DNA of 64,000 nt from a virus (IMGVR_UViG_3300040801_003393:1-64000); one strand, 5' to 3'. Shown: positions 1 to 64,000, counted from the first letter of the stretch. Notes: generated by a model from the sequence alone, not told the origin. Made by a program: numbers and translations.

Positions 1-2778
1 TCCGGTCATTGTGTCACCGGACTTAGCAACAAAGTTACCACTAACATTTGTTATTGCATCATCGACATACTTCTTGTTTGGAATATCGTCGTCATCTGTG
101 ACTAATGTTTCGTAGTTAATGGCAGTAGAGACGTTCAAGGAACCATCACTATTCATAGTGAGGCCGGTGATTCCATTCCACCTAAAGATAAAGGAGTCGG
201 TGCCGTGAGCATATCTTATATATGCTTCCTCTGCATCGTCAGAATCTCCAAAGTATATGTTGCCATTACCTGTAAGACCGCTGAATATAGAAATACCACC
301 AGACCCGCTATTCTCAATAATGAGATCATCTGCACCAGCATTAGGTGTAGTGACTCCAGAGTTAGACGGAGAGATGGTTAAAGACCCTGCTGTAGCCCCA
401 AGACAATCTGTAAAAGTGCTTCCCATCTGCACCCTACCCAGAGAGTCAAGAGACATACGAGCATTACCGTTAACCAAGAAGGCGTACTTGTTGGTTGAAT
501 GGTCGTAGTTCATGCCTCCGACAGCAGCATCATCTGGATCAGCAAAATACAAACAACCAGTATTTGTATTTGGAGTTGCAATGGTAATACCAGCATTAGC
601 ATTACCTTCAACAATTAACTCATCTGCCGCTGTACTTGCTGTCGTTACCCCCGAATCGCCAGTTGAGATTGTAACAGATGCTGGTTGGGCTCCTAATACA
701 TCTGTTCCGCTATTTCTCACTTCAAACAAGAATTGACCATTGGGTTGCAATTTGAATTCTTGTGTACCTGCCATGTTTCCTAATCTAAAGGTATCAATTG
801 AATGGTTACCGTTGATGTAGAATGCTTGATCGTCTTCTGGGTCAACCCATCGTATATTTCCTGATACGGTATTAGGTGAACATAATGATATTCCAACAAC
901 CCCATCACTCTCAATTACCAACTCATCAGCAGAACCAGATGGAACGGTTACTCCAGAATCACCAGTAGAGATGGTCACGGCACCAACTTGAGCACCAAGG
1001 GCGTCACTGTCATTCGGGCCGAAGGTCCACTTACCGTTGGCGTCGAGCTTGCCACCGCGGAAGGAGTTATTGTAGGAGAAAGTCATATTGACTGTATCTG
1101 CCCCGATACCGCCAACTTGTAACACATCGGCATCTGCGTAATAGCGAAGACCTGCACCACCGTTCCCATTGAGAGGAGTCACGAAGCTGAAGCGTCCCTC
1201 GTAGCCACCACCATCAGGAACAGCCACAGTGATACCGGCGTCAGCATCGTTCTCAATAATGAGTTCGTCTGCTTTAGCGTTAGGACTAGTGAAGCCTGAG
1301 TCGCCGGTGGAGATGGTCACGGAGCCATCTTCTGCTCCAAGAGCATCAGAAGTTACATCTCCAAAGACAATCCTATTAATACCACCATCTCCACCGAATG
1401 CTGCAAAAGACTCGGTATAGTCTGTGGCACTGACAGTATTTGCGGTAAAATAGAGAGTTTCATTAAAGTGCAATGCCGCTCTATCGTTCTCAGCATCCAT
1501 TCGAAGAGTGAAGGCTGTAGCGTTAGGCGTCGTATTGGTGGTAGTAAAGTAAGCACAGTTAAGCAGGCCACCTGCAGGATCAACACCACCTCTCTCTACC
1601 CATATGGGAAACTGATCTGAAAAGAAAAAAGCTCTCTCTGCTTTGATAATACTATTATCAGTGTAGAGGACATGTCTGTCGACTTCGGCATTGGCATTAG
1701 AGCTACCAGCTGGCATAACCCGGAGAATCTCGGTAGCCCCAGCAGTAATAGCTAAAGAATCGTCAGTATGGTCGTACAATATACCACCAACATCATTATC
1801 ATCAGGGTCAGCAAAATATAACGAACCTGCCACTGTATTTGGCGTTGCAATAGTAATACCAGATGCGGCACTACCATCAATAATTAAATCGTCTGCTGCT
1901 GTACTTGCTGTCGTTACGCCCGAGTCGCCTGTAGATACTGTTAACGAACCCCATTCAACACCTTTAAGGTCAGGAAGATCACCTGTTAAAATGGTTCCGG
2001 TGGTCGCATTCCATTGCATCAATGTAACGGCATTGAAAATAATACGCATCACATCGCTAACATGAGCATACTGAAGATGGGCCTGATTGTTGTTATCAGG
2101 GTCAGCCCAACGAATACCAGCAGCATGGTCGTTTGGTGTTGCGAACGTTATACCAATATTACCGTTACCTTCGAGTATAAGCTCGTCAGATGCGCCGTTA
2201 ATTGAGGTTACACCCGAGTCGCTTGTTGATATTGTTACTGAACCAGCCTGAACACCTAACGCAGTGGTATTATTACGACCAATTAAAACTCGACCGGTCG
2301 TATCAACATCAATAGAAGAGATCGCACCACGACCAATTTGGTAGCCATTTAAATCTAGATTGCCGCCAAGTTGTGGCGTGGTATCTTGAATAATATCTGT
2401 AATGCCGCTTCCACTAACTGTAGTAAATGACAAGTTTCCTGCACCATCCGTCGTTAAGACCTGACCATTTGCACCGTCAGTTGTTGGATAGGTAAGGCCA
2501 CCGGCTGTTTTTAACTGATTAACTTGTAAATTTGCGTAAGAAGAAATGACCAAGTCACCAGTTGATGCACCAGTGGCGGTGGTTGTGCATAATACAAATT
2601 CTTCAACCGAGCGATCCCAAAGAATTGCTACGTTGTCACCGGACGTTCCGCGCCGTAAAATTAAACCCATGTCATTTACATTGTTGCCTGTAAGTTCGGC
2701 ATTTAATTCTAAAAGTGGGTCGGTAAATTTCGCAGAAGCTGTATTAATTTGATTGTGCTTCGGTCTAGTTAGTGGCAT
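1..2778 (-). CDS. Tail fibre/adhesin-like virion protein, truncated by window edge (>926 aa)
   Basis: Not in the ORF track. ATG at 2778 with GAGGA RBS and a CATAAATA motif upstream. Reads MPLTRPKHNQINTASAKFTDPLLELN... and stays open to position 1. Six ~100-aa repeats (consensus xVTISTGDSGVT..ADELIIE..GITIATPN..G.IYFADPD), a DTTPQLGGNLDLNG motif and NYETLVTDDDDIPNKKYVDD. Confidence 0.85.
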   Translation of the reverse strand, partial: MPLTRPKHNQINTASAKFTDPLLELNAELTGNNVNDMGLILRRGTSGDNVAILWDRSVEEFVLCTTTATGASTGDLVISSYANLQVNQLKTAGGLTYPTTDGANGQVLTTDGAGNLSFTTVSGSGITDIIQDTTPQLGGNLDLNGYQIGRGAISSIDVDTTGRVLIGRNNTTALGVQAGSVTISTSDSGVTSINGASDELILEGNGNIGITFATPNDHAAGIRWADPDNNNQAHLQYAHVSDVMRIIFNAVTLMQWNATTGTILTGDLPDLKGVEWGSLTVSTGDSGVTTASTAADDLIIDGSAASGITIATPNTVAGSLYFADPDDNDVGGILYDHTDDSLAITAGATEILRVMPAGSSNANAEVDRHVLYTDNSIIKAERAFFFSDQFPIWVERGGVDPAGGLLNCAYFTTTNTTPNATAFTLRMDAENDRAALHFNETLYFTANTVSATDYTESFAAFGGDGGINRIVFGDVTSDALGAEDGSVTISTGDSGFTSPNAKADELIIENDADAGITVAVPDGGGYEGRFSFVTPLNGNGGAGLRYYADADVLQVGGIGADTVNMTFSYNNSFRGGKLDANGKWTFGPNDSDALGAQVGAVTISTGDSGVTVPSGSADELVIESDGVVGISLCSPNTVSGNIRWVDPEDDQAFYINGNHSIDTFRLGNMAGTQEFKLQPNGQFLFEVRNSGTDVLGAQPASVTISTGDSGVTTASTAADELIVEGNANAGITIATPNTNTGCLYFADPDDAAVGGMNYDHSTNKYAFLVNGNARMSLDSLGRVQMGSTFTDCLGATAGSLTISPSNSGVTTPNAGADDLIIENSGSGGISIFSGLTGNGNIYFGDSDDAEEAYIRYAHGTDSFIFRWNGITGLTMNSDGSLNVSTAINYETLVTDDDDIPNKKYVDDAITNVSGNFVAKSGDTMTG

Positions 2779-2801
2779 TCAAAATTCCTCGCAATATGCT
2801 A

Positions 2802-2809
2802 TATTTATG
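2802..2809 (-). promoter_or_regulatory. T4-like late promoter (CATAAATA)
   Basis: Matches T4 late consensus TATAAATA; lies just upstream of the RBS of the fibre gene starting at 2778. Confidence 0.6.
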
Positions 2810-2810
2810 T

Positions 2811-3611
2811 TCATTTCACTCTGGCGGCTTGAACATGCATCCAGTCATAATTTCGGGCCTGACCTAAACTAACCCAACCTTCTTCTTCCCAAAGTTCCCA
2901 CCACATATCGTAATCGCTTTTGCAGAAATTTGCTCGATCGCATCCCCAACGTAGCTGATTTCGTGCTGGGTCCCAATCTATAGCAATACCCCATGCGTGT
3001 GTGCTATATTTTGTTCCGCCTCGCATTGGACGTACATTTAAGCATCCGCCAAATAAATCTAATCCGAGTTTCTCAATATTATCACCATAATGATCTTTTA
3101 CACGAGTTAAAACCCGTACGATTGAATCTGCTACTTTTTCATGGCACGAAAATCTTGTAATAGTTTTATCCAAATCCCATGCAATTTTTACAGGATACGG
3201 TAACTGTACTGATATTTGATTTGTTCCGACTTTACCATAATACTTTTCTAGTTCCGTTTGTGTTTGTACTGGCCAGGAATTTGGAACAGATGTTGCTCCG
3301 ATGCCTTCGTCGTCTCTCCACGGTTTTGGCTCGCGCCCAGCTAACTTTTCTGTTAGCTGACTATAACCATAATCGGTTTGTGGCCCCCAACGTCCGTCAA
3401 CTGGTCCAGCATTTAACCCTTCGAGCATTGCAACATGCTGTATTAAACCTATTAGTTTACGGTCACTATCCCATTGTACTGGAATGAACGGAACTTGCGA
3501 TACTGCTGCAATAGTTTTTGCACCAGCAATACCATCAACTGTTAAATTTTGTTGATAATGTTTGTTTAAAGCCCGTTGTACGTCTTTAATAATATCTAAA
3601 GTAAGTTTCAT
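2811..3611 (-). CDS. Endolysin: peptidoglycan-binding domain plus M15-family (L-Ala-D-Glu-type) metallopeptidase
   Basis: N-terminal VDGIAGAKT and VDGRWGPQT PG-binding repeats; STHAWGIAIDWD (SxHxxGxAxD) and DWMHVQ zinc-binding motifs; GAGG/AAGGA RBS. Confidence 0.85.
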   Translation of the reverse strand: MKLTLDIIKDVQRALNKHYQQNLTVDGIAGAKTIAAVSQVPFIPVQWDSDRKLIGLIQHVAMLEGLNAGPVDGRWGPQTDYGYSQLTEKLAGREPKPWRDDEGIGATSVPNSWPVQTQTELEKYYGKVGTNQISVQLPYPVKIAWDLDKTITRFSCHEKVADSIVRVLTRVKDHYGDNIEKLGLDLFGGCLNVRPMRGGTKYSTHAWGIAIDWDPARNQLRWGCDRANFCKSDYDMWWELWEEEGWVSLGQARNYDWMHVQAARVK

Positions 3612-3625
3612 ATCCTTTACCTCTT

Positions 3626-3654
3626 AAAAAGATAGGGGCATAAGGCCCCTATCT
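3626..3654 (-). terminator. Intrinsic terminator
   Basis: 10-bp stem AGATAGGGGC/GCCCCTATCT followed by a T-tract on the minus strand, downstream of the 90-aa gene. Confidence 0.8.
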
Positions 3655-3682
3655 AAACTTTTGTTTCAATGCATAGTTACAA

Positions 3683-3955
3683 TTAGAATGTTACCAATGT
3701 TCGCCATGATCCTTCAGCATACATCTTAATTGCACTTGCAGTAGTATCAACCCAAATATCACCATTCCTTGCTGACGAAGGCTGCGTGGTGCTGGTTGTT
3801 ACAGCTGGTCCAACTTCTATGATCGCGTCATCAGACCTTTTCATAAAAACTTTTCCATCTGCATAGTTAATTGCTAATTCACCATACTCAAGTTGTCCAG
3901 CAGTAGGTACATTTGAAGATGTAGCACTACGTTTATGTAATATTTTATTTGCCAT
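3683..3955 (-). CDS. Small Mtd_N-like fibre-associated protein (90 aa)
   Basis: MANKILHKRS..PTAGQLEYGELAINYADGK resembles the major tropism determinant N-terminal domain and closely matches the N-terminus of the upstream 1220-aa gene; AGGA RBS. Confidence 0.75.
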   Translation of the reverse strand: MANKILHKRSATSSNVPTAGQLEYGELAINYADGKVFMKRSDDAIIEVGPAVTTSTTQPSSARNGDIWVDTTASAIKMYAEGSWRTLVTF

Positions 3956-3970
3956 TTTCTTATTATCCTA

Positions 3971-6900
3971 TTATAAACGACCAACTACTACTTCAATTAC
4001 TCCTGGTACTTCACCATCATAATCTTGTAGTGCTTTGCCAATTACTGAGCCCAGTACTGGATTTTCTTCTGCTCGAGCCATACCACCACCGGCTGATACC
4101 ATCATGTCGCCTTTACGTACAGTACCAGTTACTTTACATGGTACACGACCTTGTAGTGCAACAGCAACACCTTCTGCACCTGCATTCATTAAGTGAGCTG
4201 GCTTTGTAGAAACAACACCTGCTACCTTACGATCTGCATCATGCATGCATGTTGTAACTTCAGCATTGCCACCAAAGCAAACAACAGTACCTGGTTTAAT
4301 GTCGGCATCTGCAGAATAAATTTCTGCTAAGTCAGCATACTGTGCTGATGTGGCTTCACCACTAAATAGTGGTGCCGTTACTGTTCCTGCAAATTCTGCA
4401 GCACCTGTATTACTAATAGCTGCAACGTTTCCTGCTGTGCCTGTATTTGATTTAAATATCCAACCTCGACCAGCGGTGTTGTTTACAGTAAAGTAAGTTG
4501 CCCAATCGCCAGTAACTGGACCATATGTTCCAAATGTTGGGGTTCCAGCAAACATTAAACCATAGGTTGGTTGACCGGCTGTTGCTCCATTCCATAATGA
4601 AATACCTTTACCGGTAGTTGCTAAGTTATTACTTACACCAAGGGCGCCTGCAGTTAAATTGCCTGTTACGGTTCCACCAGCTAGTGGTAGGTAATTGCCC
4701 GCTAAATCATCAACATACTTTTTGTTTGGAATATCGTCATCATCAGTGACTAATGTTTCGTAGTTGGTCAAAGCCGAGTGTAGGGTTCCGTTTGATTCTA
4801 TTATCAATGCCGCAGCGCCGGCCGTAACAAATTGTAACGATTCGGTTGGGTGATTATAGAAAACTTGTCCTCTGGCATTTCCTTGTGGATCAGCAAAGTA
4901 AATGTTTCCATTGGCGTTGTTGGGTGTCGCGATTGTAATGCCCGACGATCCAGAGCCTTCGATGATTAAACCATCGGCTACTGTACTTGCTGCTGTTACT
5001 CCAGAGTCACCGGTTGAGATAGTCAACGAACCAGCTTCAGTGCTGAGTGGGGTCACACCATTGGTGGTTATACGTCCGTCTTGATACATTCTGAAAATTT
5101 CAGAAGCTCCTAAGAACTGGAAGACATCTGCCGAATGTGTATATTGCATGCGGAAACGTAGATTGTTATCAGGATCACCAAATACAATTGCACCGTTATC
5201 GGTATTTGGAGTTAAAATAGATATACCAGCACTTGAATCATTTTCAATTACAAGGTCATCTGCGCCGCCCCACGCAGACGCCACACCCGAGTCACCTGTA
5301 TAAATTCCAAGCGAACCAGCCTCGGCCCCAATAACACCAGCAACGGTACCAGTATATAATTTTGCAGCAAAGCGAGTATTACCAGTGACTACTCCACCAC
5401 CAACGGTTAGTATCTGTTCCCCGTTTACTTTTGCTAAACCACTTGAGCCTGGCAAAAGGTTGATCCCACCAATTATTGCTGTCCCTGACTGACCAATCTC
5501 AATGTCGCTGTTAGCTGTCCATTTCAATAAAGTACGAATGTATCCATCATTCCAGCCAGCGATTTGTTGTCCACTTTTAAAAGCGAACGCAGTGGTAGTA
5601 GAAGTATCTGTGCCAACACCGCCACCTGGAGGATCAAACGATCCCAATGTGCTGCCTGCAACAACAGTGCCAGACATTAAACCTGTTCCGTCAAGCGGTA
5701 AGTAATCGGCCGCTAAATCATCAACATACTTCTTGTTTGGAATGTCATCGTCGTCAGTGACTAATGTTTCGTAGTTGGTCAAAGCCGAGTGTAGGGTTCC
5801 GTTTGTTTCAAGTATGAGTTTTGCTGTAGATGGATTACCTGTATACCAGATATGCTCACCTTGTGAAGTACGTGTTTCCCATCTTTTTTGTTTACCATAT
5901 GCTGCATCAGTTGGACTGTAAATTGCTACCACTGGTGCGCCGCCCGAGTCGGATTCAATACCAAATCCAGCTTCCCACCCAGATCCTACAGAATCGGTAC
6001 GAAGAAGATATCCGCCAAATGCCTGACTACCCGAATAAAGTATCGGCTTAACAATTATATCATTGGTACCTTCAACTGTTAGTGCTCCTGTCAACGTCCC
6101 ACCACTAAGTGGTAGATAGCTGCTTAAACTCGAAGCTGCTGCATAATACGACCCTTGTTGTCCGTCAAGTAGATCAGCGTTTAAGTTTGCAACAACCTGT
6201 GTGCTGTCAACCGTAAACGGTGAAGTAGAGCCAGAAGTACCACCATTAAATGCTGGTCTTGCGTTAAATGTTAGTATACCACTGATTGTATCGGCTGCAT
6301 CTGAACGAACAAACGATCCAACTGCCACACCGCCTAGTGTATCAGCATCAACAGTTGAGTTTGTTGTTAGAATTGGGTAATATGTTCCGGCATTGTCGGA
6401 TGCTTCCCAAACGTCGGTTGTTTCGTTCCAACGTAATCCAACATTAGTGGAAGTACCACGTTCAATTTCAAAACCGCCATTGAGAGATGGTACACCAGTC
6501 TCGTTAGCACTTAACGTAATGATATTGTCTCCAATATGTACGTTATTTGAGTTAACAGTTGTTGTGGTACCTTGAACTGTTAAATTACCAGTAACTGTTA
6601 GGTTATCTTGTACTGTAACTGTACCTGTACCACCTGGAGCAACCATAATAAGGTCATCGCCAACTGCACCAATGTATGGGGCAATTGATGTATTGTTATC
6701 AGCAAATGTGATGTAGCAGTTTGCATCGCCGGAAGTAAAGGATGCTACTATATCACGTGTGGTTGTTGTTACTGTTAGTGCTTCTGCGCTGCCAGAGTTA
6801 ATTGCAACACCACCAGTTAATGTTCCGCCTGTTAGATTTAACTTACCATCTAATGCGGTTTGTAGACCGTCAACGTTTGCAATAACGTGATTGTGACTAT

Positions 6901-7633
6901 CATCAACAATTGTAACTGTTAATGTACCATTACCTAGATCAGTTAATGTAACAGAACCAGTTGCATCACCAGCTAACGTAATAACTGGGTCTGGTTTATT
7001 TGTGGTATTTGCCCAATCTAAATAATAAGATCCAGCAAAACCGTTAAGTTGCGCTGCATTACCAGTTGAAACTGCGGTATCAACGTATGATTTTGTAGCT
7101 GCGTCATCGGTTAGTAACGGAGTACCTAATCCACGAACCAAGTTACCATTCATTGTAAAGTGATCAGATATTGAAATAGCATTGCCGTCGCTTGACATAA
7201 TGTTTTTGCCAGCTAAGATTGACAACGCACCTTTAACTTGTACAATACCTGTACCCGACGGTAAAAATTCAATGTCACCTGTTCCAGTTGATTTAATTTG
7301 AACGTTCTGGTCTGTGTCTGCAGATACAACAATTGTTCCCGAATTGTCTTCTAATACCTTTTGTCCATTAACATATAATGATCCAGGACCAATGTAAACA
7401 TCTCGCCATTGGCGTGTTGGAGAACCTAAATCATATGTAATATCCGCGTCTGGAATAATATGCGATGATACTGCCGCTTGATCTTGACCAACGCATACTA
7501 CGTTATCAAATGCATCTTTAATATAAAGTTTCTTATCGGCGTAGTTAATTGCTAATTCGCCATAAGATAAAGAGCCAGCTGTTGGGATATTTGTTGCTGT
7601 TGCACTTCGTTTGTGTAAAATTTTATTTGCCAT
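3971..7633 (-). CDS. Tail fibre protein with Mtd_N-like N-terminus and C-terminal intramolecular chaperone (peptidase G2/IMC-like) domain
   Basis: YLPLSGGTLTG and NADLLDG fibre motifs; C-terminal YADLAEIY...VAGVVSTKPAHLMN...VALQGRVPCKV...IGKAL. Confidence 0.85.
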   Translation of the reverse strand: MANKILHKRSATATNIPTAGSLSYGELAINYADKKLYIKDAFDNVVCVGQDQAAVSSHIIPDADITYDLGSPTRQWRDVYIGPGSLYVNGQKVLEDNSGTIVVSADTDQNVQIKSTGTGDIEFLPSGTGIVQVKGALSILAGKNIMSSDGNAISISDHFTMNGNLVRGLGTPLLTDDAATKSYVDTAVSTGNAAQLNGFAGSYYLDWANTTNKPDPVITLAGDATGSVTLTDLGNGTLTVTIVDDSHNHVIANVDGLQTALDGKLNLTGGTLTGGVAINSGSAEALTVTTTTRDIVASFTSGDANCYITFADNNTSIAPYIGAVGDDLIMVAPGGTGTVTVQDNLTVTGNLTVQGTTTTVNSNNVHIGDNIITLSANETGVPSLNGGFEIERGTSTNVGLRWNETTDVWEASDNAGTYYPILTTNSTVDADTLGGVAVGSFVRSDAADTISGILTFNARPAFNGGTSGSTSPFTVDSTQVVANLNADLLDGQQGSYYAAASSLSSYLPLSGGTLTGALTVEGTNDIIVKPILYSGSQAFGGYLLRTDSVGSGWEAGFGIESDSGGAPVVAIYSPTDAAYGKQKRWETRTSQGEHIWYTGNPSTAKLILETNGTLHSALTNYETLVTDDDDIPNKKYVDDLAADYLPLDGTGLMSGTVVAGSTLGSFDPPGGGVGTDTSTTTAFAFKSGQQIAGWNDGYIRTLLKWTANSDIEIGQSGTAIIGGINLLPGSSGLAKVNGEQILTVGGGVVTGNTRFAAKLYTGTVAGVIGAEAGSLGIYTGDSGVASAWGGADDLVIENDSSAGISILTPNTDNGAIVFGDPDNNLRFRMQYTHSADVFQFLGASEIFRMYQDGRITTNGVTPLSTEAGSLTISTGDSGVTAASTVADGLIIEGSGSSGITIATPNNANGNIYFADPQGNARGQVFYNHPTESLQFVTAGAAALIIESNGTLHSALTNYETLVTDDDDIPNKKYVDDLAGNYLPLAGGTVTGNLTAGALGVSNNLATTGKGISLWNGATAGQPTYGLMFAGTPTFGTYGPVTGDWATYFTVNNTAGRGWIFKSNTGTAGNVAAISNTGAAEFAGTVTAPLFSGEATSAQYADLAEIYSADADIKPGTVVCFGGNAEVTTCMHDADRKVAGVVSTKPAHLMNAGAEGVAVALQGRVPCKVTGTVRKGDMMVSAGGGMARAEENPVLGSVIGKALQDYDGEVPGVIEVVVGRL

Positions 7634-7654
7634 TTTGTTTTCCTTTATAAATTA

Positions 7655-7720
7655 AGGGTCAGGTTACTAGTGTAACGCCCTAGGGTCAGGAAAGGGGGAG
7701 TTTCCTCCCCCTAACGCCCT
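7655..7720 (-). promoter_or_regulatory. Tandem structured RNA element between two fibre genes
   Basis: Two abutting copies of AGGGCGTTA-(hairpin)-CCTGACCCT on the minus strand; one carries an 8-bp GC-rich stem with a GAAA tetraloop. Confidence 0.55.
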
Positions 7721-7724
7721 TTAC

Positions 7725-10700
7725 TTAGAATGTACCACCGTCAACAGTGATGTCAGGATCTAGAGTAAACTCAGCAGGTGCTGGGTCAATACCGTTCGAT
7801 TGTAAGAACTTAAATGTTCCTGCATCGTTCTTAATCTGCAATCCACCTAGGTAAATTGTAGAACCTGCAACGTGTAATTCGCTCCACTGTCTGCTTGCAG
7901 AACCTAATGCATATGTGTCATCGGCTGCAGGAATTAGATCTCCTGTAACCTCTAGACCAGCTGCACCTTGTGTGGTAATGCTTGCAACGCCGTCCGATAC
8001 GCCTTCGATTGAAGTGGTTGTTGTAAGCTGACGTACTTCAATAACATCGCCTGTTGCTGGAGCTTCAGTAAATGTTAATGTTGTGCCAGATACACCATAT
8101 GCAGTTGTTGGTACTTGTACAACACCGTTAATGCTAACGATACATGATGCTGTTGTTTGTGAGCTCGATAGCGTAAACGCTACAGTTACATCATCACCAG
8201 CAAATGTTTCAGAAGCAATAATCGTGAACTCTGTTCCGAAGCTGCTCCACTGACTGGTAGAACCATCATAGTATTCATACTCATCAGTTGTGGTGTTATA
8301 ACGTAGCATACCAGCAATACCAGTTACTGGACGTTCTGCTGTAGTACCTTTGGATAGGACTACTGAAGTTGTGCCACCAACCTGGAATTGTACATCTGTT
8401 AGTGCTGTTGCGGTACCAATGTTAACACTGTCAGTGCCTGCGTCAACAAATACTAGGTTTTCGTCTGTGTTGCCTTCGATGCGGAAGTTATAGTCGCCGC
8501 CTGCGTCGTTAATTGTTAGCTCGGTACCAGCAGTTGCGCTAATATCATTGCCATCAATTGTGACGTTATCAATTGCTGCAGAACCTGTAACAGTCAATAC
8601 ACCGGTTACACCAGTTGCCTGTAGGCTTGTTGCACCTGTAGATACAGTAAACGTACCTGTCGAAACAGTTGTATTACCTACTACACCTAGTGTACCACCG
8701 ACCGTAGCGTTACCTACAATAGTAGCTGTATCACCACCTAGGTCGCCGGAAGCATCAACGTCGCCTGTAACAGTTAATGTAGATCCATCAAATGTTAAGT
8801 TGCCGCTGTCTTCTAGCTCACCACCTGTACCTGCTAGTACAACACGACCGTCTGTTAGGTCAGTTACGGCAGCGGTAGTTGTTGTTAAACCACCGTTGTG
8901 TGTTGTTAGAGCAGTAAAGGTAGATTCACCAGTTACACCAAGTGTTGTGGATACTGTTGCGCTGTTTAGCGTAGCAAGACCAGTTGTGCTTAGTGTGGTT
9001 GTACCAATGTTACCATCGTTAGTAATACCATCTGTTGTGGTTGTACCATCAACATCTAGTGTGCCAGTAACTGTAGCATTAGTGTTAACAGTTAAGTTGC
9101 CAGAAATTGTAACATCGTCTGGTAGACCAATTGTCATTGTGTCTGGGGACGAAACGTTAACCTCAATTTCGTTTGGTGTACCTTCTAATGTTACTGTATC
9201 ACCTATTAGAACATCCTGATCTGTGATGCCATCACTTAATGTCCAGCCAACGTTTAAAACGTTATCAGTAATGTATTGCAGGTTAACAGCATCGGTACCG
9301 ACCAACGGAGTTCCAACGTTTGTTACGACGTTTGAGCCCATGCTAACTGTGCTACCACCACCAATTTCAAAGTTGTCAACAGTTGTGTCGCCGTTAACGT
9401 CAAAGTTACCAGAAACGTTAATTGCTGTTGCATCAACCTGACCTGTTTCAGCGTTAACTTCAAACAGTGTTGTTGCTGCACCATTGGTAATGGTAAATGT
9501 ATCACCAGAACCGCCAACGATCGTAACGTCTGTCTGGAATGTAGCTGCACCGGTTACACCAAGTGTACCGCCAACTGTTGTGTTGCCAGTAATATCAGCT
9601 GTACCAGAAACGTCAACATCATCTAGTAGTGTTGTACCAGTAATGTCTGCACCAGAACCAACTGTTAACGAACCAGTTGTTGCAACGTCACCTGTTGTAT
9701 CAGCAACAGTAAATGCACCGGAGTCAGCATTGATGCCACCGTTTGCATTTAGCTGTCCACCAACTGTTAATGTGCTTGTTACGTTAGCAGTTGTCTGGAA
9801 GTTTGCAGCCGCACTTGCAGTTAGTGTCGTTACGGTTGTTGCACCAGCATTAACAACACCAAGTGTTGATGTGCCAGTAACACCTAATGCGCCACCAACT
9901 GTTGCACCGTTTGTAACATCTAAGCTATGTAGCGTAGCAAGACCACCTGTACCTAGTGTACCGGTAACCGAAACGTTGTCTGGTAGACCAATGGTTAATG
10001 CATCTGCGCCAACCGTAATCTCAATCTCACCAGCTACACCGTTAACAGTTAGGTCGTCGCCTCCAGCAATTGTGGTTGGGCCACCCGATCCGTTTGTGCC
10101 TGCAACAATGTCAAAACCACCGCCGACTAATGTGTCAACGTATGCTTTGTTAACTGCGTCAGTATTAGCTACTGGAGTAGCAACACCACCTACGACGTTG
10201 TCGCCCATGTCAATAGTTGCACCACCATCAACTGTGAAGCTACCTAGTGTAACTAGACCGTTAAAGTCTGCTGTGCCGTTAGCAACAAACGCACCATCGT
10301 CTACTGTAACGTTACCGTTATTGGCATCAATGATGAATAGGTCGTTTGTGGCGCCGTCTGTGACCTTAAAGATCTCACCATTGCCTCCAGCAATTGTAAC
10401 GTTATCGTTAAGTGTAGTTGCACCAGTTACATCTAAGGTACCACCAACTGTTACGTTACCAGTTGTATCTAGTGTATCCGAGTCAATGTTTGCGGCGTCG
10501 ACGTCAGCTAGTGTAGATATGCCTGTTACATCTAATGTACCACCAACTGTAACTGCACCTGTGGTGTCTAATGTATCTGCATCAATATCAGTTGCTGTAA
10601 CTGTTGATAATGTAGATGCACCAGTAACACCAAATGTATCACCAACAGTTGCCGCGCCATTAATTGTGGCAGAAGCTAATGTTGAAGCACCAGCACTTAA

Positions 10701-13700
10701 CGTGGAGTTTAGTGTTGTTGCACCAACTACGTCTAATGTGCTACCTACATCGACTGCACCTTGTAGATCGGATGTACCAGTAACAGTTAAGTTATCTAGT
10801 GATAGGTCACCTGTCATTGTGATGTTTGGTACAGTCATTGTAGTACCGTCGAACGTGAAGTTTGCGTCGTCTTCTAGTTCGCCGGCAGCACCAACAATTA
10901 CGATACGGTCTGTTGTTAGATCAGTTACCCGAGCAGAACCTGCTGCGATTGCACCAAGTGTACCAGAAATAACACCTGCTGTATCTGTTGCATCTGTGTA
11001 GAATACTATTTCGTCGGCAGAATGATCAAGACCCATAAACGCTTCTTTGTCAGCGCCGTCGTTATAGAACATCTTAACACCAGAGTCTAGTGTAGTGTTG
11101 CTATAATCTGTTGGTCCTAGTGTTGTAATAGCATCATCGATCTGTACCGTTGTAGAGTTAATGGTAGTTGTTGTACCAAGTACCGTTAAGTTACCAACAA
11201 TTCTAACTTCACCACCTGTGTCACCACCTGCTGGGTATGGGTCAATGTAAATGATTCCACTTGCAGATGTTGATTCGATTGTAGATCCGTTAATTACTAG
11301 ATCGTCAATGTTAGCTTGACCTGTAACAGTTAGTGTACCAGTTGTACTAACGTTACCGGTTGTCATGTCACCAGTAAAGGTTGAGGTACCTAATACGTCT
11401 AAGTTACCATTTAGATCTGTTAGGCCACTGATTGTTGCTGTTGCTGCTATTAAATCTGCGGTAACAGTTAAGTCATTGCCAATTGTAACGTCGTTTGGTA
11501 GACCGAAAGTTAATACCGTTGCGCCTAACTCGCTACCCCACGATATGTCAACTTCGTTGGCCGTACCTACAACTTTAACAGTATCGCCGTTACCAATTAA
11601 TGCTTGGTTTTCTAATAACTCGCCGCTTAATGTCCACTCAAAGTTATTAAGTTGAGTTTCAACATAATCTCTGTTAACAGCGTCAGTACCAAGTAAAGGA
11701 CTAGCAACACCACTTACGACGTTACCGCCCATATTAATAACTGCGCCAAGATCAAACGTAATATCGTCCATTGTAACAGCGCCATTGAAGTCAGCAGTGT
11801 TATTGGCAACTAATGCACCAGTTAATGTACTACCACCAGTTACGGCCAATGCACCACCAACTGTCCAGTTACTTGTAGTAGAGCCGGAAGCTGCTGTTAG
11901 CACGCCTGTGTTTGTAACACCTAGTGTAGATATACCAGTTACGTTCAACGTGTTGTTAATAGTGGTTGCACCGTCTGCTGTTAGTGCGTCTAATGTGGTT
12001 GCACCATCAACGTTTAGACCGTCATTTAGATCTGCTGCACCATCAACTTCAAATGTACCACCAACGTAAACGTTACCGTTCTCGTTGTTAATAGTAAACA
12101 AGTTAGTTGGTGTTACTGCACCGTCTGTAACTTTGAAGATTTCACCCGAACCACCGTTAATTGTAACGTTGTTTTCAAACGTAGATTCACCAGTTACGCC
12201 TAGTGTTGTTGTAACACTTGCACTGTTTAGAGTTGCAAGGCTGGTAGTTGATAGGGCCGAAGTAGATACGTTAGTTGTTGCTATTACGTTGTCGGCGGAA
12301 ACATCACCTCCTGCGGTTAAGTTTGTTGTAATACTAACGCTATCTGGTAAACCAATTTGTACCTGGTTGTCTGTAACTGCTGTCTCAATTTCGTTTGTTG
12401 TACCAACAACACTGAATGTATCGTTTGCTACACCAAGTGTTACGTTATCAGTACCAGTATCACCAGCAATCTTTAGTACAGCACCGCCAGCTGCAACTTG
12501 TGCATCGACGTAGTCTTTGTTAGCAGCGTCAGTACCAGCAGATGGTGTAGCAACACCACCTACGACGTTGCTGCCCATTGTAACTGTTGCACCGTTATCA
12601 ACTGCAAAGTTAGCAACGTTTGTCTGACCGTTTAGTTCGGTTGTACCTGTAACAGTTACGCCTGCGCCGAAAGATGCATCACCTCCAGTTACTGTGAAGT
12701 CGCCTGTGCCGTGTACTGTTGTATTACCTGTAGAAGATTCTACGCTAAATGTTGTGGTTGTGCCATCAGTGATGACAAAGTTTTTCAATGCACCACCATT
12801 TAATGTAATAGTATCATCAAATGTAGATGTGCCTGCTACTTCAAGTGCAACACCTAAATCAAGTGCTGTACCAGTAAATGCAAGGTTGGCACTACCTTCA
12901 AGTTCGCCGTTTGTGCCTGCAAAAACAATGTGTGTTGCTGTCAAGTCTTCAACGTTTGCAGAAGCTAGTGTTGCCTGACCATTAACATCAAGTGTGCCAG
13001 CAATAGCTGTGTTACCTGTTGTAGAAGCAACGGTGAAGTTTGTAACACCAACAGCTAGTTCAGTACCGTTAAAAGTTAACGATGTATAGCCGCCAAGTTC
13101 GCCATCGACACCTGTTGGAACAACAACCTGATACTGTGTTAGATCGCTGATTTTAGCTGATGTTAATGTAGCTGGGCCACCCGAAATTGCTGCAAATGTT
13201 GCTGCACTACCAACGTTTAATGTACCGTCAATGTCAACGTTACTTGTTGCATCTAATGTTGTGACTGTTGTTGCACCAGCATTAACAACACCAAGTGTCG
13301 ATGTGCCAGTAACGTTTAGCGTGCCACCAACTGTTGTATTACCACTCTGCGAGTTAACGCTAAATGTTGTACCAGCACCGTCGGTAATAATAAAGTCAAT
13401 GCCGCTGCCGCCGTCAATCGTAATATCATTTTCAAATGTCGACGCGCCTGTAACAGCTAATGTGCTACCAACTGTTGCACCGTTAGTTACAGCCAATGTT
13501 GTTGTCGAAATTGCACCGTCGTTTGTAATACCGTCGGTTGTTGTTAGGCCATCAACATCAAGTGTACCACCAATTGCTACGTTATCTGTTACGCTAATGC
13601 TATCAAGACTTGCTAAACCGCTTGAGGAAAGTGTCGAAAAAGATGCGTTACCTGCGACACCTAATGTTTCGCTAATTGAAACAGCATCAAGGTTGGTGAG

Positions 13701-14216
13701 GCCGTCGACGTCGAGGGATCCTGCAATTTCAACGTTTCCATTAAGATCTGCTAACCCTTGTACTGTTAAATCGCCAGTTGTTGAAAGACTTGCTGCGCTA
13801 AAAGTACCTTCAGCTGCAATATTTCCTGCACGGAAGTTTGCCATTGCTGAGATGTTAATTGAAGTCGAGGATTCAGCTGATGTAGTGAAACCAGCAATCC
13901 ACTCGTCTGTCTCTTCGTCCCAAATAAATGCGACGTTGGTGTCTGTTCCGCGTTCACCAATAAAACCAAAGTCTAATGCCGGTGTACCTGTTTGTAAAGA
14001 GCCCAAAACAAGGATTGGGTCTTCAACTGTTGTGTTTGTTGTATTAATTGTTGTAGTTGTACCGTTAACTAATAGGTTACCTTGTACCGTTAAGTTAGAC
14101 GGATAAACTAAGTTTTCAGCCAGTTTACCTGATGTTACTGTGTTATCGACTAGTTTTGCGCTAGCGACAATGGTAGCATCAGTAATCTGGTTGTTCTTAA
14201 TTCTTGTAATTGCCAT
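7725..14216 (-). CDS. Very long tail fibre/adhesin-like structural protein (2163 aa)
   Basis: Thr/Gly/Val/Asp-rich beta-repeats (TVGGTLDVTG), four ATP..TDAVNK.YVD-type neck motifs, GTTAERP..GMLRYNTT motif, ends in DGGTF; AGGAG RBS. Confidence 0.85.
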   Translation of the reverse strand: MAITRIKNNQITDATIVASAKLVDNTVTSGKLAENLVYPSNLTVQGNLLVNGTTTTINTTNTTVEDPILVLGSLQTGTPALDFGFIGERGTDTNVAFIWDEETDEWIAGFTTSAESSTSINISAMANFRAGNIAAEGTFSAASLSTTGDLTVQGLADLNGNVEIAGSLDVDGLTNLDAVSISETLGVAGNASFSTLSSSGLASLDSISVTDNVAIGGTLDVDGLTTTDGITNDGAISTTTLAVTNGATVGSTLAVTGASTFENDITIDGGSGIDFIITDGAGTTFSVNSQSGNTTVGGTLNVTGTSTLGVVNAGATTVTTLDATSNVDIDGTLNVGSAATFAAISGGPATLTSAKISDLTQYQVVVPTGVDGELGGYTSLTFNGTELAVGVTNFTVASTTGNTAIAGTLDVNGQATLASANVEDLTATHIVFAGTNGELEGSANLAFTGTALDLGVALEVAGTSTFDDTITLNGGALKNFVITDGTTTTFSVESSTGNTTVHGTGDFTVTGGDASFGAGVTVTGTTELNGQTNVANFAVDNGATVTMGSNVVGGVATPSAGTDAANKDYVDAQVAAGGAVLKIAGDTGTDNVTLGVANDTFSVVGTTNEIETAVTDNQVQIGLPDSVSITTNLTAGGDVSADNVIATTNVSTSALSTTSLATLNSASVTTTLGVTGESTFENNVTINGGSGEIFKVTDGAVTPTNLFTINNENGNVYVGGTFEVDGAADLNDGLNVDGATTLDALTADGATTINNTLNVTGISTLGVTNTGVLTAASGSTTSNWTVGGALAVTGGSTLTGALVANNTADFNGAVTMDDITFDLGAVINMGGNVVSGVASPLLGTDAVNRDYVETQLNNFEWTLSGELLENQALIGNGDTVKVVGTANEVDISWGSELGATVLTFGLPNDVTIGNDLTVTADLIAATATISGLTDLNGNLDVLGTSTFTGDMTTGNVSTTGTLTVTGQANIDDLVINGSTIESTSASGIIYIDPYPAGGDTGGEVRIVGNLTVLGTTTTINSTTVQIDDAITTLGPTDYSNTTLDSGVKMFYNDGADKEAFMGLDHSADEIVFYTDATDTAGVISGTLGAIAAGSARVTDLTTDRIVIVGAAGELEDDANFTFDGTTMTVPNITMTGDLSLDNLTVTGTSDLQGAVDVGSTLDVVGATTLNSTLSAGASTLASATINGAATVGDTFGVTGASTLSTVTATDIDADTLDTTGAVTVGGTLDVTGISTLADVDAANIDSDTLDTTGNVTVGGTLDVTGATTLNDNVTIAGGNGEIFKVTDGATNDLFIIDANNGNVTVDDGAFVANGTADFNGLVTLGSFTVDGGATIDMGDNVVGGVATPVANTDAVNKAYVDTLVGGGFDIVAGTNGSGGPTTIAGGDDLTVNGVAGEIEITVGADALTIGLPDNVSVTGTLGTGGLATLHSLDVTNGATVGGALGVTGTSTLGVVNAGATTVTTLTASAAANFQTTANVTSTLTVGGQLNANGGINADSGAFTVADTTGDVATTGSLTVGSGADITGTTLLDDVDVSGTADITGNTTVGGTLGVTGAATFQTDVTIVGGSGDTFTITNGAATTLFEVNAETGQVDATAINVSGNFDVNGDTTVDNFEIGGGSTVSMGSNVVTNVGTPLVGTDAVNLQYITDNVLNVGWTLSDGITDQDVLIGDTVTLEGTPNEIEVNVSSPDTMTIGLPDDVTISGNLTVNTNATVTGTLDVDGTTTTDGITNDGNIGTTTLSTTGLATLNSATVSTTLGVTGESTFTALTTHNGGLTTTTAAVTDLTDGRVVLAGTGGELEDSGNLTFDGSTLTVTGDVDASGDLGGDTATIVGNATVGGTLGVVGNTTVSTGTFTVSTGATSLQATGVTGVLTVTGSAAIDNVTIDGNDISATAGTELTINDAGGDYNFRIEGNTDENLVFVDAGTDSVNIGTATALTDVQFQVGGTTSVVLSKGTTAERPVTGIAGMLRYNTTTDEYEYYDGSTSQWSSFGTEFTIIASETFAGDDVTVAFTLSSSQTTASCIVSINGVVQVPTTAYGVSGTTLTFTEAPATGDVIEVRQLTTTTSIEGVSDGVASITTQGAAGLEVTGDLIPAADDTYALGSASRQWSELHVAGSTIYLGGLQIKNDAGTFKFLQSNGIDPAPAEFTLDPDITVDGGTF

Positions 14217-14243
14217 GTCATGAGCTCCTATTTTAGCTACTCA

Positions 14244-14251
14244 TATTTATT
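14244..14251 (-). promoter_or_regulatory. T4-like late promoter (AATAAATA)
   Basis: Upstream of the RBS of the 2163-aa gene. Confidence 0.6.
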
Positions 14252-14292
14252 GAATTTTGGCAATTATAATTTATGCGTATTGATTTTTGCGA

Positions 14293-16140
14293 TTATGAAA
14301 GAGCTAATAAAACCATAATTACGCCGCGATCTCCAGTAAAAGATTCCATTGCTTTACCTATAATTGTGCCAGGATTTACATTTAGACCTGCGGATGTTGC
14401 GTGGCCAGCAATTGCTGAAGTTACTAATAATTCGCCTCGACGGATTGGACCTACTACTTTACATGGAACTCGGCCTACTAGACCCACCGGAACTGCATTT
14501 TTAGCGTAACTGTTTAGCAAATATGCAGGCTCTGTGGACACTACACCTGCTACCGCTGTATCAGCAAAACTTGTGCAGGCGGTTACTTCTTCGTTGCCAC
14601 CTAATATTACTACAGTGCCTGGCTCGTATGGATAATCAGAAACGAAATTTTCAGCAACGTCTGCTGGGTTGCCGTTGATTAGGTTGACATGGAGGTTGTT
14701 AAAACGATGCGTTCCGTCACCTAAGTTATGAGCTAAATCTGATATTGGTCTTAAAGTTGTAGAAATATCTGCTGTGGTGCCATCAAATACCAATTGCTCA
14801 ATATTGTCAACAATTACTTTCGCTTCGCCTGATTCGCAGGCAAATCTAGTTGTACCAATTTCGTCTGCAACCGACCTGACATCTGTAATATTAGCTAATT
14901 GTCGAACTGTAATGACGTCGCCGATTTCTGGTATATCTGTTAACGTAATTTCATTTGTTACGGTGTTTAAAGTATATGCAACCAGTGGCTTTTGTACGAC
15001 GCCGTTAATATCTACTAACATTGATGATGCTGATACCGGGTCGGTTGTTAATGTAAAGGTATCGTTAATACCATCACCGTTAAATGTCTCTACAGTAAAT
15101 TCAACGAAGTCGGCGGTAAATCCTGACCACTCAACACCATCGTAAATTTCTGCTTCGCCGATTAATGTATTAAATCGTATCATACCAGCAGCTGGAGTTG
15201 CCGGTCTCTCACCTTGCACGCCTACTGGAATTTGTAATGCAGATGTTGCATTTATTACAACTACGCCATCGCCTGGGTTTAGTGTAATATCGCCGTCTGC
15301 GGTTGTAGTTAGATCCAGGCTTGCATCCGATGTAATTGTATTACCGTCAATGTTTATACCGTCGATATCTGCGGAGCCAGTTACGGTTACTGCCCCTGTT
15401 ATATCAGCATCACCGGTGAGCGTTAACAAAGATCCATCAAACGCAAATGCCGACGAGGTAATAATTTCGCCCAGGGCATTTGTAAATACAACCTCATACG
15501 GTGATGTATTTTGAATTATTGTGCTAGCATTAATTTCGACGATACTAGTAAGTGAATCGATTACTAAGTTACCGGTGCTTGTAGATAACTCATTTCCTAT
15601 TAGCGTAATATTACCAAATTGTCCTTCGGTGCCGCTGACTGAATCAGAGACAGAAAGTGGAGTTAAAATTTGAAAATTGTTGTCGGAAACGTTGGCGACG
15701 TTAGTTCCTTTAACGTCAAACTCTATCGATGCAAAAACGCCATTGTCGAGAACGGTTACTGAACTGGTACCTTGACCAATGGAATTTGTTGAAACGTTAC
15801 CAATTTCGTCTTGCAGTGTTCGTAAGTTTACGACATCTGTTGGATCATCTGGATCTTCGCAATTTGTAATCTTAGACATTTCGACGCTAACATCTGCCAA
15901 TCCACTGTTAATAACTAACCCGGCTGGATTACCGACTAGTATTTGATTGCCAACAATTTGCATATCGCCAGCAATTAAACTACCTGCAACCTCTAGCTCT
16001 ACGGCTGGCGCATTAGTGTTAATACCAATCCGACCATTAGCAACGTCAAGATATAATAAATTTCCATCAAACGACAAATCTACTCCGTCACGAAGTAAAT
16101 TGTCTTTAAGCATTGTTCCACTAATCTTATTAGTGCTCAT
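14293..16140 (-). CDS. Tail fibre-like structural protein with C-terminal IMC/peptidase G2-like domain
   Basis: GRIGINTNAP, GERP..GMIRFN and DVAENF...VAGVVSTEPAYLLN...GRVPCKV...IIGKAM motifs. Confidence 0.8.
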   Translation of the reverse strand: MSTNKISGTMLKDNLLRDGVDLSFDGNLLYLDVANGRIGINTNAPAVELEVAGSLIAGDMQIVGNQILVGNPAGLVINSGLADVSVEMSKITNCEDPDDPTDVVNLRTLQDEIGNVSTNSIGQGTSSVTVLDNGVFASIEFDVKGTNVANVSDNNFQILTPLSVSDSVSGTEGQFGNITLIGNELSTSTGNLVIDSLTSIVEINASTIIQNTSPYEVVFTNALGEIITSSAFAFDGSLLTLTGDADITGAVTVTGSADIDGINIDGNTITSDASLDLTTTADGDITLNPGDGVVVINATSALQIPVGVQGERPATPAAGMIRFNTLIGEAEIYDGVEWSGFTADFVEFTVETFNGDGINDTFTLTTDPVSASSMLVDINGVVQKPLVAYTLNTVTNEITLTDIPEIGDVITVRQLANITDVRSVADEIGTTRFACESGEAKVIVDNIEQLVFDGTTADISTTLRPISDLAHNLGDGTHRFNNLHVNLINGNPADVAENFVSDYPYEPGTVVILGGNEEVTACTSFADTAVAGVVSTEPAYLLNSYAKNAVPVGLVGRVPCKVVGPIRRGELLVTSAIAGHATSAGLNVNPGTIIGKAMESFTGDRGVIMVLLALS

Positions 16141-16165
16141 TAATTTATACCATCCTCAGTATAGA

Positions 16166-16576
16166 TCATACGTTTGTACTACCAAGTCTATGAATTACGT
16201 TTATTAAGTTATCAACAGGTGGAGGTACAATAAATTGTAATTCGTTGTTATTCACGATAGAGTAATTTGTAATTGGGATCTGATACACGCCGCCGACAAA
16301 CACTAATATCTGCGAAGCCGATGAGGCGTCTTCGGTCATTACAAATGTTCCATTTATGCCATCTGCTGTGAATGTATCGACCACTAAACCTACTTCGCCG
16401 CGGGCTGCTAATGTTATGTAATTAGTGCCATTCCAGAATTCGTATGATCCTGCATCTGCGTTATATCTAATTGTTCCGACTGCTGGGTCACTTGGTCTAT
16501 CGGCTGTGTCTCCAACAGGAATCGCTGGGCCTGTTGGCTTTCGACCTACTCTCATATTTTTAACAAAATAACCCAT
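16166..16576 (-). CDS. Small virion structural protein
   Basis: PVGDTADRP..GTIRYN and FTADG..F...VFVGGVYQIP motifs shared with neighbouring fibre genes. Confidence 0.7.
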   Translation of the reverse strand: MGYFVKNMRVGRKPTGPAIPVGDTADRPSDPAVGTIRYNADAGSYEFWNGTNYITLAARGEVGLVVDTFTADGINGTFVMTEDASSASQILVFVGGVYQIPITNYSIVNNNELQFIVPPPVDNLINVIHRLGSTNV

Positions 16577-16585
16577 TATAAACCT

Positions 16586-16900
16586 TTAAATATTTAAGTA
16601 ACTTACTAGTGCGGTCACTGATGTTGCTGTGTCGCAGACTGCCGAAACATAATCGGCGTCTCCTAAAATAATTTTTTCACTTCCTTGGTATGCAACATAT
16701 GTATCACCTGCTACTATTTCAAGCTCTTTAATTAAAATATTGTTGTCGTTTGGTGATGCAATAGACGGAACAATATGAATCGAAACCTTTACTGTGCTAC
16801 TGGAATGGTTGCAGAAAGACAAGAATGTCATCGCAGTATTGCCAGATGCAGTTAAAAGTGTTGTATTAGTTGTTCCTACAGGAGTAGCTTGAATTGCCAT
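16586..16900 (-). CDS. Hypothetical (probable virion) protein
   Basis: 104-aa ORF in a tightly packed operon, AAGG RBS. Confidence 0.7.
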   Translation of the reverse strand: MAIQATPVGTTNTTLLTASGNTAMTFLSFCNHSSSTVKVSIHIVPSIASPNDNNILIKELEIVAGDTYVAYQGSEKIILGDADYVSAVCDTATSVTALVSYLNI

Positions 16901-16909
16901 AATTAACCT

Positions 16910-17626
16910 TTAAAATATTAACGCATAAATCATTGCTTGCGTATTTGTTACTAACTCGTCGGATGTCTGCGAGTTCACTGTATATAATCCCGAGCCGCCT
17001 GAGCCAGCAGTTTTTGCATATAATTTATTATAGTTGGCGGTGACCGATGGATCTGATGCTTGTTCCTCTAAACTTAATTCGTGATTTAAACGTACTTCAC
17101 CTGTACCATTTGCATCAATAATAACATTACCATTGCTCGCACTAGTAATTGTAAATCCATTTACATCTAAGTCACCACCCAATTGTGGTGTTAGATCGTT
17201 TATTAATTCAAATGCAGAACCTAGCATTGGGTTCAACGGATACCAAGCAACACCATCATCAGTGGCTTCCCAGTAATCTAAGTTATCGTTATACCGTAAA
17301 CGAACTGTCGGGGCAAGACCTCTATCAATAGCAATTCCGGCAGTATTTCCTGGAACTGTGATTCCGTTGCCCGTCTCGCCAGCATTTAATACAATTTCGT
17401 TATCTGCTACAGTTAGTGTCTCGGATTCAACTGTAGTTGATGCTCCAAGTACGACTAAATCGCCGTCAATTGTAACAACTACTTTATCATCTGGGTGTCC
17501 GGCTGTTGGTATATCGGGTACATATTGTACTCGAACCGCGTCGATACTACGATGCACGGACTCGTCGGTGTGATGATACGCCGACTTAATATAATAATCG
17601 CCCAGAACTTTTTTCGTTGTGCTCAT
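16910..17626 (-). CDS. Virion structural protein (fibre-related)
   Basis: DNEIVLNAGETG..GIAIDRG and DLTPQLGGDLDVNG motifs shared with fibre proteins in this window; AGGAG RBS. Confidence 0.75.
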   Translation of the reverse strand: MSTTKKVLGDYYIKSAYHHTDESVHRSIDAVRVQYVPDIPTAGHPDDKVVVTIDGDLVVLGASTTVESETLTVADNEIVLNAGETGNGITVPGNTAGIAIDRGLAPTVRLRYNDNLDYWEATDDGVAWYPLNPMLGSAFELINDLTPQLGGDLDVNGFTITSASNGNVIIDANGTGEVRLNHELSLEEQASDPSVTANYNKLYAKTAGSGGSGLYTVNSQTSDELVTNTQAMIYALIF

Positions 17627-17636
17627 AAACTGGCTC

Positions 17637-18203
17637 CTATACGTTATTTATTATCTTTAGGAATTCTGTGATTTGTATGAATTTTACATTTTTATATTTG
17701 TTATTTTCTATGACCCGTTTAGTTTCGGGTCCTTCAACAAATACAAAATTTACCTTAGGATTGTGCTTGATAATTGTTTCGACTTGATTATGCCAATTGC
17801 CAGAAAAAGTGGCTGTTTCATGAGATTTTCGATAAAATTCGGTATTTGCATATACATTGTTAAATCTGGTATGATTGCTACCAAAATCAAACCCTATAAT
17901 GTAAATATCCTTATTGCCATCTTGCACTGCTAGTTGTAATGCATTTGGTCCTGAACTCCACCCGGAATATGGTGGTTTTAGTGGGATTGCACCTGACCCA
18001 CCATATACCTTTCTGGTGTGAAACCTTCTAGACTTTGCGTACCCCAAATCTTGAATTGCTCTAGAAATTGGTTCATCGGTTGCTACTAAAACGTCTGGAC
18101 AGAAATCTTTATAGAGTGCATTGCACCCATACGTTTTTCCTTTAAGTGATCGCAAATTAACTGGTATCCTGCTGCAACCGTTGCCAATAACAAACGCAGT
18201 CAT
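17637..18203 (-). CDS. Maf/DUF115-like (sialyltransferase-like fold) putative glycosyltransferase
   Basis: FVIGNGCSR...YGCNALY..PDVLVATD...SSGPNALQLA...IYIIGFD motif series. Confidence 0.6.
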   Translation of the reverse strand: MTAFVIGNGCSRIPVNLRSLKGKTYGCNALYKDFCPDVLVATDEPISRAIQDLGYAKSRRFHTRKVYGGSGAIPLKPPYSGWSSGPNALQLAVQDGNKDIYIIGFDFGSNHTRFNNVYANTEFYRKSHETATFSGNWHNQVETIIKHNPKVNFVFVEGPETKRVIENNKYKNVKFIQITEFLKIINNV

Positions 18204-18241
18204 AAAAAATCCTCTATTGCTATATTTAACAATAGAGGATT
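18204..18241 (-). terminator. Terminator/RBS-sequestering hairpin with a late-promoter motif in its loop
   Basis: 12-bp stem AATCCTCTATTG/CAATAGAGGATT followed by TTTT then ATG; GTTAAATA at 18223-18230 lies essentially in the loop. Confidence 0.7.
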
Positions 18242-18263
18242 ATTGGTTTTTAGAAATAAACGA

Positions 18264-18668
18264 TTAATCGTCGCCTTCGTGGTCATCAGCATTGGTTAGA
18301 GCAGCGTCATCACCTGCTTCTTCCATTTCTACTGCACCGTCGTCTACAGCGTCGCTAAAGTTCCATTTAACGCTTTCACCTGTATCAACGGTGACTTTAC
18401 GTCCAGAAATCTTAGTAACTTGCTTTGGAGTACCAGTATCATCGAGAACAGTAATACTCATCTCGCCTTCTAATAGTGCTGCTGAGGCTTTATCTACTAA
18501 TTTGCAATCTGCAACCTCAGTACCGTCTGTGCAGCGGAATCGACGTGCTGCTAATTGCTTTACAATCCAACCAGGAACAGATGCTGTACCATTATGGAAT
18601 TGTACTTTGATCTCGTCACCTGCTGCGGTTGGTGTTCCTAAATATCTTTTATTAATTGGTCTACCCAT
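18264..18668 (-). CDS. Hypothetical protein, probably virion-associated (MGRPINKR...)
   Basis: 134 aa, strong AAGGAG RBS, late-promoter motif at 18753-18760. Confidence 0.75.
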   Translation of the reverse strand: MGRPINKRYLGTPTAAGDEIKVQFHNGTASVPGWIVKQLAARRFRCTDGTEVADCKLVDKASAALLEGEMSITVLDDTGTPKQVTKISGRKVTVDTGESVKWNFSDAVDDGAVEMEEAGDDAALTNADDHEGDD

Positions 18669-18741
18669 TTGTTTCTCCTTGTATAATGCCGTTCTAGGGA
18701 CTACGCGGTGGGTGCCCGCATAAACTAGTATTCTAGCATTG

Positions 18742-19506
18742 TTATAGACTAATATTTATCGATTTTTGAAAATAATACTCTGCAACTCGTTTATGCCAGT
18801 CTGGACCCGGGTGTATTCCATCGCGTGCCTTGTTGTCGATGCCTAGCAAGTTATAATCAAGCATTACATGCTGTCCAGCTGTCTCGACGATGGGGTTGTC
18901 GACATAACAAGTATCTTTCGTGGCAAAATATTCCTGAAGAAATATTGTATTTTTGTTCAAAAGATAAAATAAGTAATCTTCATCTATAAAGTGTTTTGGA
19001 AAATTATCATCGCCCATAAACGACTGTGTGATTTTTCCGGATTTATCAAGTATAGGTAATTCCAAACGAGTCATTGCTGGCCAATATATAAAAACAAAAT
19101 CTGGGTTGAGCAATGCATGCAGTTTCCATATACTTCGTGCAACATAATCTGGGCTGGCGCCGGCTGTTGCGATATTCCACGCTGTTACTGTCTTTCCGGT
19201 ATGTTCTATTATTTTTTGCTTTAATTGATTGGTCCAGTTTTCGTGCTGATCTACCCCAACACCGACCGTCATTGAACATCCGCAGGTTAGGATGTTTATT
19301 TCTGATCTATCATCAAAACTATCAGATCGAAATCCGTACTCGTTAAACGAATACAAAATGTTCTTTTCATATTGCGCATTTTCTGGAATATCAGTATCGA
19401 CCCATTCTACTGTTAGATTGGGAGGATATACTTCTGAGTAATAAAATTCACGATCCCAGGCTGTTCTTGCACTAGTGGAATAAAGTTTTTGTTTTTGTTT
19501 CCACAT
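18742..19506 (-). CDS. SGNH/GDSL hydrolase-like protein
   Basis: FNEYGFRS, GCSMTVGVG (block I), NIATAGAS (block II), RDGIHPG (DxxH, block V). Confidence 0.7.
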   Translation of the reverse strand: MWKQKQKLYSTSARTAWDREFYYSEVYPPNLTVEWVDTDIPENAQYEKNILYSFNEYGFRSDSFDDRSEINILTCGCSMTVGVGVDQHENWTNQLKQKIIEHTGKTVTAWNIATAGASPDYVARSIWKLHALLNPDFVFIYWPAMTRLELPILDKSGKITQSFMGDDNFPKHFIDEDYLFYLLNKNTIFLQEYFATKDTCYVDNPIVETAGQHVMLDYNLLGIDNKARDGIHPGPDWHKRVAEYYFQKSINISL

Positions 19507-19715
19507 TATAATGTCATCGTTTTATTATAAAAATTCATTCTAAATCGCCTATTGTATTCTGCAACCCAGGATAGCATATACTCGCACTGTTCTTTGGTTG
19601 CTGTGCTGTTCCATCTTGTTAAACAGAAATCCATATATGCATTGGGCATTGAACCGTATTTAAGTATTAGAAATGCCTCTAACTTAGAATCGAATGTATA
19701 TTTTACCTCGGTCAC
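19506..19715 (-). CDS. Hypothetical protein (69 aa)
   Basis: GTG start; TAATG overlap with the SGNH gene; sigma70 promoter upstream. Confidence 0.55.
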   Translation of the reverse strand: MTEVKYTFDSKLEAFLILKYGSMPNAYMDFCLTRWNSTATKEQCEYMLSWVAEYNRRFRMNFYNKTMTL

Positions 19716-19756
19716 GATTTGTCTGCTTTATTTGCCTTAGTGCGATAGCAAAGCTG

Positions 19757-19785
19757 AGCTTAGCATAAATTTATCAGTTTGTCAA
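19757..19785 (-). promoter_or_regulatory. Sigma70-type promoter
   Basis: TTGACA-17nt-TAAGCT with extended -10 TG. Confidence 0.65.
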
Positions 19786-19811
19786 CCGACCAGGCTAGCA
19801 ATAAATAAAAC

Positions 19812-20360
19812 ATGCGATTACACGAATTTCAATTACCAAAAAAGCATAGTTGGGAAGTGATAACCGCCAACAACACCAAGTCCGATGCTGGACCAAACTT
19901 GATCGACTTAGTTCAAACTGCTTACCAAAACACACCAGACGGAAGTTTCGTAAACAGCATTCGTGACGTTATACCAAGTGACTGGGAAGTAATCGACTGG
20001 GATGATCACCCGGACCTAGACTCTTGCGTCTTTTTCCGTCGTAATCGTAGCGACGAATCGTGGGTTGGCACAAAAATACAGGGCATTGGGCATGATGGCC
20101 AACGCACTAGTAAAGACTATGCAGTTAAAAAGGTAATTGAGTTGCTACACAAAAACGGGACCTGGATTGAAAGTTCTGATGCGATGCGGGCGGTGATTAA
20201 GAAGCACGGTCTTAAAGGTATCTCGAACGTTCAATTTCTTCGTAAGTTATTCCGCGATCCTAATCTAACAATGGTAGATAACGATACATATCAGCGAAAA
20301 TTACATAGCGGTAAAGTTATTACCGAATCGGTCTTCGGTAAACCAATTCTAAAATCATAA
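19812..20360 (+). CDS. Hypothetical protein, possible head-internal protein
   Basis: 182 aa; AATAAATA at 19800-19807 is only 4 nt before the ATG; begins MRLHEF. Confidence 0.75.
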   Translation: MRLHEFQLPKKHSWEVITANNTKSDAGPNLIDLVQTAYQNTPDGSFVNSIRDVIPSDWEVIDWDDHPDLDSCVFFRRNRSDESWVGTKIQGIGHDGQRTSKDYAVKKVIELLHKNGTWIESSDAMRAVIKKHGLKGISNVQFLRKLFRDPNLTMVDNDTYQRKLHSGKVITESVFGKPILKS

Positions 20361-20364
20361 ACTA

Positions 20365-20613
20365 TTAACTTCGATGGATAAGTCCGCAGTGGCCGCCTGG
20401 GAAGAATTTGGTCATTATTAAGCGACCATCTTTTGTTTCTTCATGCCTATCTCGCCATCCGTCAGCGTGGTGTGCTTCTACCTCATCAAGAGGGACGGCT
20501 TTTTCTTCCATGACGCTAGTAAGAACAAAACCCATGCAGCATGGGCCTGCGCATTGTCTGGTAACATCAACGCAGCATTTCATTTTGCGTTCTTCACCTA
20601 ATTTGACTTTCAT
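20365..20613 (-). CDS. Small Cys-rich hypothetical protein
   Basis: 82 aa with CC..C...CCM...GHCG; GTAAATA immediately upstream. Confidence 0.6.
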   Translation of the reverse strand: MKVKLGEERKMKCCVDVTRQCAGPCCMGFVLTSVMEEKAVPLDEVEAHHADGWRDRHEETKDGRLIMTKFFPGGHCGLIHRS

Positions 20614-20626
20614 AATAAGTATTTAC

Positions 20627-20800
20627 ATGAATGATCCAGAATTAGAGTCGCTTGAAATTAATAAAGCAATGCAAAAAAGAATCAAGGGCGAGTGGTGCCG
20701 CTATTTGAGCGGGCTCGACTTAGATCATTTGGCCGAAAAGCATCCTGCCATTAAAGAAAAATTAGAAGAATTAAAATTTTTAATTAGTTTACATCAATAA
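20627..20800 (+). CDS. Small hypothetical protein (57 aa, MNDPELESLE...)
   Basis: Internal ATG of track ORF 20408..20800 avoids overlap with the divergent gene; followed directly by a terminator. Confidence 0.55.
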   Translation: MNDPELESLEINKAMQKRIKGEWCRYLSGLDLDHLAEKHPAIKEKLEELKFLISLHQ

Positions 20801-20824
20801 AAAAGCCCCGAAAGGGGCTTTTTT
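20800..20824. terminator. Bidirectional intrinsic terminator
   Basis: AAAAAGCCCC-GAAA-GGGGCTTTTTT between convergent genes. Confidence 0.9.
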
Positions 20825-20872
20825 ATTGTAGGTTCTAAATTCTCTATTAGGAGAATGTTAGGTTCAATACGC

Positions 20873-21289
20873 TTAATTAAAATTATATTCGTTGCCTGGT
20901 GTGCCTGGCATATAAGCACCATATTTTTTGATCATGCATTGCTCGATTTGATTTAAATCAGCTAAGGTATGAGTGCTAAGACTCGGCTGATGTGCATATT
21001 GGCATTTGTTCACCATCCAACTTCCAAATTCTTGTCTTGCTCCACGCATCTTCAACAGGCGTACATAGGCTTCACCCACTAGATACCGGCGTTTGTTTGC
21101 CTCTTTGACCTCAGGTGACTCATTTAATGCCTTTATCCACTGTCGAGTCTTATAGGCAGCTTCTGCATAGTCTGGGTCTTCCAGCTTGATCATCTCAATT
21201 TGATGTTCGAGCTCATCTACCTTAGACCATGCGTCCACATTTGGCGCAACTAAAAGGCTTGATGTTAGTACAAAAATAGATGCTTTCAT
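20873..21289 (-). CDS. Hypothetical protein with probable Sec signal peptide
   Basis: Start reassigned to ATG 21289 (MKASIFVLTSSLLVAPNVDA|WSK); the longer track start falls within the promoter. Confidence 0.65.
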   Translation of the reverse strand: MKASIFVLTSSLLVAPNVDAWSKVDELEHQIEMIKLEDPDYAEAAYKTRQWIKALNESPEVKEANKRRYLVGEAYVRLLKMRGARQEFGSWMVNKCQYAHQPSLSTHTLADLNQIEQCMIKKYGAYMPGTPGNEYNFN

Positions 21290-21317
21290 GCCGGGCCTAT
21301 TGCTTAATTGTATCACT

Positions 21318-21346
21318 ATTATATGGGTTTTGGGAGCGGGGGTCAA
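21318..21346 (-). promoter_or_regulatory. Sigma70-type promoter
   Basis: TTGACC-17nt-TATAAT. Confidence 0.7.
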
Positions 21347-21386
21347 CCAAAATTAGTATTTTAAAGCACAGATTTTAGTAACTAAT

Positions 21387-21548
21387 CTACTGACGTGACT
21401 GATATTCTGTTTGCAGCATGTAGATGTACTGTGCAATTTGCTTGCGCAGGTGTGGCGGGGCCATCATTGTTTTTTGATTGAGTTCCATCATCTTAGCATA
21501 GATGTCTTCTGTAGACATCTCGCGGATGTTACTTTGAGTGAAAAGCAT
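21387..21548 (-). CDS. Small hypothetical protein (53 aa, MLFTQSNIREMSTEDIY...)
   Basis: Below the track size cut-off; TAATG translational coupling to the HNH gene stop. Confidence 0.55.
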   Translation of the reverse strand: MLFTQSNIREMSTEDIYAKMMELNQKTMMAPPHLRKQIAQYIYMLQTEYQSRQ

Positions 21549-22531
21549 TATTGCTTTAGCCGTTGTATCAAAAAATAATCATCATAGGCTTTTTGCAGCT
21601 CAGGCCTTAGATTTCTTTTAGCAATTTGAGCTTCTTGTTCTGCAATTGTATATAATTTAGCAAATAACACTTTGGTTTTAGATTCTGTCGGATCTACGTC
21701 CATATCTTCTAATTCTCGTCGACGTTCATTGCTAATTGGATAAACTTGTTCGGTTTCGCTATTTCGTAAACCAACTTCTGCTACCGTAAAAAATTTACAA
21801 TTATCTCCGTGCCAGCGGGCATATCCATTTACTGCGACGTCTTTGCCGCAATGAATACAATGCTTCTTTTCTCGTTTTAGGCCTCGGATTGCATCCGCCT
21901 TCTTCTGAATAGTTTCTGCTGATTGTTTACGACCCAATGCTTTCTCTCGCATTTTTTGTTTTGATTCATCCGTATGCTGTTTACCATACATGCTATTATT
22001 TTCGCCAGACCCTGCCTTAGATAAATTCTCTCGCCATTCTTTTGAGAACGGCTTTCTCTTCTTTCCGGTTTGCGCAACGATTTGTTTTTCTTTTTCGTAT
22101 TGTGGTTGCACTCGGCCACTGTTTGCTTTGCTTATTTTTTGCCTCGCTTGTTCCGAATGCGACCTACCAAACATCGGATTTCCTTTTCCTGACACCCTCT
22201 TGCTTTGCAAAACCGCATATTCTTCTTTAAGATTTGCATACACTCGAGCAGTGATTTTAGTTTGGTATCGTGTCTGTTTTGGGTTTTCGGCACGCATCAT
22301 TCTAAATGCATTTAATGCTTTCCAATGCTCTTCACCATCTGGGTAAATCTTTGTGAGTAGCCAATGACAAATAAAATGTTCGCGGGCGGTCAGATACACT
22401 AAATTATCTGGATCATCGTCGCCACCAAGAGACTTTGGTAAGATGTGGTGGCGCTCATAATACCCTGTTTTATAGCGGCATTGACGTTCTGCTTCCGCAA
22501 TTATTCGATCATAGACTTTTTTATAGTTCAT
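21548..22531 (-). CDS. HNH homing endonuclease with NUMOD3 repeats
   Basis: ERHHILPKSLGGDDDPDNLVYLTAREHFICHWLL HNH domain; NPMFGRSHSEQARQKIS and NSMYGKQHTDESKQKM NUMOD3 motifs; CIHC...HGDNC. Start placed at MNYKKVY. Confidence 0.9.
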   Translation of the reverse strand: MNYKKVYDRIIAEAERQCRYKTGYYERHHILPKSLGGDDDPDNLVYLTAREHFICHWLLTKIYPDGEEHWKALNAFRMMRAENPKQTRYQTKITARVYANLKEEYAVLQSKRVSGKGNPMFGRSHSEQARQKISKANSGRVQPQYEKEKQIVAQTGKKRKPFSKEWRENLSKAGSGENNSMYGKQHTDESKQKMREKALGRKQSAETIQKKADAIRGLKREKKHCIHCGKDVAVNGYARWHGDNCKFFTVAEVGLRNSETEQVYPISNERRRELEDMDVDPTESKTKVLFAKLYTIAEQEAQIAKRNLRPELQKAYDDYFLIQRLKQ

Positions 22532-22536
22532 GCTAT

Positions 22537-22589
22537 TATTTATGTTTGTTAGGTCGATATACAATAGCACAAATAGAAATCATTGTCAA
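22537..22589 (-). promoter_or_regulatory. Tandem sigma70 and late promoters for the HNH gene
   Basis: TTGACA(22589-22584)-17nt-TATTGT(22566-22561), plus CATAAATA (22544-22537) 5 nt before the ATG. Confidence 0.6.
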
Positions 22590-22590
22590 G

Positions 22591-22614
22591 AAAAAGCCCC
22601 TTGCGGGGCTTTTT
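22591..22614 (-). terminator. Intrinsic terminator after the major capsid gene
   Basis: AAAAAGCCCC-GCAA-GGGGCTTTTT on the minus strand. Confidence 0.9.
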
Positions 22615-22642
22615 CGGTTTGGTTGATCCAAACAGTCAGTTA

Positions 22643-23833
22643 TTAGCTGAATGTTAGGTTTGCTACTGCGATCTCACCAACATAGTCGCCTGCGTTACCA
22701 AAGGACGATGCAGTATTCGTGAGCTCTACGTATCCGTACCTCGTCATGAAGCTGACTACTGGCTCGAATGTGGTTGGATCTAGAACAACGCCGCTGCTCA
22801 TTAATGGAATATATGGGCAGTAGAACGCTGGAGCGTCTGCTTCGGACGAACCCTTGTAGCCAACTAGGACTGGGGTTGTATCGTTTGCATACGAGTCAAC
22901 GTAAACTTTCATTGCGCTGTTTAGTGTACCAACAAACTTGGTGTTTGTTGGAGCTTCAAATGTACCTTCTGTTGAACGTGCGAATGCAGAGGTTGTAGCA
23001 GATTGTAGTACAGTTAGAGCAGCTGGGGAAACAACAGCCCAGTTACCAGCACCACGACGTGTACGCTGAGCGATTAGGTTAGCTGTACGGTTGATTAGAA
23101 CAGCTAGTGCAGCGTGCTCGTCACCAACGAATGTAGCAGTACCCGATACAGCAGCCTGGTCATATGTGAACTCAGTGCTTGCTAGCGAACGTAGGGAAAG
23201 TAGAATTTCCTGGTCGATTTCAGCGGTAATTTCTTGTGCTAGAGCAGCCATAATTTCTGCTTCAACATCAATACCGTGCATTGCCTGTGCATCTTGTGCA
23301 GATTCGAAGGTCCAACGAGCTTGTAACTTACGTGTACGAGCTTCTACGACCTGCTTGAGGATCTGTACAGAAATGTTACGACCACCTTCGCCTTCCATAA
23401 ATGCTGTAGCAGCACCTTTGTAGTCAGCTTGGTTAGCGCCAACGCCTGCGGAGTATGCTGTAGCAATTTTGAATGGGCTTAGTGCCTCTTCGCCAGCAGT
23501 TGTGCTGGTTGCAGCAGCAGAAGCGTCTGTCATTGTTGTGCCATAACGTACACGTAGGGTGTGGATCTGGCTAACAGGACCGCTCATTGGCTGTACACCA
23601 ACTAGTTCATTAGCAATGATAGTTGGCATTACACGTCGAATTACTGGAAGAATTACGCGGTTTAGTGTAGCAATGTTACCTGCCTGTGTTGCACCACCGG
23701 TTGCAGATTCTTTTAAGTATTTGCGTGTGTTTTCTAAGATAACGCCCATCGAAGAGCGCTTATTGCCGTTCAAGCCTTCTAGGAGGGCTTCTTTGGTATC
23801 GTTCCAACGGCTTTCAAGTAGTTGTTGTGACAT
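22643..23833 (-). CDS. gp23: Major capsid protein (T4 gp23-like)
   Basis: IRRVMPTIIANELVGVQPMSGP, ARTRKLQARWTFESAQD, EITAEIDQEI, GYKGSSEADAPAFYCPYIPL and FMTRYG motifs; AGGAG RBS; CTAAATA upstream. Confidence 0.95.
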   Translation of the reverse strand: MSQQLLESRWNDTKEALLEGLNGNKRSSMGVILENTRKYLKESATGGATQAGNIATLNRVILPVIRRVMPTIIANELVGVQPMSGPVSQIHTLRVRYGTTMTDASAAATSTTAGEEALSPFKIATAYSAGVGANQADYKGAATAFMEGEGGRNISVQILKQVVEARTRKLQARWTFESAQDAQAMHGIDVEAEIMAALAQEITAEIDQEILLSLRSLASTEFTYDQAAVSGTATFVGDEHAALAVLINRTANLIAQRTRRGAGNWAVVSPAALTVLQSATTSAFARSTEGTFEAPTNTKFVGTLNSAMKVYVDSYANDTTPVLVGYKGSSEADAPAFYCPYIPLMSSGVVLDPTTFEPVVSFMTRYGYVELTNTASSFGNAGDYVGEIAVANLTFS

Positions 23834-23864
23834 TCTAAATATCTCCTAATTTTTATTTAGATTT

Positions 23865-24968
23865 TTAAAGCCCTGCCAATTTCTTGAGGTCAATAATGTT
23901 ATCTTTTTCACTATCGACGTCAACTGTCGGCTTGGCAGTCTTGTTACCAGTTACTTCTTTGCGGCCTTCTGTTAGAGCGGCTTTTTCACGCTTTACTTCA
24001 GGCTTTTTATTTGCAAGAACTGCTGGCAAATACTTTTCGAATGCATTTTGTAGACGCGAAGTCTGAACGCTTTCTAATAAGTTCCTCATAATACCCGCTT
24101 TTTCTTCATTAAGGGTTGACAATAGATCGCTCATTAGTTCTGTGCGGGTATTGTTTTCCTTAATAACACGGATTTCACGATCCTTGTTCTCAGCTAGAAC
24201 TTTTAACTTCTTAGCTGCTTCCTTTGATTCTTTGAGCTCTTTTTCTTTGTTAGCAATAGCTGAACGCAATTTACGAATTTCTGCATTTTCATTTAATAGT
24301 GTTGCAGAGAATTCTGAAGCAAATGCTTCATAAATGCGACGACCAAAATTGTTCTCGCGAGCAATCTTAATGTCTTCATTTAATGCAGTTAGTTCAGCCT
24401 TCAGCTTCGAGTTTACATGCTCTTGAACTTTCTTTTTGCTTGATGCAACAAAACGCTTTTTAAGCGAATCTAGTTGCTGAGCTGCCTCTGCAACTAAACG
24501 AACTTTGGTCTCAACAACATCGCGCTTATCTTGTGCGAATTCGTTGATCTCTTTAGCTAGTCGTTTAGCAACAAAAGATTCAAGTTTTAACATATTTTCT
24601 TGCTGACTTTGACGATCTTTACGCAGTTCCTTAATTTCTTCTGCTAACTTAGCAGTAAGGAAATTGTTAAATTTGCTAGCATTTTCGTGCATTTTCTTTT
24701 GGAATTTAACACGATCTTCTGCCATAGCTTTTTTCTCTTCAACAAATTCTTCAATTTCTGCTTTAATACCGTCAGTTACCATCTTGTCAAGAGCTTCAAC
24801 CATAACTTTCTTGTCATGTTCGTAACGTTGCGCAAATTCCTCGCGGAGTTCTGCACGAAGTTCCTCGCGAGCTTCAGTTAACTTAGTTTCCCATGCTTCC
24901 TGAATAGCCTGATGAGTATCTTCGTTGATCACGTTACTATCTAACAATGTTTTGATTGCTTCTAGCAT
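23865..24968 (-). CDS. gp22: Prohead core scaffolding protein (T4 gp22-like)
   Basis: Charged coiled-coil protein between protease and capsid genes. Confidence 0.8.
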   Translation of the reverse strand: MLEAIKTLLDSNVINEDTHQAIQEAWETKLTEAREELRAELREEFAQRYEHDKKVMVEALDKMVTDGIKAEIEEFVEEKKAMAEDRVKFQKKMHENASKFNNFLTAKLAEEIKELRKDRQSQQENMLKLESFVAKRLAKEINEFAQDKRDVVETKVRLVAEAAQQLDSLKKRFVASSKKKVQEHVNSKLKAELTALNEDIKIARENNFGRRIYEAFASEFSATLLNENAEIRKLRSAIANKEKELKESKEAAKKLKVLAENKDREIRVIKENNTRTELMSDLLSTLNEEKAGIMRNLLESVQTSRLQNAFEKYLPAVLANKKPEVKREKAALTEGRKEVTGNKTAKPTVDVDSEKDNIIDLKKLAGL

Positions 24969-24980
24969 ATGTGGTCTCCA

Positions 24981-25604
24981 TTAAAGTTTGAGATCCTTGA
25001 TAAGTCGAATTACTTCTTCTTTCAAGTATTTTTGTACACGATTGTCCTTGCTAGCATCTTCTGCAATACCTAACGCACGGAGTCCGCCGCGCATATTCAT
25101 GAGTCCTTCATATATTGCTGTTGGGTATGCATTTGGAGCACTAGGTTGGGCAACAACATCGACCGTGATAATTTCAAAGTCACTTACGTGTCCGTTTGCT
25201 TCATTAACATTACCACTACCGCGACTTGATACACCAAGTTTTACACCAGATTCGAGCATAGTTTTGATCAAAGTACCCATTGGGGTTGGTAGCAACTTTA
25301 GCTTTCCAAACCCATTAGCACCTTCGGTCCACATACTCTCTATCATGTGGCTAACGCGATCGAGGTTAATTTTTAAATCAGCAGGGTGGTCTACTTCGCC
25401 TAAAACGGAGTAGCCACCTTTAATTTGTTCATTTATGCTGTTAACAGCGCGATGAATTTCACGGCTTGGATAGATACGCTGGTTTGCATTGCGAACGTCC
25501 CCTTCGATGAAGAGTCCTTTCATATACAATTCTTTACCTTCACCTATACTTTCTACTATAATGTTAGCAGCGTCAAATGTTAGGTTTTCTTGTAAGAGCA
25601 TCAT
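24981..25604 (-). CDS. gp21: Prohead core protease (T4 gp21-like)
   Basis: NANQRIYP, LGEVDHP, INLDRVSH, LGVSSRGSG and DVVAQPSAPNA motifs. Confidence 0.95.
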   Translation of the reverse strand: MMLLQENLTFDAANIIVESIGEGKELYMKGLFIEGDVRNANQRIYPSREIHRAVNSINEQIKGGYSVLGEVDHPADLKINLDRVSHMIESMWTEGANGFGKLKLLPTPMGTLIKTMLESGVKLGVSSRGSGNVNEANGHVSDFEIITVDVVAQPSAPNAYPTAIYEGLMNMRGGLRALGIAEDASKDNRVQKYLKEEVIRLIKDLKL

Positions 25605-25636
25605 AGCGTTTATATCATCCTATATAATAAAAAGTA

Positions 25637-26437
25637 TTAGTTAATACTCTTCTTGTTTACGCTGCCTTCTTCGCCAGAGGTCTTAGCTTTTGGAGCTTGA
25701 GACTTGAACGCTTTTTTGCCTGCTTCTTGAGTTGGGGTGTAGCCCATATCTTTTGCAGTTTCTGCGGTGCGACCGGTTTCTTCGCTTGTGTCAGTGTTAA
25801 CTGGCTTTGCAACAGCACCTTTCTTACCAGAGTTATCAGCATTTACTGATTTCTTGTTAACTGATCCTTCTTCTGTAGAATTTGATAGACCTTTTGTAAC
25901 TTTGGTTAAAGTTACGTTTTCGTCAATATCTTTGTATCGGCTTTCGCGTGGCATATCATCATCATCCATATCCATGCCCATATCGTCTGCTGGCATCTCG
26001 TCGTCCATGCCAACTTCCATATCGCCATCAACATCTACATCCATTTCTTCTTCGCCGCCGCCCATAATTGAATCGAACTCAGCCATCAATGCATCAAGTT
26101 CGGTTTCTAGGTCAGCAACACGATCTTCTAGATCGTCTGTTTCTTCTTCGGTTTCTTCGTGCTCTTCTTCATGCGGGTCGAGCTCGCCAGATGCATCAAA
26201 GTCCATTTCGCCTTCGTCATCTGCATACTCATCGTCTTCAGCTTCGCCAAGACCTTCTTCTTCAGCTTCAATGTCATTGACTAAATCGTCAGCGGCATCA
26301 CCACCGAATTCGTCATCGTCCATTAAACTCTCGTAAATGCTACGAGACTTTTCAACAACGATTTCATGGAATAAATCGTTGGCTTTTTGTTCTTCATCAT
26401 TGATAATGTATTCAATGAGTTTTTCAAATTTGTTCAT
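25637..26437 (-). CDS. Highly acidic prohead core/internal protein
   Basis: D/E-rich 266-aa ORF in the head module; AGGAG RBS; CTTAAATA at 26475-26482. Confidence 0.7.
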   Translation of the reverse strand: MNKFEKLIEYIINDEEQKANDLFHEIVVEKSRSIYESLMDDDEFGGDAADDLVNDIEAEEEGLGEAEDDEYADDEGEMDFDASGELDPHEEEHEETEEETDDLEDRVADLETELDALMAEFDSIMGGGEEEMDVDVDGDMEVGMDDEMPADDMGMDMDDDDMPRESRYKDIDENVTLTKVTKGLSNSTEEGSVNKKSVNADNSGKKGAVAKPVNTDTSEETGRTAETAKDMGYTPTQEAGKKAFKSQAPKAKTSGEEGSVNKKSIN

Positions 26438-26511
26438 TATGAGAATCTCCTAAAAGTTATAACTCGTATGCTCTTATTTAAGACAGAATGAAAAAATAGT
26501 AGTGTTTAATA

Positions 26512-26546
26512 AGAAAAAAGGCAGAAAAAAGAACTTTTTCTGCCTT
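26512..26546 (-). terminator. Intrinsic terminator
   Basis: AAGGCAGAAAAA/TTTTTCTGCCTT stem followed by TTTTCTT on the minus strand. Confidence 0.65.
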
Positions 26547-26574
26547 AATTCATTTTTACGAGTTAACTTTTTAG

Positions 26575-26802
26575 TTAAAACGGTTCTTCACCTTCTCCTG
26601 ATGATTGACCGTATTGATCCTGTATTGCACTGAGTTTTTGCTTTCGTTCGAAGTTCCTCACGTCGTTCATAAGTCTTATCTTGTTAATCTGCTTTAGAGT
26701 TAAACGTGTTTTTCTCAAGTCATATTTAGATATCTGAGTATTATCATCTTCAATACTCTGATACCCAGGAACCGATTTATCGAACAATTCAAATAGATTC
26801 AT
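26575..26802 (-). CDS. Small head-module protein (75 aa)
   Basis: Directly downstream of the portal gene; CATAAATA overlaps the portal stop codon. Confidence 0.75.
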   Translation of the reverse strand: MNLFELFDKSVPGYQSIEDDNTQISKYDLRKTRLTLKQINKIRLMNDVRNFERKQKLSAIQDQYGQSSGEGEEPF

Positions 26803-26813
26803 TGCATTAATAT

Positions 26814-28520
26814 TTATGTTTCTGGGGTAGTTTCGGTTTCTGGGGCGCCTGCGCCGCCGAGATCAATATCGCCACCTTCGTCTCCCATGTCTAGCTCAGC
26901 ATCTAAATTATCAGCTGTTTCTAGGTCAGCATCAAAGTCTCCGGGACCAACGCCTACACCACGTAAGTCACTTCCGGCGGCTTCTAATTCTTCCTGTTTC
27001 TTGTTTTCTTCACGCCACATACGTTCGTTTTCGACAATCTCATCTTCTGTCCAACCTGCATATCGTTTTAGTGCAAATCGTTTAGAAACATATGGTATAT
27101 CAGCAACCGTAGTAAAGTTGGATAGTTGCGTAGAATCTAACTCAGCCTGGCGATAACTTGCAAAGTTCTGCGGTGGGTTAAACTTTAGATCAAAAATACC
27201 AGAGTCAATGTTAAACCCGCGCCATTTTAAAAATAGCTTGAATTCTTCGTTTAATGTCGATACTATACTACTTTGCAATCTTTCGCAGTATTGATTAAAG
27301 CGAAATTCTTGTATTAACGCAGTACCTAATCGGCCGTCTGACAAAGCAATCTGATTATCTTCTGGGCCCGTAGGAAGATAAGATGCAGGAACACGCAGGC
27401 CGCGGGCCAGCTTATTATTAAAGTATCGTAAATCATCAATCTCACCTAAGTTTTGCCCGCCTGGCAACACTTCTACAGACGAGCCGCGGCCATCTGCTGT
27501 CTGTGGGAAGAAATAATCTTCATTGATAGATAGCGGATTGTATGTTGCATCAAGCATATTCTGTCCGCCACCATTTTGCGTTGGTATACGACGTTGATGT
27601 ATCTCATTTTTAATACGTTCAACGAATCCCATTGCTAAGTGCGCTGGCATATTACCGACGTCAATCTTAAACATACGACGCTCTGGTGCTCGTTGTACAC
27701 GATAGATTAGAATAGCGTCTTCGAGCAGTTCTTTTTGCTTATATACTTTGAATATATTTTCTAATACAGATTGTCCAAAAGGCCAGAAAAAATCTAATCC
27801 TTCAGTTAAACTTAAATGAACTATATGCTTTGCATCTATTGCGGTTTCTGCCTGCCCGAGGTGGAAACGCCCTTGTTGGGCGCTAACTTGCGGGTTGTTT
27901 GGTATTGTATAACTGTACGGTGCAGTGTATCCGCCGCCAGGTGGTTGAGTTTGAAAATCTGACGTAGTTTTTGCGGCTACTGTTAAGTTTTGAAAGTTTG
28001 GGTTAATATCCTGAATAATATATTGTTCTGGTAATTTACCTTCGCTTTCATTTACAATAACCCGTGTTACTTTATTCATTTCAACCCAATATAGCTCAAA
28101 TGTCTCAGGGTCGCGGATAAAGACCTGGTCTCCATACTTAATTGTATTACGGAAAATCTTGAAGATTCGACGATCAAACTGATTTAGTTTTACCCATTGT
28201 TGTAACTGTTGGTTGAGAATTTTAACTTCGTTATCGGTTGGCTCATCTTTATACGATATTTCAAATGCTGTTAAATTTTGCTCGTTTGCTTGTGTTGAAA
28301 ACTCAGCTATAATATCTAAACATGCATTTACCTCTGAATCCATGTCCATTGCTTCGTATTGATTATATCTTTCAACACGATTTGGATGCCCGGAATATAC
28401 TTCCGGTAATGTTGATTGATAATTTCGAAAAGCAAAATCATCTCCACTTGAAGTTATTCCCGAAATCGGGCTAAGTGTTCCTGATGTGTTTGCGACTTTG
28501 AAGTATTTTTTCCAGGCCAT
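26814..28520 (-). CDS. gp20: Portal vertex protein (T4 gp20-like)
   Basis: LEDAILIYRVQRAPERRMFKIDVGNMP, EDYFFP, LPGGQNLGEIDDLRYF and LRVPASYL motifs. Confidence 0.95.
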   Translation of the reverse strand: MAWKKYFKVANTSGTLSPISGITSSGDDFAFRNYQSTLPEVYSGHPNRVERYNQYEAMDMDSEVNACLDIIAEFSTQANEQNLTAFEISYKDEPTDNEVKILNQQLQQWVKLNQFDRRIFKIFRNTIKYGDQVFIRDPETFELYWVEMNKVTRVIVNESEGKLPEQYIIQDINPNFQNLTVAAKTTSDFQTQPPGGGYTAPYSYTIPNNPQVSAQQGRFHLGQAETAIDAKHIVHLSLTEGLDFFWPFGQSVLENIFKVYKQKELLEDAILIYRVQRAPERRMFKIDVGNMPAHLAMGFVERIKNEIHQRRIPTQNGGGQNMLDATYNPLSINEDYFFPQTADGRGSSVEVLPGGQNLGEIDDLRYFNNKLARGLRVPASYLPTGPEDNQIALSDGRLGTALIQEFRFNQYCERLQSSIVSTLNEEFKLFLKWRGFNIDSGIFDLKFNPPQNFASYRQAELDSTQLSNFTTVADIPYVSKRFALKRYAGWTEDEIVENERMWREENKKQEELEAAGSDLRGVGVGPGDFDADLETADNLDAELDMGDEGGDIDLGGAGAPETETTPET

Positions 28521-28542
28521 TTAAAATCTCTTGTTTTGCTAT

Positions 28543-30591
28543 TTATTTGGAAGCTAGTTCTCGTTGCATCTTTTCCAAATTACGATCCATTCGTCCGAGC
28601 AAATCAACCATTTGTTTTTGCTGTTGTACTGTTATATTGCCTTGTTCGACTTGCCGTCTGACATCTGCGGACGTTTTTTCTTGTGCTACGAGTTGATCTG
28701 CACTATTATCGTCTTTTTTCTTTTCTGTCGTAGATGCGACTTTAGATTTTGTGCTTGGACTAATTTCCGCTAATCTCGTTCGAGACTGTTCTATTTTTCC
28801 TAATATATTTGCCCGGGCTTGAGTTAAATTTTCAATGTTCTTTTGCTGACCACCTGGCGCTGCCTCTAATTTTGCAATGGCGTCTGAATAAGTGTCGGCG
28901 GTCTTTAACATCATTGCAATATTTTCTTGCAATCGTTTTGGTTCAGCTGCTGCCGCAACTTTAGCTTTAAGTTGACGCTCCATTTCTTCAAGTCTTGATA
29001 TCTCAGCATCAAAATCCGTCGGTGATACGTCTGGATTGTATTCTGCACTTTGTTGTTCGTTACGGAGAGTTCTTAGCCGTTTTTGGACACCGGCTAAGTT
29101 TTCGGTAGTAGATGCTTGGGTAGCTGGTGTATAGGTTCCTATGTATGATGGAACACCTTTGTTTTTTGATTCCAAAGGGCTGTCTTTAGTTAAATCTAAA
29201 ACAAACTCTGTAGCTTTGCGTAATGCTGTCGAAAACCCGTCGATAACACCTACTGCAATGTCAGCATCCATGAACATCGTGTTAATGTTTGATATAGTTA
29301 CTTCTAGATCTTTCATTGACAGCGTTAACTTTTTAGTAGTTTCGTCTGTGTTTGTTCTTTGCTCATTCTGCTCAGAGATTATGTCTTTAAAGTTAATAAT
29401 TTCTTTACCGGCTAGCTCCATCTGTCCAGCAAATGCCATAGCTGGAGAATTTTCGCCCATAACTAATGCTGCGGTACGCTGCCATCCCTTAGGATCGACG
29501 TTTGTTCTGGCTTGTTCAATAGCATTGCCATATGCATCCATTGCATCCCCGCCGCGCTTAATCAAATCATTGTTGCGCTGAAACGTTTGTGTCCAGCCGC
29601 CAACAGCCGCTTGAATTGCTGCATCTGTATTATAAAATCCGGCGGCGGTATCCATTGCCGCTTTCGCTAATTCCGGCGATGACTGCTTTAATGCTGCGAT
29701 ATATTTTTGATGCTCTAGCCGTTCATCCTCGGACAGAGTTGTCAGGAATGCGCGGTATCTCGAATCACGCATCTGATCATCTAATTCTTTCTGTAATGCC
29801 TCACGACTTTGTCCGGTTAGTTTTGCAATCTGGTCTAACTCAATTCCATATTCGCGTGTTTTTGCGGCGAGCACGTCGGCGTCCATTTGCTGGTAACTGC
29901 CTAATCTGCGCTGACGAACTGCAAAATCTGCTACAGTTTGACCAATTTCGTCGATGCTAAAACCCAGGTAACGAAGTTGATCGCCTTGCTCGCTCTGAAG
30001 CATTGACATTGTATCGGTGAATATTTTTCCACCTTTGGTAGCAGATCCACCGAAGTAAGCTAAGTTTTGTGCATTTTTTTGTAGCAGAGATGCATACGTA
30101 GCTAATGGAATATTTGCTTTGTCAACTGCTTCGGCTAGTCCTTCAATTCCTTTAGCGCCTATTAGGCCAACTTGTCCTAGCTCCAGGAATGACGTATATC
30201 CCATCTGCACCTGACCAACAGCAAATTGAACTGCTTCAGTGGCACCATCTGCCATTTTTGAAAACACACCGCCAATTAGTGGTATTGCCGACAATAATCC
30301 ACTAACGGATTTACCAACGGCACCTATTATACCATTTAATTGTGTAAATTCGGCGTTGCTAGTGCCTAACGTTTTAATAGCGTCAACAAAGGATTGCCCT
30401 AGATTTTGAAGATTTTCAGTAGTTTCGCCAGCAACTTGGCTAAGTTTTTCAGCAGTAGCTTTCTCTTTACCTTTTGCTATAGCCCACTCTTCTACACTTT
30501 TACGAACCATATCACTAACATTGCTTGACGTGCGAGCTACACCGTCAAGGATGTCTTCAACCATCTCGTCTGTTTTAGAATCTATTGCCAC
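28543..30591 (-). CDS. Tape-measure-like alpha-helical tail protein
   Basis: 682-aa Ala/Gln/Glu-rich helical protein (IAKLTGQSREAL...DSRYRA), GTG start, divergent from the hub assembly genes; function inferred. Confidence 0.6.
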   Translation of the reverse strand: MAIDSKTDEMVEDILDGVARTSSNVSDMVRKSVEEWAIAKGKEKATAEKLSQVAGETTENLQNLGQSFVDAIKTLGTSNAEFTQLNGIIGAVGKSVSGLLSAIPLIGGVFSKMADGATEAVQFAVGQVQMGYTSFLELGQVGLIGAKGIEGLAEAVDKANIPLATYASLLQKNAQNLAYFGGSATKGGKIFTDTMSMLQSEQGDQLRYLGFSIDEIGQTVADFAVRQRRLGSYQQMDADVLAAKTREYGIELDQIAKLTGQSREALQKELDDQMRDSRYRAFLTTLSEDERLEHQKYIAALKQSSPELAKAAMDTAAGFYNTDAAIQAAVGGWTQTFQRNNDLIKRGGDAMDAYGNAIEQARTNVDPKGWQRTAALVMGENSPAMAFAGQMELAGKEIINFKDIISEQNEQRTNTDETTKKLTLSMKDLEVTISNINTMFMDADIAVGVIDGFSTALRKATEFVLDLTKDSPLESKNKGVPSYIGTYTPATQASTTENLAGVQKRLRTLRNEQQSAEYNPDVSPTDFDAEISRLEEMERQLKAKVAAAAEPKRLQENIAMMLKTADTYSDAIAKLEAAPGGQQKNIENLTQARANILGKIEQSRTRLAEISPSTKSKVASTTEKKKDDNSADQLVAQEKTSADVRRQVEQGNITVQQQKQMVDLLGRMDRNLEKMQRELASK

Positions 30592-30604
30592 GCTTTTACG
30601 GTCC

Positions 30605-30631
30605 TATAAATAACTGTACACTATATTTATG
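30605..30631. promoter_or_regulatory. Face-to-face pair of late promoters
   Basis: TATAAATA (+, 30605-30612) and CATAAATA (-, 30631-30624) flanking TGTACA. Confidence 0.65.
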
Positions 30632-30640
30632 GTATTAATA

Positions 30641-31471
30641 ATGAACGAAAATCCACTAATTAACTATTTCCGCCGACCGTCAATTTATATTACATTACCA
30701 TCAAAAGGTAAATTTTACCCCGAGGGTACGTTAGAGTTAACACCTGCTAACGAACTTGCAATTTATCCAATGACTGCAATTGACGAAATAACATACAGAA
30801 CCCCTGACGCTTTGTTTAACGGCTCGTCCGTGCCAGAGGTTATTAAGAGTTGTGTACCTTCTATAAAAGATCCGTGGTTAATGCCAAGCGTGGACTTGCC
30901 TGCTATATTAACTGCAATCAGAATTGCAAGTTTTGGACACGAAATGGAACTTCCGTCTACATGTCCAAAATGTAAAGAAACTGCCGAATACGCAATTGAT
31001 TTACGACACGTTCTTGACAATCTCGGAAAGCCGGATTTCGATAAACCATTTGAGGTGGGCGATCTAAAAATTTACTTTAGGCCGCTAACATATCAAGAAA
31101 TGAACAATAATGCTCGTGTTAACTTTGAAGAACAACAGTTAACAAAATTAGTTCAAGCAAGTCAGGAAGTTGACGAATCTAAAAAAATAGAACTTCTTTC
31201 TGACGCATTCAAAAAGGTATCGGCATTTACCATTGGAACATTAGTTAAAAACATCGATCGCATCGAAACACCTTCATCTATAGTAACTGACCCAGAATAC
31301 ATCGACGAGTATATACGCAATTGTGATCGCGACGTTTATCGTAATATTAAAAAGTATATTGTTTCGGAGAGATCCAAGGCTGATCTAAAGCCGCTACACA
31401 TTAAATGTGATCACTGTGGTCATGAGTATGATCAGCCATATACTATGGATATGTCAAATTTTTTCGAATGA
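30641..31471 (+). CDS. Baseplate hub assembly protein (T4 gp26-like)
   Basis: ITLPSKG, PMTAIDE, AIRIASFG, CPKC and CDHC motifs; alternative start at 30629. Confidence 0.75.
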   Translation: MNENPLINYFRRPSIYITLPSKGKFYPEGTLELTPANELAIYPMTAIDEITYRTPDALFNGSSVPEVIKSCVPSIKDPWLMPSVDLPAILTAIRIASFGHEMELPSTCPKCKETAEYAIDLRHVLDNLGKPDFDKPFEVGDLKIYFRPLTYQEMNNNARVNFEEQQLTKLVQASQEVDESKKIELLSDAFKKVSAFTIGTLVKNIDRIETPSSIVTDPEYIDEYIRNCDRDVYRNIKKYIVSERSKADLKPLHIKCDHCGHEYDQPYTMDMSNFFE

Positions 31472-31695
31472 AACTACTAATGTTGGATTCTGACGAAATC
31501 GAACAATACGTTAATCAGCTTGACAATGAAGTAAAAAAGATACGCAAGGAATCGCTAAAACTCACCTGGGCTATGCGCGGCGGCATACAATATCATGATA
31601 TTTTGAATTTATCAATGGACGAGCGATTAATGATTGCCGAAATATCAAACGAAAATCTCGAAATAACCCAAAAGTCTGGGTTGCCGTATTTTTAA
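31468..31695 (+). CDS. Small baseplate hub assembly protein (gp51-like)
   Basis: ATGA overlap with the gp26-like gene; WAMRGGIQY..ILNLS..ER pattern. Confidence 0.55.
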   Translation: MKLLMLDSDEIEQYVNQLDNEVKKIRKESLKLTWAMRGGIQYHDILNLSMDERLMIAEISNENLEITQKSGLPYF

Positions 31696-31904
31696 TCAAA
31701 TAAACTATTAAATGTTTCTGTAGCTGAGAATTCTTCTTCTACAGGGATCTCACCGCTATTAATATCTTCTTCAGCTTGTTTATGCTGGACCAGCATAATG
31801 AACCCATGATTACGGCAATGTAAGTGGTAATGGATATTACCCAGAGAATCTGACTTGACATAGTAAAAATATGTGCATCCTTTATGGCACTTTGGTGATC
31901 GCAT
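31692..31904 (-). CDS. Small Cys/His-containing hypothetical protein
   Basis: 70 aa, CxxxC...CxxH; GATAAGTA late-like motif just upstream. Confidence 0.5.
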   Translation of the reverse strand: MRSPKCHKGCTYFYYVKSDSLGNIHYHLHCRNHGFIMLVQHKQAEEDINSGEIPVEEEFSATETFNSLFD

Positions 31905-32084
31905 AGTAATTTTACTTATCGTGCATTAAAGTCAGAGTTATTGAAATAATAATACAATATTCAAGCTCTCTAAAGAGAGCTATTCGTTTGACTAACGTCA
32001 AACTCATGTTTTTCTAAGGTTATATTTTAAGGTAATAATAATTTTGAATTTAAGAAAGAATTCATTACTGTGAATTATCCAATT

Positions 32085-32705
32085 AACGACTTCTTTATCG
32101 GCTTCCAGGAGGAAGAATCATACTCTGCCCGTCGCCGGGCAAAGTCATGACAGAAAGACACCTCCAGGCGTCAGATACCATTTCGGTAGTGCCCTACTAG
32201 TGGATAGCTGCTATGTCTACCCCAAGCACAAGAACCACACATTGATAAGGCGAGCCTATTTTACAATAAGCATGCTGGCGGTTGTCCTATACCAGCGTTT
32301 AACCTCGACTCAAACAACGGAACCCTCAGCCAACCTCAATGTGCAAGCAGCGGCATGTTGGGTCGACGGTTGGCGATACTTAAAGTATCTCTGTTTCTTC
32401 CAGAGCCGTCATCATTAGCCTTTATACACTATTTTCTAACATCCAAATGGGTTTTACGAAGGCGTATCCCATCATCGTCCTTTGGTAGGATAGTGGATGT
32501 TGACCCTGCTATTGCACAAGGATTTGCGTACCTTCTCACATCAGAAAGGATTAGCAGCGCCGTTAACCGCCCGCGCCAGGGCTTTCAATAGTGTATAATG
32601 GCTAATAGGTAAAGCCTGTTTGACCTAACGGTTTATCGTCCCGTAGACTAAAGTGATTTGTCCCGACCGTCCCTTCTACGGCCATTCTTGGCTGGGTGCC
32701 TGTAG
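32085..32705 (-). ncRNA. Putative large structured non-coding RNA (~620 nt), family unknown
   Basis: No credible ORF; about 49% GC by hand count over 32101-32700; many nested inverted repeats; G.U pairs and a GNRA loop favour the minus strand. Boundaries approximate. Confidence 0.65.
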
Positions 32706-32710
32706 TTGCC

Positions 32711-33244
32711 TTAAAAATTTACGCCCTGTGTACTAAATGCCTTAATAGAATCGCTATTATATTTAAAAAACATGGTAAATTCACTAATAATCCAGATACT
32801 ATTTGTACTATCGCTGGAGTATTGCATGTAGTTATCAAGACCGTTGAGGTGCTCGAAAATTTTCTTTTCTACTGCTACAAATTTACCTTGACGATTAAAC
32901 TTTAAAAACATAATGTTTAAATCGCCAATGTCGGCTGCGTCGTATACCTGTCCTATCCATTTATCAATGGTTGCTGACTTGCCGGTATAGAGTTGATGCC
33001 ATGTAAAGTCCTTATAGAACTTTGCTTCTGAATTAAAATATTTCCATTCCAGTGGTGGAATGATATCACCTTTAAATGCGCGAATTTGGCCTTCATGTAA
33101 AAACTCTTTTCGGTGTGCGTTTTTACCACCAACATATGCACCAGAGCTGGGAGTGCGGAGGAATGATTCGTTGTACAATTTGCACATGAAATCAGCTACT
33201 TCTTTTTCCCACCCTGATCCTTTTATTTTTGACGGTGACGGCAT
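32711..33244 (-). CDS. PD-(D/E)xK nuclease, Holliday junction resolvase-like
   Basis: KIKGSGWEKEVA...RTPSSGA...GDII...EAKFYK motif order. Confidence 0.75.
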   Translation of the reverse strand: MPSPSKIKGSGWEKEVADFMCKLYNESFLRTPSSGAYVGGKNAHRKEFLHEGQIRAFKGDIIPPLEWKYFNSEAKFYKDFTWHQLYTGKSATIDKWIGQVYDAADIGDLNIMFLKFNRQGKFVAVEKKIFEHLNGLDNYMQYSSDSTNSIWIISEFTMFFKYNSDSIKAFSTQGVNF

Positions 33245-34341
33245 TAGTTTGTCTCGTATCCTACACCATAATCAAAATCGACATATTGTTGTTGACATTT
33301 AAGATTGCACTCTACCCATGATTTATTTGGGTTATTCCAGGTATTAGTTAACGTTACCCATTTTTCGTCATTTAAGATTTCGATTAACGATCGTGTTTTA
33401 ATAGAGAAGTATTTTCTATTGTTTGAAAAAAAGCTATTTTCATATTTAATAGTTTTAATACCATCGCTTAATTCTTTATACGGGAAACTAACCCAGCTAC
33501 AAGGATGCACTACCCCGTCGGCACTTATATACATCCCCCGGTTACCAACTAAACACAAAGGAACTATATGTTCAGAATATTCTTTTTGGATTTTTTCAAA
33601 TCGGGTTTTATTGGTTTGCATGTACCTTTCGTTTTGGATTCGACGATCGGTTAAATGTTCTACATGGCGCTCATATCGATGCGTCGCAGAGATAAATTCC
33701 TCCCTTGGTTCGAGTGCATCGTCAATTCCATCGTACGCCTCGCCATACTTGCTGCCAAATTTTGTGCTTTTAGTCCATTGAATGGCGTCGCATCCATTTT
33801 GAATAGCCAATGATCTGATACTATCTTGGTGGTCCTGATTAAATCTAAAATATATCGCTGCCCAATTTATAAATGCCGAACTTCGATGACCCATGATGCG
33901 CATACCAGCCATGATAGAGTCAAAGTCTGAGTTTACTCGATATAAGTTATTAGAATCGTGGTCGTAACCATCAACACTAAAATTAATAGAGTCGTACTCA
34001 TTTAGAATCGATGCAAGTTCTTCCCACCAGGCGGGTTTACGATAACTACCGTTAGTAATGGTAAATGTATGGCAGCTCGGCTTAACCTCTTTAACATATT
34101 GAACAATTTCTAAAAATTCTTTATTGTAAATTGGATCACCAACATCACCACAGAAGGTAAACCGTTGTACATTAGATATAATAAATTCTGGAGTAAATGC
34201 TTCCTTAAATTCTTTTAGAGAAATGTCTTGGTTGAGCCACGGAGTTTCAGGGAATTCAGTACGCGGACATCGAGGGCACTTTAAAGTACACCGACTGCTT
34301 AATTCTATGTGCCAATGATATAATTGCCAGTTTACTGCCAT
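33244..34341 (-). CDS. Radical SAM protein with C-terminal SPASM/twitch domain
   Basis: CTLKCPRC (CxxxCxxC), FCGDVGDP, TNGS, FSVDG; CLVG...GVVHPC and ECNLKC. Confidence 0.9.
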   Translation of the reverse strand: MAVNWQLYHWHIELSSRCTLKCPRCPRTEFPETPWLNQDISLKEFKEAFTPEFIISNVQRFTFCGDVGDPIYNKEFLEIVQYVKEVKPSCHTFTITNGSYRKPAWWEELASILNEYDSINFSVDGYDHDSNNLYRVNSDFDSIMAGMRIMGHRSSAFINWAAIYFRFNQDHQDSIRSLAIQNGCDAIQWTKSTKFGSKYGEAYDGIDDALEPREEFISATHRYERHVEHLTDRRIQNERYMQTNKTRFEKIQKEYSEHIVPLCLVGNRGMYISADGVVHPCSWVSFPYKELSDGIKTIKYENSFFSNNRKYFSIKTRSLIEILNDEKWVTLTNTWNNPNKSWVECNLKCQQQYVDFDYGVGYETN

Positions 34342-34856
34342 AAATCCACCCTTTTAAGTCCTGACATCTCAGTTAATTGTTTAATTTGATGAGCAAGTGT
34401 TAATATATTATATTTTGGAACCGACAAATGTTTGATCATTTGGGTATCTATTGCACCAGGATTATAAATTCTAAGGTCACAGTGACATTCGGACCTAAGG
34501 TCTCTTACCGCTTCTTGTAAAATTTTTTTATGATATCGATACATCCAGAAATTTTGATTTTTTTCTATTTCTAAACGTGGATAATCAGCAGACATACTGC
34601 CAATGGTTACAATGGTTTTTGATGGGTCATCGCTCCATAATCTTGCAAAACACTCTAATACTTTTAATTGTCCGTCATTATCATACGCGCAATTGTATAA
34701 TAAATCAGAGTCAACAAACATTTCTCCCCAAGAAGACACGTTGTGAATGTCGAAGTCAGGACGAGAAATTACTTGTACCAGATTATTTTTGTCAGATTCA
34801 TATACTTTTTTGAGACCGTCAGCCAATCCTTTTTTTCCAGTTATTAAAATGTTCAT
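34332..34856 (-). CDS. Short-chain dehydrogenase/reductase-like protein (compact)
   Basis: MNILITGKKGLADG Rossmann start, YNCA, IVTIGS, YRYHK (YxxxK), NPGAIDT. Confidence 0.75.
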   Translation of the reverse strand: MNILITGKKGLADGLKKVYESDKNNLVQVISRPDFDIHNVSSWGEMFVDSDLLYNCAYDNDGQLKVLECFARLWSDDPSKTIVTIGSMSADYPRLEIEKNQNFWMYRYHKKILQEAVRDLRSECHCDLRIYNPGAIDTQMIKHLSVPKYNILTLAHQIKQLTEMSGLKRVDLWQ

Positions 34857-35755
34857 TTATATTTTTGTATAATTAAATCGTCAGTACAACCGGTACATCG
34901 AATTCGGTTACATGTAGTATAGAAAGGTAGTAATTGAAAGTCTTCAACGAGTCCTAATTCGTCGTTACGACAAACACCACTGTATACTTTTAACTTCGAA
35001 TCGATGTGTATTCTTAGGCGTCCAGCTGCACATTTCCATCCTTTCCAAAAATCAAGTTTATCGTTATGAAGAGTATTAGCATGTAACAGAAAGGTTGAAC
35101 CATCATTGGTAGTTGCTTGGCAATTATAATTTATATGATTCTGTAGGTTTTTGATAGAACTCGATGGAGTTATTTCTTCGACGTTATTCCTAAAATTTAT
35201 TTCATTGATACTATAGCTAATAGAATGCTTATCTAAGATTTCTTTATAAGTTATAATTTGTTCTTTATTCCATGGTTCATCCATCACGTTAACATGAAAA
35301 CTTTTTTCTGGACGAATCATGATCTGATTGAGCATAATGGCTGTTTCAAAGAATTTTTCAGAATTAAAAAATTCTGAATGAGTAGAAAATGTTATTGCTT
35401 CGACATGTTTACTTAGTTTTTCATAAAAGTTAAAACTAGCACTACCGTTTGATATTATTAGAATTGAATCAAAGTTTTTGAAATTTTCCCTTAACCATAT
35501 TACAAATGGTAAAAAATCTTTTACAGTGCTAATTTCCCCACCGGTGAACGTTATCTTTATAGGTAGGTCCAATATTTTAATTTGATCGTATATGTGTAAC
35601 CAAGATGATTTGAGAGTCTCAAATGAATGAAATTCTCCAAGTTTGTTGTGTAACTCCGGAGGACAATAAGAACATGCGTAATTACAATGTGAAGTTAACT
35701 CCCAAGTTATAGAGAATATATCTTTGATGGGTCTAATTTCAACAATTTGACTCAT
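34853..35755 (-). CDS. Radical SAM protein
   Basis: CNYACSYC, FTGGE, SNGS; C-terminal Cys cluster WKCAAG...GVC...CNRIRCTGC. Confidence 0.9.
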   Translation of the reverse strand: MSQIVEIRPIKDIFSITWELTSHCNYACSYCPPELHNKLGEFHSFETLKSSWLHIYDQIKILDLPIKITFTGGEISTVKDFLPFVIWLRENFKNFDSILIISNGSASFNFYEKLSKHVEAITFSTHSEFFNSEKFFETAIMLNQIMIRPEKSFHVNVMDEPWNKEQIITYKEILDKHSISYSINEINFRNNVEEITPSSSIKNLQNHINYNCQATTNDGSTFLLHANTLHNDKLDFWKGWKCAAGRLRIHIDSKLKVYSGVCRNDELGLVEDFQLLPFYTTCNRIRCTGCTDDLIIQKYK

Positions 35756-37509
35756 TAGTTGTTCTCGTATGTAGTAAAACCTGATTCTTTTACTACCCGC
35801 ATGGTATTATGAACTCGACTAATTAATTCGTCACGATGAGAGACCAGCCAAACTGACTTTCCACGGTCGCGAGTCATACGTTTAAGAATCTTAATAGCAG
35901 ACTCAACACCGCTAGTATCTAGGCCACTATCAACTAGTTCATCAATAAACAGCAAGTTGATATGGTTGTATAACGACTCCCATACGTCTCGGAACGCCCA
36001 TGAGAGTGATAGTATAAGCCTATTCCTCTCACCGCGAGATAAGTTATCAAAATCTAAGTCTCTACCTAAATCAGTAATTTCTACAGACAGGTCTGATAAG
36101 AATTTTACTTGATGTGGCAAACCAATCTCTTCTAGATAGTAACCTAATCTACCATTAAGATAGCTTAAATTTTGCTCAATAATCTTTTTACGAATAAAAG
36201 AATCCTTGCTAGTTAACAGGTTTAGCAAGAAGTTCTGATGCTCTTGTATTTCACTTAATCGATTTAGCTCGGTATAGTCAATTTCTTGTAATCCCTTTTT
36301 CCGCATATCTTCAATTTGTTCTTCATACGGATCGGTATCAGCTAATGCAACCTCAAGCTGGTGAGTTAATTTGTCAAGCGTATGCTTATGATCATAAACT
36401 TCAGTAATTGTAGAATAAATGGTTTTGGGCTTTTTACCTAGAACCCCAATCTCTGCAAGTCTTGCAATATGTTCTTCTTTTTGAGTTTCATTACTTAGGT
36501 ATTGTAATGCTTGCTTTGACAACTCTTCTTGTTTAGCAGCACGAATTTCTTCCTGTTTAGAATCGTGGATCTCTTGCCCGCAAGCGTGACACTTATGTTC
36601 TTCAATATGTTTTAGGTCATTCTCCAAAGAAAGTACACGTTTGTTAATATTTTCATTTTCGCGATCAATTTGTGATATCCATTTATTGCATTCATCAATT
36701 GCGGATTTGGATTTATTGTAATTTTCCAATGATTGATGTGCAAGTAGTTCCGCATCAATGTCTAGATCTATTAAATTTTCTAATTGTAATGTAATATGGT
36801 CAACGGTTTCTTTATTTTTAGCAATCCACATTTTCTGGCGTCTTTCTAAGGAAAGAATTTGCTCTTCAATATGTTGATTGGCCTTGATCGTTGCCTGTAA
36901 GCGGAATTCTTCTTCCTTGATTGCGTTTTTGGTTTCCTTGTTTAACTCTTTGAGTGCAACTGCTTTTTCTGATAGTATAGTAATACCGAGCAATTGCTCA
37001 ATGATATTTCTTTGATCATTGGTGCGCATTGACAAGAATGGCTCAGAATATGTGTTTAAAGCTAGAATATGCTTAAACATGTCGTGAGACATTTGCAGCA
37101 ATGCTTCGATTTCTCTCTGTGTGTCGCGACTATCTCCTTGTGCCTCGTCATCCTCATTACCTAATTCTACAGAATTTTTATAGAATTTGAATATAGCAGG
37201 CTTACGACCACGATGTATTTGGTATTCATCGTTGCCAATGGAGAAGTTAACGGTAATGAGCATGTTCTTACCGTTAGTCTTATTAATTAGATTGTCGCGT
37301 TTGATATTAGTTAACGCCTGCCCATATAGAGCATAACTTAAGGCATTTAGAATAGTAGTCTTACCGGTACCATTACGTGAACCGTCTGCTCCTAAATCTA
37401 AATTTTCACCTAACACAAGAGTTAAGTCGCCACGATCAAAATTTATTGATTGGGTGGCATTACCAACACTCATGAAGTTTTTTACAGTTAAATCTTTGAT
37501 ACGAATCAT
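35755..37509 (-). CDS. gp46: Recombination nuclease ATPase subunit (T4 gp46/SbcC/Rad50-like)
   Basis: KNFMSVG, Walker A NGTGKTT, zinc hook CHAC, signature LSRGE, Walker B LLFIDE, VSH. Confidence 0.95.
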   Translation of the reverse strand: MIRIKDLTVKNFMSVGNATQSINFDRGDLTLVLGENLDLGADGSRNGTGKTTILNALSYALYGQALTNIKRDNLINKTNGKNMLITVNFSIGNDEYQIHRGRKPAIFKFYKNSVELGNEDDEAQGDSRDTQREIEALLQMSHDMFKHILALNTYSEPFLSMRTNDQRNIIEQLLGITILSEKAVALKELNKETKNAIKEEEFRLQATIKANQHIEEQILSLERRQKMWIAKNKETVDHITLQLENLIDLDIDAELLAHQSLENYNKSKSAIDECNKWISQIDRENENINKRVLSLENDLKHIEEHKCHACGQEIHDSKQEEIRAAKQEELSKQALQYLSNETQKEEHIARLAEIGVLGKKPKTIYSTITEVYDHKHTLDKLTHQLEVALADTDPYEEQIEDMRKKGLQEIDYTELNRLSEIQEHQNFLLNLLTSKDSFIRKKIIEQNLSYLNGRLGYYLEEIGLPHQVKFLSDLSVEITDLGRDLDFDNLSRGERNRLILSLSWAFRDVWESLYNHINLLFIDELVDSGLDTSGVESAIKILKRMTRDRGKSVWLVSHRDELISRVHNTMRVVKESGFTTYENN

Positions 37510-37515
37510 TTAAAT

Positions 37516-37544
37516 AGTTTAACAAGATTTGTAATATAAGTCAA
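37516..37544 (-). promoter_or_regulatory. Sigma70-type promoter for gp46
   Basis: TTGACT-17nt-TAAACT, 6 nt before the ATG. Confidence 0.65.
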
Positions 37545-37546
37545 CA

Positions 37547-38560
37547 TTATAGAGCATTATAGATATCCATTAGTAATGCTGGTTTGAAATAATCACTTTC
37601 GATTGCTGCAATTTGTTCAGCAATAATTTTATCAACAGAATGGAATGATAATTCTTCCAAGTTATCATTTTCATGTTCTGTATTTTTTGAAGATATCAAA
37701 CTAATATCACGAAGGCTATGCTTTGTATGGAAGGTTTCCTTTATGAAGATTGCCTCTTCGTACGAAACACCAATATCTAAATGAACACGAACACTCATTT
37801 TTGGTTTTAGAATTTCGTCACCACGATCTAATAATTCAGAAAGAGTAGTTACAACATATAGTGGTTGGTTTGGCCAAGCATGAAACTCTGGTTGTTTATC
37901 CCATTCTAAAATCATACAACCGCGTTTATCGTCACCGGCGTCGGAGAAGTTATGTGGAAAGGCATTGCCGATGTAGGTAATATTCTCTCGATGTTGTCGC
38001 ATATGGAAGTGACCAGAAAATACATGTTCCACGCCACCTAACTGCTCAGTTTGAATGGTTCCGTGGTCTGGCATTTCTATTAGACTGTTTAGTTTGAAGT
38101 GTGGTAGCTCAAAATGACCAAACATGTACTTGGCCTTAATTTTCACTAGCTTCTTATAGTCGTCGCCAACGAGCCACGGAACAATCGAAACGTTACCGTG
38201 GTTAAACCAGTCGTTAACAATAGTAATATTGGGAAGATGTTTGGCCCATTCCACACCATGTATGTCACGCTTATCACGATAATAGAGGTCGTGGTTACCG
38301 GGGATGAAATAGAAATTTTCAAATGCTGCATTTAACTTTTCCAGGCTGCGTAAACTATAACTTAATGTTTGTAGATTGATAGATGCTCGATGGTGATGCC
38401 AGTCACCTAGGAACATACCGGTTTCGCAATCATGTTCTCTTGCTGTTTGTATAACCCAATCAACAAACTCTTCGCAATCCTGATTATGATTTATAGAATT
38501 TGATTTGAGACCAAAGTGGATGTCGGTAAACACTATCGCTTTTTTAAATAAATTATTCAT
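37547..38560 (-). CDS. gp47: Recombination nuclease subunit (T4 gp47/SbcD/Mre11-like)
   Basis: DIHFG, LGDWHH, GNHD, GHFE and SGHFH metallophosphoesterase motifs; start placed at MNNLFKK. Confidence 0.95.
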   Translation of the reverse strand: MNNLFKKAIVFTDIHFGLKSNSINHNQDCEEFVDWVIQTAREHDCETGMFLGDWHHHRASINLQTLSYSLRSLEKLNAAFENFYFIPGNHDLYYRDKRDIHGVEWAKHLPNITIVNDWFNHGNVSIVPWLVGDDYKKLVKIKAKYMFGHFELPHFKLNSLIEMPDHGTIQTEQLGGVEHVFSGHFHMRQHRENITYIGNAFPHNFSDAGDDKRGCMILEWDKQPEFHAWPNQPLYVVTTLSELLDRGDEILKPKMSVRVHLDIGVSYEEAIFIKETFHTKHSLRDISLISSKNTEHENDNLEELSFHSVDKIIAEQIAAIESDYFKPALLMDIYNAL

Positions 38561-38568
38561 ATTTTCAC

Positions 38569-38597
38569 AGTATAACAAATTGCAAATCTAAATTCAA
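38569..38597 (-). promoter_or_regulatory. Sigma70-type promoter for gp47
   Basis: TTGAAT-17nt-TATACT; the -35 overlaps the upstream gene's TGA. Confidence 0.6.
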
Positions 38598-40105
38598 CCG
38601 CCCATTGCTCGATATATTTCTGCATGACTATCTGAGAAACATTGGTTTCGGCGAATATCGAGTTTTTTACAATGTTCTAAAAATTGTAAACCATCTGATC
38701 CAGGCGAGTTCAACACCCTGTTTGAAAGTTGACGTAGCTCTTTGTCATTATGGTTTGCATATTTCTGAACTATAAGTTTCTTGGCCTGCTCGGTTGCGTA
38801 ATCGATACACAAAAATGTCGGATCCTCTAAGTACCACCACAAAATGTCAAGATTGGTTTCGTGGCTTAAATCAATTATATCATCGAGATAAAGTATATTT
38901 TGTAAATTAATAGTAGCAGCCAATTTTACTTTCACGGTATCTGACCTCAATGATGCAAATTTTTTTATATTTTCGTATATTACGCTCCAAGTGCCACCTC
39001 GTTCAATTTCAAATCGTTCATTGACGTTATCTACACTTAATAGAAATTCTGCGGCTTGAAAATAATGTACTATTTTAGTTATAACCGACTCTGGATATAT
39101 ACTACAGTTAGTGTTAACTTCAAGTGTAATTTCGTTTGAAATACCCTCATCAATTAGCCGGTCGATGATTGTATCAAACTTTGGGTATAAAAATGGCTCA
39201 CCCCCGAGAATATGCAAGAAGTTCAAATGTCTTAACTCTAAAATAGATTCTATAAAGTTTGATGACTGTTGTAAATTGCTTGTCTCTTTAATTAAGGTCC
39301 TTAACTTATTCTTTTCATTTTCGCTTGGTGCAAATTTTATTTCCTCAGAGGCAATTTGTGTGCTGGATCTTGGATCACATATACGACATTTAAAGTTGCA
39401 TAATGATGACGAGGACCAAGTCAAATCTCTAACCTGAACATTGTCTATCCAGCCTCGGTCTAATAAGTCTCCGTATTTTTGCATTGAGAGCTGTCGAAGG
39501 CTACTGGTTCCTTGCGATTCACTTTGCCAACAAATTGAACAGCCAGAAGGTTTTTGCCCACTAAGCAGTTGGTTCCGCAAATTTTCAAAATCTTTTCCTT
39601 TAAAGATTTTATCAAGAGATTCGTGATAAATGTTTCCAAATGATTCATTGAATCTACAACAAGGTTTTACGTTGCCGTTTGTTGAAACTTGTGCTTGAGA
39701 AAATGGCATCGCACATAATGTTTCTACATTATAAAAATTTGTATTACCAAAGGGCTTTGAATATTCAATTTGAACCTGCAATGATTGCATAGGCTCATGC
39801 CCAAACCCATATCTATCGTTAGCAACTTTTAACTCAGGTTGAAGACTGTATGGTGTAATAATTAAGATAAAAGGGGTACTAATATCAACCCGAGATATTG
39901 CACGGTGGATGTGATTTAAAAATTGTTGCTCGGGTTTGTATGCACTATACAAGATAATCCGATCATTGTTTTCAAAACGATCTTTATGAACAGAAATTAG
40001 TAAATCAAATATTGCACGATGCGTGTTTCGAAGATCAGCTAGATCAACAAAACAAAGTACGTTAAATTTTTGACTGACGAATGTTTTAAGATCGTCGATA
40101 GTCAT
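38594..40105 (-). CDS. Radical SAM protein with N-terminal twitch domain
   Basis: CAMPF...GNVKPCC...CSICW precedes CNFKCRIC, LGGEPF and NTN; an extra ~130-aa N-terminal domain is present. Confidence 0.9.
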   Translation of the reverse strand: MTIDDLKTFVSQKFNVLCFVDLADLRNTHRAIFDLLISVHKDRFENNDRIILYSAYKPEQQFLNHIHRAISRVDISTPFILIITPYSLQPELKVANDRYGFGHEPMQSLQVQIEYSKPFGNTNFYNVETLCAMPFSQAQVSTNGNVKPCCRFNESFGNIYHESLDKIFKGKDFENLRNQLLSGQKPSGCSICWQSESQGTSSLRQLSMQKYGDLLDRGWIDNVQVRDLTWSSSSLCNFKCRICDPRSSTQIASEEIKFAPSENEKNKLRTLIKETSNLQQSSNFIESILELRHLNFLHILGGEPFLYPKFDTIIDRLIDEGISNEITLEVNTNCSIYPESVITKIVHYFQAAEFLLSVDNVNERFEIERGGTWSVIYENIKKFASLRSDTVKVKLAATINLQNILYLDDIIDLSHETNLDILWWYLEDPTFLCIDYATEQAKKLIVQKYANHNDKELRQLSNRVLNSPGSDGLQFLEHCKKLDIRRNQCFSDSHAEIYRAMGG

Positions 40106-40113
40106 TGACTTTA

Positions 40114-41028
40114 TTATTCCTTAAGAAATCCATCGTCGTCTAGGTATTTTGCATCAGTATTATCATTTTCGAACTGGCGGGTCCAACTTGGAGTTAAACC
40201 ATTTGCCTCTAAAATATCGTCACGAATGTTTTGCATTTTCTTTTCAACTATTAAAACTCGGGTAAACGAATTAGTAACAACAGCCGTATAGTATGCAAAT
40301 GGATTCTGGCTTTTTGCTTCATTAAATTGTAAGCCAATTTGCGATAATTGTAGTAGAGCCTGTCCAATCATCTCGTCATTATAAGTATACCCACGCCAGT
40401 TTGATCGAGTAGCATATCTTTCGCATAGCTTAATATACATCATGGCTAGGTTAGACGTTGTCTTACCGTGAGATTTACAAAAGTGTCCGGAGGTTAAATC
40501 ACCTTTCCAGTGACTTTTCCCTACAATATAAGGCTCCCCACTTTCGTTTACACGGTAATGGAAAAATGGTGGAAATCCGCACCGCAACGGAACTAATTCT
40601 GCATCGTTAAGATCTGCCCAAGCCTTCAATTCTGATTGAGAAAGATTGCGTACATCTTCATCTAAGAGTTCATCGGTATCTTCATCTAAGAGTTCATCGA
40701 ATATTTGATTTGTTTTTGCTTTCTTGAGTTTAACCTTTTTCTTTGGAACTAGTGGTATATGTTCCTCGGTCATCACCCTAAATACAACATCGGTGTCGGC
40801 AATATCTTTAAGTTTAATCTCAGTTTCGAGTTCTTTACCTAATCGTGCTGCCCTAGCCTTTCTTGCTTCCAGAATGCGTGTTTTATTGATTTTTTTAACA
40901 TCGTCAATGATAATATCGTATTGATGATCGTTTATTGGATCACGAAACGAGCAATATGTATTTTTGCTTAAATGAATTTCTCGTAGCATATCTTTATTAT
41001 TAAGATAATTGATGCGTCGTTTAGTCAT
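40114..41028 (-). CDS. gp55: Late transcription sigma factor (T4 gp55-like)
   Basis: NYLNNKDM...NWRGYTYNDEM...FNEAKSQNPFAYYT...SFTRVL..EKK; AGAGGA RBS before ATG 41028. Confidence 0.85.
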   Translation of the reverse strand: MTKRRINYLNNKDMLREIHLSKNTYCSFRDPINDHQYDIIIDDVKKINKTRILEARKARAARLGKELETEIKLKDIADTDVVFRVMTEEHIPLVPKKKVKLKKAKTNQIFDELLDEDTDELLDEDVRNLSQSELKAWADLNDAELVPLRCGFPPFFHYRVNESGEPYIVGKSHWKGDLTSGHFCKSHGKTTSNLAMMYIKLCERYATRSNWRGYTYNDEMIGQALLQLSQIGLQFNEAKSQNPFAYYTAVVTNSFTRVLIVEKKMQNIRDDILEANGLTPSWTRQFENDNTDAKYLDDDGFLKE

Positions 41029-41055
41029 AATTCCTCTTATAATTACAATAGAATT

Positions 41056-41084
41056 ATTATAGTACATAATTCCGATGATGTCAA
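41056..41084 (-). promoter_or_regulatory. Perfect-consensus sigma70 promoter for gp55
   Basis: TTGACA-17nt-TATAAT. Confidence 0.85.
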
Positions 41085-41118
41085 CAGATTATTGATAATA
41101 TTGGGTTATTTTGATTTG

Positions 41119-41126
41119 AATAAATA
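41119..41126 (+). promoter_or_regulatory. Late promoter for the baseplate operon (AATAAATA)
   Basis: Upstream of the TAAGGT RBS and ATG 41151. Confidence 0.6.
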
Positions 41127-41150
41127 TTGCAATAAGGTAATTGTATTTAC

Positions 41151-42512
41151 ATGGCAACTGACGCAGAAAAATTAAACAATGCAATTGTTCAAAGAAGACT
41201 TTACATAGAAAGTCAACAACGCCACGGCGGGGGATATAGCGGAAAAACTGCTGACGAAATATACAGTTCACCAGAATATAAGTCGCTAACAGAACAAGTT
41301 GAAATAGCTCGTCGCGAATACCTTTCTAGCAGAGGCAACGCCAATGGGCCTGCTATTGCTGATAATTCAACAACAACAGGCAATACGGGTATATCCGAAT
41401 CAGAATTTTCCAACTTACAAACCACCGTAACGGAACGGCCTGCGCTTAACGTACAAACCTTTGCTGCAACAGAACCGGCTCCATTTAGAGGTGTAGAGAT
41501 TGGTCCTGATGGCAGCCCAATAGCCAATTCAGATGTAGACCCAGCATTACTTGGAATCGATACATCGTCGCCGTTAGGTGATTTGACGGGAGATTTTGAA
41601 AATCTAGAATTTGCCGGGCAAGACGCCGACGGAAATGATATCTTAAATGTATTGCCCGGGTCAACGGTAATCAACCCACCACCAGAACCAGAACCAGTTG
41701 AACCATATTGGGAAGATTGGCGAGTTAGGTTAAGTCTAGGGCCATCTGCTAAAATTTTATACAAAACAGAGGATCCCACCGAAGCCGGGATCCTATATCC
41801 ATTGCGTGAAACCAACGGTCTTATTTTTCCGTACACTCCAAATATTGCAATTCAATATTCAGCTAATTATGAAAATTATGATCTAACACACAGCAATTAT
41901 CGTGGATATTTTTATAGAAATTCAGTGGTACAGAACATTCTTATTACTGCAACAATGACCGCACAAGATACACAAGAAGCAAACTATTTACTAGCTTCTT
42001 TGCATTTTTTAAGATCATGTACGAAAATGTTCTATGGGCAAGATATTCAACGAGGTATGCCTCCACCGGTGGTATTTTTGCATGGGTTAGGTGAATATCA
42101 TTTTCGCAACCACCCTTGCGTAATAACTAATGTTACATATAATTTACCGAATGATGTAGATTATATTCCGGCTGGAGTACCTTCGACTGTCGTCCCGACA
42201 AATAGATTCCAGCAAGGTAGTGCGGCCCATTCGGGACACATGTCGTGGAGTGGAAAGTTGACAAGGTTAATAGGCTCGGGTCTTCGAGAAGGCGGCGAAA
42301 AAGGAACAGGAACGCAACCAAACGGTGCACCAACACAAAGTCCTGATGATTTGGCTCAATTAACTAAAATTTACGAAGGCAAGACCTATGTACCTACAAA
42401 GATTGATCTAAACTTTACAATGTTGCCAATTCAGACGCGTGATCAGGTTAGTAATGAATTCTCGTTAAAAGATTATGCAAACGGCAAACTACTCAAGAAG
42501 GGGTTCTGGTAA
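41151..42512 (+). CDS. Baseplate/tail-tube-junction-like structural protein
   Basis: First gene of the baseplate operon; DWRVRLSL...GLIFPYTP...HFLRSCTKMFYG...PPPVV core after a long low-complexity N-terminus. Confidence 0.6.
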   Translation: MATDAEKLNNAIVQRRLYIESQQRHGGGYSGKTADEIYSSPEYKSLTEQVEIARREYLSSRGNANGPAIADNSTTTGNTGISESEFSNLQTTVTERPALNVQTFAATEPAPFRGVEIGPDGSPIANSDVDPALLGIDTSSPLGDLTGDFENLEFAGQDADGNDILNVLPGSTVINPPPEPEPVEPYWEDWRVRLSLGPSAKILYKTEDPTEAGILYPLRETNGLIFPYTPNIAIQYSANYENYDLTHSNYRGYFYRNSVVQNILITATMTAQDTQEANYLLASLHFLRSCTKMFYGQDIQRGMPPPVVFLHGLGEYHFRNHPCVITNVTYNLPNDVDYIPAGVPSTVVPTNRFQQGSAAHSGHMSWSGKLTRLIGSGLREGGEKGTGTQPNGAPTQSPDDLAQLTKIYEGKTYVPTKIDLNFTMLPIQTRDQVSNEFSLKDYANGKLLKKGFW

Positions 42513-42811
42513 TGGCTACATATAGATCAACAAGTGCGTATTCAGACACGCCATTGAATGGTTTCTATTTAGATACAATGGTGAATCGACCTATTCCAAA
42601 ATTTGCCGACGACGTTATTTTTACTATTAATCAAACGTATGAGTATAGGCCAGATTTGTTAGCATATGACTTATACAATGATGCTGATTTATGGTGGGTC
42701 TTTGCCCAACGCAACCCAAATGTATTAATTAACCCGTTATTAGATTTTAAGGTAGGTGTTACTATTTTTGTACCAAAACTAACTACATTACGATCAGTAT
42801 TAGGATTCTAA
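42512..42811 (+). CDS. Baseplate wedge subunit (gp53-like, LysM-like)
   Basis: YRPDLLAYDLY....LWWVFAQRN motif. Confidence 0.75.
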   Translation: MATYRSTSAYSDTPLNGFYLDTMVNRPIPKFADDVIFTINQTYEYRPDLLAYDLYNDADLWWVFAQRNPNVLINPLLDFKVGVTIFVPKLTTLRSVLGF

Positions 42812-42812
42812 T

Positions 42813-45800
42813 ATGGCTGTCGGAAAGTTATCGAGCCCAGCGCAACAAAAATTAAAAGAGGCCATTGCAGCCCGAGAGTCTGGCGGCGCAGGTGACTTAC
42901 GTGCGGTCAATGATTTGAATTATATTGGAAGGTACCAATTTGGCGCCGCTGCATTAGAAGATACCGGATATTTAAAACCAAATGCAAGTAAAGGCGGCAA
43001 TAAATCAATCTATAATCAAACAAACTGGACCGGCAAAGATAATGTAACTAGTGTTGACAAGTTTTTAACAAACGAAGCCGCTCAAGAAAATGCAATGGAT
43101 TCGTTGTTATCGTTAAATTATCAGAGAGGTGCCAAGCTGGGTGTTATTAATGCAGACACTAGCCCTGAGGTATTGGGCGGCTTTTTATCAGCAGCTCACT
43201 TAGGCGGCGCCGGCAATGCTGCAAACTTCTTTAAGAATGGCGCTACATTTAGAGATGCATTCGGAACAAACATTGCCGAGTATGCAAAAATAGGATCAAC
43301 AGCCGTACGATCGGCGCAACAATCGTTGTCAAATTTAGTAGCGCCGCCACCAACATCAGCAGCATTAGATTTAGTAGACCCAAGAACCCCCGAGCAAATT
43401 GTAGAAGACGAAGCGAATCTAATAGACCCGCCACCTCTTGTTCCACGCACAGTTAACAGTGACGATAGCGGAGTAATGCGAATTGGAGTTAGAGGAGGGG
43501 AAGATCTAGGCTGCAAAGACTCCAGGCTTGCAAGTAGTCAACTTGCTTATGATCGCAACGAATGTCCCGAGCCAGACGTATTTGAAGTTCCGTTTTCCCC
43601 AACTCCTAATAGATTCAAAGCATTTAACACTATGACATATTCCGTTAGCCTATATATCTTAGGGCAAGAAGAATATAAACGGATGATGGCAACTGGTAAA
43701 AAATCAGTTAAAGACTTAGTATTGTTTATGCAAAGTGGTGGTATATCAAATACCCCGGGCGACGAATATAATTTTGGCGCTAAACGATCAAAACATTTTC
43801 CGCAAGATTTTTATATAGATAATTTGCAATTAAAAGGGCTAGTGTCAGGTACAGCAACCAACGCTGCACATAATGTATTTGAGATGAATTTTACGGTTAC
43901 TGAACCGGCTGGGTTAACGTTTCTAGAACGACTTCAGGCAATGATTCATGATTATCAACAAGAACTAGCACAAAAACGAGGGATGCCATTTGAATCTAAT
44001 CAGGTAAATTATGCAGCACAAACATATTTGGCTGTAATACGATTTTATGGTTATGATAAAGAAGGAAATCAGATCTCTGGCAAGGATTTAGAAACTGGAG
44101 AAACATTAAGCGATTCGGTTGCTATTGCTGAAAAATTTATTCCTTTTATGTTTACAAATATTACTTTTCGACTATCTTCCGACAAGGTAGAGTATTCATG
44201 TACCACCGTCTGTCCAAATAGTATGACGCCTTTAGATTTTACGCATGCCAGAATCCCGTTTAATGCATCCTTTCAAGGAAACACAGTTAAAGATATACTA
44301 GTTGGCAAATCTGCAACCAATGGAAACGCGGTGCAAGGGCTAACTGAAATGTTAAACGAGCATCAAAAAAAGTTAGCTAAAGATAACAAGTATGAGCATC
44401 ACGACATTTACGAGATACATTTTGAAAACGACATTGGTTTAGACACTGCAACAGTCATGCAACCCGGCTCTACTAGAGCAGAGCGTACCGGCTTTGCAAG
44501 TATTGATAACGCCACAGAAAGTTTATTAAATGACAGGTTGCAAAAAAAGTTAAGAAATTACGAAGTACGGTCTGGGATGAGTATAGTTCAATTTATAGAT
44601 TTGGTACTGAGAACCAGTTCATATATTACCGAACAGTACGAACAGCCTATAGATGAAAATACCGGCGAGCCAATGGTTGGCAATAGTAAATCTAAATATC
44701 TTAAATGGTATAAAATTAATACCGAAGTGGAATTATTAGATTTTGATAAGATTCGTAATGATTATGCTTACAAAATTAAGTATGTCATTACGCGATATAA
44801 GGTTGATAGTGTTTCAAGCCCATATTTTTCTCAATTTAATAAAGAATGTTTTGGTATTCACAAAGAATATAATTTCTGGTTTACCGGGCTTAACACTGAA
44901 GTATTAAATTTCCATCAAGATTATAACTATCTATGGTATACGTCGATTGCAGTAAAAACTGATCCTAAGATTATGGAAAAGAATATGAATAATCTAAGGT
45001 CTGTTCAGCGCCGATTTTTCGAAACTAATTCAATTATGAACGACCAGGGCGGTGAAAACAAATCTGCCGAAGGCGCAGCAAATGCCGCTAGTGAGTTGTA
45101 TAGTCCGGGAGATCAAGCAACTGCAAGATTTGAAATAGTTGGTGACCCAGATTTCATTTGTCAAAGCGAGATTTTTTATGGACCTTTACAACGATTAAAT
45201 TCTCCATCGCCGCATGCACCATTTATGCCCGACGGGTCAGTGAATTATGATTCGTCGGAAGTATTTTTTACTATAAATTATAATACAGTAGTTGACTATG
45301 ACTTATCGACTGGGTTAGCAGATGTTAACCAAAATAATTTAGGCAGGGATTTAACAACCGGAAAACCGGGTTTGTCAAAACATAGTTTCGTTTACAGAGC
45401 GAATGTAGTGACGAGCCAATTCGAAGGCGGGAAATTTACGCAGGTACTCGAAGGGACCATGATGTTTGTTCCACCAGAATGTTTGGTTGCAATAAAATCA
45501 GAATCAGTGACTAACAGAGAGGACGATGCTAGCAACACAACCGCAGAGCTATCTGGGAAATTAAATAACCCGGCCTTAAAGGTCGATTCGTTGTCTGAAT
45601 CAGACACACGACTCAAATATCCGTCGGATGCAACTGATTTGACAGATTTGACTGCAACAAACACAAACATAACAATGTCAAACGATCTTGTCATTAACAA
45701 CGGAATTGCAAGCGACACTCCACGATTAACGAAGGCCAATAACGACAGTTTAACAGTGCCGACCGCATACACGCCAACAGCTCAAGATAAGGCGAGCGCA

Positions 45801-45971
45801 ACCGAGTTATTGCAACAGGCCAGCCAGGTGGAAAGTGCCGCTAATAGGATAGCTGAAATAGACAGAAGCATAGGTGTCGATCCAAATAATGATCCTGCGT
45901 ATATTCAAGGCTTGCAATCAGCAGCAAGAATGCGTAGACGAGCTCAAGAAATATTGAGAGGGATGGCATAA
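42813..45971 (+). CDS. Baseplate hub-like protein with N-terminal lysozyme-like (lytic transglycosylase) domain
   Basis: IAARESGG...YIGRYQFG...AAHLGG N-terminus; C-terminal FEIVGDPDF and QFEGGKFTQVLE motifs; positioned before gp5. Confidence 0.7.
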   Translation: MAVGKLSSPAQQKLKEAIAARESGGAGDLRAVNDLNYIGRYQFGAAALEDTGYLKPNASKGGNKSIYNQTNWTGKDNVTSVDKFLTNEAAQENAMDSLLSLNYQRGAKLGVINADTSPEVLGGFLSAAHLGGAGNAANFFKNGATFRDAFGTNIAEYAKIGSTAVRSAQQSLSNLVAPPPTSAALDLVDPRTPEQIVEDEANLIDPPPLVPRTVNSDDSGVMRIGVRGGEDLGCKDSRLASSQLAYDRNECPEPDVFEVPFSPTPNRFKAFNTMTYSVSLYILGQEEYKRMMATGKKSVKDLVLFMQSGGISNTPGDEYNFGAKRSKHFPQDFYIDNLQLKGLVSGTATNAAHNVFEMNFTVTEPAGLTFLERLQAMIHDYQQELAQKRGMPFESNQVNYAAQTYLAVIRFYGYDKEGNQISGKDLETGETLSDSVAIAEKFIPFMFTNITFRLSSDKVEYSCTTVCPNSMTPLDFTHARIPFNASFQGNTVKDILVGKSATNGNAVQGLTEMLNEHQKKLAKDNKYEHHDIYEIHFENDIGLDTATVMQPGSTRAERTGFASIDNATESLLNDRLQKKLRNYEVRSGMSIVQFIDLVLRTSSYITEQYEQPIDENTGEPMVGNSKSKYLKWYKINTEVELLDFDKIRNDYAYKIKYVITRYKVDSVSSPYFSQFNKECFGIHKEYNFWFTGLNTEVLNFHQDYNYLWYTSIAVKTDPKIMEKNMNNLRSVQRRFFETNSIMNDQGGENKSAEGAANAASELYSPGDQATARFEIVGDPDFICQSEIFYGPLQRLNSPSPHAPFMPDGSVNYDSSEVFFTINYNTVVDYDLSTGLADVNQNNLGRDLTTGKPGLSKHSFVYRANVVTSQFEGGKFTQVLEGTMMFVPPECLVAIKSESVTNREDDASNTTAELSGKLNNPALKVDSLSESDTRLKYPSDATDLTDLTATNTNITMSNDLVINNGIASDTPRLTKANNDSLTVPTAYTPTAQDKASATELLQQASQVESAANRIAEIDRSIGVDPNNDPAYIQGLQSAARMRRRAQEILRGMA

Positions 45972-46043
45972 TGACAGGACAAATTGCAAGTGATGTTTTT
46001 GATAGCATTGAAGTAACACTAACTAACATAGATGATTTAACAA

Positions 46044-49034
46044 ATGGCTCAGGATAACCCAGGACAAACTTTAGGATTACCAAGATCGGCCCGCAATGAT
46101 AGAGGCGGAGTTCCTGCCGACAGCGGTCCATATATTGGTGTTGTAATGGATAACAAGGATGCGACAAGGACAGGTCGCGTGCGAGTTTGGCTCAAATCGC
46201 ACAGTGCTGATGATAAGAAAAACCCTGCACATTGGCGTGTCGTCCGCTACCTCTCGCCATTTTTTGGTTATACTCCTCACGATTTATTAACCGAAGCCGA
46301 ATCAAATTTTGAAAATAATAGTCATGCATATGGTATGTGGGCCACAGCACCAGATCTCGGTGTAGAAGTGTTGTGCTTTTTTGTCGACGGCGATCCAAAC
46401 AAAGGGTACTATATCGGGTATGTCCCTCAACCACAAATGAACCACATGGTTCCCGGTACCGGAGCGCAACCAAACCCTTCAGGAGTTATTTTTAATAATG
46501 CGACGCAAGAATCTGCATTTGCAAATGCATCTCAACTACCAACAGTTGAGATGGATCGATCAAAGGAAGGAATTGAAGATAGCAAGTTTGTAGAAAGACC
46601 AAAGCCAGTGCATTCGGTGGTGGCAGCTCAGATGTGGCAGGCCGGAACAATTACAGATAATACTCGCGGCCCAATAACATCGTCTGCTCAAAGAGAATCA
46701 CCTAGTTATACATACGGAATATCTACTCCTGGAAGACCAATATTACAATCAGGATTAACTGAAGCAACTATTAAATCTGCATTAGGCAATATTTCAACAA
46801 AAGACTTAGTTGTTCAAGGTCGACGTGGTGGCCATTCGTTTATAATGGATGATGGCACCCTCGAAGGCAAAGATGTATTAATGCGGTTAAGAACATCAAC
46901 TGGTCATCAAATTTTGCTAAGTGATGACGGTGCAGTAATACACATAATGCACGCCAATGGTCAGACCTGGATAGAGTTAGGTAATGAAGGAACAGTTGAT
47001 GTTTATGCAGCAAACTCTATCAATTTACGTTCTCAAGGCGAAGTAAACATTCATGCTGACAAAAATATTAATATGCACTCTGAGCAAGATATTAGATTCT
47101 ATGCTAAGCGTGATATTAAAATGGAAAGCGATAGTGAATTTAGTATTATTGGAAAGCAAAAACTAACATCATATAGTGAAAAAGCAATTGAGGTAAAGAG
47201 TGACGGAACATTAAAGACACAGTCCGCGGCAAAAACTTCAATTAAAGCTGGAGAAAATATTGTTCAAGAAGGTAAAGAAATAAGATTAAATTGCGAAGCA
47301 GCGGATGTTACCAAGAAGCCGGCGCTAATAGAAAAAAATAATTTCTTTGATACCGTTTTTGAATTGCCGACTGGATGGGTAGCAAAGCCTGTTATGTTAA
47401 AAACAATAACTAGTAGAGCCCCATCCCACGAGCCATATGCATATCATAATCAGGGTGTACCTGTTAAGGTAAAACTTGAAGGACCAACACCTCCCCCACC
47501 GGCCCCGCCAAAGACCGCGGCAAAAGTTGAAGCAGCGGCAGAAAAACCAGTGGTTAATCCAGTGACCACCGCAGAAGTGGTTAAACAAGGACAGGCATTA
47601 GGCGAGGTTAAAGAAATTGCCGGCATGGGGAAACAAGAAGTAGTGTCAATGATTGCTCAGCAAGCTAAGAATGTTAGTCAGCCTCTTGATGCAATAACTG
47701 ATAAAGGTATAGGAAAGTTTGGCATTAAGGCCGAGACATTAGAGTCGCTGGGGCTAATTAAACCCGGGTTAGCAGACTTGAAACAATTATCTGCGGCACA
47801 ATTACAGTCATTTTTAGATGATGCGTCGGTGTTTACTGGCAAAGATGGAATTAATTCATTACAAGATATTTTAACAAGCGAAAAGTTACAAGGCACAATT
47901 GTACAAAATGGAATGGAATTTGCATTTAACGAATTAAAAGCAACCGGCATATTAACCGGCCTCGAAAAAGTACAAGACATGGCAGGTATATTAAATGGAG
48001 CAATGAATGCTAGCCCAGGCGATTTAGTGGATTGGGTTAAAGGTAAGGCCAGTGGTGCGATCAATGAAGTATTAGATGTTGCTGCAAATGCTGGTCAGTT
48101 TGCAGCAAACTTAGCAGAAAAAGCCGGAGACTTAATTAACAATTCACTGTCGGGTGTACAGGCTATTGCGGCGTCGGCTTCTAAGTCAATACATGATCTA
48201 GTAGGAACCGTAGAGAGAGCAAACGTAGATGCGGCTGTTGACAACCTAATAAGCAATGCCAAGATTCCTTCCTTTGCAACAGTGTCTAAGACTATACAAA
48301 GTCAAATTAAGTTAGCATCGGGAGAAGTTATAGGTGCAATTGACGCCGCAGGCAATTTAGTAGACGCGGCTGGTAATATTGCTGTATCTGCGCAAAATAT
48401 AACAAACAACCTGACAGGAACATTAGAAAATCTAACAGGGAACTTAGCAGGTAGTCTTGATAATCTAACAGGGAACTTAATTGGAAATGTCACTGGCAAC
48501 TTAACCGATATAACGAATAGTTTAACTGGGAGTCTAACAGATTTAACTGGTAATCTAGGTAATATAACAGACCTAACCAGCAGTTTGTCTGGCGGCTTAA
48601 CAGGTATTACTGGCAGTTTGTCTGGCGGCTTAACAGGTATTACTGGATCTGCTGGGAATGTATTTGGTTCCTCTGAGGTGGGCAATTTACCAGTCGATTC
48701 GTCAAAGTTGCTTGGAACGACGGTTAGCGTGTCTGACGTCTATAGTCCAGGCGGCGAGTCCATCACACAATCGGAGCCTGCGGTGGCCTGGGCCGACCGA
48801 TCAGCCCCTGCAGATGGTTGCTATTGCTCTAATAGAAAATATTCAAATAAAGCCGAATGCAATGCCAACGGTCATACCTGGATATGCAATAATGGGCAAG
48901 ATAAATATTACTATGATGGACAAACCTGGTTGGCTAGTCAAGGTTATAATAATACAACATTTAGAGACCCAAGCAAAAAACCATTAACTAAACCAAAGAA
49001 TAGTAAAACATTTAGTTGGGCTTCAGAATTATGA
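46044..49034 (+). CDS. Baseplate central spike (T4 gp5/VgrG-like)
   Basis: GVVMDNKD..RTGRVRVW OB-fold start, PDLGVEVLCFF, GHSFIMDD, RTSTGHQILLSD, beta-helix repeats, RAPSHEPY; long C-terminal extension. Confidence 0.8.
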   Translation: MAQDNPGQTLGLPRSARNDRGGVPADSGPYIGVVMDNKDATRTGRVRVWLKSHSADDKKNPAHWRVVRYLSPFFGYTPHDLLTEAESNFENNSHAYGMWATAPDLGVEVLCFFVDGDPNKGYYIGYVPQPQMNHMVPGTGAQPNPSGVIFNNATQESAFANASQLPTVEMDRSKEGIEDSKFVERPKPVHSVVAAQMWQAGTITDNTRGPITSSAQRESPSYTYGISTPGRPILQSGLTEATIKSALGNISTKDLVVQGRRGGHSFIMDDGTLEGKDVLMRLRTSTGHQILLSDDGAVIHIMHANGQTWIELGNEGTVDVYAANSINLRSQGEVNIHADKNINMHSEQDIRFYAKRDIKMESDSEFSIIGKQKLTSYSEKAIEVKSDGTLKTQSAAKTSIKAGENIVQEGKEIRLNCEAADVTKKPALIEKNNFFDTVFELPTGWVAKPVMLKTITSRAPSHEPYAYHNQGVPVKVKLEGPTPPPPAPPKTAAKVEAAAEKPVVNPVTTAEVVKQGQALGEVKEIAGMGKQEVVSMIAQQAKNVSQPLDAITDKGIGKFGIKAETLESLGLIKPGLADLKQLSAAQLQSFLDDASVFTGKDGINSLQDILTSEKLQGTIVQNGMEFAFNELKATGILTGLEKVQDMAGILNGAMNASPGDLVDWVKGKASGAINEVLDVAANAGQFAANLAEKAGDLINNSLSGVQAIAASASKSIHDLVGTVERANVDAAVDNLISNAKIPSFATVSKTIQSQIKLASGEVIGAIDAAGNLVDAAGNIAVSAQNITNNLTGTLENLTGNLAGSLDNLTGNLIGNVTGNLTDITNSLTGSLTDLTGNLGNITDLTSSLSGGLTGITGSLSGGLTGITGSAGNVFGSSEVGNLPVDSSKLLGTTVSVSDVYSPGGESITQSEPAVAWADRSAPADGCYCSNRKYSNKAECNANGHTWICNNGQDKYYYDGQTWLASQGYNNTTFRDPSKKPLTKPKNSKTFSWASEL
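48581..48646 (+). repeat. Exact 33-nt tandem duplication (SLSGGLTGITG x2)
   Basis: CAGTTTGTCTGGCGGCTTAACAGGTATTACTGG occurs twice in tandem. Confidence 0.95.
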
Positions 49035-49408
49035 CAACATTTAAAGGATTTAATACCATTGGTCAATTTAAAAAGTTTGGGTTAACTGACTTTGATCTAA
49101 TTAAGCGTGATTTATTAAATGCATTCTTAATTCGTGAGGGCGAGGTTCCAGGACGGCCCGACCTTGGATCTAAAATTTGGAACTTTGTTTTTGAACCGCT
49201 TAATAGAGAAATACGCGATCAAATTGATAACGAAGTAAGACGTATCGTCGGGTCGGACCCACGTCTAGGTATTGATCGCTTAGATATATCAACTAACCAT
49301 AATACAGTCGTTGTAGAAGTAGCCGTAACTGTCCGACCGGAAATGAGTGCAGAACGACTCATTTTAGTTTTTGATCAAAATGTAGAGTCATTAAATATCT
49401 ACTCATAA
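49031..49408 (+). CDS. gp25: Baseplate wedge subunit (T4 gp25-like)
   Basis: FKGF...DLIKRDLLN...GE..GRPDLGSKIW..VFEP...DPR; ATGA overlap with the gp5-like gene. Confidence 0.85.
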   Translation: MTTFKGFNTIGQFKKFGLTDFDLIKRDLLNAFLIREGEVPGRPDLGSKIWNFVFEPLNREIRDQIDNEVRRIVGSDPRLGIDRLDISTNHNTVVVEVAVTVRPEMSAERLILVFDQNVESLNIYS

Positions 49409-49429
49409 ACTACCCAGTTAATTTATCTC

Positions 49430-49437
49430 CATAAATA
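49430..49437 (+). promoter_or_regulatory. Late promoter (CATAAATA)
   Basis: Upstream of the GAGG RBS of the gp6-like gene. Confidence 0.6.
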
Positions 49438-49455
49438 ATGCAACAGAGGTAAATT

Positions 49456-52400
49456 ATGGCTACTACGTCGAGGCAGACCAGTTTATTTGGTGTAGAAGAT
49501 TGGAAAAGAATTTATAAGACCTATAAAGAAGCAGATTTCCAATCGTATAATTTTGAAACATTACGCAAAACATTCATTGATTATTTGCGTCAGCACCACC
49601 CAGAAAGTTTTAACGACTATACTGAGAGCTCAGAATTTATTGCAATCTTAGATTTGATTGCATTTATGGGACAGTCGTTAAGTTTCCGTAATGATTTAAA
49701 TACCAGGGAAAACTTCTTAGATACAGCAGAACGCCGTGATTCTGTAACTCGTTTAGCGAAACTGGTAGGCTATACACCAAAACGCAATGAAGCAGCAAAT
49801 GGCTTTTTGAAAGTCGCAGCCATTTCTACGACCGAAAATATCGTAGACTATAACAGAAACCAGCTCGCAAATTCTGTCATACGTTGGAACGACAAGACCA
49901 ACGAAGATTGGCAGGAACAGTTTGCCACAGTATTAAACGCAGTATTAGTTAATAGCCAACGCATCGGTCAACCAGGCCGGTCGGCTACTATTGTTGGTGT
50001 CAAAACCGACGAATATCAGATAAGAATGGCCGAGGGCTTTTTACCAGTAATACCATTTAGCGCCACAGTTGATGGGGTTAGAATGGACTTTGAGGTAGTT
50101 AATGCTACATCAACTGGTAAAACATATTTGTATGAACCAGCACCGCGCACAAATGGTCCGTTGAACATTTTGTATCGAGACGACAAATTAGGTTTCAGTA
50201 GCCCCGACACAGGATTTTTCTTTCATTTTAAACAAGGACTATTGCAACGTCAAGATTTTACTTTATCGGATCGAATTGCTAATAGATCAGTTGACGTTAA
50301 CATTCCTGGTACAAACAACGAGGATGTTTGGCTGTATGAAATTGGTTCCGGCAGTAATACATTATGGACAGAAGTTGAAAGCATCTATTCGTCGCAGTCC
50401 TCTCAGACTGAAATTGATGATCGTAGATTTTATTCCATTACCAGTCGAACAGATGATCAAATTACATTAAACTTTGGAGATGGTGTATTTTCAACCATAC
50501 CGATCGGCACATTTAGATGTTATGCTAGATCATCCAATGGTTTAGAATATATTATTAACACCAGCGAAATACAGAATGTAGATATCGAAGTTCGATACAT
50601 TAGTAAACTTGGGAGAGCAGAAACCGCGACCTTTACTTTAGCATTAACCAACCCTGTCAGCAACGCGAAAAATAGAGAAAATTTAACCGATATTAAACGC
50701 CGAGCTCCTGCTAGATTCTATACACAGAATCGTATGGTAAATGGTGAGGATTATAACAATTTCCCATTCACAAACTATGGTAGTATTATTAAAAGCAAAG
50801 CAATTAACCGTGCAACCATTGGCACCAGCCGTTATCTTGACTTAATTGATCCAACTGGAAAATATTCAAGCATTAATACATTTGGTGCAGACGGTATGCT
50901 TTATCAGGACTTATCTGAATCGTCCTTTACATTTACCTTCAATGATCGTAATGATATACAGTCAGTAATTGTAAATCAGGTTGAGCCATTAATTAGTAAA
51001 AGAGGAACAATTCATTTTTACTATGATCAGTTCTCCCGGGTACCATTGGATACGTTAAGTATTTTCTGGAACCAGAGCACTACGTTTACAAACGAGACGA
51101 CCGGATATTTTAAAAATTCAGTAGGCACGCCATTGCCGATTGCTTCATTTGTCAACGATAACCGAAAGTATATTGTTAGTGGCGCGTTGGTTAAATTTGT
51201 ACCGCCAACTGGTTCTCACTTTAATGTCAATAATCGAATTGAACCCGGATTACCAGTGAAAGCAACGGATAAGTTGGAAATATGGGCAAGTGTTCTTGAC
51301 ATATATCTCGACGGAACAAACTTCGGTGTTGGTAACTTTGATGATGGGTCCGGCCCAATTAAACTTAATAACTTCGTACCGTCGGGTGCGGTTCCAATGG
51401 AAATTATTTTGCCTTATAAGACCGATTTACCAGCTTCGTTAGAACAAGATATGTTGGTAGAAATTGAGCTATATCGTAATTTGGGACTGGGGTACGATCA
51501 TATTAATAATGAATGGTACTTGATCACTCACGATAATATTGACCTTGATGGTGAGTTTAGTATAGTCAATGCTCGTGCAACAAACAATTTAAATAACGAT
51601 GCAAGTTGGCTAATTAAGTTTGAGTCAACCATTACAGGATATGTAGTAACTTCTAGAACACTTAACTACTATTTTGCTAGTGTATTAGAAACTAGATTTT
51701 TCTTCGAGGGTAATCGTAAAATTTACGATCCCAAGACAGGAAAAATAGTTAATGATTTTATTAAAATACTAAAAACAAATGCTGCGCCAGACGATAACCG
51801 ATCATTGAGTTCTGACATTGTATTAGATATAATTGATCAGAGTGTCGAGTCAGATGGATATATCAATGACTTCAACGTTGAGGTAAGTTTTACTGATAAT
51901 GATAGTGACGGCTTAGCAGATGATCCAGATTTCTTTAAGAAATTTGTAAACCCCGACGTTAATATAAATGACAAAAAAGTATTCTTCCAGTCAACAGTTG
52001 ACTTTGATAATCTCGAACGTTGGTTACCGGTGGCTCCAGGATCTATTAATTCAGAATACCCAACCGGCACAATTATAGGACAAGTAAAGACAGAGTATCC
52101 AGCTGGAACAGTGTTCTATGCATTTGAAGAAGATAAGTTTTATAGTTTAGATGTCAATGGAATTGCGCGAGAGGTTAACGAACGCTCGGACTATATTGCT
52201 CGGGTTGGCCGAGGGGACATACAGTTCCAGTATAGGCACAATGCGCCAGACTCAAGACGTATAAACCCTGGGGTTTCAAACATCATCGATGTATATGTTG
52301 TAACTTCCGCATATTATGAGGCTTATAGAAGATATATTCAGGATACAACAAATAGAGTTCAACAACCGGCAGCCCCAACAACTGATCAGCTAACAGTCGA

Positions 52401-52836
52401 GTTTGATGGGTTACAAGATTATCGTATGATCAGTGATAATATGATCTTAAATAGTGTTAAGTTTAAACCATTGTTTGGTGATAAGGCAGAACCTGCATTG
52501 CAGGCATTCATTAAAGTGGTAAAGTTACCTAACACGGTAATAAGCAACTCTGAGATAAAGAGTCAAATAATTTCGCATATGAATGACTATTTTGATATTA
52601 ATATTTGGGACTTTGGCGATACGTTTTATTTCTCCGAATTGTCAGCATACCTTCATAGCAAAATGGGTGACGCAATTGGGTCTGTTGTAATCATACCAAA
52701 AGATAGAACTCAACGATTTGGTAATTTATATGAAATAAAATCAGCACCCTATGAGATTTTTACTAATGCAGCAACAGTCAATGATGTTGAAATTATTGAT
52801 GCATTAACCGCAAGCAAACTACAAATTGGTAATTAA
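49456..52836 (+). CDS. gp6: Baseplate wedge subunit (T4 gp6-like)
   Basis: FNDYTESSE..ILDLIA, ENFLDTAERRDSV.RLAKLVGYTP, FGDG, IKRRAP..FYTQNRMVNGEDY motifs. Confidence 0.85.
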   Translation: MATTSRQTSLFGVEDWKRIYKTYKEADFQSYNFETLRKTFIDYLRQHHPESFNDYTESSEFIAILDLIAFMGQSLSFRNDLNTRENFLDTAERRDSVTRLAKLVGYTPKRNEAANGFLKVAAISTTENIVDYNRNQLANSVIRWNDKTNEDWQEQFATVLNAVLVNSQRIGQPGRSATIVGVKTDEYQIRMAEGFLPVIPFSATVDGVRMDFEVVNATSTGKTYLYEPAPRTNGPLNILYRDDKLGFSSPDTGFFFHFKQGLLQRQDFTLSDRIANRSVDVNIPGTNNEDVWLYEIGSGSNTLWTEVESIYSSQSSQTEIDDRRFYSITSRTDDQITLNFGDGVFSTIPIGTFRCYARSSNGLEYIINTSEIQNVDIEVRYISKLGRAETATFTLALTNPVSNAKNRENLTDIKRRAPARFYTQNRMVNGEDYNNFPFTNYGSIIKSKAINRATIGTSRYLDLIDPTGKYSSINTFGADGMLYQDLSESSFTFTFNDRNDIQSVIVNQVEPLISKRGTIHFYYDQFSRVPLDTLSIFWNQSTTFTNETTGYFKNSVGTPLPIASFVNDNRKYIVSGALVKFVPPTGSHFNVNNRIEPGLPVKATDKLEIWASVLDIYLDGTNFGVGNFDDGSGPIKLNNFVPSGAVPMEIILPYKTDLPASLEQDMLVEIELYRNLGLGYDHINNEWYLITHDNIDLDGEFSIVNARATNNLNNDASWLIKFESTITGYVVTSRTLNYYFASVLETRFFFEGNRKIYDPKTGKIVNDFIKILKTNAAPDDNRSLSSDIVLDIIDQSVESDGYINDFNVEVSFTDNDSDGLADDPDFFKKFVNPDVNINDKKVFFQSTVDFDNLERWLPVAPGSINSEYPTGTIIGQVKTEYPAGTVFYAFEEDKFYSLDVNGIAREVNERSDYIARVGRGDIQFQYRHNAPDSRRINPGVSNIIDVYVVTSAYYEAYRRYIQDTTNRVQQPAAPTTDQLTVEFDGLQDYRMISDNMILNSVKFKPLFGDKAEPALQAFIKVVKLPNTVISNSEIKSQIISHMNDYFDINIWDFGDTFYFSELSAYLHSKMGDAIGSVVIIPKDRTQRFGNLYEIKSAPYEIFTNAATVNDVEIIDALTASKLQIGN

Positions 52837-52841
52837 CGACT

Positions 52842-55800
52842 ATGGCAAGAATTCGAAGTGTAGATTTTCTACCAGAGATTTTTAAAACTACAACTAACAA
52901 AAAGTTTTTAGGTTCTACTCTTGATCAGTTAATACAAGAACCAAAACTAAAGGTAACACAAGGTTATATTGGCCGCAGGTCAGGCGCTGGGGTAGGGGTC
53001 AATGACACATATCTCATTGAGCCTACAGTCAGTCGGGAAAATTATCAGTTAGAGCCAGGTATTATTTTTAATGATAAGAATGGTGTTGCAGTTGATGCAT
53101 TAACTTATCCTGGGTTAGTTGACGGGTTGAACGTGCGTGGAGCATTAGTTAATAACCACAATAGATTATTCGAAGCAGAGACCTATTCGTGGGACCCGCT
53201 GTTTAACTTTGATAAATTTGTAAATTATAGTCAATATTATTGGCTACCGGAAGGTCCGTCGTCGGTTAACGTTCAAGCTGAAGAAGTATTGCTTGAAGAT
53301 GAGTTCGATGTCTCTCGGAATGATGGTGATAGTTCATACACCTTTTCCGGTAAAGCTGGTCAAAACCCAATTTTAACTTTAGTTCGTGGTGGAACGTATA
53401 CATTTAATGTAGGACAAACTGGCCATCCATTCTGGATACAAACTGAACCCGGATTGACGGGACATGTAAGTTGGGCGGAAAATATTTCTAGTAGAGAAAT
53501 ACTCGGGGTAGTAAACAACGGTGATGATAATGGTACTATAACATTTAATGTTCCATTGAGCAACGGACAAGATTTCTACGACACACTACTTGACCTAGGT
53601 CCTGTCGACTTAGCAACAATGGTTAAATTTAATGAAATTAACCGTAAGCCACTGGACGAAATCGTTTCAATTAACGAGATCGAAAACCTCGAAAATAAAA
53701 CTATTGTATTTGTTAACCCAACGGTCGGCGATGCAACTACCTTGGGTTGGGTAATCGAGGCATTACCAAATTATGCCGACTATAGTAATAGCGGAGATTT
53801 CAGCACCACAACCGTATTGACGTCGTTGTCAGAAAGATATCAGATTTTTAAAATTTTTATTGTATATGACAACTGGGGCGAAAACCCAATTATTAATTTG
53901 GTCCCTATTCAAACTGTAAATCAGTTTGAGAAGTTTACTATTCAATATGGACCAGTGTATAGTAATATCGGCTTTTATAAAAATTCCTCCGGTGTATTTG
54001 AACAAATTCCGAGAATAACTGCACCACTTGACCAACTATTCTACCAAGACGGCAACAATGAAGATATCTTTGGTGTTATTAACTTAGTTGACGCAAACGA
54101 ATCAGCTACTTTGTTTATTTCAGATATCATTGGAAATGATTCTTATACTAGCCCAAATGGCGTCGAGTTTACTAACGGTCTTAAAGTAAAATTTAGAGGC
54201 GATGTAGTTCCAGCAGAATATACCAACGAAGAGTATTATGTAGAAGGTGTAGGCACATCTATTAAGCTATTACCGGTAAGAGATTTTATTACGCCTGAGC
54301 CATATACTAAAAATGCATCAGATCCATTTGACTCGTTGCCATACGATTCCATTGCATATGATGGTAGTTTAAACTCACCGCTTGAAGAAGATTACTTAAC
54401 GATTAATAGAGCCAGTCAGGATCTGAACGCTTGGACTAGATCAAATCGTTGGTTCCATATTGATGTATTGCAAAAGTCGGCAGACTATAACAATGTAACA
54501 TTGGTTGTAGATCAGACTAGTAGAGCAAAGCGACCAATAATTGAATTCGAATCAAACTTGCAACTTTTTAACTTCGGCGCGGTTGCAAAAACACCCGTTA
54601 ATGTAATAGATACAAAAGAAGTAGATGCATTAAGTAACGTTCATGGTAGTCTGGGTTATGCAGTCGACGGATTTATTTTGTCCGAGGGCTCACGTATAAT
54701 CTTTGCAGCCGATACTGACCCGAATGTAAAAAATAAAATTTTTAATGTATCGTTTGAGGACCTGGACAATAGCGGAACAGAAACGTTAGTTTTAACGTTG
54801 GCCGAAGATGGCAACGTAGTTGAAGACGACGTAGTATTGGTTACCAGTGGATTAACGCAGCAAGGAAAAACATACCACTTTAGTAACAATCAGTGGGTAT
54901 TAGCACAGCAAAAGAATAGTGTAAACCAGCCACCGTTATTTGATATTTTTGACAACGACAATATTAGTTTCTCTGATATTTCAAAATACCAAGCATCAAC
55001 ATTTAAAGGAAGCAAACTTTTTAGTTATGCAATTGGTAACGGTTCAAACGATATTGTATTAGGGTTCCCACTACAGTATCTAAACATTGGCAACCTTGGC
55101 GATATTGTTTTTGAAAATAACTTGTATATAGATACATTTTTGTATGTTGAAAATTCAGTCAGCCAGGAACTTCCAATTAGCAGTGGATTTGTTAAGCAGT
55201 TCTCATCAGCAACAGAGTACAATTGGCGCATTGGTTGGACTAGATCTGCAGAAAGAATGTATGTCCCTCAAGTGTTTAACTTTACATATACCGGAGCACC
55301 ATTACAATTAGATGTAACACCAAGAACAGATTTAGAAGTCCCGTCTATTAAAATATTTGTTAACAACTCTTTTGTTCCGTCAACAGATTATGCAGTAACG
55401 ACGCATGACAGGGGAACGACGATTGCATTTAATGAAATTGTTGCTACAGATTCAAAAGTAGAGGTGCTAATTTACTCTGACGAGGTTAGCGACATCGGTT
55501 ACTATGAAGTGCCACGAAACCTGTCACAGAATATTTTTAATGAAAATACAGATAGGTTGACATTAGGAACAATTAGAAATCACTATAATAGCCTAGCACA
55601 AAATATTTTAAACCTAGTAGGAAATATCAACGGTGCTAATAACATTAGAGACCTAGGCAATGTTTCGAGTTACGGCGATATTATAATACAGCATGCCGCA
55701 CCGTTAGCATTGGCTGCTAAGTTTATTCGCACACGAGAGTACGACCTGTTTGAGGCAATTAAATTCAATGGTCGGTATTACGAAAAGTACAAGAATCAAT

Positions 55801-58800
55801 TATTAGATTGGGTGCAAAAAAACGATATTGCAGATCTTTCAATTGACGAAATTTTAGAACATGCAGTAGCAAATATTACGGCTGGTAAAACCCTCGACCA
55901 TGCATTTTATAATTCAGATATGTTACCAGCCGGCAATGATTACGACGTTGTAACCCATCAAATTACAGCGATCAGTACAGATACATTCGATATCATTAAT
56001 GTATATGATTTTACAAAGGCCAACTCGAAAGCCATATTAGTATATCTTAACGATACGCTGTTGGTTAAAGATCATGACTATATTGTAGCTGACGACGGCC
56101 CAAGGATAACACTATTAATCGACTCAAACATTGACGATATTTTGACAATAAAAGAGTACAGGGACACAGCTGGGTCAATGTTGCCTGCCACCCCAACCAA
56201 GTTGGGTTTGTATCCAAAGTATCTGCCAGAAAAGTTTGTAGACAATACATTCATTACACCAACTGAAGTTATTAGGGGTCACGACGGATCTATAACCGTT
56301 GCATTCGGTGACCTTAGAGATGACGTTTTGTTAGAATTTGAACGTCGCATATACAATAACATCAAGGTCAATGATAATATTCCGTTGTTATCTGATGATG
56401 TTATACCAGGACAGTATCGTAATACTGGTTATTCAGATATTGAAATAACAGAAATTCTGTCACCGTCATTCTTATCTTGGGTTGGTTGGAACCGACTTGA
56501 TTATAGGGAGCAAGACTATAGAGCAAATGATAGTCGCACCTGGAACTATAGCTCTTCGAGTAGCGTAATAGATGATTCTCTCTTAAAAGGTCATTGGCGT
56601 GGAGTATTCAAATATTTCTATGATACAGACGCTCCACATACACGACCATGGGAAATGTTAGGTTTAACTGAAGAGCCATCCTGGTGGGAAAATCAGTACG
56701 GTCCTGCACCATATACATCAGGCAACTTAGTTCTATGGGATGATCTAGAAGCTGGTATAATCCGGGACCCAAATGGAGAGTATATTGACGAAAGATATAT
56801 TCGTCCAGGACTAACAGATATAATTCCTGTCGACGGCGAAGGTAATTTACTAACGCCAATGGAAACGGTTGTTAAGACCTATTCGTCATACAACTTTAAA
56901 AAATCCTGGAGAATCGGCGATTTGGCACCAGTTGAGGCTGCCTGGAGACGTTCTTCATTATGGCCGTTCGCAGTACAACGATTGTTGGCCCTAACTAAGC
57001 CAGCACAATATTTTGCACTAATGGCTGACAGAGATCGTTACACATATAACGAGGAACTTCAGCAGTACCTATTAGATGGAAGATACCGTCTTGATTCTCG
57101 AGCAATCGAAGTATTAACATCGGATACTCCAAAACACAGTTACATTAACTGGATTATTGAATACAATAAACATTATGGTTATAACTCGGCTGACGAATTA
57201 GTTGAGAGTTTAAGTAACCTTGATGTTAACCTTTGCTATAGAATGGGCTCATTCACTGATAAGAATAGACTGAAGATTTTTACAGATAAGAGCTCGCCAG
57301 ATTCTACTAACAATAGTTTACTCCTACCAGATGAAAGCTATAACTTGTTACTGTATAGAAACCAACCATTTGACGAAATTATATATTCATCGGTTATTGT
57401 ACAAAGAGTTGAAGACGGATATTCAGTATTTGGTAACTCAACAACTGACCCGTATTTTAAAATAATGCAGAGCATTCCAAATGGAAACTTTAAAACTTTC
57501 CAAATTGGTCGAACAACAAAGTCAGCAACAACTATTAGAGTTCCGCAGGACTTTAGAGATTCTGTAGTTTACATTCCATACGGATACGTCTTCTCCAATA
57601 AGCACCAGGTAGTAGATTTCTTAGTAAGTTACGGTGAATACTTGTCTCGTGTTGGTGTCAAATTTAACAACAGTCAAGATACAGTAGATCTCGATTGGAC
57701 ACAAATGGCCAAGGAGTTTATATACTGGGTTGATCAGGGTTGGAGTATTGGAAGTGTTATTAACCTAAACCCAACAGCAGAATCATTGGAGTTTGAGCGA
57801 GAGTTAGCAATTGTTGATAGTTTACTTAATTTAGCAGTTAATGAGCAACCTCTCGATCAAAACAATATACCATTGGCGCCTGCTGATTATGTAATCGATC
57901 GACTTGAGAATAACTTTAAGTTGACGACACTCAATGATCGCATTTTAAGTTACCTAAATCTCCAGTTAACCAGCTTCGAACACTTGTTAATATTAGATAA
58001 CACAAGTATTTTCAATGATGTAATTTATTCGCCAGTGACCGGAGTCAGGCAGAACCGAGTTAAACTTGTTGGCTATACAGTTAACGAGTGGAACGGTCAA
58101 CTTGATGCGCAAGGATTTTTATTTAGTGACAATAAAATTGATGAATGGGTCTACACAAAATCCTATAGTAAAGGAAGCATTGTTAAGTTTAAGAATTCAT
58201 ATTGGACTGCAATAAAACCAATAAACCCATCGGAGATGTTTGATTACGACGCATGGGTTAAGATCGAGCCTAGCGATATATCAACTGGATTGTTATCTAA
58301 CCTAGCTACAAAGTCTGATCAAATGTTGCAATTCTATAACAATAAAACTGCAAACCTTGAATCAGATGCAGATTTGTTGGCATTAGGTTTAACTGGTTTT
58401 AGACCTCGTGAGTATATGTCATCATTGGATCTAGACGACATCTCGCAGGTAAACATCTATAGTGACTTAATAAAACAAAAAGGAACTTTAGACAGTTTAG
58501 GAATGTTTAAGAACATAACACTAAACGGAAACAAAACTGAATATAAGATTTTCGAAAACTGGGCAATACGTCGGGCACAATATGGTGCAACTGCGTCGCG
58601 AGCTTATTTTGAATTGCAACTAGACGAAGCGCAGCATAACGCAAATCCAACGTCAATTGCTATAGTAAATGGCCCAACTGAAGTAACAGATGCTGACCAG
58701 AAAGTTACTCTGAATCAGATTTACAAACAAAGTGTAAAGCATACCTCAAAAGATATTTTACCTTTGTTAACTGAAAAAGTTACAGACGTAAGTCTACCAT

Positions 58801-61800
58801 ATGCTGGATTTGTTGACTTTGAAGATGTAGATTTCTATACCTTCTCGTTAGATACGTTTGAAACCATTGACGCAAATTTAAGTGATATAATTGATAGTAC
58901 ACTAATTTGGGTCGCTAAAGATACAGATTATGACTGGAACGTATATCGTGTTACCGCTATAAGTCCGCCTGTTGTTCGAGTGCAAGATAACTTAAATGGA
59001 ACTTTAACAATTGAGTTTGCAGCACCACACCAGCTAACAGCAAATACAGTTATTATTATCAAGTATTTTGATAGTCAGATAGATGGAACATATCGAGTTA
59101 ATGGAATTGTTAACGAAAAGAAGGTACAAGTCAATGGATCATTGTTAGAAGATCAAACAGTAATTGAAGATGAAGTTGGCTCGGCGTTTAAGTTAGTGTC
59201 AGTTAGGGTTGATTACCCATCATCAATTGTAGACTCGCCATTTGACAAGCAATTATTTGCTGATGATCGTATTTGGGTTAACAATGACGGTGGATTAGCG
59301 AGAGTATATGAGAAAGAACGTGCGTTTACTTCAGTTGGATCACTCGAGTCAACTGTATCTTCGAGCGAGTCTGATTTTGGATCAGCAATTGCGCAAGGAA
59401 GAAACAATACCGGGGCAATAGTTGGCGACGTGCTTAATAATGGTAGCAAAGGTATACTTTATTGCTATAATAAGGCTACAGCATCAGAATATATTTTACA
59501 TAGCTTATTAGACTTATCGCATTTACCAGTTAACCATTTAGGAAAAACGCTAGCAATGGCAACCAATGTTGCTGCGGTAGCGGCTGATGGCATGGTAGCA
59601 ATTATTAATCGTAATGTTGCTAAGGACGTATTTGAGTTTACACAAATATTACCAGAATACCCAAGTGGGTTTGGTCAGGCAATTACAATAAGTGCCGATG
59701 AACGTTGGTTGTTTATTACCGAGTACGAGCAATTTTCCGATGACCCATATCTGACTCTTGATACGCAACGGTTGCACATTTACCAGCAAATTAAATATCA
59801 GGACCAGGAAGTCACCTATACTGCCACCGGAACACAAACACAGTTTGAATTAGAAGGATATGTTGTAATAGGTACAACAGCGTCGGCAAATAATCAGGTA
59901 ACTGTTACAGTTAATGGAAATAAAGTAACAAATTATGTTGTAAATGGGCCAACTATACAATTTACATCTGCACCACCAGCTGGCGCCATTGTAAATATTC
60001 GTCGTAACGATATACAAACATTTGAAAGTGACGGTTCAACTACTACATTTACAGTTAATGGACTGCATGCTATTAACGGCATTGAGTCTATTTCTGTATA
60101 TGTTGAGAATAAGATTTTACGTCCGAACGAGGACTATACCTTTAGTGGCATAGATTTAGAATTGTTAGTTGCACCACCAGCAGGAGATGCAATAACCGTA
60201 AGAACGGGCAACTATTATGTCGAAGTGTCGGAGATAGATTTTAACGTTGATGATGCACAATATGGTTTATCCATTGATGTTGGCGAAGATGCCCAACAAA
60301 TAGTTGTTGGCGCACCTGGACTTTCTGAACATGGGCCAAGTAGTACAACCGTTAATAATGTTGGGCGAGTTATACTTTACAATAGAGCAGTTGAACGGTT
60401 TGTTGCTACAATAGATGGGCAAGCCGGCGTTACAACTTTACGCACACCTAAGGCAACATCTCAAGTTTGGGTGAATGGTGTACCTCTAGAGCCTGCACAG
60501 TTTAATAAAAACCCACAGTATACAATAAGTGGAAATATTATAACCTTAACTGGTGTTGAAATTAAGGCAGGTGATTTTATTGATGTTGACATTAATGATT
60601 TCATAGACTATCAAACATTAGATATAAACGTCCCACGTGAAGATGCTCTTTTTGGTAGCGCAGTTAGCCTATGTCGTTCGGAGTGTGCATTGTATGTAGG
60701 TGCACCTGGCGACATAATCTCAGGGAAGAAAGATGCAGGTTCAGTGACACGATTTGTTAATATGTCAAGAATGACTGGGGTACTAGTTGGTACAAATCAA
60801 AATCCAACAGTCACAGTTGGCGATTCAATTAGAGTTAACAACGTTGAGGTTATTTTTACCAACACGAATGTTGAACAAGTAGCTACCGACATTAATAATA
60901 CGTTAATACCTAACGTACGAGCATATGTAAGTGATGGATACTTGGTTATTGAACTTAAAAATAAAGAAGTAGCATCTTTAGCTAATAGGTTGAAAGTTAC
61001 ACCTGGGCGGTCAGCAATCAATAACGACATTGAGGCGTTTAATAACTTAGGTTTAGCTCCATATCAGTATACTCAAACAATTACCGCTCCAGATCCAGAG
61101 AGTTTTGGTCGATTCGGAAATGCTGTACAAATTGATTATAACATGAATCAGTTGTATGTTGCAGCCGAGAACATGAGTGCGAAAAAGATTGCTATATTTG
61201 ATAATAGAGAGACAACGTTTGACGGAAGAACTTTACGATTTGTTGATATATACGATCGATCTGGTGTAGTTTATACATATGATGTTCTACGTGACGAGAC
61301 TAGATTTACTCCAGGTAAACTAGCATATGGTGAACAAGTATACGACTTTAAATTGCAAAATTCAAATGGATTTGGCCAACGCATTAGTGTAGTTGATGGA
61401 CTAATGATGGTGGGTTCACCAGGATATGACGAGCCAACTGTTGATGCTGGTAGGGTTGCATTGTTCTATAACTTCAAGCGTAAGCTGACCTGGACTGACA
61501 TTAAAGTTGAACAGCCTAGAACAGACGTAACGTTAATTAATAGCGCATTTATCTACGACTACACAACAAGTCAAGTAAAACAATACCTTGACTATATCGA
61601 TCCATTGAATGGAAAAATACTAGGCCCAGCAGCACAAAACCTAGATTACATTCGCGGCGACGATCCAGCACAATACATGGCCTCTACCGAAGGCCCATTA
61701 TGGGGCGAAGCACAAGTTGGCCAAATGTGGTGGGATACATCTACGGTACGATTCCTAGACTATTTCCAGGATGATATTAAGCGCGGTTTGAAACGATGGG

Positions 61801-64000
61801 GTAAAACTTTCCCAGGTAGTTCCATTGATGTTTACGAATGGGTAGAGTCAAGTCTTCCACCAGCACGTTATACTGGCGAAGGCGAAGTGTATGACTTAAA
61901 CAAATATGTTTCTGTAACATTAGTCAATGAGCAACGTATCATTGAGAGCAAACATTACTTCTGGGTTAAGGGTATATCGCAGGTAAACAAAAATGCATAT
62001 AAGACACTCGGCGCCGAAGCAGTTGCTACATACATCGAAACACCAAGTGCGTCGGGTCTGCCGTATCTGGCATTAATAAATGCAAGTACAATCGGAATGT
62101 TTAATATGACATCCGAGATTGATGTTAAAAATGTTATCTTGCATGTTGAATATGATAAGGTACGCAATGATAGCAAAGTATTTGTAGAGTTTGATCTATT
62201 GCGTGAAGGAGACGAAAGAGATACACTATCTCCTAGCGTATATAAAAAGATGCTAGATAGTTTCTGCGGAGTTGACTCGTTAGGAAACGCGGTTCCAGAT
62301 ATTAATCTAACCATTACTGATAGATACGGAATTGACTTTAGACCACGCAAGTCTATGTTTGTAGATAGGTTTGCAGCATTGTCAATGTATATACAAAAAG
62401 TCAATGGCATAATTGCACAGTATCCGGTTGCTGAATCTAAGGTATATCCTTTACTGAATAGTAAAGAAGAACCGCCTGCTGCTAACACAGGAGCATGGGA
62501 TCTTCGCGTTGCAGACAATGCAGAATTATCGTATCAGAACTTTAATATTGTTCCTGCAGGATACAAGTATTTGGTAGAAATTGATAGCAACAACAATGGC
62601 CTGTGGTCAATATATGAAGTTCAAGCAAATAAAACGTTACAGTTGATTGTAGTACAAAGTTATGATACAAGACAGTTTTGGAACTATATTAACTGGTACG
62701 CAGATGACTTTAATCCATTGACTAAACCAGATATTGTTGTTGACACTTATGCGCAACTATTGACTATCGTTAAAGAAGAAGGTCGTGTTGCTAGAGTAAA
62801 CTTGAACGCAAATGGTAACTGGGAAATATATCGTTGCCAAAACAATATTTGGGAACGTGTAGGTCTACAAAACGGAACCATTGCCTTCTCGACGCAGTTG
62901 TACGATTATTCTCTCGGTAGGTTTGGCTTTGATAACGAAGTTTTTGATGCGCAATATTTTGATCAGGAACCAGTAATCGAACTGCGTAATATTTTACGTT
63001 CAATCAATGAGGAAATATTAGTAGGCGACTTAGCTCTTGAACGCAACAATGTTCTAATAGCGGTGTTCAAGTATATTCTGTCAGAACAACAAAACGTAGA
63101 TTGGTTATATAAAACATCATTGATTGATGTTTCGCATAAAGTTAGAACATTAGATTCATTTTCAGTCTATCAGAAAGAAAATCAGAATTATGTTATCGAC
63201 TATATCAACGAAGCTAAACCATATCATACAAAAATTAAAGAATTCCGACTCGGCTACGACGGGTTTGACCAGTATAACGGTTTGGTAACTGACTTTGATT
63301 GTCCATCATACTATGATTCAGAGTTCGATCAATTTATTAGTCCAATTCTTGACGATGGTGCAATTTTAGTAACAGACCCAAGTAATAAAGCACCAACTGA
63401 TCCAATTTGGGGAGAATTCCCATGGAGTTCCTGGTACTCAAATTATAAATTGCAAATCAGTGTAATCGAGGTACTAGACGGTGGCGCTGGATACACTATT
63501 CCACCACAGGTTAAGATTGTTGGTGATTGCGAAGAACCTGCTATTTTAGAAGCCCGTGTTAGTGGTAGCGGACAAATTACAGAGGTTCGTGTAATAACGC
63601 CAGGGTGTGGTTATTTGGATACTCCAGTTATAACATTCATAGGTGGTAACGGCAGTGGCGCTTCAGCAAAAGCAGTTATGCGTAATGATCTAGTTAGATC
63701 ATTTACTTTAACCATAAAATATGACCGTTACGAATATACATCCTCGGTCTTAAACTGGGAAGATACAGTTACACGAAATATTGATGATTTAATAAGATTC
63801 AACAATACCGTATACCGGGTCAAAGAATCAAATAACGATTTAACTTTTGTGTCGAGCAAATACGAAGAAGTTAATATCGAAGAATTGTCGGGTATTGATC
63901 GTACTGTCGGGTATTATGTACCGGATGTTAATAAACCAGGATTAGATTTATCGTTACTTGTTGACGGTATTGTGTTCCCGGGAGTACAGGTTGATGGCCC
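52842..64000 (+). CDS. Giant baseplate-associated structural protein, truncated (>3,700 aa)
   Basis: Not in the ORF track, consistent with no stop before the window end. Starts MARIRSVDFLPEIFKT; frame spot-checked at several points to 64000; FG-GAP-like repeats and GGAGY/GCGY repeats; follows gp6. Confidence 0.85.
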   Translation, partial: MARIRSVDFLPEIFKTTTNKKFLGSTLDQLIQEPKLKVTQGYIGRRSGAGVGVNDTYLIEPTVSRENYQLEPGIIFNDKNGVAVDALTYPGLVDGLNVRGALVNNHNRLFEAETYSWDPLFNFDKFVNYSQYYWLPEGPSSVNVQAEEVLLEDEFDVSRNDGDSSYTFSGKAGQNPILTLVRGGTYTFNVGQTGHPFWIQTEPGLTGHVSWAENISSREILGVVNNGDDNGTITFNVPLSNGQDFYDTLLDLGPVDLATMVKFNEINRKPLDEIVSINEIENLENKTIVFVNPTVGDATTLGWVIEALPNYADYSNSGDFSTTTVLTSLSERYQIFKIFIVYDNWGENPIINLVPIQTVNQFEKFTIQYGPVYSNIGFYKNSSGVFEQIPRITAPLDQLFYQDGNNEDIFGVINLVDANESATLFISDIIGNDSYTSPNGVEFTNGLKVKFRGDVVPAEYTNEEYYVEGVGTSIKLLPVRDFITPEPYTKNASDPFDSLPYDSIAYDGSLNSPLEEDYLTINRASQDLNAWTRSNRWFHIDVLQKSADYNNVTLVVDQTSRAKRPIIEFESNLQLFNFGAVAKTPVNVIDTKEVDALSNVHGSLGYAVDGFILSEGSRIIFAADTDPNVKNKIFNVSFEDLDNSGTETLVLTLAEDGNVVEDDVVLVTSGLTQQGKTYHFSNNQWVLAQQKNSVNQPPLFDIFDNDNISFSDISKYQASTFKGSKLFSYAIGNGSNDIVLGFPLQYLNIGNLGDIVFENNLYIDTFLYVENSVSQELPISSGFVKQFSSATEYNWRIGWTRSAERMYVPQVFNFTYTGAPLQLDVTPRTDLEVPSIKIFVNNSFVPSTDYAVTTHDRGTTIAFNEIVATDSKVEVLIYSDEVSDIGYYEVPRNLSQNIFNENTDRLTLGTIRNHYNSLAQNILNLVGNINGANNIRDLGNVSSYGDIIIQHAAPLALAAKFIRTREYDLFEAIKFNGRYYEKYKNQLLDWVQKNDIADLSIDEILEHAVANITAGKTLDHAFYNSDMLPAGNDYDVVTHQITAISTDTFDIINVYDFTKANSKAILVYLNDTLLVKDHDYIVADDGPRITLLIDSNIDDILTIKEYRDTAGSMLPATPTKLGLYPKYLPEKFVDNTFITPTEVIRGHDGSITVAFGDLRDDVLLEFERRIYNNIKVNDNIPLLSDDVIPGQYRNTGYSDIEITEILSPSFLSWVGWNRLDYREQDYRANDSRTWNYSSSSSVIDDSLLKGHWRGVFKYFYDTDAPHTRPWEMLGLTEEPSWWENQYGPAPYTSGNLVLWDDLEAGIIRDPNGEYIDERYIRPGLTDIIPVDGEGNLLTPMETVVKTYSSYNFKKSWRIGDLAPVEAAWRRSSLWPFAVQRLLALTKPAQYFALMADRDRYTYNEELQQYLLDGRYRLDSRAIEVLTSDTPKHSYINWIIEYNKHYGYNSADELVESLSNLDVNLCYRMGSFTDKNRLKIFTDKSSPDSTNNSLLLPDESYNLLLYRNQPFDEIIYSSVIVQRVEDGYSVFGNSTTDPYFKIMQSIPNGNFKTFQIGRTTKSATTIRVPQDFRDSVVYIPYGYVFSNKHQVVDFLVSYGEYLSRVGVKFNNSQDTVDLDWTQMAKEFIYWVDQGWSIGSVINLNPTAESLEFERELAIVDSLLNLAVNEQPLDQNNIPLAPADYVIDRLENNFKLTTLNDRILSYLNLQLTSFEHLLILDNTSIFNDVIYSPVTGVRQNRVKLVGYTVNEWNGQLDAQGFLFSDNKIDEWVYTKSYSKGSIVKFKNSYWTAIKPINPSEMFDYDAWVKIEPSDISTGLLSNLATKSDQMLQFYNNKTANLESDADLLALGLTGFRPREYMSSLDLDDISQVNIYSDLIKQKGTLDSLGMFKNITLNGNKTEYKIFENWAIRRAQYGATASRAYFELQLDEAQHNANPTSIAIVNGPTEVTDADQKVTLNQIYKQSVKHTSKDILPLLTEKVTDVSLPYAGFVDFEDVDFYTFSLDTFETIDANLSDIIDSTLIWVAKDTDYDWNVYRVTAISPPVVRVQDNLNGTLTIEFAAPHQLTANTVIIIKYFDSQIDGTYRVNGIVNEKKVQVNGSLLEDQTVIEDEVGSAFKLVSVRVDYPSSIVDSPFDKQLFADDRIWVNNDGGLARVYEKERAFTSVGSLESTVSSSESDFGSAIAQGRNNTGAIVGDVLNNGSKGILYCYNKATASEYILHSLLDLSHLPVNHLGKTLAMATNVAAVAADGMVAIINRNVAKDVFEFTQILPEYPSGFGQAITISADERWLFITEYEQFSDDPYLTLDTQRLHIYQQIKYQDQEVTYTATGTQTQFELEGYVVIGTTASANNQVTVTVNGNKVTNYVVNGPTIQFTSAPPAGAIVNIRRNDIQTFESDGSTTTFTVNGLHAINGIESISVYVENKILRPNEDYTFSGIDLELLVAPPAGDAITVRTGNYYVEVSEIDFNVDDAQYGLSIDVGEDAQQIVVGAPGLSEHGPSSTTVNNVGRVILYNRAVERFVATIDGQAGVTTLRTPKATSQVWVNGVPLEPAQFNKNPQYTISGNIITLTGVEIKAGDFIDVDINDFIDYQTLDINVPREDALFGSAVSLCRSECALYVGAPGDIISGKKDAGSVTRFVNMSRMTGVLVGTNQNPTVTVGDSIRVNNVEVIFTNTNVEQVATDINNTLIPNVRAYVSDGYLVIELKNKEVASLANRLKVTPGRSAINNDIEAFNNLGLAPYQYTQTITAPDPESFGRFGNAVQIDYNMNQLYVAAENMSAKKIAIFDNRETTFDGRTLRFVDIYDRSGVVYTYDVLRDETRFTPGKLAYGEQVYDFKLQNSNGFGQRISVVDGLMMVGSPGYDEPTVDAGRVALFYNFKRKLTWTDIKVEQPRTDVTLINSAFIYDYTTSQVKQYLDYIDPLNGKILGPAAQNLDYIRGDDPAQYMASTEGPLWGEAQVGQMWWDTSTVRFLDYFQDDIKRGLKRWGKTFPGSSIDVYEWVESSLPPARYTGEGEVYDLNKYVSVTLVNEQRIIESKHYFWVKGISQVNKNAYKTLGAEAVATYIETPSASGLPYLALINASTIGMFNMTSEIDVKNVILHVEYDKVRNDSKVFVEFDLLREGDERDTLSPSVYKKMLDSFCGVDSLGNAVPDINLTITDRYGIDFRPRKSMFVDRFAALSMYIQKVNGIIAQYPVAESKVYPLLNSKEEPPAANTGAWDLRVADNAELSYQNFNIVPAGYKYLVEIDSNNNGLWSIYEVQANKTLQLIVVQSYDTRQFWNYINWYADDFNPLTKPDIVVDTYAQLLTIVKEEGRVARVNLNANGNWEIYRCQNNIWERVGLQNGTIAFSTQLYDYSLGRFGFDNEVFDAQYFDQEPVIELRNILRSINEEILVGDLALERNNVLIAVFKYILSEQQNVDWLYKTSLIDVSHKVRTLDSFSVYQKENQNYVIDYINEAKPYHTKIKEFRLGYDGFDQYNGLVTDFDCPSYYDSEFDQFISPILDDGAILVTDPSNKAPTDPIWGEFPWSSWYSNYKLQISVIEVLDGGAGYTIPPQVKIVGDCEEPAILEARVSGSGQITEVRVITPGCGYLDTPVITFIGGNGSGASAKAVMRNDLVRSFTLTIKYDRYEYTSSVLNWEDTVTRNIDDLIRFNNTVYRVKESNNDLTFVSSKYEEVNIEELSGIDRTVGYYVPDVNKPGLDLSLLVDGIVFPGVQVDG

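What the first reader, a model, noticed from the sequence alone, without database searches (positions are those of the whole stretch)
32085..32705. Candidate novel large structured ncRNA (~620 nt) downstream of the gp46-rSAM-resolvase operon
Seen: this is the only large non-coding stretch in a densely coding window, about 49% GC (293/600 by hand over 32101-32700) versus about 27% for the adjacent 180 nt. Pairings: a 20-bp long-range helix with one mismatch (32414-32433/32587-32606) encloses AACATCCA/TGGATGTT (32438-45/32494-501) and further hairpins; a three-way junction GACGG/CCGTC (32365-69/32406-10) carries two hairpins; CCGTAGA/TCTACGG (32641-47/32675-81); a 10-bp stem capped by a GCGA (GNRA) loop (32122-32145); GACGCC/GGUGUC (32157-32172). 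A possible 7-bp pseudoknot pairs GUUGUUU (32318-32312) with GGACAAC in the loop of the GCUGG/CCAGC hairpin (32274-32296). Several pairs are G.U on the minus strand but A.C on the plus, which points to a minus-strand RNA. Established: phages carry large structured RNAs of unknown function (GOLLD, ROOL). Inference: this is such an RNA, perhaps a new class (ribozyme, scaffold or replication primer). I could not find tmRNA, RNase P or group I/II intron hallmarks.
Basis: partly seen in the sequence, partly recalled or inferred. Interest (0 to 1): 0.88.

Follow-up and report, generated by a model that had tools for sequence, protein, structure and literature searches.

The report
Divergent full-length Polynucleobacter-1 phage RNA
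The gene-free, GC-rich 0.6 kb behind a nuclease gene of this uncultured T4-like phage encodes a real, knotted non-coding RNA on the minus strand. Its core is an orphan RNA motif catalogued in 2010 (Polynucleobacter-1), the rest is uncatalogued, and its function is still unknown.

Summary

It is not a wholly new class. The central 145 nt (32437-32581, minus strand) match Rfam RF01718, Polynucleobacter-1, at 54 bits (cut-off 37).

In 72 related phage contigs this motif is the 5' third of a 450-500 nt RNA. That RNA has two pseudoknots and strong covariation: 87.8% of cells paired against about 40% in slid controls. It always lies between the gp46 recombination-nuclease operon and the convergent baseplate-hub genes, as it does here.

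The window copy is an outlier of that family:
- It follows a PDDEXK nuclease gene, not the usual SegE-type GIY-YIG gene.
- It has a unique 100-nt GC-rich leader.
- A 20-bp helix clamps the motif.
- Much of its tail is rebuilt.
- It keeps pseudoknot 1 and the terminal hairpin.
- The two 7-nt boxes that are identical in relatives are only nearly identical here (CCUGGAGG / CCUGGAAG).

Function is unknown. My best guess is a trans-acting scaffold that shows two copies of one short word to a partner.

This scan has met the same family before on other DNA. In most related phages the same gap holds a second, different, uncatalogued structured RNA.

The parts
32607..32710 (-). 5' leader specific to this phage. 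It is GC-rich (0.52) and holds the hairpin CCGUAGA/UCUACGG (32681-32641). No homologue was found.
   Evidence: The MFE is no better than shuffles (z +0.4). There is no SegE remnant by tblastn. Typical relatives have a coding sequence here instead.
32587..32606 (-). 5' arm of the 20-bp helix that closes the motif.
   Evidence: 19 of 20 Watson-Crick pairs with 32433-32414. Duplex energy is -32.4 kcal/mol, against a swapped-flank null of -14.0 +/- 3.9.
32437..32581 (-). Polynucleobacter-1 motif (Rfam RF01718), full length, model positions 1-141.
   Evidence: 54 bits, gathering score 37, E 9.7e-9 over the window. nhmmer with a profile of 68 relatives gives E 4e-11.
32414..32433 (-). 3' arm of the closing helix. 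It is the A-rich linker (AAAGGCUAA) that is conserved in sequence family-wide.
   Evidence: BLAST similarity to 13 relatives runs on to 32415.
32365..32410 (-). Three-way junction, GACGG/CCGUC with hairpins CUCUG/CAGAG and AUACUU/AAGUAU. It stands where relatives have one simple hairpin.
   Evidence: It is specific to the window, so no covariation test was possible.
32330..32361 (-). Hairpin CCAAC...GUUGG. Its loop holds GCUGCU (32351-32346), the candidate 5' strand of pseudoknot 2.
   Evidence: Read from the sequence. It corresponds by position to the family hairpin whose loop pairs downstream (helices 8 and 9). For the window this is inferred.
32312..32318 (-). 5' strand of pseudoknot 1 (GUUGUUU).
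   Evidence: Pairs with GGACAAC at 32287-32281. The family pairing covaries (helix 10).
32274..32296 (-). Hairpin GCUGG/CCAGC with loop UAUAGGACAACCG, the receptor of pseudoknot 1.
   Evidence: My tail covariance model R1 gives 13.2 bits. E is 4.6e-4 in the 861-nt region and 0.06-0.07 in the whole record.
32213..32273 (-). Insertion specific to the window, at a site where several relatives also carry extra hairpins.
   Evidence: Gap fraction 0.8-0.97 in the alignment. The insertion hot spot is visible in A4 columns 445-520.
32207..32212 (-). AGCAGC, the candidate 3' strand of pseudoknot 2.
   Evidence: Six Watson-Crick pairs with 32351-32346. Inferred by analogy with helix 9.
32157..32172 (-). 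Hairpin GACGCC/GGUGUC that encloses box 1, CCUGGAGG (32168-32161).
32122..32145 (-). Terminal conserved hairpin, ACUUUGCCCG-GCGA-CGGGCAGAGU. It is the family hairpin that the two boxes flank.
   Evidence: Local alignment to the same element of L212 scores 45.5, against 24.5 +/- 4.5 for shuffles. nhmmer alone gives only E 0.12.
32102..32109 (-). Box 2, CCUGGAAG, 16 nt after the hairpin as in relatives.
31960..32097 (-). AT-rich trailer (GC 0.27) with hairpins at 32003-31986 and 31981-31964. The transcript end probably lies here. It matches the trailing hairpins found in relatives.
   Evidence: In relatives the last hairpin covaries (helix 17, 98% paired). The same trailing hairpins follow the unrelated 'type B' RNA, so they belong to the locus rather than to this RNA.
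32711..33244 (-). Upstream gene on the same strand: a PDDEXK_15 / RusA-like nuclease.
   Evidence: Pfam PF24608, E 5e-22; PHROG 244.

Best explanation
Window 32098-32710 (minus strand), probably with the AT-rich trailer down to about 31960, encodes one large structured non-coding RNA. It is a divergent, full-length member of a phage RNA family whose 5' third is the orphan Rfam motif Polynucleobacter-1.

Shown:
- The motif is present.
- The family extends 300-350 nt beyond the motif, with nested helices and two pseudoknots that covary.
- The RNA sits at one fixed place in these T4-like genomes, at the 3' end of the gp47/gp46 (Mre11/Rad50-like) operon and convergent with the baseplate-hub genes.
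- The window copy keeps the motif, pseudoknot 1 and the terminal hairpin.

Inferred:
- The RNA is made by read-through from the upstream nuclease operon. No late-promoter box lies within 600 nt upstream, and in relatives the nuclease ORF ends at the first base of the motif.
- It then acts in trans as a folded scaffold. Its business end is the terminal module, a conserved hairpin flanked by two copies of one short variable word that a still unknown partner reads twice.
- In this phage the scaffold is braced by a lineage-specific 20-bp clamp around the motif. The two words have drifted to 7 of 8 identity, and one of them is tucked into a hairpin.

My odds: 0.9 that it is a real RNA of this family, and about 0.25-0.3 that the scaffold-with-two-display-sites mechanism is right.
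For: Motif: Rfam RF01718 at 54 bits against a cut-off of 37, minus strand only.

Family structure: on 72 relatives, 86 pairs in 17 helices are 87.8% paired, against 38-43% when the partners are slid. 806 cells show a change on both sides, against 113-230 in slid controls. 0 of 500 shuffles reach any measure. Both pseudoknots are supported: helix 9 has 7 of 7 pairs with double changes, and helix 10 has 3 of 5.

Synteny: gp46 upstream and p75 plus baseplate hub convergent downstream in about 55 of 69 loci. The window has the same order.

Window tail: the pseudoknot-1 hairpin scores E 4.6e-4 in the region. Its partner strand sits at the right distance. The terminal hairpin region aligns to L212 at z about 4.7.

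Not a 5' leader: in many relatives the next gene downstream is on the other strand.

Twin boxes in relatives: the three variable box positions agree between the two boxes at 0.99-1.1 bits of mutual information, and no other column exceeds 0.57. The box-hairpin-box module also recurs in the different RNA that fills the same gap in other phages.

No TATAAATA lies within 600 nt upstream in 68 loci or in the window.
Against: Transcript, strand and ends therefore rest on comparative evidence only.

Profiles of the typical tail do not find most of the window's tail. nhmmer gives a best E of 0.1. The covariance model aligns only 21 nt. A T2 profile finds nothing in the region.

The three-way junction, the leader, the insertion and pseudoknot 2 of the window have no relatives close enough to test. 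Pattern scans for closer kin returned only chance hits.

The leader folds no better than shuffles.

The twin-box identity that defines the family's tail is not strictly kept here, which could mean decay.

No complement of the box word exists in the RNA or within 1.5 kb. The 'reader' is therefore hypothetical.
Confidence: 0.6

Rival explanations
1. A cis-acting 3' element of the gp47-gp46-rSAM-PDDEXK operon. On this reading it is a structured 3' UTR that stops 3'-to-5' decay, directs processing or terminates transcription, and has no trans function.
For: It always lies at the 3' end of that operon, with no late-promoter box of its own. The upstream ORF ends at or near the motif. The terminator-like scan marks the hairpins at 32145-32122 and 32172-32157.
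Against: About 450 nt with two covarying pseudoknots and sequence-invariant loops is far more than a 3' stabiliser needs. The co-varying twin boxes have no role in this picture. The trailing hairpins that look like the real terminators are shared with an unrelated RNA at the same locus.
Confidence: 0.15
2. A replication-origin element. The transcript would form a persistent hybrid and prime DNA synthesis, as ColE1 RNA II or the T4 oriF/oriG transcripts do, and the two boxes would be DNA-level repeats for an initiator.
For: Its size and folding recall ColE1 RNA II (textbook knowledge). An AT-rich tract with hairpins follows it. It lies beside the recombination and replication genes gp46/47. That note is a lead only.
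Against: Nothing here tests it. The GC skew shows no turn at the site. Only two boxes are present rather than an iteron array. The RNA-level covariation of tertiary pairings argues that the folded RNA itself is selected.
Confidence: 0.1
3. Only the 145-nt motif is functional in this phage. The leader and the rebuilt tail would be decaying or inserted sequence, making this copy a degenerate member.
For: Tail profiles mostly fail on the window. The boxes are not identical. The leader is not unusually stable. There is a 60-nt insertion.
Against: GC stays at 0.49-0.52 through leader and tail and then drops to 0.27 exactly after box 2. Pseudoknot 1, the terminal hairpin and the box spacing are kept. 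The new parts are themselves neat helices: 19/20, 5/5 with two hairpins, and 6/6.
Confidence: 0.1
4. A landing pad for homing endonucleases. The link between nuclease genes and the RNA would exist because free-standing nuclease genes insert next to a conserved RNA gene, not because they work together.
For: The usual neighbour is a SegE-type GIY-YIG gene (Pfam PF19835, E 1e-32). In the window, L002, L012 and the L182 group the neighbour is a PDDEXK gene instead. 78 of 80 PDDEXK loci lack this RNA.
Against: This explains the neighbourhood only and does not say what the RNA does. It is compatible with every other reading.
Confidence: 0.05

Closest known systems
Polynucleobacter-1 RNA motif (Rfam RF01718; Weinberg et al. 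2010, Genome Biol 11:R31, PMC2864571)
   Same: Window 32437-32581 (minus strand) matches the whole 141-position model above its gathering score. The habitat fits as well: the paper lists the motif for Burkholderiales and fresh water/estuary.
   Different: The catalogued motif is 141 nt and was marked as a probable cis-regulatory element. Here, and in 72 relatives, it is the 5' domain of a 450-620 nt RNA at the 3' end of an operon in T4-like phages. The tail, both pseudoknots and the twin boxes are in no Rfam model.
GOLLD, ROOL and OLE: large ornate RNAs, partly phage-borne, that form RNA-only homo-oligomers (Kretsch et al., Nature 2025, PMC12286853)
   Same: Size class (over 400 nt), dense tertiary pairing, a phage setting and unknown function.
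   Different: There is no sequence or structure match at E up to 10 and no neighbouring tRNA genes. No self-complementary or box-complementary loop that could link copies was found. Oligomerisation was not tested.
The unnamed 'type B' RNA that occupies the same gap in most related phages
   Same: It has the same locus (PDDEXK stop to convergent p75/hub) and about the same size. It has a conserved hairpin flanked by two co-varying short words, and the same trailing hairpins.
   Different: The 5' and central domains share no detectable similarity. There is no Polynucleobacter-1 motif and no Rfam match.

Membership tests
Rfam RF01718 Polynucleobacter-1 | Covariance-model score at or above the curated gathering score (37 bits) over the full model | tested here: met
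   54 bits, model positions 1-141 of 141, minus strand.
Rfam RF01718 Polynucleobacter-1 | Conserved core CACUAUCC ... GGACGA enclosed by the long-range helix | tested here: met
   The core CCACUAUCC ... GGACGA, enclosed by AACAUCCA/UGGAUGUU with 8 of 8 pairs.
Full-length Polynucleobacter-1 / twin-box phage RNA (family defined here from 72 contigs; not in the literature) | Fixed genomic place: after the gp46 operon, convergent with p75 and the baseplate hub | tested here: met
Full-length Polynucleobacter-1 / twin-box phage RNA | Pseudoknot 1: GUUGU-type strand pairing with the loop of the GGUAxxGGACAACCGCC hairpin | tested here: met
   Seven pairs in the window. The hairpin scores 13.2 bits, E 4.6e-4 in the region. 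The pairing covaries in the family.
Full-length Polynucleobacter-1 / twin-box phage RNA | Long hairpin whose loop pairs with a strand downstream of pseudoknot 1 (pseudoknot 2) | tested here: inconclusive
   A candidate exists, GCUGCU 32351-32346 with AGCAGC 32212-32207. The covariance model does not align this part, and no close relatives are available.
Full-length Polynucleobacter-1 / twin-box phage RNA | Terminal hairpin UUUGCCC-loop-GGGCAAAG followed by GUGUGA | tested here: met
   The window has CUUUGCCCG-GCGA-CGGGCAGAG-UAUGA. It aligns to L212 at z about 4.7. Profile E-values alone are weak.
Full-length Polynucleobacter-1 / twin-box phage RNA | Two letter-for-letter identical 7-nt words flanking that hairpin | tested here: not met
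   Relatives: 0.99-1.1 bits of mutual information between the boxes. Window: UGGAGGU against UGGAAGC is 5 of 7, or CCUGGAGG against CCUGGAAG is 7 of 8. I therefore file the window copy as a divergent variant, not a typical member.
GOLLD / ROOL / HEARO / raiA and other large Rfam RNAs | Any covariance-model match | tested here: not met
   There is none at E up to 10 on 31800-33000.
Group I/II intron, RNase P, tmRNA | Rfam or ARAGORN match; split flanking gene | tested here: not met
   The flanking genes are intact.

The most novel reading that the evidence does not exclude
The window RNA and the unrelated-looking 'type B' RNA that replaces it at the same locus in most related phages would be two forms of one undescribed class of phage RNAs. 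Their shared working part is a hairpin flanked by two copies of a programmable short word that a nucleic-acid partner reads by base pairing. That would be a guide-like or addressing function, possibly used by the nuclease genes that always sit next to it.
Probability: 0.1. Interest if true: 0.85.

Novelty: new variant of a known kind. Interest (0 to 1): 0.6.

Why it matters
RNAs above 400 nt with dense tertiary structure and no known function are few: GOLLD, ROOL, OLE, raiA and HEARO. Each has repaid study.

Here an orphan 141-nt Rfam motif turns out to be one domain of such an RNA. That RNA is common in freshwater T4-like phages and fixed at one locus beside the recombination nucleases.

The window copy is useful because it is an outlier. 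It shows which parts survive heavy rebuilding: the motif, pseudoknot 1, and the terminal hairpin with its box spacing. It also shows which parts are dispensable or replaceable: the simple hairpin after the motif, the single-stranded state of the A-rich linker, and strict box identity.

A second, different RNA with the same box-hairpin-box ending sits at the same locus in other phages. This points to that ending as the part to test first.

Tried and rejected
- BLAST of the region against 50,697 deposited phage genomes found no match.
- Profiles of the typical tail (nhmmer) against the window gave only two weak, collinear hits. A T2 profile gave none.
- A first T2 alignment (A6) held two rows with coordinates I had guessed wrongly. 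I discarded it and rebuilt it as A7. I then did not build a covariance model from A7, because MAFFT shifts the hairpin by one column in half of the rows.
- I tested the idea that a closing helix around the motif is family-wide. Own and swapped 5' flanks pair equally well with the linker (-14.2 against -14.0 kcal/mol). The helix is therefore lineage-specific: the window, L055, and the L013/L076 group.
- A short family helix AAACGG/UUGUUU was rejected because it overlaps the motif's own helix.
- I searched for a complement of the box word in the RNA and within 1.5 kb. Nothing stood above the control words, and no correlated column appeared.
- Leader as a remnant of a SegE gene: no tblastn match, and there is no SegE-like gene anywhere in the window.
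- Late promoter TATAAATA upstream: absent.
This says nothing about cellular copies.
- A pattern scan for closer kin of the window tail returned 4 chance hits in coding DNA.
Relatives cannot be drawn for a virus record.
- MAFFT of the window tail against L203 and L212 misaligned all but the terminal hairpin.

Full report
**What is there**

The window comes from a 110.5-kb IMG/VR record of an uncultured T4-like phage, which CheckV estimates to be 31% complete. It carries a T4-type portal, a baseplate hub and gp46/gp47-like nucleases.

Between the stop codon of a PDDEXK_15/RusA-like nuclease gene (32711-33244, minus strand) and a 70-aa ORF (31692-31904, minus strand) there is no ORF longer than 78 aa. 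The small ORFs in the gap match no phage protein family.

GC is 0.46-0.505 across 32100-32700, against 0.265 just downstream. By segment it is 0.52, 0.50 and 0.49 in leader, motif and tail. It falls to 0.27 right after 32098.

Folding energy is about 3 standard deviations below shuffles on either strand, from 20 shuffles only. Energy therefore does not decide the strand.

**What it is**

Rfam release 15 finds one family in the whole window: Polynucleobacter-1 (RF01718). The match lies on the minus strand at 32437-32581, scores 54 bits against a gathering score of 37, and covers the full model.

Weinberg et al. 2010 describe this motif as a candidate RNA from Burkholderiales and fresh water/estuary samples, tentatively cis-regulatory (PMC2864571). 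No other paper in the library names it.

Nothing else matches even at E up to 10. That excludes GOLLD, ROOL, introns and RNase P. ARAGORN finds no tRNA or tmRNA.

**The motif is one domain of a larger RNA**

A pattern taken from the motif core fished 120 viral contigs. In the typical contigs, a 143-aa ORF ends at the first base of the motif. The next gene starts 340-430 nt after the core. That ORF is a SegE-type GIY-YIG nuclease (PF19835, E 1e-32).

I aligned 72 non-redundant full-length stretches (A4) and wrote down a structure of 17 helices, two of them pseudoknots. Counting gave the following:

| Measure | Structure as written | Partners slid by 1-3 columns |
|---|---|---|
| Cells forming a standard pair | 87.8% | 38-43% |
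| Cells changed on both sides | 806 | 113-230 |
| Covariation score | 0.39 | 0.06-0.09 |

No shuffle out of 500 reached any measure.

- Pseudoknot 1 is a GUUGU strand pairing with ACAAC in a hairpin loop. It switches to GUCAU/AUGAC in 25-26 sequences.
- Pseudoknot 2 is a hairpin loop UUAGCGU pairing with a downstream ACGCUAA. It has double changes at all 7 pairs.

This confirms, on my own data, what earlier notes of this scan reported for other genomes.

**Synteny**

In about 55 of 69 typical loci, tblastn finds gp46 upstream on the RNA's strand. Radical-SAM genes, a 174-aa gene or a PDDEXK gene often lie in between. The p75 and baseplate-hub genes lie convergent downstream. The window has exactly this order.

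The window RNA is therefore the positional counterpart of the family. Because the downstream neighbour is so often convergent, the RNA cannot be a 5' leader.

No TATAAATA late-promoter box lies within 600 nt upstream in 68 loci or in the window. Read-through from the nuclease operon is therefore the simplest source of the transcript. This is an inference.

**How the window copy differs**

*Neighbour gene.* It follows a PDDEXK gene, not a SegE gene, and no SegE-like gene exists in the window. The PDDEXK link is not obligate. Of 80 metagenome loci with a PDDEXK relative at 48-56% identity, only two carry the motif.

*Leader.* There is a 100-nt GC-rich leader (32710-32607) with no homologue and no special stability.

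*Closing helix.* A 20-bp helix (19 Watson-Crick pairs) closes the motif. It sequesters the A-rich linker AAAGGCUAA, which is conserved and apparently single-stranded in relatives.
- This clamp is not a family feature. Own 5' flanks pair with the linker no better than swapped ones (-14.2 against -14.0 kcal/mol).
- The window (-32.4) lies far outside that null.
- L055 (-25.2, a 23-bp helix of unrelated sequence) also lies beyond the null's 1st percentile (-23.3). The L013/L076 group has 15-16 bp helices whose duplex energies are within the null.

*Tail.* The tail is heavily rebuilt.
- Sequence profiles of the typical tail give only two weak collinear hits (E 0.1).
- My covariance model of the first tail half aligns just the pseudoknot-1 hairpin. 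That hit scores 13.2 bits, with E 4.6e-4 in the 861-nt region and 0.06-0.07 in the whole record.
- A three-way junction stands where relatives have a simple hairpin.
- A 60-nt insertion sits at a site where other members also carry extra hairpins.
- A CCAAC/GUUGG hairpin offers GCUGCU to a downstream AGCAGC as a candidate pseudoknot 2. This is inferred.

*Terminal hairpin.* The hairpin 32145-32122 and its flanks are kept. They align to the same element of the metagenome locus L212 with score 45.5, against 24.5 +/- 4.5 for shuffles.

**The twin boxes**

In relatives, the terminal hairpin is flanked by two 7-nt words that follow constant ACUC and AUCU. The words differ between phages: AGAUAAU, GGAUGAU, GCAUAAU, AGAUGAG, GAAUAAU and others.

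Within one RNA they are the same. The three variable positions share 0.99-1.1 bits of mutual information with their twins, and at most 0.57 bits with any other column.

Divergent members keep the rule with other words. The L182 type has CGUCAAG twice, and L203 has GGGAAAU twice.

I found no complement of the word in the RNA or within 1.5 kb.

In the window, the two homologous places read CCUGGAGG (32168-32161) and CCUGGAAG (32109-32102). That is 7 of 8, or 5 of 7 for the box proper. The first lies inside the 6-bp hairpin 32172-32157. I estimate the chance of so good a match in the 60 nt before the hairpin at about 0.03 (my arithmetic).

The strict rule is thus not met. I file the window copy as a divergent variant of the family.

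**A second RNA at the same locus**

In 57 of the 80 PDDEXK loci, the gap of 465-760 nt between the PDDEXK gene and the convergent p75 gene holds a different conserved element.
- It has no motif hit and no Rfam hit.
- RNAalifold on 23 copies predicts 70 pairs, 40 of them with compensatory changes.
- It also ends in a conserved hairpin (GGUAGUGC...GCACUACC) flanked by two words that change together: GGCAA, GUAAU or GGCAUG.
- The same trailing hairpins follow it as follow the Polynucleobacter-1 type RNA.

The trailing hairpins therefore belong to the locus. The box-hairpin-box module is the one feature the two RNAs share.

**How it most likely works**

- Shown: a conserved, knotted fold at a fixed place beside recombination nucleases, and a terminal module with two co-varying words.
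- Inferred: a trans-acting scaffold that presents the same short word twice to one kind of partner. I took this reading over from earlier notes of the scan and could only partly test it.

I put 0.9 on 'real RNA of this family' and 0.25-0.3 on that mechanism.

The rivals are a cis-acting 3' stabiliser or terminator, a replication-primer or origin element, and a decayed copy in which only the motif works. A fourth idea, that the RNA is a landing pad for homing nucleases, explains the neighbourhood only. None is excluded. No expression data could be obtained.

**Novelty and score**

The core is a known Rfam family. The full-length RNA, its pseudoknots and its boxes are in neither Rfam nor the searched literature. 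I rate it a new variant of a known kind.

This scan has found the same family repeatedly on other DNA. What this window adds is an outlier copy with a clamp helix, a new leader and relaxed boxes, plus the observation of an alternative RNA at the same locus.

Noticed in passing
L152-L231 (for example L152:3040-3480, L175:3040-3520), the gap between the PDDEXK gene and the convergent p75 gene: 57 of 80 related metagenome loci hold a different conserved non-coding element of about 400-450 nt at the same locus. RNAalifold predicts 70 pairs, 40 of them with compensatory changes. There is no Rfam match. It ends in a hairpin flanked by two co-varying short words, as the Polynucleobacter-1 type RNA does.
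   Followed up: partly
window 32512-32491 and 32214-32198 (minus strand): AUAGCAG and AUCCACUA occur in the same order both in the motif core and in the tail just after the candidate pseudoknot-2 strand. CGCUGCU also occurs twice (32559 and 32352). This may be a partial internal duplication or a set of alternative pairing partners.
   Followed up: no
window 33244-35755 (minus strand): Two radical-SAM genes, one with a SPASM domain, and a 174-aa gene of no known family lie between gp46 and the PDDEXK gene. The same cassette comes and goes among relatives.
   Followed up: no
window 31964-32003: Two adjacent perfect 7-bp hairpins sit in the AT-rich trailer. The consensus scan reads them as terminator-like on the plus strand only. 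Relatives have covarying hairpins at the same place, including a GAGCGAAGCGAAG element with a GAAA loop.
   Followed up: partly
L201:3040-3140: Tandem repeats of about 22 nt (CAGAGAACAACTCAA...) lie directly after the PDDEXK gene of one related locus.
   Followed up: no
window 7725-14216 (minus strand) and 52842-63998 (plus strand): Two very long ORFs: 2163 aa, and more than 3719 aa running off the window's end. Neither was examined.
   Followed up: no
L203:590-1100 and L212:3000-3480: Two PDDEXK loci carry a family-type tail (covariance-model E about 1e-3, twin boxes GGGAAAU and AGAUGAA) behind a 5' domain that neither Rfam nor my motif profile recognises. L203 shares GGGUUCCGUUG and AACGCUGG with the window tail, so it may be the window's nearest known relative.
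   Followed up: partly
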